Of a DNA stretch of 48,695 nucleotides, positions 1-48,695 are shown in pieces. A program made the position numbers and the translations under genes. The notes beneath the pieces are model-generated. The model had not been told where the DNA came from. It worked only from the letters and a program-made list of their open reading frames with translations, and did no database searches. Origin of the DNA: Eremomyces bilateralis CBS 781.70 (lineage: Eukaryota); NCBI GenBank assembly GCA_010015585.1, contig ML975168.1. One strand, written 5' to 3'. The number at the start of each line of letters is the position of its first letter. Position 1 is the first letter of the stretch.

Positions 1-675
1 CGCCTCGAGATCTGGGGTTTGGATTGCGAGGACATTCTGTAAAGACGGCCGGGACTTTTGTGGAAGCGTAGAGAAGCCGGGCTGGGATAGCATCTGCGTG
101 AGACGGGTGGTCGATAGCGGTGCTTCGGTCGAGATATATATGGCGGTCTTGCCGAGTCCGACGGGAGCAGGAAGTTGGACGTTGAGAAGGAGAGTAAGAA
201 GTAACTGGGTCTTCGCGGAGCCACTGAGAGGAATCAGCAAAGAGTATCTACAGTGGAACAAGCCATGCTTCAAGAATGGATTGCCAACATACCTCTCACC
301 GGTGACCTCTGTCACATAACCCGTAGGAAATCCTCCACCAAGGACCTCATCAAATCCGCCATCCGACATGCTGATGAATTCACTCGTCTGATTCGTCCCG
401 TCTCGACGCGTCTCTTTGTCACGTTCTACAACCTCTACACTCTCTGCCCCTTTTCCATCATCCAGGCTCGCTAGCACGTCCGCTTGCAGGGCATCTTCAA
501 TCGCCGTCACCATCAACCGCAGCTGCGAAAGTGGGACCTTTGCGCGATCCGCGAGCTTGCTGGGCTCTTCGGTGACCAGGTCCACGCAAGCGATGCCGTT
601 TTTCTCGAGGGAGTAGATGAGGTTAGAGAAGGGGGAGAGGTCGAAGTTCGGGAGAGTGTGGTAGATGTCGGTCAT
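1..675 (-). CDS. RAD57: DNA repair protein Rad57 (Rad51 paralog), 5' part; runs off the window
   Basis: Manual translation: ATG at 675, MTDIYHTLPNFDLSPFSNLIYSLEKNG...DEVLGGGFPTGYVTEVTGE|SGSAKTQLLLTLLLNVQLPAPVGLGKTAIYISTEAPLSTTRLTQML. GT-AG intron 292..224. Typical fungal Rad57 N-terminus and RecA core; absent from the ORF track because no stop falls inside the window. Confidence 0.88.
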   Translation of the reverse strand, partial: MTDIYHTLPNFDLSPFSNLIYSLEKNGIACVDLVTEEPSKLADRAKVPLSQLRLMVTAIEDALQADVLASLDDGKGAESVEVVERDKETRRDGTNQTSEFISMSDGGFDEVLGGGFPTGYVTEVTGERYVGNPFLKHGLFHCRYSLLIPLSGSAKTQLLLTLLLNVQLPAPVGLGKTAIYISTEAPLSTTRLTQMLSQPGFSTLPQKSRPSLQNVLAIQTPDLEA

Positions 676-1052
676 GGTGTGATGGAGGAGGGGAGAGATG
701 CGCTGCTCTGCTCATCCAACAGAAGTTGCGGGGAAGATGCGGGAGGGTTGCGTGGAAGTGGCATCCTGATATCAAGAACTTGGATGGTCGGCTGAACGAT
801 ATAAGTCCATGGATGGAATGGATGAAGTGAAGATATTTGGAGAGGACTCTATTGCAGATTATATAACAGTGATGCCTCTCCCGTTATGGTCTCGCGAAGT
901 CCGATGCTCGGCTGGTTTATTTACTACATGGGCGATGGTATTGTATCAACTTTCTTCAAGTCCACAACAGTCACAGCAACAGCACCATGTTTCAAGTACC
1001 GTTGCCTCGCTTGACCTGCTCAATTGCCTACAAAGATAATTGGAATAGGTTT

Positions 1053-1080
1053 GTAAGCAGTAAGCAGTAAGCAGTAAGCA
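1053..1080. repeat. (GTAAGCA)x4 tandem repeat
   Basis: Four perfect 7-bp copies in the RAD57/esterase divergent intergenic region. Confidence 0.95.
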
Positions 1081-1327
1081 TCATTGCAGCAAAGTGGAGA
1101 GGATCGCAAGCTGCTTCCCGCCCCCAAAAGGCCTCATCTAATTAGGACAGGGGAGAGATACGTACGTATGTACAATCCTCAACAAAGAGTCATTTGTCCT
1201 ATTCATTTTTTCTAGAAGCATAAATATGAAGTGTTACTACAATTCTTAGCAAGTCCTGTTTGCCCTCAATATCAATTGACGGCTCTATACCATACGGAGT
1301 ACGGTACCACGCATCGCAACCGCGACC

Positions 1328-2257
1328 ATGTCTGAACCCCCGAAAGCCCACACCTGGCCCACCTACCTCTTCTACAAACTCCTCTTCTCCCTCCCCTTCT
1401 CCTTTTTCTCTTACTTCCGCGGCCTAACCCGCCCCTCTCACCCGCACACCCTCCTCCATATCCCCTCCCGCGACCCAAATCGCACCATCCTCGCCCATGT
1501 CTACGCCCCCCCCTCCCCCTCCTCCCCCTCCCCCATCCTCCTCAACTTCCACGGCTCCGGCTTCATGATCCCCATGCACGGCACCGACTCCCTCTTCTGC
1601 CACCGCGTCGCCCACGAAGCCGGCTACACCGTCATCGACTGCTCTTACCGCCTCGCCCCCGACCACCCCTTCCCCTGCCCCGTCGAAGACGCCGAGGACG
1701 CCCTCGCGTACGTCCTCGCCCACCCGGATCGCTACGACCTCTCCCACCTCGCGCTCTCCGGGTTCTCCGCAGGCGCGAACCTCGCGCTGGTGCTTGCGCA
1801 TCAATCGTCGGCGCGGTACCCGAAAGCAGCGTTGGGGAACGTCAGGCTGATCGCGTTCTACCCGCCGACGGACCTTAGCATCGCGGCGGAGTCGAAGAAG
1901 ACGCCAGACGGGAAGGCGGGGACGTTGCCGGCGGGGATCATGAAGGCGTTCAACGCGGCCTATGTGCTGCCGGGGCAGGACATTGGGGATCCACGGATAT
2001 CACCGGGGCGGGCGGCGGTGGGAGATTTTCCGGCGGGGATGGAGAGCTTGTGGGTGACGGGGACGAAGGATAGTTTGTTGGCGGAGGCGGAGGAGATGGC
2101 GGGGCGATTGGAGGGGAGTGGAAGGAGGGCGACGGTGAAGAGGGTGGTGGGGGGGGATCATGGGTTTGATAAGAAGACGGAGGGGAAGATTACGGCGGAG
2201 GAGAGGGAGGGGAAGGAGGAGTCGTATCGGATGGCGGTGGAGTTTTTGAAGTTGTGA
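1328..2257 (+). CDS. Alpha/beta hydrolase, HSL-like esterase/lipase (Abhydrolase_3)
   Basis: 309-aa single-exon ORF with NFHGSGF oxyanion loop, YRLAPDHPFP, nucleophile GFSAG, and putative catalytic Asp (GTKDSL) and His (GDHGFD). Confidence 0.9.
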   Translation: MSEPPKAHTWPTYLFYKLLFSLPFSFFSYFRGLTRPSHPHTLLHIPSRDPNRTILAHVYAPPSPSSPSPILLNFHGSGFMIPMHGTDSLFCHRVAHEAGYTVIDCSYRLAPDHPFPCPVEDAEDALAYVLAHPDRYDLSHLALSGFSAGANLALVLAHQSSARYPKAALGNVRLIAFYPPTDLSIAAESKKTPDGKAGTLPAGIMKAFNAAYVLPGQDIGDPRISPGRAAVGDFPAGMESLWVTGTKDSLLAEAEEMAGRLEGSGRRATVKRVVGGDHGFDKKTEGKITAEEREGKEESYRMAVEFLKL

Positions 2258-2375
2258 GGGGAGGTAAGGTGACTTCTACGATATGGATCTATGTGCTTTA
2301 TCCCGCTTAAAATGCTTCGAATGTAAACAGTCGCTAAGTGCCAATTCCCCCATGGAACCGTACCAGACACAATCC

Positions 2376-4081
2376 CTACCCCTCCGCCAGGAAATCCCGC
2401 AACTCAAACCCAACAGTCCGCCCCAACGCCGACACGTAATCCCAGCTATAGTTCGTCCGCCATTTACACCCCGAGTCCAGCACGTCCGCCCCCGCCGACC
2501 CCGACCGCAACAGCAGCCGCAACGTCGTCAACGTCGCTACCTGCGTCAGGAGATCCGCCGTCGGCGGCAGCGGGTCGGGGACGATGGCGTGCAGGATGGC
2601 GAGCATGCGGTCGACGGGGAAGGGGGACGGGCCGAGGAGAGTGCGGGGGATCTAGATGTAAGGTCAGTGATGCTCGGGGGGAGTGAGCGAAAGAATTGGC
2701 GACATACCTTTCGATGCTTCTGGACCTTTCCCGTATAAGATTTTCGTCTTCGTTTCTTATCCGTCGACTTGGCGAAGAACATGAGGTCGGTTCGCGGCGG
2801 ATTATACGACGCCAGATATGCCGCGCAGAGGATATACTTGGAGTAATACGGTAGGTTTTCCGAGCCTGTTCGCATTGAGCGTCAGTCATCGCACCCCGCC
2901 AACGCACTAGCTATAAGGAATGAAGCAACATACCCTCCTTCTTCTCCTCCCCCAAATTCCTCCCTAACACCCTCCCAACACCTACACCCAATCCCTCCTC
3001 TCCCTGCACCAAACCCCTCCCCCCCACCACTAACCTCGCAAAATCCCTCGTCCCAAACTCCCCCTCCCTCACCCCCTCCGTAAACCTCCCCCACAACCGC
3101 CCACACACCTTCCTCAAACTCACCACATCCCTCGCCGCCCCCTTCCCAAGCGTGTCCCACATCAGCGCGGTGAACCGGCCCCACAGCCAGGCGCTGTCGT
3201 CGGCGGCTTGCTGGGCGGTGTAGCCGGTGGTGTCGGTGATGGAGGGGAGAGATGCGGGAGGGAAGATGGGGAGGGGGGAGAGGGAGAGGAGGTGGAGGGA
3301 TTGGGGGCGGGTGTAGGCGGGGAAAGGGAGGTGGGGGATATGGGTGTGGAAGAGGGAGGGGTTGGGGATGCGGAGGGTGAAGATGAGTGAGAGATTTGGG
3401 ATCTAGAGAAGGATGGTTAGCAGTGGATGGAGTGGACGGGGTGGGGTGGGAGTCACTCGTTCTCCGATTCGAGCCAATGCCGGAATCAACATCGTCGACG
3501 CCTCGCGCAGTCGATCGATCCCCTCAAACACCAACACCAGCCTCTTCCCCTTCCCTTCTTCCACCCCTTCCTCCCCTTCGTTCAAACCCCTCTTCCCCCC
3601 TTCTAACCCCCCAATCACCTCCCTCAACACCCCCTCCAATCCCGCAACATTCTCACACCTCCACTCCTTCCCCTGTTCCCCAACTACCCCCACTGCCCCT
3701 CTCGCAGCCCTTACCGTCTCCTCCAATACCTGCCGCCCCGTCACGCATTCCGCGCACCTGATCACCGCATACGGCCGCTCGGATTCCTTGAGGACGGCGG
3801 TAAGGACGAGGGATTTGCCGGTCGAGGGGAGGCCGTGGAGGCAGAGGAGGCGGGGGGAGGGGAGGGGGGACTGGTTTGGGTTAGTTAGGATATCAGGCTG
3901 TGAGTTAGGTGGGTTGGTAGGAGGGGATGGAGGGGGGAGGTGAGGGAGGTTATTAGAGTTAGGGTGGTGATATGGTGTAAATAGAGGTACGTACCGCATA
4001 TAGGGTGGTTAGGGCACGGATTTGTTGGTCGCGGCATGTGATTTGGGAGGTGAGGAGGTCGATGATCTCGTTTGGGAGCAT
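2376..4081 (-). CDS. ORC5: Origin recognition complex subunit 5 (multi-exon)
   Basis: Exon 1 (4081..3995) [29 protein letters not shown]; exon 2 with Walker [10 protein letters not shown] and [12 protein letters not shown]; later [29 protein letters not shown] and C-terminal [35 protein letters not shown] introns join the pieces. Confidence 0.92.
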
Positions 4082-4668
4082 GGTAGGTATGATGGGCGCG
4101 AATTGAGTGGTATTGTCGATTCTATTGCTCTGCGCGTTGAGATGGGAGGTGAGGTGGATGGGGACGCGGTGGCACGTGACTGACGTTTCGCTCCCAGCGT
4201 CACATTGATATCAGGAGTTTTAAGCCAGTTGGGTTTGGTTTACGGTTTACGAAGTGGAGGAATTACTTTGGTGGTCATTATGAGGGATTATTATACATAT
4301 GATCACATCCACTCCAAATCCGAGAAGCACAAATCAAAGACCTATGAGAGATTTCGCGAACTAAGTGTTACAAGAGCGCACCGCTGACTAGTCATCTATC
4401 AACCACCAAACACATCGACTCTCCTCGCCCCATACACACACATACATCCACCGTCCGTCTACTTTTAGTTTGCGCAGAAAGGGTCCCATCGATCCCATGC
4501 CAGCCGGCCTGATATTTCTGTACAAAAAATGGGGATGGGTGGGGTCAAGTGGACGACAGAAAGCAGGGGAAAACAGGATGTGACGTTCGCCTCGTGGGGG
4601 ATTGGCGTGGAGGAGAGGAGTCACGGTCCAGTTCTAGAACTGCTGCCCTCGTGGAGGAGTGGGGTTGT

Positions 4669-6755
<2,087 letters not shown>

Positions 6756-7023
6756 GGTGAGTGATTGGGAGATGAGGAACGTTGATGGGATGGAGGGAAG
6801 GGGATGGGGAGATGGAGAGATGGATAGGAAAGGATTTGAAGGTGAAGCTGGGAGCTTTGTTGGAGCAGATTTGCTGATGGGCCACGGGAGAGTTTCGGCT
6901 GGGAGGAGGAATATGGTGGCTGTGGTCCGCTGGAGCTCAGGTCACGTGGTGCATGCCTCCCGGCTCTCTACGAAAGGATTGTCCAGGGATCCGAGGCCGA
7001 GCATATCGTTATGTCGCACATGG

Positions 7024-7062
7024 TCTACATTGGCTTCTACATTGGCTTCTACATTGGCTTCT
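7024..7062 (-). promoter_or_regulatory. Triplicated 12-bp unit, each copy containing a CCAAT box, upstream of ATP2
   Basis: (TCTACATTGGCT)x3 reads AGCCAATGTAGA on the ATP2 strand, ~270-300 bp upstream of the ATG. The repeat is seen directly; the function is inferred. Confidence 0.5.
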
Positions 7063-7332
7063 CAGGTTTCTTAGAGTAATGAAATTGGCCAGAGTTAATT
7101 CAACAACCTTAAAGACCATGCAGTTCGCTGCCTAGACGGTTGGATGTGGTTCTTCTTCGCCATCACCTCGTAAAAGACTACACCGGAAAGGCCGAGGGAC
7201 CTGAACACGACAGAGAGGACTTCCAACAAAGTACAATATCACGGAGAAACATAAGATATCATATTCCATAAAGGTTTTCGTAAAGGCTCCATAAAGGTTC
7301 CAGCTATACTCCGATAATTCATCCCCCATCAC

Positions 7333-9441
7333 CTAACCCATCCCGCCCGCAACCTCCCCATACCGCCCATTCCGATATTCCTCAAACGTACTCACACGCG
7401 CTCCCACCCTCCCCTCCCTCCTCACCCTCTCCGCCTCCCTTTCCCCCTCCCACTCTCCCTCCCACTCCCTCTCCTCCCTCCCCACCACCTCCTCCACCTT
7501 CCCCCCCATCCCCCGCGCCAAACACACCGCCGGCCCCTCCAACCTTGCCGTCTCCCCCACCACCACCACATGCCTCGTCGTCCCCCCCGGCGCCTCGAAC
7601 ATCGCCTCTCCCAACACCCCCTCCATCACGCTCCGCAGCCCGCGTGCCCCCGTCCCCAACCGCAGCGCTGTGCGCGCGATCTCAATCAGCGCCGGGCGGG
7701 TGAACCGCAGTTTAATCCCGGAAAGAGCAAATAGCGCGGCGTATTGTGCGACGAGGCAGTTTTTCGGCTCGGTGAGGACGCGGAGGAGGGCGGGGAGGGA
7801 GAGCGGCGATAGGGCGGCGTGGATGGGGATGCGGCCGGTGAGTTCGGGGATGAGGCCGTATTTTTGGAGGTCGGGGGGCGTGAGGAGGTCGAGNNNNNNN
7901 NNNNNNNNNNNNNNNNNNNNNNNNNNNNNNNNNNNNNNNNNNNNNNNNNNNNNNNNNNNNNNNNNNNNNNNNNNNNNNNNNNNNNNNNNNNNNNNNNNNN
8001 NNNNNNNNNNNNNNNNNNNNNNNNNNNNNNNNNNNNNNNNNNNNNNNNCGGCGGAGTGGTCGGGGGAGTAAAAGGGGAGGTGACGGCGGAAGAGGGCGAG
8101 GTCTTCGGGGTCGTTGGAGAGGAGGGTCTCGTGCGCGCCGTCTTTTGCTTCTTTGGCACGCACGTCAGCGCCGAAGCCGATGGAGCCGCTGCTGATCCGG
8201 CTGAGAATCATCTTGTGCAGCCCGATGAACGCCCCCGTGAAGATGAAGAGGATGTTGTCCGTCCGCACGTTGAACACCTCCCCTTTCCCCCCGCCGCCGC
8301 CGCCGCCCATGTTCGAGCTCGTGTTCACACTTCCGGACACCGGATTCGATGGAAACCCCGGCCCTGGCCCCCCCCCGCTCTGCCCACCCCGTGAACCACT
8401 CCCCCCCTTCTCCGGCTTCGCATGTATCTGCAATGTTGTCCCCTCTACAATCTTCAACAATGCCTGCTGCACTCCTTCCCCACCAACATCCCTTCCCCCC
8501 GTGACCCGCCGCGTCGCGATCTTATCGATCTCATCTAGCACGATGATGCCCCGCTCGGCGCGCGTGACATCGTAGTCGGCGGCGGCGAGCAGGCGGGCGA
8601 CGCAGACGTCGGCGTCCTCGCCGATGTAGCCGGCTTGGGTGAAGGGGGTGCAGTCGGAGATGGAGAAGGGGACATCGAGGGCACGGGCGAGGGTTTTGGC
8701 GAGGAGGGTTTTGCCGACGCCGGTGGGGCCAAGGAGGAGGACGTTGGATTTCTCGAGGGTGGGAGGCTCGGGGAGGGTGGGTTGGGGGTGGAGAGGATGG
8801 GTTTGGGAAGCTTCGGAGAGGATGACGTGAGGGTTTAAGGGACGTCGGGAATGGGCGTGGCGAGGTGGCTGGTCATGGCGGATATCGTCGTCGATGGCAG
8901 GGTAGAATTGCGTGGTTTGCTGGTCAGGGAATTCATCTAGATATCAAACATCAGTCACTGCACCGCAATCCAATCGAGCATCCATACGATCCGTACCTTC
9001 AACCGGATGCCGCCCCAATTCCCTCCTTGCCTGCTGCGCCGCCATCTCCTCCACCTCCGCATCCCTCCTCTCCAGCTCCCTCACCCGCTGATAATGATTA
9101 TACACCGCGACACTCAACACCTTCTTCGCGCGCTCCTGCCCCACCACAAACTGATCCAAATGCTCCTTCAGCACTCGTGGCGTGATCCTCGGCGCCCCGA
9201 CCGTCGACACCCCGTCCAGCGGCCCCCCCGTCGGTCCTCCCGGCTCGTAGACCCCGGTGAACGGCTGGTTATTGAAGTCGGAGCGCGAGAAGTGGCCAGA
9301 GGGGACGCGGGGGGTGGTGGAGAGGTGGCGTGCTGCAGGGCGACGGGTACGGGCATGGAGGGGAGGGGAGGGGAGAGGAGCTGTGGATCGGAGGGAGGCG
9401 AGGGCGATGTAGGTGAGGCGGGCTTGGGGGGAGATGGGCAT
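7333..9441 (-). CDS. CLPX: Mitochondrial ATP-dependent Clp protease ATP-binding subunit ClpX (MCX1 homolog)
   Basis: [31 protein letters not shown]; intron 8996..8937; [50 protein letters not shown] loop, GARGLR sensor. Start uncertain: ATGs at 9441 (CCACC context), ~9477 and 9534. Crosses an assembly gap. Confidence 0.93.
7894..8048. other. Assembly gap (155 N) inside ClpX
   Basis: Run of N characters. Confidence 1.
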
Positions 9442-10188
9442 GGTGGAGATGATGGGTGGAACACGGCGAGCGGTCATGCGGAGGGACGATGAGAGTTTAT
9501 CCTGATATGGAGATGGGAGGTCAAGTTGAAGCATGCATCCGAACCGGTCGGTATGTCGAGCTCCGAGAAGGGAGAGCGGGGTGAAACTGGGCGGTGAGTA
9601 CGGAGTGACAAGTGATAAAGAACGTCCGGATGTAGATGGGGGTGTAACTTCAAGGCTGGAGTTTCATCTTAAGTCGGGTTGAATTCTACCATCTCAGACT
9701 CAAGAAGCCGTATCAAAGAATGGTCCATATCAAAGGTAGGGGAAGAGATAAAGAGCAGGAGAGTTGCAGTAGAAACGTGTTGACTGCTCCCCTCGAAGCT
9801 CATCTGACCAACGAGCAGAGCTCCCAGTTCTGTCTCATTGCTTCTCACTCAGTCTTATGGAACACCACTTATTACTGGGATTCGACGGGAACTATACCGT
9901 ATCAAGAGCAGTGGGGGAATGGAAATTATGACGTTGAATTGACAGAGGAGACAATTGTTGTGAAGGCCATCCTCAACATCTTGTACAACATTTCAACAAA
10001 GTTCCTGTCGCCTCCATCTTGCGATCAATTTATACCTGTCCTTGCCCTGATACTTCCGATAAAACGGAAGATTGCTCTGGTTCGTATCTGAGAGTTGTAA
10101 ATCTTCCTTTTTCTCGTGTGCTTTTTCCATTCATAAAGTTGAAGTTTCACGTACTTGTCTCTCCAGCCCCGCGCCTTGTCATACGGAC

Positions 10189-12566
10189 ATGACAGAACAG
10201 ACAATGAGCGGCCCAAACGGCCAATTGCCTGGCGATGGCACTGGTGCGTCTATCCTCGGAAAAAATAACTTGATATGTGGATGAAATACTAAAAAAAGGT
10301 TCAGGCGTCCTCGCAATCGACCCTTGGCTTGCCCCATTCAAAGACGCGCTTCGACATCGGTTCAGCAAAGCGCAGGAATGGATCAAGAAACTCGACGAGA
10401 CCGAAGGAGGATTGGACCAATTTAGCAAGGTACGTATTATTCCTTCGTCGTGATGCGCCGGAATTGACGAGTAATAGGGGTTCGAGCGCTATGGTCTCAA
10501 TGTTCAGAGCAACAACGACATCATATATCGAGAATGGGCTCCAAACGCCACAGAGGCATACCTTATCGGCGACTTCAGTATGTACACCGGGTCTGAGCAT
10601 ATTCCAGAAATTAATCGACGATAGACAACTGGGACCGGAATTCCCACCCCATGAAGAAGAACGACTTTGGTGTCTGGGAGATCACCCTCCCCGCCCAAAA
10701 CGGCGAGCCAGCAATTCCCCACGACTCCAAACTCAGAGTACGATCCTCCCGCCTTCCTTAAGGTATCCAAAGCTAACCCCCCAGTTATCTCTTGTTGCCC
10801 CCGACCACCCCGAACGTCTCGAACGCATCCCCGCCTGGATCACCCGCGTCACCCAAGACCTCACCATCTCCCCCGTCTACGAAGCCCGCTTCTGGAACCC
10901 TCCGCAGTCCTCCCGCTATGTCTTCAAGAATCCGCGACCCTCGAAACCTATCTCCGCCCGCATCTACGAAGCGCATGTCGGCATCTCTTCTCCCGATCCC
11001 AAGGTCGCCACCTACAAGGAGTTCACGCAGAACGTGCTCCCGCGGATCAACCATCTTGGGTACAACGTCATCCAGCTGATGGCGATCATGGAGCATGCAT
11101 ACTACGCGAGCTTCGGGTATCAGATCAATTCGTTCTTCGCGGCAAGCTCGCGGTACGGGCCGCCGGATGATCTGAAGGAGTTGATTGACACGGCGCATGG
11201 GATGGGAATCACGGTGCTGTTGGACGTAGTGCATTCGCATGCGTCGAAGAATGTGTTGGACGGGTTGAATGGGTTCGATGGGACGGATCATTTGTATTTT
11301 CACTCCGGGGCGAAGGGTAATCACGAGCTGTGGGACTCAAGGTTGTTTAACTACGGGCATCATGAGGTGCTGCGGTTCCTGTTGAGCAACTTGCGGTTTT
11401 GGATGGAGGAATACCAGTTTGATGGATTCCGGTTTGATGGCGTGACTAGCATCCTCTACAAGCACCATGGCATTGGCTAGTGAGTCATCCCACTGCTTCA
11501 TTGGAACCCTCACTGACACTTTCCAGCGGCTTCTCCGGTGGATATCACGAGTATTTCGGCGACACCGTCGACGAAGAAGGCGTCGTCTACCTGATGCTCG
11601 CCAACGAGCTGTTGCACAAACTCTACCCCGACTCCATCACTATCGCGGAAGATGTCTCGGGCATGCCGGCGCTCTGCATGTCGCTCGCACTGGGGGGAAT
11701 CGGCTTCGACTACCGTCTGGCCATGGCCATCCCCGACATGTACATCAAGCTCCTTAAGGAAAAGCAAGACATCGATTGGGACATGGGCAACTTGGTCTTC
11801 ACGCTCACCAACCGGCGAGACAAGGAGAAGACCATTGCATACGCTGAAAGCCATGATCAAGCGTACGTCTCCCTCTCTTCAATCCGTCTCCCAAACTAAC
11901 CTCTCCAGCCTCGTCGGCGACAAAACCCTCCTCATGTGGCTCTGCGACGCCGAAATGTACACGCACATGTCCGTCCTCTCCCCACTCACCCCGACCATCG
12001 ACCGTGGCCTCTCCCTCCACAAGCTCATCCGCCTCCTCACCCACGGCCTCGGCGGCGAAGGCTACCTCAACTTCGAAGGCAACGAATTCGGCCACCCCGA
12101 ATGGCTCGATTTCCCGCGCGACGGCAATGGCAACTCCTTCCACTACGCCCGCCGCCAGTTCAACCTCATCGACGACCCGTTGCTGCGCTACCGCTTCCTG
12201 AACGACTTCGACGCGAAGATGCAGCATACCGAGGAGAAATATCACTGGTTGGCGGCGGACCCCGCGTTTGTCAGCTTGAAGCACGAGGGCGATAAGGTCA
12301 TCGTCTTCGAGCGCGCGGGCCTCCTGTGGATCTTCAACTTCCACCCCTCCTCCAGCTTCGCGGACTATCGCGTTGGGGTTGAGACGCCTGGCACGTATCG
12401 AGTTATCCTCAACAGCGACGCGAAGGAGTTCGGAGGGCATGGGAGGGTGGAGGAGGGGACACGGTTCTTCACGACGGCATTTACGTGGAATGGGAGGAAG
12501 AACTTTTTGCAGGCATATATTCCCAGTCGGTCGGCGGTGGTGTTGGCGCTGGAGAATACGTTGTGA
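10189..12566 (+). CDS. GLC3: 1,4-alpha-glucan (glycogen) branching enzyme, GH13_8 (multi-exon)
   Basis: [34 protein letters not shown]...; [66 protein letters not shown]. Confidence 0.97.
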
Positions 12567-13579
12567 GAAGGGGTCTTTTCTATGGGGTGGGCTAGGGACG
12601 AGATGGGTTAGGGACTGGAAGTAAGATATTGTAATAGATTCATAGCATGAATCGAATGAGGGATTTTCCATGTCTTTTTATCGAATTCATAATAGTATTG
12701 AACGGCTCGATATGCATCAAATGTACGGAGTAGGAACGTATAGATCGCCAGCCCATCATTGTTCCAACATCAGTCATTGCATTGGTGCCAGTTTTATTCA
12801 GTGTAATTCTATGCTCATTTCACAGAAATTTTTGACATAATGAATAAAGAATCTTTAACTGTGATCTTAGTCAATTAGATGTCAGGATATTAGTTATCAC
12901 CTTTAGAACCAACCTGAATACATGATAGTAGAAGAAATGAACAGTAACTACCACTAAAGTATCTCTCAACAATCGCCTTCCCCCAATGTCACTTCTCAAG
13001 ATAGAATCTCTGCTCTCTACTCAAATAGATAATTGCAACTCGCTATCTAAATAAGCTGGAAATACATATCAAATAACTATAAATAATTTCCTACAGCCCT
13101 AAGATAGGGTAGCGGGACAGGGGTCGGCTACCAGCGACCAGGGGAGCGATCCAAAAAACACCACCCATCTCGTCCCGAGATCAGCGGAAACCATCTTTGA
13201 TATACCTCACTCCTCGCGTCATGAAATGCTCGTAGATAATGACTTAAGCTTATGAAATTAGACCTGATTGCCTTGTCCGTGAAAGCTGAGACGGAACTAA
13301 CACGATCGAACCGCATTGTGCAGTCGCAACTCGGTTCAGCCCAACGTGTTACTCACTTCGCCCCTCCCCTCTTTCCCCTCATCCATATGATCTCACGACG
13401 ACAAACACTTCTCACACGCATCGCGATGATTTTGATTGATCCCATTGAATTGCGCTACCTATCCTATCCCCTCCCTCTACGAACACGCATGTCTCTGATC
13501 TCATAATTCTCATGCTTGACAACGCCTGCTGTGCATGTTCTTCACTCGGAGTTTCGCCAGTGAGACGCAGCAGTACGTG

Positions 13580-14120
13580 GTGCTGTGAAAGCGCCGTGGC
13601 ACGATATCAGACCCGGGGACTCGTCAACCTCTTGTGAGCAGGCTCTCATCGAAGCTGGCCTTCAAACAGAAAAGAGAACCGGAAACCTGAAAGAAATTAT
13701 TGCTGGACGCATTCTATTGGGATACCTTCGCCTCGCGACAGTCAGATATCGAAGTGGGTGTTATGATAGCTCCTCCAAGACATCAGACCCGAGTCTCCGA
13801 ACTCGTGAGAGCAGGCTCTTGCTGAAGCAGGCCTTCATAACAGAAAAGAAACCCAGACCCAAAAAAGAAAATATTGGTGGAAACAGCCATTGTGAGGCTC
13901 TCACTCCGAAACGTCTGCGGCAGTCCGATCAAAGTGGGCTGTGATGGCCCCATTCCACGATATCAGACCCGCATCTCCAATCGCATGAGAGACCCTCAGA
14001 AAAGAAACCCTGAAACACAAATATTAGTCGGAGCATGCCATATGCGATGCTCGCACCCCCAAAATCCTTGTGTCAGATACTGAACTGGGTGTGTGATACC
14101 CCGTTCTCGATATCACACCT
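13580..14120. repeat. Degenerate tandem array, ~150-180 bp unit, 3-4 copies
   Basis: GA(T/C)ATCAGACCC-like anchors at 13603, 13779, 13959 and 14109; shared CAGAAAAGA(G)AACC...TATT and TGGG...TGAT blocks recur in the same order. Confidence 0.75.
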
Positions 14121-14340
14121 CATCTGTGCATGCCATCATCAAAGCATGCAATTCATATCGATTCACTCGAAAAACTCATTGGTTAATCGGATACAATGTC
14201 CATGAGTGAAGGCACCGTTCATGGATATCAGGCACATCCATCGGCATTCATTCGCTCGCTCGTTCTCTTATCCAATCATTCGTCGTTGCGTTGTTGCTCC
14301 ATACTCTTGCATGGGTTGAGTGTATATACCCGATTCGTCA

Positions 14341-17300
14341 TCATGGGGACGCTTCGACTTCTGTATCTCTCGCGCCTTCCTCCTTTCGCTTTTTTCTTTG
14401 CTCCCAGTACTGCGACCCACGACTGAGGAGCGGCCTTTCATCATATTCCGAATCATGATCCTCGACCTCACAATCCTCCTGACAAGTTTCCTCACGCCTC
14501 AAAGTGGCACCTTGACCCCGCACCGCACTTGGTACTTGAGCAGACATCTGATGGGCGCGCATCGTCTCCTGGAATCGAAGGTTCATGATTTCGTAGAATT
14601 CCTCGTTCGAGATTGGTCCTGGTCCCTGGCGCCGGAAAGCTGGGTGCACCATGCCGTCAACAATACGGCCTGGTAGGTCACTTTCTCTGGACTGGCCCTC
14701 ACTTCGACCTAGATGGGTCTCACCATGTTGATGGCGGACATCTCGGTGACGGAGGTGTTGGTCATGAATATCTTCTGCACGGCTCTCGGGCCCCTCACGT
14801 TGCGCAGTCAGTCCACACTCTTGCGCCTGTTTAGGCTGGTCCTCCTCACGACTTCCAGAAACACTCGGAACACTCAGCGCATTCTGACCAGACTGGGTAC
14901 CGAGTCGAGGATGGATAATTGTGGGCCCGACGATGTTGGACACTTGTAGAGGGGACTGAGGAAGCTCCGGCGGGGGTCCAGAAAAAAATGAAGAATATCG
15001 TGGGATTTGATCCCGCACCTGTGGAGTAGGTGTATCTGCTTGAGCGGACGGGGTAACCGGGGCGACCGGACCACGTGGAGTGAACTTGTGGTCTGGCGTC
15101 CGGTGCTTCTCCGCCCACGCCAGCACCGCAGCACGAGGATCCGAAACTGGATATGCCCCAGGTACGGTCGGCGTGGAAGGAGTGCCCCGTACGGAAGGGA
15201 TAATTCTCCTCGGAATCTGCGACGGGGACACATTTTGCCCGGGACAGGCATTCTGTCCGCCACCCACATTCGCACCGGTCGCTACGTTTTGCTTCGGAGC
15301 CAACCCCAGACGCCCCAATCGTGGGATTGCCGGAGGAGATATATTTGCTGCGGGACTCTGCGGAGTGAACACGTAACGTGGAATTATAGATCCAGTGGAC
15401 TCCACCCATCGGCCCTCCAATTTCGCCAGAGTCTCATCTCGGCCTCCTGAATTTGTTGCGGGCGATTCAGGAGCCGGAACACCTTCGCCTCTCCAGAATG
15501 ACATCCTAGTTCGTGGACTGCCCCGCGCTGTGGGATCAGTGCGGACTTGTCGCTCGATGATCTCCCTGTCGACATCTTCCCAGATCTTTCGTTCAGTGTC
15601 GGTTCGTGGATGAAAACGGTCAGATAAAGCCGGAATATCTGTGAACGGTTTGAACCATGGCTCATATGCACCGCGCGACTCATCGGAGCTTGGCTGAATG
15701 GCTTCGCGATGTTGGGCAAGATTGGCTGAACGGGGCTGTTCGTTACGTGGAGTAGCACTGAATCGTCCCGGAACGCGTGACGGAGACTGAATGCCACTCG
15801 GAGAAATATTGCCATGCACACGAGTGTCCGACTGAGGCGGGGGCTCTTTTGGAGAAGAGCCGACCCCTCTCAGAAGGAAAGGAATCGGAGTCTCAGAGCC
15901 ACTCGGAGCACTATTATCATGTACCGCCGTATACGGCTGAGGCTGGGGATCTCTCTGGACAACACCGCGATTTCTTGGGATTGACAACTCGGATTGATCC
16001 GACGGTGGTGCGACACTGCGGTACCAGGTTGGGCTCTCAGATTCCCCCCGGGAAATTGTTAAGGGGCGGGGAATATCTGCGGCTTCAGGGTCAAATGGCG
16101 GCATCTCTTGAATTCCACTTGGGCGAAGATTCTGTTGAGATGCACGCGGTGTCTTCTCCCCTTCGGACTCGGAATCACTGCTGGAATCAAATTCATACTG
16201 TCGCGGTGCGAAGGGTGAACCGAGTGGTGTCGTTGATGCAGTCTCCAATGGATGACTTGGCGTGGCAGGCTCAACTTGTGCGAAGGCTCGCTGCTGAGCG
16301 ATGGATGGCCGTGGCGTACGCTCGCGATCAATTGGTGTGGGAGAACGATATTCATCGGGTTGTTCCACTACGAAACGCGGCCTACGAACCGGAGATCCTC
16401 GAGTAAGGTCCAGCGACAACTCTTCGGGACCATCCCAATCCTCCCCGTCGTATTGAGGGTCGGACAGCGCCCGAGTCCCAGTTGCAGGGTTGGCCGCGAA
16501 TGGGCTCGGAAGGGGTGCCGGAACTGCAGACTCTTGATCCTCATCGTACAGCTGGTCGAAAGTGAACCCATGACCGCCAGCTCGATGGATGGCTGCACAA
16601 TGTCTCGGGATGGGTGACTGAACTGGAAAATATTCTCTCTCCTCATCATACAGGGGGTCGTAAGGAAGGGAAGCAGGCGGTGGACCACGGTTTTGCGAAG
16701 AGCTTGGAACTGACGTCCCACTGGCGAAGCCGGGATTGAAGCTTTGTGGTGCCGTTGCTATTCGGAGCGCCGGACGAATATCCCTACCTCCATCCAAGTC
16801 TTGTCCATTTGCGAGTGATGGATGAGGGAGGAATGATTGATGTGCATAATGAGCCAGACGATGGGCTGGTTGATTTAACGAAATCGGCGATGCGGGACGA
16901 GGGACTGGACGATTTAGCCCAATCGAAGACACTGGCCGAAGTAGTCGGGGGCTTTCTCCAAAGTCGGGAGTGATATGGATTCCCTCCACTTCGGGATGAG
17001 GCTCGATTGACCTTTGGGATGCAGGCAGACCGGGCTGGTTCTCCCCGGCGTGCTGTTGCTCCCAATTCTCTATGAACTTAGCAATCGCGTTCTCGGTGGA
17101 CTGAGTAAGGCCACGCCGGAAGTCCTGAGTCATCTTGAGCTCCCGTTGCCTGATTACTTGATCGATTGCTTCCAGCAATTTTTCAGAGAACTCGACTGGC
17201 CTGGATGGTTCCAGAGGGACCGGAACTTCTGGTTCGGTCACCACACGTCTTAACTGTGCTGGCGGCGGAGGAGGAACAGGATTGGAAGGCCATGGTTGAG

Positions 17301-19487
17301 AGGACTGGGGCGGTTCTGCACCCCGGAGCGCCTCACTGGTACGAGTTCGCCTCAAATTGTTTTGCAACGAGAACGGCATTGGCTGTCCGCTCGCTGATTC
17401 CTTGAGGTTGGTCGTGGTCCTCGAAGCCCTCAAATGCGGGCGCTGCCCACGGGGTGTCTGCGTGAGAGGACTAGAGCCGTGTGGAATCTCGTGGTGTTCC
17501 CCTCGAATCTTGATCTTATGGTTCGGAAGGCCAATTGGGTTGGAGATTGACCGCTTGTTAATCCACGGTTTCTGCTGCGTACTAGGATCCGCAGCCGACT
17601 TCAGGAAAGGAAGAGTCAGTCTGGTACGTTTTCGTGCTGGTGTCTTTCCTTGACTTCTAGTTGCATCGCTAGAAGTTTTGCCTCTCTGGCTACTAGATGC
17701 ATAGCTCGGAGTTTTGGGTACTTGAGGAGGGGAGCGCCACCATTGCACTGGTATGTTTGGGCCTGTCCCTTGACTGCTCGTTGCATCGATCGGAGTGCGC
17801 GGCTCTTGAGAAAACCAACTCCACTTCATCTGCCCTAAACTTAGAGGACGTTCCTCATCCTCCGGCAACGTCCCGAACGAGGGGGAAGGTGCCGAGCCCG
17901 GTGTACTCGGCACACTAGGAGTAAGGGGCGGAGCATCAATCAGCCTTAGGGACTGATGATAGGTGTCGAACGCTGAGTTCAGCCCTCCGTACAAAACAGA
18001 GTCTCGGTACGGCTCTTCTCGCTGTACACTTGCAACCTCACTCCGTCTAGCTCGAACCACTTGTTCTCTCAAAGCTGCATCCGTCGGCACCTCGACTGGG
18101 ACTGTTTGCCCAGTCGTGTCTCCGATTTGAGATTCTTCGGCTTCGGCAGATCTAAGGATTGGCAATTTTGGACTTCCATCATGCAGCGACTGCGTACTTC
18201 CTGGAATATCAGGAAGCTCACAGTTAGGTGGTGGCCCCCTCGCTTCCGGAAAAGCCCCTTGTCGAGCCAGGGATTGAGGTGGGTTCGGAGGATGTGGTTG
18301 TGACCGGGGGCGGGGAAGCAGCGGAGGAGGAGGGCGCTGGTGAGGTTGGCGGGAATCGTCAGTGGAAGCCTCTTCAGGCTCCTCGCATTCTCGCGGCGGT
18401 CCAGTGGCTTTCGGCAAGGCCTGTCCCTTAGCAGGGGATGGAGGAGGTGGGTTAGGCGGCTGTGGTTGCGGACGGGGCCGTGGAGGCGGCGGTGGTGGAC
18501 GTGGGCGTGGTTGACGTGGGGAGTCAGGGGGAATCACTTCCAAGTCCGGCCTCAGCGGCGGAAAGAGCTGCCCTGGTTCTCCGAGAGACGCATACCTCAC
18601 TGGCCCATCTCTTGGCGTTTGACGGCGGTCTCCTGCATCTTGAGGAACGTATGGTTCGCTATACGTATCACCTGCTGCCGTATAAGCATTGTCCGCTTTG
18701 GCTTTGGTATTGGCCTCTTTAACAGGTCTCGCGGCTGCCTCGCGCGCCGCAACTCGCTCTTGATGGCTGTTGATCTCCTCCGGAGAGTAGCTATACTGTA
18801 ACGGATCTCGCGAGAACTCGGCGACTTGGAGATCATGTGGGTGCTGCCGCATCCTCACAGCCTCATTATGGGCCTCCCGATCATTTGCGCTAGGACAACT
18901 TTCAGCATTGTGGCCGTTCAATTTACACCACGTGCAGCCCCTGAATATGAGTTGAAGGGTCCAAAAAGGCTGGGAACACAAAGGGCAACTTACTGCTGCA
19001 AGAATACATCATTATTGGGCAGACGGGCCGCTTGCGCGGGCTGCTGGTAGGTGGGAATCGGGGGTGGTGGGCTGGATGACTGTCAGTCCCATTTCACAAA
19101 GATGTGCAAGCCAACAATCGCATCGCTGGACAATCGCACAAAGCCCGAAAATTCGGACACAGCATGGAAAGACGTACCTGAGGGCCTGTCCCCGAGCTAC
19201 TTCATAGAGGCGGGTCTCAAACGCATTCTCCCCCCGTGCCAACGTAGCGATCGGAGTGAGCCCCTCATCAGATCTTTTCCTCAGCAGGATCTTCTTCACC
19301 TAAAGGTGACACGGGGAATTGTTAGCGATTGAGGTCTCTCACACTGGGTTCGTAGTGATTGAGATATCGCCGTCAACATCGGGACATTCCGCCGGTGAGC
19401 GGCCGAACAGAAAAGTGCGACCCACGCGACAGTGAGGTCAGTGAGTTAGAACGCACAACTTACCATTTTCTTTCCTTTTTTCCCCAT
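14341..19487 (-). CDS. Uncharacterised ~1600-aa Pro/Ser/Gln-rich protein with an N-terminal CCHC zinc knuckle
   Basis: 4.6-kb open terminal exon (18940..14341) plus three upstream exons that splice in frame via GT-AG introns (19487..19464 MGKKGKKM; 19299..19178; 19071..18994). CTWCKLNGHNAESC = CX2CX4HX4C. Confidence 0.8.
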
Positions 19488-20403
19488 AGCGGCTACAAAG
19501 GGGCTTTCAGCTTCCTGTTCGATGCTAATTGAACGAAATTCTCGTTCTTCTGGGTTATCCCGGTTGAACGAAATAGTGGTGTGCAGCTCTGACGCTACCA
19601 CAACTCGGTCAAACCAACAGTCCTCCCCCACAATGAGAAAGTACGGAAGGCAAGAAAACGATCGGGGGTTAAAACATTATTAGTCGATGATGATAAGGAG
19701 CATTGGGGGAATAACGCAATGTTTTTCAAGAAGAAAAGGCGGAGATGTCGGGAAGTGGTCGCAACAGACAACCAGTCGATGATTTCTCTCGAAGCAAAAG
19801 AGCTCAATCAATGTCTGCAGTTCTTCGCGAAGATGATGGCGATCAGTGCAGCAGTATAAAGTTTCTTAAAGAGTAGGATGGTTATTGATTGAGTCAGAAG
19901 GTGGTGTTGTGCGATAGGAGATTGGGAAGGATGGTGAAAGAGATTCAGGACGAAGCCGCAGAAGAGGAACGAAAACAGTGTGCGAAGAATGCTCATCCAC
20001 AATTGAAACAGTTACGGAATTGAGTTCTGAACGAGTGCAGCGAACTGTGAATATCTGCAGAGGAGCTCACGAAGACGAATTTACTTCATCACAAGAGTTT
20101 CACCATGCTGATCAGGGGAGGATCGGTGGAAGCCCAATATCGACCAGAACTACGGCCATGGACAGCATTTCGTGGGCATACGGCAGATGGCTTGATCGAG
20201 TCCATAGCATTAGGTCAATTCCATGTGCAAATCCACGTCACTTCCACTTTGCTCGATTCATTTCCCAATGGGCCAGGCACCCATTTCAGTGTCTACTCAG
20301 GGGCTGTCACTATTTCGCGGGTATTTTGCGGATGAGAAGGACAAGCCCGTAGTGGCATGTCACGCCCTCCCCGGACCTCGCCCAGAAATTTTGGTCGTCC
20401 TCT

Positions 20404-20660
20404 GCATGTGGAGATCGCACAGTGAATATTACTAGAACATGTTCCCCCATGGTCTGCAATTGTGCCAAAGGCCATGAGGACTGGATCTGGGGGTCCGCAC
20501 ACTATCGCTCGGGGCACGTGGTAATCGCACAGTGAATATTAACCGTGGAGGCCTAGTTAGTTGGCGAACTGGATGTCATAAGTTCAGGAGGACTGGGTGA
20601 ATGACTCTGCGGCGTTTCCAGAGCACGTGGGAATCCCAAGGAGGTTCAGCAGTGGATATT
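20404..20660. repeat. ~110-bp-period degenerate direct repeats
   Basis: ATCGCACAGTGAATATTA identical at 20414 and 20524, each preceded by GCA(T/C)GTGG; weaker third copy GCACGTGG...CAGTGGATATT at ~20623-20660. Confidence 0.65.
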
Positions 20661-21271
20661 CATCATCATCAGTTTTCTAGATACTTTTCAGCCTGTGAAC
20701 CTCTCATAATTGTAGGCAGGATAGACTGCCAGACCTGGTGATATTGATGAACAGTGTGTCACAATGGAATGAGCAGCGCAAGGAGTCTTCACACCATCAG
20801 CCATAACAAATAAATCTAATCCATGTATCATAGAAGTCACAATGTCACTCGCCCTCTATCAAGTTGGTAGAGGAACCCTTAACTGCTTATATAGATCGCA
20901 AATTATTCTCAACCGTGCTTTTCTATGAAACCTGTACTTTTCTTTCATTGGCAAAACATAACTGCAGAAGCCCGCCTCTCCTCACAACGGCGAAACTCCA
21001 TACAGCGTGAACATACATCCAACCCACCCCACACCTAATCAGGCGCAGAGGCAGGCCGGCCTTCGTTCGATACAACGCTCCACGTTCCGTGGTCCCTAGT
21101 GTTACATTGCGCATTTTTTCGCGTGGTTGCCGTGCAGTGCCTAGAGAGCAGAGCCCATAGAGCGGAAATGAAATACAGAAGACTTGTACGCATCAATCAG
21201 GCGGGAGGCTCAAGCGGGTGGGGGGTGGAGTACGGTCGACGTCGAGCGCACAGCCGCCCCCTTCGCGAGCC

Positions 21272-21325
21272 CCAGCCGCCCACCAGCCGCTCACCAGCCG
21301 CTCACCAGCCGCGTCCACCAGCCAC
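21272..21325. repeat. 11-bp minisatellite (CCAGCCGCTCA-like) downstream of ADK1
   Basis: ccagccgccca ccagccgctca ccagccgctca ccagccgcgtcca ccagcc. Confidence 0.85.
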
Positions 21326-21397
21326 GCATCGATTCCTCAATATTAGACAATGGATTCAACTCTCGCATGCCAGCCAAACGCGGACGGGCCGACGGCT

Positions 21398-22454
<1,057 letters not shown>

Positions 22455-23608
22455 TGCGTCTCTTCAACACACGCAACCAGCAATTCAACACCTCGGAACC
22501 AATCCACAACAACCTAGCACTTCTGACCTTCGAATGTCAACCGGGGCAGCAAAGGGGGATGGTGGGGGCACGAGACGCGGACGAGAGGATTGATGATGGA
22601 TGATGGAGGAATAGGAACGAGGTTCAAGATTCGGCTCAGTTGGATTCTTGGGTGGTGAACTTTGGGTGAGGAGTGCAATCGAGCTAACGGAACTAAACCT
22701 AAGCAAGGTCGATGTGAACATTATTATCCGCTGCACAGACAAGCCTGCCGTCCCTCCGTCAATCCTTTGAGCCGATTGGTTCGGCCAATCGAGGTACCAG
22801 CTGGTGCCGATCGCTTTTCTTGTGAGAGGCTCTGAATCGTGCAGAATTGGTTTTCCTTTGCCGTTGGTCCTCGGAACAGAGTTGGGCACCTGGGCTTTTT
22901 CGTGATTTCGTGATGACGTGGGAATCTAGTAGGAGTTTGAAGATGGATGGTATGGTGCATTATTCAGGACTATGTACTTCCATACGGGTAATGAAGTTCT
23001 TCCACAGGGTATGTACTGTACGTGGATATCGAATCGATATTGGAATTGTCTGCATAACCAATCTATCTGAGCTTCTGAAGCTGGACTGGAGGATGACCGG
23101 TCCGGAGTCCATAACCCACGGCTAATATGATATTACACAATAGTACCATTTTGTAGTTGATCGCAATGTAAATGATGTGTGGTATATTCTACATTGTTTG
23201 GTAGACATCGGTTGGTCCTCAGCGATGTCAAGTATTAGGACCCAAGCTGCTGGATGGAGACGAAGAATATACCTGTCTCCCCTACATGTAATAAAATTCA
23301 ACAGGACAATTTCGGATAATTCCTTTTCTACTCCAAATGTAGTCGATGAATAGATATCTACGGAATCCGGTATCTGGCTTAGATGTTGTTGAGGACTAGG
23401 GATGAGCTTAGCTGTACATTTCACCAGGTCAGTTTGTTGGAAAACATAGATTTCTCGTCCCAATGAGCAAGTTCCATTGGACTGCCTGGAATCGAGAACG
23501 AATACGCCAGCTTCAAAAGTACCTAGCTTCATAAGAAACGCTCCCACGCAAAGACCCTCCTGCGAACCCACCACCCTTCACCCATCACAAAAGAACTTAC
23601 CACCCCCC

Positions 23609-25033
23609 TCATCTCTTCCGACTCGCCTTCCCACTCTGCACCGCATGCCTCGCCATAATCCTCTTCATCACATCACCGCCCCCGCTCTCCGCCGCCTGCA
23701 CCGGCACGTAGTTGCTCCGCGGCGCCACGCTGTAGCTCGCCGCGTTGTTCTCCACGCGTGCGCGGTTCATGTACGTCGGCGTCGCGAGCAGCTGCTCGCG
23801 GCGGCGCGCGGCCGCTTGGGCTTGCAGGTCGGCGGAGAGGTCGGCAGAGGAAGGGGTGGGGTGGTGGCTGCGGGGGGTTTAGTATAAAGCATATAAAAAA
23901 GATGGGGAGGGGGAGGCGTACCTGGGGTCGTATTGGACTTGTTGGATGTCGCGTTTGCGGAAATCGGCGTTGCGGCGGAGGATCGGACGAGTCCATGCGG
24001 CGACGAGGCGGTCGGCTTGGCGCTTGATATCCGCCTGGGGGCGATTACTCTTCGTGTAAAAATGCGTGACCTTCCCGATGCCCGACGAGGTGAGCGACTC
24101 CGTCTTGATCGGGAGTCGCTCCAGCACGTCAAACAGCTGTTTCTGGATCTGGTAGGCGGGCAGGCTCCCGTCGGCGAGCGGCTCGAGGAAGAAGCGCACG
24201 GCTTCGAGCAGGTTGATGTCCGGGTCGACGAGCTCGGAGCCGAACTTGTCGCGGTTGAGGAGGCCGATTACGGCGGGGAGGAGCTCGAGTTTGTGGATGG
24301 CGGGCTTATTAGCTTCGCGGGCTTCGGCGTCAGCTTTGGCGGCTTCAATCATTTTGCCGCGCATGTTTTCGATCTCGCGGTCGATCATCGCTTCGAACTC
24401 CTGTGGAACCGATCAGTATCTGTAGGCGCCTCAAATTCGTTGGTAGATTCTTACCAAGCCCGACTGCTTCCCTCGCCTTGACGTACTCTTCAGTGCCTCA
24501 TCCATCTTCCGATCTAACGCCCTCTTCCTCCTCTCCTTTGGCTCTAACTGCTCCTCATCCGTATCTACCTCCTTCTGCACCCTCCCCCTCTTCCTCTCCC
24601 CCTCCCCCTTCTTCTTCCTCTCTCTCCGACTTCCCTCCATCTGCGGCCCCCCCTCAAACTCTTCCTCTTCATCCTTCTTCCTCCTTACCTTCTTCTCCCG
24701 CCGTCCCTCTTTCCTCTTCCGCTTCGCCGGCTCCTCGTCGCCTTCGGTGCGCTTGCGCTTGTGCACGCCGAGCTGGGCGACGTTGGTCTCGTCGACGGCG
24801 ACCGGGGCGTGCTCGTCGAGCGCGACTTTGGAGGGGTCGAAGTCTTGGATAAGGGCTTCATCGATGTCGGAGAGGACAGATTCAACGTCGGAAATATCGG
24901 AGGCGTTGTCGTCGATATCGGAGTCTTTGGGGTTGTTGGTTGAGGGTGCGTTAGGGGTGGCGGCGGCGCTGAGATCGCCATTTTGGGAGGGAGATGGAGC
25001 TTGACGCTCTTGGGAGGACTCGGAGTCGCTCAT
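23609..25033 (-). CDS. IWS1: Transcription elongation factor Iws1/Spn1 (3 exons)
   Basis: Acidic N-terminus MSDSESS...; KPAIHKLELLP, NLLEAVRFFLEPLADGSLPAY, SGIGKVTHFY, LVAAWTRPIL (TFIIS-N domain); last exon spliced manually ends ...KASRKR* at 23609. Confidence 0.93.
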
Positions 25034-25340
25034 TTTGAGATGTGAAGATTTAGAGGTATCAGAGTGGTGGTGATAGTGAGGTCGTGAGGAGAGTAGGGGA
25101 CGTGATGTTGATGCTTCAAACAAATTCCATGCGTTCCTTGTTGAGATTGGATGCCTGAGGAACAATTATGATACGGCACTAAGGCAACTATATATTGACG
25201 TGTTGCAGTTTACCCGAAGATCTACCAAGACCTCGAACTCCGTCACGCCCTGAAACTTTCTGAAAGTCCAGGACAACCGCCAGAACTACATCCAGTCAAC
25301 CCATCCATCATTCAACCAACCCCTCAACCCAATCTTCAAG

Positions 25341-25646
25341 ATGATGTACGGAGGTAAGTTCCCCACCTCCTCCAATCCTCCAACAGAAACTAACCCCAAC
25401 AGCCCCACCCGCCCCTTCAAAGGACCAACTCGCCGTACGTTCTCCGATACATCCGCGGACGAGTGACATTAACTGACATGTTGCTGCAGTTGCAGGAACG
25501 CATGGCACAGGCGGAGGTGTCGTTTGCATTGGGGTTGTGTGCGATACTGTATATCTGTATGTGACGGGATAATGGGAGTAGAAGGGGGGAGCTAATGGGT
25601 TTGAACAGCGCCGCACGCGATCGAGTATTTCACGAAGCTGTTCTGA
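25341..25646 (+). CDS. TOM5: Mitochondrial outer-membrane translocase small subunit Tom5 (4 exons, 49 aa)
   Basis: Exons 25341-25353, 25403-25434, 25490-25556 and 25609-25646 (GT-AG, CTRAY branch sites) give MMYGAPPAPSKDQLALQERMAQAEVSFALGLCAILYISPHAIEYFTKLF*, matching the filamentous-fungal Tom5 pattern (M-F/Y-G start, LYxSP in a C-terminal TM). Confidence 0.85.
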
Positions 25647-25993
25647 GGAGCAGATGGTTGAGATAGGGAAGAGCTGGGGTGTACGATATAGTACTGGACA
25701 ATACAATGGATATGCGGGGAGTTGGTTGGATGGTTGGTGTATACCAGACATAATCAGCAGGGGATACGGACAATCATCACGGAGCCCATGAGCTGGACAT
25801 GAGGATTACTTCCAGCCTTGTACCATAGCATTTCGCCTCCTGTCATTATGGCGTCGTCGTAGACTGTATACCCAAAATACACTTTCGACTGCACATCCCT
25901 TGAATCATTCCCAACAACGCCGAGCGATGCTATAGCCTAGTACCAAGAACCGCACATCAGGTGGATACGCCACGGAGAGACGAAGGAATGGTA

Positions 25994-27429
25994 CTATCGA
26001 TTCACCGCTTGGGTAGAGGAGACCTGCCACGTGCTGAAGTCTTCATTAATCGACCCCAGTTCTTTGCGTAAATGCGTGAGCTGCGCATCGTAATCGCCCA
26101 ATAACTGCCACCAGTCAGTAAGTAAACCTCCATCTTGATTTGCAGATAAGAAAAGAAACATACCTTCTTCACCGCCTTCAACGTCTCCTCATCCATCGCC
26201 ACCTCCTGCCCTCCCTCCGCCCTCCTCCCCAACCTCTCCCCCTCCTCCTTCAACCCCCTCGTCCTTGCCCTCAATGCCGCCATCCGCGCCCATATCTCAT
26301 CCTGCCTCCCACTCAACACCGGATCAAACGCGCTCTTCTCCAGAGTCGCCAGCTGCCTCCGTAACTCCTCCTCCGCCGGCTCCATGCTATACCCGCGGTT
26401 CCGTAATACTTGCACCTTCGTTGCCAGCGCCAATGCCCGCTGGCTGAGGACGAGATGCTTTCGTCGTGCCTCCGCTGCGCGCGTCGCGAACTCGAGGTCA
26501 TGCTTCTGCTGCGTGGCGGAGAGGCTGGCGTCAATTTCGTGGAGGCGTTGCTGGAGGACACGGACGGCGAGAATCTGCAATTCCAGACGCTGGGCGATGG
26601 ATTCGAAGCCCTTCCCCAACACCGGGATGGCGCCCTCGTTGGGTTTGCGGGAGAGGGCATCTTCCCATTTCTTGCCGTTTTCGTCGGGGGCGGGACCATA
26701 GAAGGGTGCTTGTTCGGGGGGAACTTGGTTGTAGAAGTAGTGTTGGAAGGCGCAGTTCGAGGAGGTTGGGAGCCATTTTTCGTAGAGGACGGACATTTGA
26801 TCGACGATGCTGCGTTCGCGGAGGTTTTGGCTGGCGGCGGGTTGCCAGAGGTGGCTTTGACCGAGTTGGGGGAGAGGGGGGACGGCGCGTTGTTGGAGTT
26901 GTTGGGGAGGCTGGTTGTTTAGGATGGAGGCGCCGAAGAGGGATCCGCCGAGAGGATTGGCGTTTTGGTTTTGGGAGCCACCGAAGATGCCATTGTTTGT
27001 CTGCTGTTGCTGCTGTGGTTGTTGACTTTGTCCAAGATTGAAAGAACTACCGCCCAGCTGCTGCTGTTGTTGCTGCTGTTGTTGCTGCTGTTGTTGCTGC
27101 TGTTGTTGCTGCTGTCCTTGCAGCTGTCCTTGCTGCTGTCCTTGCTGAGTCGGAGGGGCGAAGAGACTAAATGTCGGCTTATTTTGTTGTCCCTGAGCCT
27201 GGCCTGCTGATGCTCCAAAAGGGCTGGACATGGGCGGTTTGCTCTGCTGTCCTGCTCCTACGTTCCCAAAAAGACTGGAGCCCGTATTAGTGCTACCAGG
27301 AGTTCCTGCCGATGCTCCAAAGGGACTGGACATGGGCGGTTTGCTCTGCTGGCCTGCTCCTAATGCTCCGAAAAGGCTGGATCCGGTGCCAGCAGTGCTC
27401 GCGGGAGTCCCGAAACCGGCGAAACTCAT
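25994..27429 (-). CDS. NUP57: Central-channel FG nucleoporin Nup57/Nup54 family
   Basis: SLFG/FG repeats and polyQ, then FQHYFYN, KWEDALS, IPVLGKGFE, LATKVQVLRNRGY, EEEL and QDEIWARM coiled coil; short last exon LLGDYDAQLTHLRKEL...AVNR*. Confidence 0.92.
27058..27114 (-). repeat. CAG/CAA polyQ microsatellite (19 Gln) in NUP57
   Basis: (CAGCAGCAACAA)n pattern on the coding strand. Confidence 0.95.
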
Positions 27430-27821
27430 TGTTGCTTTGTGGTGGAATGGGTGGTTCGCGAAGATGTAAAAGGGAGTAACGTCGAAAGATGTGGAAGGGT
27501 TCAATGGATTCCTGCTGAGGTAGGTGATTGTATTAACGAGTAGCAGAAAGAAACACAGTTAGAAGGTGGTATCTCAATGAATGGACGCGTCTTTTCCGGA
27601 CGTGTCATACAATTCCGATGCATCGAGTCCAACAAAGTTCACCTCTAAAGAAGTGACAAGGAAAGAGCTTCCCACATCCCTGTCCCGGAACTTCCCGTCG
27701 ACCTCTCAGCAACGAGACAATTCAACCTCACTTCGTTGACTTCATGGACTTCCATTGACTTCATCGTCACTTCTCCAGCTTCCTCCTCCATCCACCACTC
27801 CATCCCCCCCAATTGCCCACC

Positions 27822-28583
27822 ATGGCGTCTCGCGAAGCTCGGTATTCCCCTCTTACACCCCCTAGCACCCCAATGCCATCTTACTGACCGGTGCAGATTC
27901 CACAAACAGGTCCTGATCGACACCACCCCCCTCCCGGACCACATCCCCAAGGTCAAGGAGATCGGAGCCAGCTCGGCCCCGTTGATGAGCGCGTCGTTCT
28001 TCATCGGCGCAAGATGCAGGGCATATAATGATGACTATATGCAGTGTAAGACGGAGGCGCATGGGACGGGGGAGGTGGATTGCATGCGCGAGGGGAGGAA
28101 GGTCACGCGGTGTGCGGCGAGCGTGTGAGTACAATTGCTTGACCACTATCCTACATCGCTCGGAACATGCTGATGGGTGGGGGATACTAGGATCGACGAT
28201 ATCAATAAGCACTGCCTCCAACAATTCCGCGCCCACTGGCAATGTCTCGAGGACAACAATCAACAAATGTGGAACTGCCGCACCGCCGAACGCCCGTTCA
28301 ACAAGTGCGTGTTCGACAACCTCGTAAGTCCTATCATCCCATATCTGCCGCAACCTCCTCTCCATTTTCACCTTCACCTCCGCTTCCTCCCCGCCTGAAT
28401 TTGCTTCCCCAGCTGACATATTTCGTGTGCCAGAAACTGGAAAAAGTCATCCCCGGCACCCCCCCGAATGTCGTCCCGGTGCACCAGAGGAGAAAGCAGA
28501 TTTTCGCAGATAACGATCAGTCGAAGGATTTGGTGTTTCCGACGACGAAGGCAAAGACGGCGGATACGAAGGCGACGGCATAA
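27822..28583 (+). CDS. NDUFA8: NADH:ubiquinone oxidoreductase 20.8 kDa subunit (CX9C protein), 4 exons
   Basis: MASREAR|FHKQVLIDTTPLPDHIPKVKEIGASSAPLMSASFFIGARCRAYNDDYMQCK...CMREGRKVTRC...HCLQQFRAHWQCL...CRTAERPFNKCVFDNL. Confidence 0.93.
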
Positions 28584-28854
28584 GGAAGGGGTGGAGGGAA
28601 ACGTGGAGGAGATTCGGAAAATCAAGCCGTGGGAAGAAGCAGTCTGTACGTGGCTTTAGGAAGGTTGCAGAGAGCAGACGGGTCTGGAGATCTTGTATGA
28701 ATATTTCTAGACGTGGGATCTACCAAGATCCAGAACCGACTACAGCGAGGTCGTGGAACATAATCGCTGCTTCCAAATAAGCAATTCATAAACGAAACGC
28801 CCAAACCACCCATCAACCTAACCCAAACCAATACCTCCACCCCTAAAGAAAATC

Positions 28855-31622
28855 TTATCCCTCCTCCTCCTCCCATCCCACTAACCGCCGCTCCGTCAAC
28901 CCCCTTATCCTCTCCCCCAACCCGTCCCTCCCATACCGCCCCGCAATCTTCTCCGCCGCCTCCATCATCCGCCCGCTCCGATCCCTTAGCAACCCCGCCA
29001 ACTCCAGCGCCTTCATCCCCCGCTCCTCCCCCGTCCGACACTCCACCGCCACCAGCTGCAGCACCGCCTTGTCCACTTCGTTCTCCCGCCGTCCGAGTTC
29101 CGCGCGCTGAGAGGAGGTGGCCCGTGTCGCGGAGAGCATGTCGTCGAGGAGGGAGAGGAGGATAGAGTTCTTTACGAATTGCTGCTCGAGGTGCGCGGCC
29201 TCGTCGACGTCAGGTTCTTCCTCCCCATCCGCTCCACCAGCCGTCTTCGCCTTCGGGCGGGTAGACAGTGGCACTGAAAACTCGAATTCGGAGAGCAGGG
29301 GCCGCGGGAAGTAGGGCGAGCGCTCGCCGCCTTTGAGGATGATGCAGTGGAATTTCTCGTGGGCGACGGCGACGGGCCAGTAGGTTTCGTCTTTGAGGCC
29401 GGAGGCGAGGCGGGGGAGGTGGGTGGTGTCGAGAAGGGGGGTCCAGCGGGCTTGATTGGGGAGGCGCCAGTGGAGGAGGGTGAGGAGGAGGCCATTACTG
29501 GTGTAGATACAGGGATCCTGAGATAAACGTTAGCTATGTTATGGAATTTCGATGGAAATGGAGGAGGGGGAAGTATACCCCTGAGTCGGAGAAGAATACG
29601 CTCTGCAACTTCGCGTGCTCGTCAACCGCTACAATGTCCTCCATCTGACACACCTCATCGCGCTTCACATTCTCAATCGAATATAGCAGACTACAAAACC
29701 CATCCGCGCGCGGCGGCCCGTTCCCGATCGTCATCACGTAGTTCCGCCACGCGGCGCACGTCACGGCCGGCGAGCTCTTCTGCTTGTACACGCGGAGCGG
29801 CACGCCGAACAGTGAGTAGATGCGCACATAGTGGTCGGAGGTAGTGGCGACGACGTACGCGTCGCTCAGGGCGATGGAGGTGACGTGTTCGCCAGCGGGG
29901 AGCGGGGTGCGCCAGTCGGTGCGGGCGGTCCAGGTTTCGTGGGGGCGGTAGTGGATGGTGGAGGGTTGGGTGGCGGAGGGAGGGCAGGCGAAGAGGGCGC
30001 CGTGCTCGGTGAGGCAGGCTTTGTCGTAGAGGAAGGGGTCGGTGAAGTGGAAGTCGCGGTGGAATTCACGGTCGTAGAACTCGACGGTCACAGTGTTGTG
30101 GGTTCCTTGGTCGACGGTCCAGATGAAGCCGATGAGGTTGAGGCAGAGGTAGCGGCGGTTGCCGCGCCATGATGTGCTGCCGGGTTGAAAGGCTTCGTGG
30201 TGCTGGATTTCGAAGCCGCCATATCCTCCATACCCTCCATATCGCTTTTTCGGTCGGTTGGTGTCGACGGGGTCGAGATGGCTATTTGTTCGCTTGCCAT
30301 GCCCATTCAACCCCTCGGTGTAGCCCGCGCCGTCATCGTCGTCGATGAAGCCATTCAACGAACCAACATCACTACCAAGATCCGATCCAAGATCCGATCC
30401 CATGATCTCGTCGAGCGTGTCGGGGGTGCCATCTCTGCGCCGTGGAGGTCCCGCGTTTGGCTTAGTTCCATTGATGCCATTCTGCTTCGCGCCACCTAGA
30501 GTATCATGGAGCAGTGGTGCAGGCTTGATGCCCTCTCGAAGAGCAAAGGATAGCTCACTGGGTACGAAGTTCGGGCGAATGAACAGTTCGCCTTCATTGG
30601 TGGTGTACGAAAGGATGTTCTCCCCTGGATGCCATTTGAGAGCGAGGATGGTCGCGGGGATATCGTCGTAGACATGGGCGACGGTTTGTTTCAGAGCATC
30701 CCACAAGATCAACTTGCGGTCTGCTCCTGAGGTGGCAAGGAATGCCCCATTCGGCGACCAAGCAAGTGCAGTAATATTTCCGGTATGTCCATTCGAAAAG
30801 ACTTTCTGGTTGGCCCAGTCTTCCTGGGAAACCACCTGGATATCTCGGGTACCGGTCGGTGCGGCGAATGCTCGTCCATCAGGATGCCAGAGGACGGCAG
30901 CGCTTGACTCGGAGTCCGTTTCGAAAGATTTGACCACACCATCGACCTTTTTAACCAGTTGCGGTTCCTCCGAGCTCATGGAGTATATGTAGATGATGCC
31001 GTCTGAGCAGGACACTGCAAGACATGTGCCGGACGGGTCGAACGAGACATGTTTAGAACCTTTCGATTGCTCGCGGAGGTATAATACGCGGGTCATATCT
31101 TCCGTATTGACGACTTTGACAACAAGTTCACTGCCATTGTCAGCCGGTTCTCAAGGTATGTGTGGCGGACTTACTCGCTTGCTACAGCCACCCATTGGTG
31201 ATCTGGCGACAGCGCAACATCTCGCACTGGCAACGTGCACCGTACTAAGACCTCTTCCAACGTATTCGACTGCATAGAGTACTTCGACACGGTGCCATCC
31301 TCCGATCCCGTGATAAAGAAACCATTCTGCAAACTTTGTAAGTGCGGGGTCCGATCGTATGATTCTACAGCCAACGTACCGCAGCTGCCACGGCAAAATT
31401 AGATTCCTGACAGTTATCGATGTTCGTCGGCTCGGAATCTGAGCCAGACTGGAAGATTCGAATGGCATTGTTCAGCCCGACAGTGACCAAATGCCTTCCG
31501 TTCGGCGTATAGCTCAGATATGTCGGGCCAGGCGTGTCTTGGGCTTGTTAGTGAGAGTGGTTGAATGGGAGGGAGCGATACGTACGTGCTGGACGGCCTC
31601 GTAGGCGACCTGGGTTAGCCAT
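28855..31622 (-). CDS. CTF4: Replisome/cohesion factor Ctf4 (SepB/Mcl1), WD40 plus SepB domain
   Basis: MANPGRLRGRPAH start; WD40 repeats; HEAFQPGSTSWRGNRRYLCLNLIG, VTVEFYDREFHRDFHFTD, ETYWPVAVA; C-terminal helical region. Confidence 0.94.
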
Positions 31623-31730
31623 ATTGACGAAATTTTGGGAATATCACTCTGTAATTGACGACGATGGGAGCCTTCAAACGATCCTGGAGGTCATAATCTG
31701 TTTTCAATTGTCGATTTCCGACTCATTGAC

Positions 31731-31750
31731 ACGCGACGCGAGGGACGCGT
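31731..31750. promoter_or_regulatory. Cluster of MCB-like (ACGCG) elements upstream of CTF4
   Basis: ACGCGACGCGAGGGACGCGT: three ACGCG cores including one perfect ACGCGT, ~110-130 bp before the CTF4 ATG. Confidence 0.55.
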
Positions 31751-32140
31751 TCTAGACCCCTGTCTCGTGTAACCAATTAAACGTCGTGACTCCTTACTGC
31801 CTGGACCCTTAGGCAACAAGGCCGACAATTGAACGGTGAGCAGAAAGAACCCCAGTAACACTCTCCATCGTTCCTTCCATTTCACTTCCCACCCTCCTCT
31901 CTTACCTTCACCACAACAACTTCTGCTAATAACTAAAATAAAACCTCTCACTTCCCCCACAAAACATCTCACTCACTTCAATTCCCCCACACCTTCCTCT
32001 TTACCCAGCACTCTTTCCCATCCAATCTCTCCACAACATCTCCCAACCTCTCGCCGTCCAGCTTCCATCCTCACTCATCAATCGCATTCACTCAACCCAA
32101 TTCGCACTCACCATCCACCACATCTCCAACCACAATCAAA

Positions 32141-32646
32141 ATGGGTGAAGGAAACGGCACCACTATCAATCCCGGCATGGCTGGCGTGAAGCCCAGCGAA
32201 CCTGACACCCAGGAATTTAGCGGGAAAGGAAAGGCCCCCACCGCGCAACCTGACACGAACATGATGGACGAAGACGATGATGATGATGACGATGATGAGG
32301 AGGACCAGGTATGAGCGCATTAACCGCGCAACCTCATTGTCTAAATGGCACATCACTAACCGCCTCGCAGAATGAAGAGCGTTCGTATCCCTCCACCCGA
32401 TCTCACTCCCCTCCAACCCCACCACAACAGCCCACCCACTAACCTTGCCCCCCAGCTGAAGAAGAAGAAGAAGACGATGACAACATGGAAGAAATCGACA
32501 CCAACAACATCATCAACACCGGCCGCCGCACCCGAGGCAAAGCCATCGACTTCGCCAAGGCCGCTGAGAACGCCAACGACCTCGACGACGAGGACGAGGA
32601 TGAGGATGACGATTTCCAGGCGCCAGAGGACGCGATGGAGGAGTGA
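32141..32646 (+). CDS. CHZ1: Histone H2A.Z chaperone Chz1 (3 exons including a 10-nt microexon)
   Basis: MGEGNG...GKGKAP...poly-D/E; CHZ motif MEEIDTNNIINTGRRTRGKAIDFAKAA; microexon 32371-32380 keeps the frame. Confidence 0.9.
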
Positions 32647-32844
32647 AGTGGTATGTACAGTTGTCACGTGATTGGTCGTGGAGTGGCGCTGACGTGAATC
32701 GAGCAGGTCGCGTTAGTTTCGGAGGAGTGAGGAGGGGTGGAGGGCGGTGGTTATTGTGCCCTATTTGTGCAGCAGCGTTGGCGTGGTAGGGGACGTGGTG
32801 ATGGTATCTTGGGCTTTCTCATTTCATGCTGTTGGGGGTAAGCG

Positions 32845-33410
32845 GTCGACCACAATGCCAATCCCATTCATGGCATACAGTTTAGCGGGCTGTGCCAGTC
32901 TATTACATTTAGATGATCTGGACTGCCTGCATACACCCGCAAAGGTTGTATTCCATGGCTGGAGGACGCGTGTGTGTCTTCCTCTACTTGCTGTCACGGC
33001 ACCGGGTTTATCGGGAGTGGTGGACATGTCTTGAGCTCGCTCGGCTGTTAGTGGCGGGCGGTCACATTGCTAATCCCATCCATGGCATGCAGTTTAGTGG
33101 GTGATTATGCCCGTCCGCTATATTGAGATGCTCTGGACCAGGCGCATGGATCCGTGAAGGTTGTATTCCATGGCTGGAGGAGACGTGATTGTTTCGCTAC
33201 TTTCGGCTACGGCATCGGATTTGGTATCGGACGTGGTGGAGACGTCTTGGTCTTTCTCAGCGACATGTTGTTAGTGGCAGGTGTCACATTGTCAATCCCA
33301 TTCATGGCATGCAGTTTAGTGGGTTGTGCCAGTCTACTACATTTAGATGCCCTAGACTGATTGCATTGACCTGCGAAGGTTGTATTGCCATGGCTGGAGG
33401 AGGCGCGTGG
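32845..33410. repeat. Degenerate tandem array, ~215-220 bp unit, 3 copies
   Basis: AATCCCAT(T/C)CATGGCAT(A/G)CAGTTTAG at 32860, 33072 and 33294; AAGGTTGTATT(G)CCATGGCTGGAGGA at 32942, 33157 and 33376. Confidence 0.9.
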
Positions 33411-33735
33411 CTTTGCCGAATGATCATGATAAAACGTTATGACTTCATGGGTCCTCGACATAGCATGAATCACCGAATACCTTATGATTCACTGATGACT
33501 TCCTTCTTGCAGAGGCGATCAAAGTAACCTTAAAATAGGCCTGTGGCGCATAAAGGCAGCCTTTCTGCCCGTGATCTCTGCCTTTCTAGAGTATATTAGC
33601 ACCCCCGTAGGATTATTAATCAAGTATTCTTAATCATGGGGAGGAAATACGGAAATAGTTAAATCGCTCAAAAACGGCATCTTCGCGACCAGTGCATACT
33701 TCCTAATTAGGAACTCAAATGATCCTCTTTTCTCA

Positions 33736-33760
33736 TCTGATCGTCTGATCGTCTGATCGT
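33736..33760. repeat. (TCTGATCG)x3
   Basis: Perfect 8-bp tandem repeat. Confidence 0.9.
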
Positions 33761-33984
33761 ACAGTGATGTCTTGATCCTCATCTCGCGCCACATAACCAC
33801 CTTGCTTACAGCACTCATTCTCCGCCTTCCGGAAATCCTCCGCATCCACGCCACCCAGCTATAAACTCCGTCCCTACCGTGCCGCCTGTGAAGGAAGCGG
33901 AATTGAGGATGACGATCCGACTGGCCGTCGGAGATCCTACACTACGTCAACACCGCGCGATTGATTCAAATGATGTAGACAAAC

Positions 33985-35419
33985 CTCTGCCGTAATATGC
34001 TGGTTCTCCCTCCTGTACGCATCCTGCTCCCGGAGCGCCATCGTCTCACTCCCCGTGCGAGGGTTCAATTCCTACAAGTCGAATGGAGCCTCAAACATGA
34101 TCCCCCTAAGGGTTTTCACACGGGAGACTGCCACGTAGGTCAGGCCAGGCGCGAACTCCCGCTCCGAAATGTCCAGCACAGCCCGTGCTAGAGTCATTCC
34201 CTGCGACTTATGCGTTGTGATGGCATAGGCGATGGCCAACGGGATCTGTGAACGTGAACAGGAAGTGTTTCTGATATAGAACTCGCGACGTGATGGGAGG
34301 ATTGAGACCAAAGCAAAACCGCCTACGTCCAACGTCACTCCATCATATCGATCGAATTGAACGAGGAGTATGGATGGAGGGTCCTCATAGATATCAGCAC
34401 TAGTCTACCAGCTAATATCACGCACCGTTCCTATCGCACCGTTCACCAGGCCTCGTTCGGTCTAGAGATTCTTTGCCAACATAATACGGGTTCCCAACGC
34501 CATCGGAATCTCAGAATGGAGGTTTCCTGCCTTATTAGTTGGAACTTTTTTGCCTTCACCCCTCCTTCGTGAATTGCTCGACACATCATTACAGGAGAAC
34601 GGAGATCGCGTAAACGACAGTAGTTAAACATAGCAACAGGCGCTTTTTACCGAAATACGGAGAGTGTCTCGGAACGATGCCACCTCCTCAGACGGAAGTA
34701 TGGCCTGTACTCGTGTACTAAGTTGTGTCCAGTCGTCACGAGTTGCGGAGTCTATCCGCAGGTGATCGAGAGCCTGGCGGAACTGAATCGACTCAACGTT
34801 ATTGCCCTCCTGCCGAACGACTTCATCAAGCTCGATCGTTCGCTCGAATTGGTAGTAGATATTACGCACATACTGTTCATCTAGCTTTATATGCCTCTTC
34901 TGGTTATGAAGAGCAGTTGCCAAGACTAGAGGAAGCTGGAAGAAATCGCCAGAGGAGAATACAGACACCAACGAAAGACTTGTGTACGTCAGGAAAGATC
35001 TCGTGGCAACGACGGTCAATATAGGAGAGCTGGCGAAGGCCAATCATAGATTTTTCGTCGATGATCAGATACCGTATACCCCCGAAAGTGGCCTAAGCGG
35101 CTTAAAGAGCAGTCGGCTGGATGGGATCGAGAGACTTGACATCCTGAACAGGAAGACAAAAAAGGGTATGCAGTGTCGACGCGGAGTGACTGAGCTGCGA
35201 CGCCCGTAGCCGGCCTGTACCCGCCTCGCCATCAACGTTAATCAGGAGCTGAGGCCCAGGAGTACCTGTCGCGATGACGCGTGCGAAATGCGAAGTGGGT
35301 CGTCAGATATCGCATGCTAAACAACGTAGTCGGCGATGTTTTGAAGTAAACTCCTTATCAGCCCTCCAGGACCTACAGTTCGAGCATACGCTGCCACTGG
35401 GGTCTCCAGAAGACGACAT
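33985..35419 (-). pseudogene. Degraded PIF1-family helicase of Helitron-like transposon type
   Basis: Motifs in order: LLINVDGEAGTG, YLIIDEKSMIG, GDFFQLP, ELDEVVRQ, IMLAKNL*TERGLVNG, QIPLAIAYAITTHKSQGMTL, GLTYVAVSRVK. Several in-frame stops, at least one frameshift and internal deletions. Confidence 0.88.
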
Positions 35420-36456
35420 GCCGGAGGCGTAATGAGAGTGACCAGTACTCCGTAACGGTGGTACATCAGGAATGGTGGTGGAGAGGAAATGAAGGGAATG
35501 AGAAGTCACGTGATTTATGTTCGCCAACCCCTTTTGCCCCTGTCGAGCCAATTAGAGAGCAAGAAGGAATTGATTTGACCACTTGAGTAACTCGCTATGC
35601 CCCGTGGGCCGTGATGCTCGTGATGATCATGTCTCTGAACATGGCTAATTACCCCTTCGCCTTGATTTGAACCCGGCCCAAATTCCACGCAGTGCAACTC
35701 GCCCACATCACCCCGTACGACACACCGTCGCACACGAACGAGCCTGGCCGACGGTGCTTGCCTGCTTGGTAATTTTGTACCTGTCCTGATTCGCGAATCC
35801 CAATTCCCATCTCAAGGTTGATTCCCAGGCCGAAGAAAGCCTCACTGGAGTTAACCGGTCAATATCCACTTCCACCTGGTGGAGGAAACTGTTAACATTG
35901 AAGGATATCGCTACGGTGTCGAAATGCCTTAAGCATCCATTTCTTGACCTGATAGGTACTATTAATACCAGCCCGATTAAAATGCAATGTTTGGTGATCA
36001 ACGAAAATACAAGGTACACGGCACACGACTTTCAAGGGGCCATGCTAATCTCAGGCACTCAGCACTATTCTCAGGCGCTACACGCGGCCGGAGTTTAGCT
36101 TAGTTAGCTTACTTGGCAATGTTTGATACCAACTGGCGAATCAAACGCCTGAAAACGGGTAAAAGGTGGAATCCCTTCAGTCGTGATCGGAGCGAGGTAT
36201 CCTGAATAGGGTGTTGGTATTTGGCAGAAATAACACACATAATAAAAGGCCGTCAGCCGCCTGTTCCTCCGGGCCATGAAGTCTGTCCGGATACCTACTT
36301 TCGCCAGCCTTGCACGCCAAGTCACGAGATGTTCTTTGGATTATAACTTTTATACGACCCGTCATGACTGCTTAAGGGACGAATACTGAGACCAACCAAC
36401 CGATCGCCGCTACAACCCACCGTCTATCCTATCTTGGTGCTCAATTCGAGTACACG

Positions 36457-37508
36457 ATGCCCGATCCACCGGCCCTAACTACGACCTTCACACCTCCTGC
36501 TTCCTGCTTTACAGACTGGTTCTTCAGTACCAACGATCAACAAGGCCCTTCACGATCGGCCACGGAATGCTTTCCGAGCGGATTCGGCGGATGGGAGCCA
36601 GCCCGGAACTTCTATTTCTCACCTGGAGTCTGCCCCATTTCATACGTGACGCGAAAAACCTCCCTCAAGCGTATCGGGTCCGCAACCGAAACAATTGTAG
36701 CATGCTGCCCAAGGTACCGTTTCCCATGAACTTCTCATCGTGCGCGGATGGCGGGCTGATCGTTCCCGACTGGAAAAGTGGCTATAACTATATAGATACC
36801 AACAACGACTGTTTTTCGCTCACCACACCGGGACCCGATGTTTTAGAAACAGAGACGGCCAAGGAATATCGGGGCTCCACCGTGGTTGGAACTGTCACGC
36901 GGACAATCGGTAATGGAGTGAAGCGGTATATGTGGGCTTTACCCGTACGTGTGCGATTTCAGGAGAAAGATACGTCGCTTTTCACGGCGGCGCCGACGGT
37001 GACATCGTCCTTAGACTCCGAAACCAATATCGCAACGATAACGGCTACGACAATAGGGCCGGTAGTACCAACGGTAGTATTACCGGCTGTACCAACGGTA
37101 GTATTACCGGCTGTACCAACACCAGCGGCGGGAATGCCCTCGCCCCCCGGAATCAGCGCCGGCGTGAGTGCGGGAATCGGTATTGGTGTGACGCTGGGCG
37201 TGCTGCTCTTGTGCGCAGTTGGGTTCGGTTTCTTCCGAGCGATGAGAAAGAAACGGGCTGGCGGCGTAGCGAGCAACAGAGGACTCGACATGGAGAAGCA
37301 CCACGAACCTGGTCCACCCGCGCTTTATGATCCTCATCCCCCTATCGCAGAACTGGATGCTACCGTTTACAGCGAGTTGGATGGAGGTATGATCCCGTTG
37401 GCCGAGCTGGGGAGTCCCGGTGAACAGAAGTCCGCGTCAGGAAGTCTCTTAGATCATAATGGTGGCAGTGTGAGTGGGAATTCCCCTACCACGGTCCGCG
37501 AATTTTGA
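36457..37508 (+). CDS. Uncharacterised Cys-rich ectodomain, single-pass membrane protein (2 exons)
   Basis: LTTTFTPPASC...CFPSGF...YFSPGVCPISY...ACCP|SGY (intron 36714-36778); T/P-rich stalk with a 24-bp tandem repeat; TM segment SAGIGIGVTLGVLLLCAVGFGFF followed by basic residues; AELD-type tail motifs. Confidence 0.8.
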
Positions 37509-37565
37509 TATTGGTACCCGAACATGGTTCTCAAGCTCGGCGATATCACACACTGGCCAGTAGCG

Positions 37566-37670
37566 AAGATGGAGATTTGCTACCTATTCCTGGTTATGGA
37601 AGCGAAAGGCGAAGACGATGCTCCAGGATTCAGAGCGGCTGAGTTGCGCGCTGCGTTCTCCATTGCCGGT
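37566..37670 (+). pseudogene. Possible fragment of a fungal PD-(D/E)XK nuclease-like gene
   Basis: Isolated peptide YLFLVMEAKGEDDAPGFRAAELRAAFSI resembles, from recollection, the FPFLxxEAK...PGF...Q.AF.I segment of fungal nuclease-like hypothetical proteins; no full ORF. Confidence 0.35.
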
Positions 37671-38573
37671 CCCTCAAAATCCAAGATACGTTGTGGTCCA
37701 CGAGCCGCGCCGACATCGATCCACTAGCATGGTTCTTCGCATTCCATAGAGAAGAATGGCGACGCGACGCCGGAACTCTGAATGGCGATGAGGTGGTGAG
37801 ACTGGCTCCCATGCTTCGATATTCTCACGCTGAGAAGCAAGCAGGACACAACTAGATCCGGTAGCCAAAGTCTTTCGAGCATTCGAGCGACTCCGCGGCC
37901 TGTCGGGGAAGATCTTTAGGTCCTACACGCTGAGAAATGCCAGCCTTGTACGTTGCCTCTCGCACCATCCACATGCGACGTCCGCCCAGCTGCAATGGAC
38001 CAGGCCAGAAGATAAGGGATCACCAAGTTCTCGGACGCAGCAGGAAGCCCCGATCCGTCTCGTCTTGAGAGGAATCCGCATGGCATGACGGACAATATCT
38101 GTAAAGAATCAAACTTCAAATTAGAAACTGAACCTCTGTTTTTGTTCAACGTGTGGTTTAGCTCCTTGATCGCCTCTTCCGATTATATTCGGTATGGACC
38201 AGGTGTGGGGGAATAAGGTCAACGCGTTATTATGTGGTAGTTCCATTCGTCCCTGACCAGCTTATCGACGGCAGATTGTCCGGGATGCCTGGGTTTCCGG
38301 TTCTGTGGCCATAGGTGCTTAATTGATGAGATGATGATTACTCATTCTAAAAAAATTGAACGATACGATATGTTGTGTCTATAAGTAGGTTCAGCTGTAG
38401 CAAGTACGATGGTATATACGGCTGGGTACGGTAGCTTGGCGGGGTCAAATCGGAGAAATATCGATCTGATTCTAATATCAATCTTGGAATTATATCCATC
38501 TCTCTCTCTTCACCCTATCCATCAATTCAAGATCAAAAGTCGCAAATTTTCAGAATATCACCAGTATCCCAAA

Positions 38574-39842
38574 ATGCTCATCAAAGAATCCTCCCACGAT
38601 GTGCCGACTAAAGCTGGTGGTGATATGAGTAATACCGCACCCACCCATAAGAACATCTCCATTGAATCCAGATCAAGATAACTGATGAATCCTCAAGGAA
38701 TCTTCATCTTCCATCCTACGGTACCAAATTACCCTCAAGCCAAGTTTTCAGGCGTCGTTCTCTTCAGCGAAATCTACCAAGGTACTTCCTCACCTTACCT
38801 ACGTCCCCCACCAGCCCCACCACCTTGTCCGGGCTTCTGGTTATCGTCCGTCATCCCCTAAGCCAGCATCGTATTCATCAGGTAGTGGATCATAAATATT
38901 TACCCCAAATCCAAGTAACTGGCCCCGTTGCCCGCTTCGCCCGCCAAATCGCCAGCCACGGCTTCATCGTCGCCGCCCCCTCGTCGTACCATGAATTCGT
39001 CTCCTCGGAGCCCTTGGCATATGACGTGCCAGGCACCGACAAAGGGAACGAGTTGAAGATCACGAAGGTTCGTATATCCCCACCGATCCTATCCATCCCA
39101 TCCTTCCTTACCCATTAGATTGGTTGCGTTGACCCCTAACCCGCTTATATAGGAAGTCTCCGCCTACGACGAAGACGCCACGCTCTCCATCGACCACCTC
39201 CTGTCCCTGCCGACATGCAACGGGCGGATAGGCGCCACGGGGATGTGTCTTGGCGGGCACCTGGCGTACCGCGCCGCGCTGGATCGCCGGGTCAGCGCGG
39301 CGGTGTGTTATTTCGCGACGGATTTGCACTCGCGGACGTTGGGGAAAGGGAAGTGTGATGACAGCCTGGAGAGGGTGGGGGAGATTGGAGGGGAGCTGGT
39401 TATGGTAAGCATTGATAAATTAGGCTCTTCTTTGGAGATATCCTGGTGGAAGGAGTGAGGGGTGGATGATGGGAACCCTTATTGTGGGATTGGTTCGGTC
39501 ACTGACTTGGTATAGATCTTCGGGAAAATGGATAACCACGTCCCTCCGGCGGGACGAGACCTGATCCGCAAGACGCTCACGGATGCGGGCGTCGTGTACA
39601 GCTTATACGAGGTTGCTTGGGCACAGCGTGAGTACCGCAGAGAACGAAACATTTTGGTTGAGTGGACAGTCGTCTAACAATGCATAGATGCATTCATTCG
39701 CGACGAGTTGTCAAAAGGTCGATATGATCCGGCTATTTCTAACATTTGTTTTTCCATGCTCATGGAGGTCTTCAACCGATGTCTCCGGTCTGATCTGGGC
39801 CCGCGAGAGGGCGGTGGTGGGGAGGCGATTGGCGGATGTTAG
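38574..39842 (+). CDS. Dienelactone hydrolase family protein (carboxymethylenebutenolidase-like), 6 exons
   Basis: MLIKESSHDVPTK...FSEIYQ|VTGPVARFARQIA...GMCLGGHLA (Cys nucleophile)...FGKMDNHVP...WAQH|AFIRDELSKGRYDPA...GC*. Confidence 0.92.
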
Positions 39843-39998
39843 ATATAGGGAAGGCAGATGAGAAGTAGTATGACAGCAATGCCAAACAAAGGAAATATAA
39901 TCTACTGGGTGTTTTTCCCGCCCTTTCATTCTTCCTCTCATTGATGGTAGGGCACTACAATACCCTACAAACGACTTAGTCGCCTTTGCATTCTCCCA

Positions 39999-41789
39999 TC
40001 ACATCTGCCTTCGCCGAAACACATTACTTCCTCCCTCCGACAACCCCGTACAATACCACAACGCCACCCCTAACAAGAACACAATCCCCACGCACAATCC
40101 TAGCGCGATCTTCCCCGCCAGCGTCAGTTCCCCGTTCGCTTCGAAATCGTTATCCTCCCGCTTCGTGAACCGTCGCGCTATTAGCCGCGACATCGGGTCG
40201 CCGTCAGAGTAGGTGCCCCGCGTTTGGAATCGGAGATTATTAGTTGGTGAGGCCAATTGATCGCCTGAGGAGTCGTCAGCAGGGCTGCTGGGTGGCTCGC
40301 CCGAGGAATTGGGGGGGATCGCTTCTAGGGGGGTTCCAGGAGCGTTTCCTGGCGGTATTCTGGTGGCCATTTCCTCTAATGAGGCCGCAGGTACTCCCGG
40401 TTTCACCCTCACGTTTGTCTCCCGGGACTTACCTTCTAACGTCTTCTGCGGGATGTCTTCCAGCGTCTCTGTCACGGTCACCGTGGGCTGGGTCATCGAC
40501 CTGGTCACCGTATGTCTCACGATGAAGCTCGAGAGAGACGCCATCGGGACGATACTTAGCGATGATGTTGGGTTGCTGCTTGTTGTGGATGATGTACCTG
40601 TGCTAAGAGCCTCGGAGGAGAGGGTTGGAGTAGACGGTGTTGGATTACTACTTGTGGATGACGTATCCGTGTCGTGGGTGTGGAAGGAGGAAGGTGGAGG
40701 CGATGCTGTTGCGGTTGAACGAGTAAGAGTAGGTTGGGGAGTGGATACGGTGGTTCTTGAAGTAACGGTGACAGTGACGGGGATTTTGATGACTGTTGTG
40801 GGATGGCGAGCAGGAGAGGAAGTGGATTCGTTGCGATGGACTGTAGTGGTAAGCTTGAGAGTCACGGTGGTGAAATCTCTCATTAGATCCTCTGTGGATG
40901 TAGTATGGGAAGGTTTTATTCGCGCAGTGAACCCAATCTGTGGGATTATAATGCTAGGCGGTGATACGGAATTACTCGACGCTGCTGCTAGATTCGAGGT
41001 TGTGGAAGTTGGTATAAATAACGACGGCGTGGGCTGATCCATCTTCTGTCCAGCAGATAGGCTTGCCGTTGAGGAGTTGCTAGTGGTAGTTGTCGTCGCT
41101 TTCTTCGTGTATATCGTTTTCCACACGGTTGTTGCTTCGAGAGGTTCCGGCGCACCCGTTTCGATGGCGGTGATTGTTGAAGTGCTTGTTATCGTCGTCG
41201 TCGAATCGATAGCGGGAGGCCGGCCTGCGACATGACTTGCCGTCTTCGAGCTGGTTGTCTTTAAACTGGTTGTCGTTGATCTAGTTGTCGTTGAGCTCGT
41301 TGAGCTAGTTGTCGGCACAAATATGAAACTGTAAGAAATTCGGCTCTCAGAAGAACTCATCGACGCTGAAGTGGCCATGCTCGACATCCACTGACCAAAA
41401 GCGGACGGTCTACTAGCGACATGACTGAGCGTCGCTGAATGGGAAGTGTCCGAAATCGATAGACCGAACAACGGCGAAAAGGCATCTGGAGCTATCGTCG
41501 TTGAGCTAGAAGGGCTAGGAACTGACAGGCTGAATAATGGCGTATGTCCAACTGGAGATATCGTCGCTGAACTGGCTGCGCTGGGCACCAACCTTCCCAA
41601 ACCGAACAGAATTCCAGCGACATTGCTTGCCACCGCGCAGCCCGCATCCCCCTCGAGACATGTCTTGATACCACTCGCAGGCGAATCGATCGTCCTGCTT
41701 ACGATAAGCCCGGTTGGACGCGCCGCGGCACTGAGAACGAGAACGCTGAACAGTGCCAGCACGTATGCGATTGTTCCAAGGGCGATCAT
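39999..41789 (-). CDS. Ser/Thr-rich mucin-like type I membrane protein
   Basis: Likely start MIALGTIAYVLALFSVLVLSAAA (signal peptide), long S/T-rich ectodomain, TM IALGLCVGIVFLLGVALWYC near the C-terminus; single exon. Confidence 0.8.
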   Translation of the reverse strand: MIALGTIAYVLALFSVLVLSAAARPTGLIVSRTIDSPASGIKTCLEGDAGCAVASNVAGILFGLGRLVPSAASSATISPVGHTPLFSLSVPSPSSSTTIAPDAFSPLFGLSISDTSHSATLSHVASRPSAFGQWMSSMATSASMSSSESRISYSFIFVPTTSSTSSTTTRSTTTSLKTTSSKTASHVAGRPPAIDSTTTITSTSTITAIETGAPEPLEATTVWKTIYTKKATTTTTSNSSTASLSAGQKMDQPTPSLFIPTSTTSNLAAASSNSVSPPSIIIPQIGFTARIKPSHTTSTEDLMRDFTTVTLKLTTTVHRNESTSSPARHPTTVIKIPVTVTVTSRTTVSTPQPTLTRSTATASPPPSSFHTHDTDTSSTSSNPTPSTPTLSSEALSTGTSSTTSSNPTSSLSIVPMASLSSFIVRHTVTRSMTQPTVTVTETLEDIPQKTLEGKSRETNVRVKPGVPAASLEEMATRIPPGNAPGTPLEAIPPNSSGEPPSSPADDSSGDQLASPTNNLRFQTRGTYSDGDPMSRLIARRFTKREDNDFEANGELTLAGKIALGLCVGIVFLLGVALWYCTGLSEGGSNVFRRRQM

Positions 41790-44700
41790 CCTGATGAAAG
41801 CTGTTTTTAGAGAAGCGAAAATGAGCGGAATGGAAGGTCTTTGAATTTGAGGAAACACGGACGAGGGAGCGGTCTTAATGGCGGAGTGTTGCGTTTGTAG
41901 GAGAGGTAGGTGATTACGGTGCGATGAAGAAGAAAGTCAACCCCCACGTGCGGAGCTGGGGGTGAGTGAAGTGAAGGATTGGGGGTTTAAGCAAACTTGA
42001 AGGACTGAACTTAGTTCACTTGAGTTGGAAGATATCCTATTGATATCTGGGGGCAAGTGAATGAATACGAACGTAGCTCTTAAGTCACCCAATTGAGAAA
42101 AAGGAACTGGAACTTGAATGAAAGAGACTGATTTAGTGCAACGGTGAAGATACTGGCCCGAATAAAAATTAATATGTACAATAATACCCATAGAGTAGTG
42201 GCAAAATTGTTGGTGCCAGACATGGAGTAAGCCCCTATTATGGTCATCTCGTGAATGTGTTGTTGCTCCAACTAATTTGTTAGCTTTGCGCGGAAGACCA
42301 GCGTCACTAGAGTCTTACGTTCATGGGGTTGGCAGAGTCGTAGTTTGGTATACAATCACTGTACTCCTGATCGTTGTCGTACTGATGGATTTACTCGCGG
42401 GCTCATCATACGGTTTACTTCCCATTATCAGTCATTGCACCATTAGTTTGCTTGTAAGTAAATGACTCACTCCGGCTGGTATGGTATAGTATCTTTCCAA
42501 GGAGCCGAATAGATGGAGTCCACGAGTTCGATCCGCTTGAACTTGACACTCGATGGACCGCCTGCGTCTGCGTCTTCGGTGGCAGTGTGATGGTCGTGGT
42601 TGGCTTTGGGGTCAATAGCTCCCCACGCGAGGTCAACTCCACCTCGACTTCTCGCAGCAGCTCAAGTCCTGCCGTGGGTGCAAATGTAATAACCGGCTCG
42701 CTCAGACTCCATTGAACACTCTCCACGTGGATTTCACCCGGACTGGGCAACACGACCGAGGTATTGTAGTGGCGGGTGAAGGTCTCTGTGACTGTAATTG
42801 GCCTCACTTCCCAGACTTCCCGCATCTCCAAACACGTCGCTGTACCGTTGCTGAAGATCGTACAGATCACAACCTCAACGTCTTACGGTGGTCCATCGGT
42901 GGATCATTTGCTGCCAAGGAGCAACGAAATATGTCGATAGGACTCGGACATATGGAGGATGGGTGATGGGTGATGATATCCGAGCCAAAGGTGGTCGTTG
43001 GGCCATTTTCTATCATGTAGTGGAAAACGCTGAAGAAGGTAATGCTCTGATTGCAATGGGTCACAGCCACACGGCTGGGAAGGACTGGAATCGTGGTATG
43101 ACACACCGTGGTTAGGGTCGGGCTATACGAGGTTATGCAAGTGCTTCTGCCGGATGGTATCGAATCGGAATGATTCGTATATGGAGGCCCCGTTACTGCC
43201 GGGTTAACAAACGATCCAGATATGAACGCAATGGGCGGGAGAGCGCACAGCGTGACTTGGGGTACATAGGAGATGACTTCTTAGTACTGCACAGTTATAG
43301 GTATGGCGCACCCTCCCGGCGAAGGCGTGATCTGAGTTAGAGCGGACGGGCTCATCGTCGGTGTTGAACTGGCGGTGATTGGAGAAGGAGTGCTCGGAAG
43401 CGGCGCATTATCCAAACTTAGCACGGCTGAATCTCGACGGTCTCATGGTTAAACTGTGTTGGAGGACTCTCAACCTGGGCACTCCTGGATACAAATGCCG
43501 TGAATAGGCGGAAGCCATGGGACCAATCTATAAGCCTGATGACAAAATGATTGCGAAACAACGACTCTGAAATCGACCAAACGGAGCAGCGAGGAGGCAG
43601 ACGAGCACATAAATTTCAAAGCGACAGGGAAAAGTGTATCAAATACACAGACGATCGTGGTTCGTACATTCAATGATGAGTTAGTCCGTCAACAAATATT
43701 CTCCTATCCTCATTCTCAGGAAAGGATGCAGGTACGCATCCCGCTCTTCATCTCTTGCTCCTAGGAGTCTGGACAAAGGCTATTCTTCCGACCACCCTCC
43801 AACAGCCACTAGGATTGCCGTGGGAAGAATTTAGTGAAAGGGATAATAAAGTAGAGAGGAAATTCGTGTTAGATCTATACAATTCTCAACAATGGTCAAG
43901 AGGAACCAAATGACTTTAGCAGCTTCATGGAGCAACGGGGATGATATCTCTGGGAATAGCAATTGAAGATATAAGATAGACATTATTGATGGTAGCACCG
44001 TACTGACGATACTGATTCAAGTACTCAGACTATAAACTACCGTTGACGCCGATATGAAATGCTATCTTGTCCAAACAATTGAAGCAATGAAGTCGAAAGT
44101 TTTGAAAGTCGAGAGCCATGAAGAAACCTGACAGCCTGAGGCATGTTTGATCCTTCCCCGGCCAGTCAAGGAATAGAGCTCTATGTCAGTTAAAACTTGG
44201 ACCCGATCACCCGAGTCCCGAGTCCTGAGCGCAAAGGAACGCGACAGTACGGTCCGAACCGACACTACTGGCTATATATAGTCGGCCGAGATATTAGTTA
44301 CGACTTAATTACCACTCACAACTTACGAGCGGCGACCAACTATTAGGCTGACAACGATAAACGACCGTTTTCGTCTTTTCGGTGACGCTACAGTTAAAAA
44401 AGAAATGCGAACTAGCAGTTGGGCTACTATATCCATACAGGTGAGGCGCAAATCATGTGTTTAATCATTGGTAACTAGAGAAGAACCCCGCAATGACTGG
44501 TCAATATGTGTTGGGTTAGCTGCAGTACCCCAACGTATAACTTCCCGCAGGTGTCCTAGTATTACCTAGAGAATGGTCCTAGTACTGGACCCGCCCAAGG
44601 ACATATGACGTACTAGAACTTGCCGTATTAGTTAGGACGAGTGAAGTACTAAGAGTCTAAGACGGACGAGTCCCAACTCCCAAGCCACATGTACGAGGAC

Positions 44701-45046
44701 ATATTCGCCAATGTTTAGAAGTGGGGCACTGGATGCTCGCCAGGCCAACGCCAGGGATGGAGAACTAATTACGTAGTAGTATTCCGTACTACAGTACGGA
44801 GTAACGTTATGTGCTACCGAACTTGCCTCCAAAAACGGCGGTTTCTGACGCCGTTTTCAGAGGGTTTTCCGCCTAGGCAAAAACGCTCCTGTTTCGTTAC
44901 CGGCGGTGCCCCAAAACTCCCTGCCGTTATGCCAAGGCCTCACACCCACTCACAGCGCAGGATCCTTGCTCCATGCAGTTCTCCTCAAACACGGGGGTTC
45001 AATTTTGGACTTCCAACTCTCGGTTTTCTCGACCTTCAGAACTTCC

Positions 45047-47371
45047 ATGCCTCCACGCTAATTTTGGAAGCATGATGATGTCAAACGCTATGGCTCCGCT
45101 GGGTACTATGAATCGCTCTATACAGATGACCTAACCCCAGCATTGCGCCCTATCACAGACGCGACAGAAAGAGGAGTCCGCTCTATATGGAGGAAGGGGA
45201 CAGAGTATGTAATAATGGCTAAGATTTACCAAGTTCTTAACTAACTGTCCATAACTCTGACTAGATATTGTTCGCTCCGAATCCTTAACCCCGATGCTCT
45301 TACCCGCCTGCAAAATATTAGCGTGGCCGAGATCCGACGGTTCATGCATTGGTATCTCGACAGTCATGCCGTGACGAAGCTGAGTTCCTTGTATGTGCTG
45401 ATGCGTTACTGGCGGATGATGTATGCTCGGAAGTTGTACCAACGGCTTGACCTTGTCCTCGCTTCGGATATGAAAGATGTAAGGCCGTGGTTCCCTTTCT
45501 AGAGACGCTCTCTTAGTAACGTATGAGCAGTTCATTGGCACCGTCCTCAAAGGCGAGTATAATTTGAGTGAAGGCATGAAAGACAAGCCTGTCACGAATG
45601 TGGACGATGTATACTTACTACTATATCACCACTACGCACTATCGAACGAATACTATGCGCATGAGCGCGAACGGGTTCAGCATAGTTCGATCATTCTCTT
45701 TATGATAGGCACCTCTGCCAGGCCATCAACGCTCGTTGAAGGAGGGGGCTACTACAACACGAATGAATGCCTGAAGTACAAGGATATTGAGATATTTAAG
45801 GTTAGGAATCCGGAGCTTCCCTCTCAATAAGTGTTTATTATGAGAGTCAGGCTCCGGCTTCTCAAAGGCAAAAGGGACAAGGGCCTGCCGTAAGTATTAT
45901 GTACCCCTCTTGACCTCACGTCAGCTAAGTTTACGAAAGGATTAAGGTGGTGTTTTGTGAGCGAGATGATAATCTCGCATTTTGCGCCATTCCGCAAGTT
46001 TTAAGCCTCGCCTTTGCAGATAACGCATTCGAAAGCGACTGGATCAAGCGGCCTAAGGACTTGTATACGTTTTCAGTCCCATTTCACCTGCAAAGTGTGC
46101 AGCTACATTGGAAAGAGTCAATGCAGGACATTCCGATTTTCCGACGATCTGTTGCTCGCGGCGGGGAGGTGACCATATCACCAGATAGGTCGATTCAATA
46201 TATGACTCTCTATTACCAGAATGCGCGACTTGGTAAATCTGCTGGCCTTGCGGATACTCTGGGGCTATACAGCTATCGTAGAGGCGCCGGTGAATCGATT
46301 GATTATAAGTGCACAATTTCACTTCTGTGTACATTCCCACGCCGGCAGTTCTCTTGTATCTTTTTCCTTTCTTTCTTGCCCTTATTATGGCTTCTCTCGC
46401 TGATATCATTTCCAGGCGTAGCGGGTTCAGATATGCGGAGCTTTGTCATGGGCCATGCTCGTGCAAGTCTCTTTAAGCGATATTACCGCAATAGCGTTGT
46501 CCAGTTCGACTCGGTATCCGCATTCCTCGAAGTGCCTTCTAAAGATGCGCTTATCAAACTGGCTGGGCATATGAGCTTGACCCGAGATCCCTCCGCGGCC
46601 GATTCGATAAAAGTCGAGAACTCAGCAATTGACTGCGACCCTGGTATCCAACAAATCCAAAAGTTGTGCCTTCAGCTTCGGAAAAATCTAACTAAAACTT
46701 TCGGAAAGATCAAGAACGGAACAGGGACAGAGCTCTACGAGAAGTACCAGAGCGAGCAAAGACATTTACGCAGCGAGAGGATGAGGCTGAAGCGGGAACT
46801 TGAGGAAGAAGCCAGGCGACAGTATTTTAGGATAGCGGGGACTAGGTACATTGATAAACAGCGACGCGGCATCGCTCGTGAGTATATAGAGCCTAAACCT
46901 ATATCCCAATTCGAGGAAAGGGAGAGACTGGCAGTGCTCCTCTTCCAGAACCGAGATATTAGGGAAGTGTCTAAGGAAGAGCTATATACACAACGCATAG
47001 CAGCGATAGACAACCTGATTAACCTATGCGGTCGGCATATGCCCCGCCCTGCGCCGCGTCGTCATCTCTCGTTGCGAGACAAGTCTCTAGAAGAGGTCCC
47101 TGAGGAGAAGGACATAGACACCGACCTCTTCCCCTTGGTGTGTCCGGGCACGCAATGCCTGTTCTGTCTCGGTAATTAAGGACTAGGCCCGCAGTCCAGA
47201 ACATTCGCGTTTTCTCGAAAGGATATTCTAAAGGACCACGTTAAGAAGCATCTGCGCCACCACGATTGGTCGAAAGAGCCGGAATGTCCTTACCCGCTCT
47301 GCGAGGAGGTGTTAAGCTCCGAGATGCACTTTAAGAACCACGCGGCCCGGGTTCACAACATTTTCTTTTAG
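45047..47371 (+). pseudogene. DUF3435 tyrosine recombinase (Starship captain family) with C-terminal Zn-finger-like region, inactivated
   Basis: Spliced translation gives TSARPSTLV, CLKYKDIEI, LKGKR, FCAIPQVLSLAFADNAF, IPIFRR, RLGKSAG, YSYRRGAG, VMGH, FKRYY and CLFCLGN...H...CPYPLC...HAARVH. In-frame TAA at 45059, 45828 and 47177, and a probable dead splice donor at 46305. Confidence 0.88.
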
Positions 47372-47621
47372 ATATATCACAGTCTCATCTATCCAGAGAA
47401 GGTTGGGCGAGGGCAACTGAGGAATAGTGCGTCGCATTACGTGGGGCCGATGATTAAGCAAGTTCACTGCTTAAGCTCAGGGGCTGCAGACACAACGCAA
47501 ATGATTATTGACAATTCCGATTGTCTACGTATCTTAAGACTTAGGGAACTTGACCTTGAAAAGTGCAGGGAATTACCGGGAGTTCTCAAGGTCATTTTCC
47601 TTCGAGGCTTTGCTGTACAGT

Positions 47622-48126
47622 CGTTGTTGTTGATTCATTTACCCTGACCTCTCCCGTGGGATACTCTATGCAGGCTACCACTACTCAGGTCTACCATATT
47701 CTTCCAGCTAATTTACACTGTACCGCTGCATGCACGAAGTTTTTGCCTCGTTAAGGCCTACGGTGATCACCATGTCCGCGACCCCTGATTTGAGGTCGTC
47801 CTGGAGCTCTTGCTGTGTATCTCTTAGATGCTTCCGCAAAGTCAAGTACTGCGTCTAGGACGTCGCTGTCAACTGTCCATCTCTTGGTTCTTCCTTGATC
47901 CTGAGGTCTCCCTCTAAGCATTCCGGTGATACTGTTGAAAGCGTCTCCTATCTTCTTCTGAGGCTGTTGTCTTAGCTCTCTGGGATTCGGACAGTCCACT
48001 AGGACATGTACCACCGTCTCTCTTGCTCCGCATTCGCATTAGTCATCATCTCGAAAGCCGTGGATTTTGGCATGAGATGCAAGCCACGAGTGCCCTGTTC
48101 TGAGCTGCGTTAGTAGGTATGTACGC
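47622..48126 (-). mobile_element. 5'-truncated non-LTR retrotransposon (Tad1/I-like LINE) 3' fragment
   Basis: RTYLLTQLRTGHSWLASHAKIHGFRDDD*CECGARETVVHVLVDCP...KIGDAFNSITGML is the C-terminal Zn-binding region of fungal LINE ORF2; followed by a 3' UTR ending in AATGAATCAACAACAAC (short-repeat tail). Confidence 0.8.
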
Positions 48127-48357
48127 CCTGTTCCTCTGTCGAGACTGCCAGAGCAGCAAGCAGGGGAGACGGGTTGGGAAAGGCACTATTTCTTAAACAC
48201 TCTCAATAATAGCACCAATCAGGTTTTAAAGCCTTTGGATTTCTAATCAAACATTACTCATCGGCTGTCGCCACTCGTGCTATTCATGTAGTATATAAAA
48301 GATACCATCTGTAAGGAAGGTGGGCGGGGAGGAGGTTAAATAAAGCTTAAGGAAATA

Positions 48358-48695
48358 TCACAAAGTAAGTTCCATGGTCATAACTCTTCCAGATATATAT
48401 CCGAAAGCAACAATATCCCCATACACAGCAATGCAGTGTGGCCGATACTCGGGAGGAAGCCAAAGGATCCGCTCTGTATGGCTACTCACCCAGTGGCCAT
48501 TGACAAAGATAGAGGATGGATGTTGTATACCGGTCACACCTATACCACCAGAGAGAGGTGATAAAATAGGCAAGGATCCACGGTCCGTCTGGAGAGAGGT
48601 ACCGTCATCGGAGAAAGAGAGAGCGTAGACGATGTTTCCAATATCGAGCGTCTGCTGCAGCGCGCCCGACCCGGCGTCCCACAGCTTGACCGTCC
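48358..48695 (-). CDS. C-terminus of a WD40 protein, probably a NACHT-WD40 (HET-E-like NLR); partial
   Basis: TVKLWDAGSGALQQTL...LSFSDDGTSLQTDRG...WV...ILWLPPEYRP...VAFGYISGRV is the typical tail of fungal NACHT-WD40 proteins; the NACHT domain itself lies outside the window. Confidence 0.8.
   Translation of the reverse strand, partial: TVKLWDAGSGALQQTLDIGNIVYALSFSDDGTSLQTDRGSLPILSPLSGGIGVTGIQHPSSIFVNGHWVSSHTERILWLPPEYRPHCIAVYGDIVAFGYISGRVMTMELTL

Follow-up and report, generated by a model that had tools for sequence, protein, structure and literature searches.

Among described systems, the closest are Starships of the Tardis family. In the starfish survey of Gluck-Thaler and Vogan (2024), the recombinase family fam03 is named Tardis (their Table 1), and its Starships include blader2_s03200 and hiscap1_s07043, which were predicted by starfish (supplementary tables S7 and S9). 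According to those tables, these elements are about 50 and 82 kb long, carry cargo, and were called from insertion polymorphism. In both of them, the captain is the first gene and points inward, at a distance of 429 and 596 bp, respectively, from the 5' boundary. In hiscap1_s07043, a fragment of a LINE reverse transcriptase directly follows the captain. The starfish paper expects Starships to be present at low copy number (this is an expectation and not a strict definition), and starfish discards predicted elements that are shorter than 15 kb.

Hephaestus is a large cargo-carrying element of another family (fam02) with a TTAC target. Its captain, HhpA, is a DUF3435 tyrosine recombinase, as is the gene that we describe here, and it serves as a mechanistic model for our element, which is known from sequence alone. 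HhpA was reportedly found by Urquhart et al. in 2023 (as cited in the starfish paper) to be necessary and sufficient for transposition. Cryptons, said to have been described by Goodwin et al. in 2003 (and CryptonF by Kojima and Jurka in 2011), are compact elements with one gene, introns, short direct repeats, and no terminal inverted repeats.

We analyzed 48,695 nucleotides of contig ML975168.1 from Eremomyces bilateralis CBS 781.70 (assembly GCA_010015585.1), which we will refer to as the window. Toward its right end is a DUF3435 gene that the starfish supplement lists as the "tyr" gene erebil1_140144 of fam03 (Gluck-Thaler and Vogan 2024), that is, of the Tardis family; this label is read from the published table and not from a tree of our own. 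The starfish tables give four annotated fam03 genes for E. bilateralis and show no elements called in its genome, because there was only one genome of the species. The original prediction was of an unannotated Starship: no element had indeed been called, but the recombinase gene was already listed. As a Starship discovery, this locus is therefore modest, as the gene is ordinary and already catalogued. What is new is a base-exact 5' end with a conserved terminal motif.

The DNA from 44794 to at least 47371 is very probably a dead copy of a dispersed, multi-copy element in which we recognize a single gene, for a Starship captain-type recombinase. As in blader2_s03200 and hiscap1_s07043, the gene belongs to fam03, comes first, and points inward (boundary at 44794, plus-strand gene from about 45062), and a LINE fragment follows it, as in hiscap1_s07043. 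Unlike them, the copy in the window is dead, and its 5' end is present in many copies. The features of the region are as follows.

44251–44750, no strand: TpA-rich flank immediately before the element, free of paralogous contigs
44794–44812, plus strand: 19-nt 5' terminal motif, GTACGGAGTAACGTTATGT; contigs of other copies diverge just before it
44794–45061, plus strand: 5' terminal or leader region, with its first 75 nt conserved and an inverted repeat inside
44826–44863, within the leader region: inverted repeat, its 15-nt arms separated by 8 nt
45062–47371, plus strand: DUF3435 tyrosine-recombinase pseudogene (Starship captain type, Tardis family), from Pfam, tblastn, and paralogue alignment
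45062–45204, 45265–45478, 45531–45889, 45940–46304, and 46416–47371, plus strand: exons of the pseudogene in a five-exon reading
45828–45830, plus strand: in-frame TAA stop; paralogues have Q, and all other DNA contigs carry C at 45828
46305–46306, plus strand: broken splice donor of a 111-nt intron, AT for GT (ATAAGT); a paralogue RNA contig skips 46305–46415
47177–47179, plus strand: in-frame TAA stop ahead of a C-terminal Cys/His motif; paralogues have Q
47372–47744, no strand: repeated non-coding stretch from the gene's stop to the LINE frame, seen in several contigs
47545–47600, within 47372–47744: imperfect palindrome of 56 nt, from self-comparison
47745–48149, minus strand: 5'-truncated LINE relic with about 130 of the last residues of ORF2 and an in-frame TAA at 48039–48041
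48150–48357, no strand: repeated non-coding spacer without ORF2 homology
48358–48695, minus strand: 3' end of a WD40-repeat gene, probably NLR-like (NACHT-WD40), with the last 111 codons and the stop; it exits the window

An exact left end with a conserved terminal block

The left end of the repeated element is exactly at 44794, and the gene begins about 270 bp farther in. Contigs whose flanks are unlike the window begin at 44793–44795 (five contigs in run X1, 4 + 5 in run X2, and three in run X3), and so do 2 + 4 contigs with unlike flanks in run X4, which is from a related organism. Counted as loose-ended contigs (the summed depth of contigs does not give copy number), one sample contains five to nine other left ends whose flanks are unlike. 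Long contigs that match the window with no differences run through the flank, from 41302 to 44839 in X1 and from 37091 to 44839 in X2. The boundary had been predicted near 44–45 kb, and this is where the repeat begins, with the captain-type gene just inside it and pointing inward. We infer that the unit in the window was mobile from the existence of copies with different flanks.

The 19-nt terminal motif occurs once in the window (versus 0.01 expected by chance), and a degenerate form of it opens the homology of two copies from soil metagenomes, L006 and L008. Over the terminal 75 nt, the element is 67–70% identical to L006 and L008, which none of 500 shuffles reached; over the next 190 nt, identity is 44–51%, which is at the background level (44–52%). 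Because the terminal block is conserved where the L006 and L008 proteins are only 46–48% identical to a paralogue of the window gene (P0002), it is a likely candidate for the region that the recombinase recognizes. Little is known about which sequences captains recognize; the block provides a concrete candidate. The exact 26-nt left-end pattern had no matches in the metagenome contigs. Looking for another copy of the terminus by its first 10 nt gave 284 matches versus 266 expected, which is uninformative.

A dead but transcribed recombinase gene

The DUF3435 recombinase that had been predicted here is real. Two of the eight ORF translations from 45.0–48.7 kb match PF11917 in Pfam (45483–45830, E = 2e-09; 45929–47179, E = 1.6e-67), and the scores in the gene, 228.7 and 37.3 bits, are above the curated cut-off of 25.8. 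In tblastn comparisons, all six relatives are collinear with the window over 45098–47368, in blocks of frames 2, 3, and 2. At 100% identity, the product matches P152DRAFT_140144 of E. bilateralis CBS 781.70, and the same genome has paralogues at 88, 74, and 73% identity on scaffolds 3, 17, and 5. All of the motifs that had been claimed (ARP, KGKR, YxxRR, MGH, and YY) are seen in the five-exon reading, as TSARP, KGKR, YSYRRG, MGH, and RYY, and they are conserved in seven aligned relatives. As judged by sequence, these motifs may correspond to the active-site Arg, Lys, Tyr/His-x-x-Arg, His, and Tyr nucleophile of such enzymes. Searching the sequences in the PDB with the recombinase gave a sole match, which was irrelevant (E = 0.87). 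The introns at 45479–45530 and 46305–46415 agree with the spliced joints of paralogous transcripts. We found no longer proteins among 5,079 candidates and no relative in protein scans of genome contigs and viral contigs.

The gene had been described as full-length and its element as derelict. It is full-length in extent but is not intact. Exon 1 has no in-frame ATG downstream of the stop at 45059–45061, where the paralogues begin with MG; there are two premature TAA stops, at 45828 and 47177; and the splice donor at 46305 is broken. Because of these defects, the window copy cannot make the enzyme, so "derelict" is apt, and the copy lacks the intact reading frame expected of a captain. If the family is a guide, an intact captain-type enzyme would bind the ends of the element, excise it, and rejoin it elsewhere through strand exchange mediated by tyrosine, which would leave only short direct repeats. 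The copy in the window could move only by the action of an intact paralogue.

The window copy is dead but still transcribed. Run X3, which is RNA by the tool's guess only, shows GT..AG joints that are missing from the DNA runs. It also includes an exact 604-nt contig on 46574–47176, and both alleles at 45828 are present in it. As for the source of the damage, no strong RIP signature accounts for it: the TpA/ApT ratio in the gene is 0.88, the indices do not mark the gene or its flanks as RIP-like, and the transitions between the window and other copies in X1 are symmetrical (169 C>T, 152 G>A, 147 A>G, and 142 T>C).

A LINE relic and a WD40 tail follow the gene

The repeated stretch just after the gene (47372–47744) may belong to the element or to the 3' UTR of the LINE; contigs that cover it carry small indels at 47593, 47622, and 47662. 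The LINE fragment and the WD40 tail that had been predicted beyond it are both borne out by homology. For the LINE relic, 176 of 256 candidate proteins match at E ≤ 0.001 (many of these have RVT_1, RNase H, or endonuclease domains), and all seven of the ORF2-type queries align solely by their last 114–137 residues, to 48149–47745 on the minus strand. The relic's ORF has no Pfam family. Within the spacer that comes next, 13 contigs from X1 cover position 48303. The WD40 tail has 8,758 matches at E ≤ 0.001, and the best of these are to the C-termini of proteins of 1000–1500 amino acids. Each of the eight long homologues that we tested has 9–14 WD40 repeats, while Pfam gave sub-threshold matches only for the tail itself. 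NACHT is indicated in one WD40 homologue by an Atlas look-up alone and is a lead; the window holds 111 residues of this protein.

How far does the element extend?

All of the DNA to the right of 44794 is repeated, with no unique DNA after the gene, and we found no right end within the window. There is no inverted copy of the terminal motif in the window with up to three mismatches. The right-end motif of L006 and L008 has no matches there at the same stringency, and its local alignment score was reached by 84 and 127 of 300 shuffles. A three-way alignment of the 3' flanks gave no conserved block. When we compared 44600–48695 to the window, it matched only itself and the palindrome at 47545–47600, which rules out a second copy there. 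There were no Rfam matches in the window, which implies that there is no 5S rDNA or tRNA target. A 6-nt repeat, TACAGT (44790–44795 and 47616–47621), was ruled out as a direct-repeat pair because about one in ten 380-nt stretches would hold a given 6-mer by chance and because two X1 contigs that cross 47622 have 6 nt inserted there. At 80% likeness, run X4 has no cover over the coding region of the recombinase, which is a gap in cover and not evidence. Among the X4 contigs listed, no piece bridges the element.

One contig, present in X1, X2, and X3, connects the left end (about 44900) with position 47825 of the LINE relic. On its shorter side, this joint has 34 letters in X3 and 30 letters in X1 and X2, which is under the 31-letter rule. 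Four other joints (48101>48165, 48104>48181, 48105>48171, and 48347>48431) were set aside as they had 30 letters on one side.

We lean slightly, and tentatively, toward a compact element of about 3 kb without cargo, made up of the terminal block, the gene, and a short 3' flank, that lies beside the LINE and the NLR-like gene. This architecture is that of the Cryptons. L006 and L008 are 85–87% identical to each other and are alike over 2.8–2.9 kb only. Their homology units (803–3600 in L006, or 2.80 kb, and 380–3294 in L008, or 2.92 kb) share the 5' motif and include 236–320 nt ahead of the gene and 232–267 nt past it. Ordinary genes flank L005/L006 (PNGase A, SDR, and TRP channel to one side; MARVEL and DUF3433 to the other). 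Neither L006 nor L008 has terminal inverted repeats; L006 is pseudogenised, and L008 reads open (of its three aligned pieces, two are free of stops and one contains a stop). The many left ends with different flanks also fit a compact element, as does the summed depth of contigs, which is not a copy number but is greater in the first 100 nt than in the gene. Because starfish discards predicted elements under 15 kb, it would not have reported such units. Against a compact element, the window has no right end and no unique DNA following the gene, the right-end motif of L006 and L008 does no better than shuffles, and the compact unit is known from just two independent relatives. Also, fast turnover of cargo could likewise end the homology right after the captain, and the joint from about 44900 to 47825 hints that the LINE relic is part of the copied unit.

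If the element is compact, then it may belong to a family of "mini-Starships" of about 2.8–2.9 kb, with a Tardis captain, two short flanks, no cargo, and a conserved 19-nt 5' terminal site, GTACGRAGTAAYGKTATGT, as its defining feature. We put this forward with the same reserve, including that the family would multiply like ordinary transposons and would be spread over distantly related soil fungi. Should the 2.8–2.9 kb unit be the whole element, then cargo-less members of the Starship family exist, multiply, and are lost to the 15-kb filter. Estimates of how many orphan captains are autonomous small transposons would change, and Cryptons and Starships would be linked in their architecture. Mini-Starships would also be a compact substrate, with one gene and two ends, for studies of how captains recognize DNA.

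It is also quite possible, although we doubt it, that the window holds the start of a giant Starship of at least 15 kb, as originally predicted: a derelict that continues past the window, with the LINE relic as a passenger and the NLR-like gene as cargo. The captain-type gene is 5'-terminal and points inward, and fam03 includes many predicted carriers of cargo, such as the elements of about 50 and 82 kb described above. The scaffold continues for about 110 kb past the gene (which is at 286362–288293 of 398,772). The longest exact pieces of contigs listed stop at 44839, with no long exact piece among them to its right, and the joint from about 44900 to 47825 is as expected of a copy that shares the layout but has an internal deletion. 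However, this joint falls short of the 31-letter rule in X1 and X2, and Starships are expected at low copy number, yet there are five to nine other left ends (as loose-ended contigs) in one sample and six in the related organism. The likeness of L006 and L008 ends 232–267 nt after the gene, and in a second family, likeness is lost about 35–60 nt past the stop. None of DUF3723, ferric reductase, or patatin was seen in the 1.3 kb after the gene, and the NLR tail and the LINE are each multi-copy families in themselves.

It is improbable that the gene is instead a decayed member of a host DUF3435 family that spread by segmental duplication and is not mobile. Several of the paralogues are annotated as ordinary hypothetical proteins, and transcription was seen. 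But the likeness starts sharply at one base, next to unlike flanks, in two organisms and in the metagenome copies; the copies are on different scaffolds; and copies are often pseudogenes, as are the window copy and L006.

Least probable, and by our reckoning very improbable, is a Crypton in the strict sense (CryptonF, which are compact tyrosine-recombinase DNA transposons): the single intron-bearing recombinase gene, the multiple copies, the failure to find a terminal inverted repeat in the window, L006, or L008, and the fact that DUF3435 repeats were first annotated as Cryptons by others would all fit, but the published classification places the window gene within fam03 with CryptonF as the outgroup, and DUF3435 recombinases are reported as a clade separate from those of Cryptons.

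The upstream flank

The gene had been described as preceded by about 2 kb of gene-free and partly TpA-rich DNA. There are ORFs of 155 and 137 amino acids at 42415–43280 on the minus strand, but they have no Pfam family match, and an Atlas look-up of 42415–42882 returned nothing. Run X3 has next to no cover over 40.0–43.4 kb, which is a gap in cover and not evidence. The TpA-rich part of the description holds: at 44251–44750, TpA/ApT is 1.57 and (CpA+TpG)/(ApC+GpT) is 0.71, which pass the thresholds for RIP, and this is one of only two RIP-positive 500-bp segments out of 193.

The left end of the element

Our main new result is the exact left end of the element, at position 44794. Contigs from four sequencing runs (X1 and X2, which are from one sample, X3, and X4, which is from a related organism whose flanking genes are 16–21% different from the window) were aligned to 28696–48695 at 80% likeness. 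The long exact contigs, with 0 differences, end at 44839 (41302–44839 in X1 and 37091–44839 in X2). Contigs from other copies agree with the window only rightwards of 44793–44795; leftward of this point, about 255 letters are unlike both the window and each other (agreement of 0.5). Such contigs with unlike left flanks were found in every run (5 in X1, 4 and 5 in X2, 3 in X3, and 2 and 4 in X4), and the summed contig depth, which does not equal copy number, rises several-fold at 44793–44795. In X4, at least six contigs over 44793–45099 begin to match at the same left terminus, so both E. bilateralis and the related organism have this family of elements, with exactly the same 5' end.

A protein-alignment scan of metagenome contigs identified 13 loci. 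Two of these, L005 and L006, represent a single locus (99.6% identity over 3168 nt), and L008 is a copy at another place that is 85–87% identical to them; their proteins are only 46–48% identical to P0002, a paralogue of the window gene that heads the query alignment. The likeness between L006 and L008 starts exactly at GTACG(A/G)AGTAATGGTATGT, with unlike flanks before it, and this is the same motif as at 44794–44812 in the window. A degenerate form of the motif is present in 3 of the 13 loci (L005 and L006, the same place, and L008), and it matches the window once, versus 0.01 matches expected by chance. Across the first 75 nt, the window is 67–70% identical to the L006 and L008 copies, a level reached by 0 of 500 shuffles; identity to the metagenome copies is 44–52% over the 190 nt that follow and over the 75 nt outside the element. 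Together, these results place the start of the element at 44794 and show constraint on its first 75 nt. We infer that this block is the likely recognition region of the recombinase. The boundary lies about 270 bp from the gene; the corresponding distances to the captain in two published Starships of the same recombinase family (fam03) are 429 and 596 bp. With a shared boundary at 44794 and a dead recombinase copy inside it, the original prediction of a derelict left end is borne out.

The left junction falls within a near-palindrome (44780–44803; TATTCCGTACT and AGTACGGAGTA, 2 nt apart) that is half flank and half element. Further in, 32 nt from the element's left end, there is an inverted repeat (44826–44863; 15-nt arms, 8-nt spacer). 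Each of these two features may be a recombinase site or may be due to chance; there are 28 inverted-repeat pairs of this kind in 4.1 kb.

A dead but transcribed recombinase

The 416-amino-acid open reading frame (ORF) at 45929–47179 shows 100% identity to P152DRAFT_140144, an annotated protein of E. bilateralis CBS 781.70 that is encoded on a 398,772-bp contig. A protein search (56 of 4274 candidates with E ≤ 0.001) identified three paralogues in the same genome (88%, 74%, and 73% identity); a search restricted to longer proteins gave no match. Of eight ORFs translated from the region, two match DUF3435 (PF11917; E = 1.6e-67 and 2e-09), and tblastn with six relatives as queries shows a single collinear gene over 45098–47368 in three frame blocks, which confirms the DUF3435 gene. 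By reading the sequence, we derived these exons:

45062–45204, plus strand, recombinase exon 1
45265–45478, plus strand, recombinase exon 2
45531–45889, plus strand, recombinase exon 3
45940–46304, plus strand, recombinase exon 4
46416–47371, plus strand, recombinase exon 5

The introns are 60, 52, 50, and 111 nt long, and two of them (45479–45530 and 46305–46415) agree with spliced contigs from paralogous transcripts in X3, which we presume to be an RNA run. The translation can be aligned over its full length with the paralogues and a Geoglossum relative, and it contains the motifs that had been named (ARP, KGKR, YxxRR, MGH, and YY).

The original prediction was right in substance about this gene but wrong that it is intact: the window copy is dead. 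Exon 1 has no in-frame ATG downstream of a stop at 45059–45061, where relatives start with Met-Gly, and the copy is also a few codons shorter. TAA stops occur at 45828–45830 and 47177–47179, and every aligned relative that covers either site has glutamine there; position 45828 is C in all other DNA contigs aligned on the window. The donor of the 111-nt intron is ATAAGT. The public gene model (429 amino acids) spans only the stretch between the two TAA stops. The damage is not a RIP sweep: in the gene, TpA/ApT is 0.88 and the substrate index is 1.15, and transitions are symmetrical between the window copy and other copies.

The dead copy is nevertheless transcribed. X3 was not declared as RNA, but it carries GT..AG joints (32649>32706 and 38628>38698) absent from the DNA runs. 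The same run includes an exact 604-nt contig that covers 46574–47176, and both alleles are present at 45828.

The recombinase had been described as part of an unannotated Starship. In the supplementary tables of Gluck-Thaler and Vogan (2024), the genome has the code erebil1, and the gene is catalogued as tyrosine recombinase erebil1_140144 (scaffold20:286362–288293, plus strand) in fam03, alongside 192051, 447870, and 475428 (PMC11162782). Family 3 is named Tardis in their Table 1, and erebil1, the sole genome of its species surveyed, is given 15 size-filtered recombinases and 0 elements; their method for calling elements requires two genomes (PMC11162782). On these entries, the captain is not unannotated and the element is.

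The right side of the element

The LINE fragment is real: 176 of 256 candidate proteins match it with E ≤ 0.001, and many of these have reverse transcriptase, RNase H, or endonuclease domains. For all seven ORF2-type queries, only the last 114–137 residues align (48149–47745, minus strand), and there is an in-frame stop at 48039–48041. The WD40 tail is also upheld by homology. The final 111 codons of a gene on the minus strand (48358–48693) match the C-termini of proteins of 1000–1500 amino acids (8758 matches, E ≤ 0.001), and all eight homologues tested have 9–14 WD40 repeats. An Atlas look-up indicates NACHT in one homologue (residues 150–650), which is a lead only.

Neither the right end of the element nor a copy of its terminal motif in inverted orientation was found within the window, and the right-end sequence of L006 and L008 has no significant counterpart there. 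Wherever contig data are listed for 44794–48695, several paralogous contigs are present. We rejected a 6-nt repeat, TACAGT (44790–44795 and 47616–47621), as a junction because other copies continue through 47622.

A compact or a giant element

It is quite possible, if short of an even chance, that the element is compact. The likeness between L006 and L008 is limited to 2.80 and 2.92 kb and stops 232–267 nt past the gene; the L008 gene reads open (two of three aligned pieces lack a stop and the third has one); and another family from the metagenomes (L004 and L011) diverges about 35–60 nt past the stop codon. Ordinary genes flank L005/L006 on both sides. Also, the left end is present in many copies, versus the low copy number expected of Starships, and the starfish pipeline drops predicted elements of under 15 kb. 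However, cargo turnover could mimic this pattern, which is seen in just two independent relatives.

That 44794 is the left end of a giant cargo-carrying Starship, as originally predicted, may be wrong, and we rate it slightly less likely than the compact reading. In its favor, fam03 has members of about 50 and 82 kb, the scaffold continues for about 110 kb to the right of the recombinase gene, and an NLR-like gene is downstream. Furthermore, one contig in each of X1, X2, and X3 joins 44882 to 47825 in the LINE relic and bypasses the recombinase gene entirely, with the left end extended by 17 diverged letters (to about 44900) and a shorter side of 30 letters (X1 and X2) or 34 letters (X3). This may be an internally deleted copy; one with the same layout would give such a joint. 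The recombinase gene is already catalogued. What merits follow-up is the precise, conserved 5' terminus and the possible existence of cargo-less elements in the Starship family.

Among the metagenome relatives, L006 (1039–3368) has several in-frame stops. L010 (805–1338) is a truncated or interrupted copy, because it departs mid-gene from L001 and L002, to which it is 96–97% identical.

Other features of the window

The stretch upstream of the recombinase, described as gene-free, contains two adjoining minus-strand ORFs of 155 and 137 amino acids (42415–43280); neither has a Pfam family or an Atlas match. A low-depth X3 contig lies at 43459–44220. A Ser/Thr-rich ORF of 645 amino acids (39999–41936, minus strand) has no meaningful Pfam match and next to no X3 contigs, and a 1555-amino-acid ORF (14341–19008, minus strand) has a sub-threshold C1_1 match alone (E = 0.008). 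A different multi-copy repeat at 33365–35433 has many variant positions and a summed depth of up to about 3900, versus about 200–250 nearby. Within it, a minus-strand ORF (34072–34404) has sub-threshold matches to helicase C-termini (UvrD_C_2, E = 0.0076; Herpes_Helicase, E = 0.007), and the repeat may be the relic of a helicase-bearing transposon.
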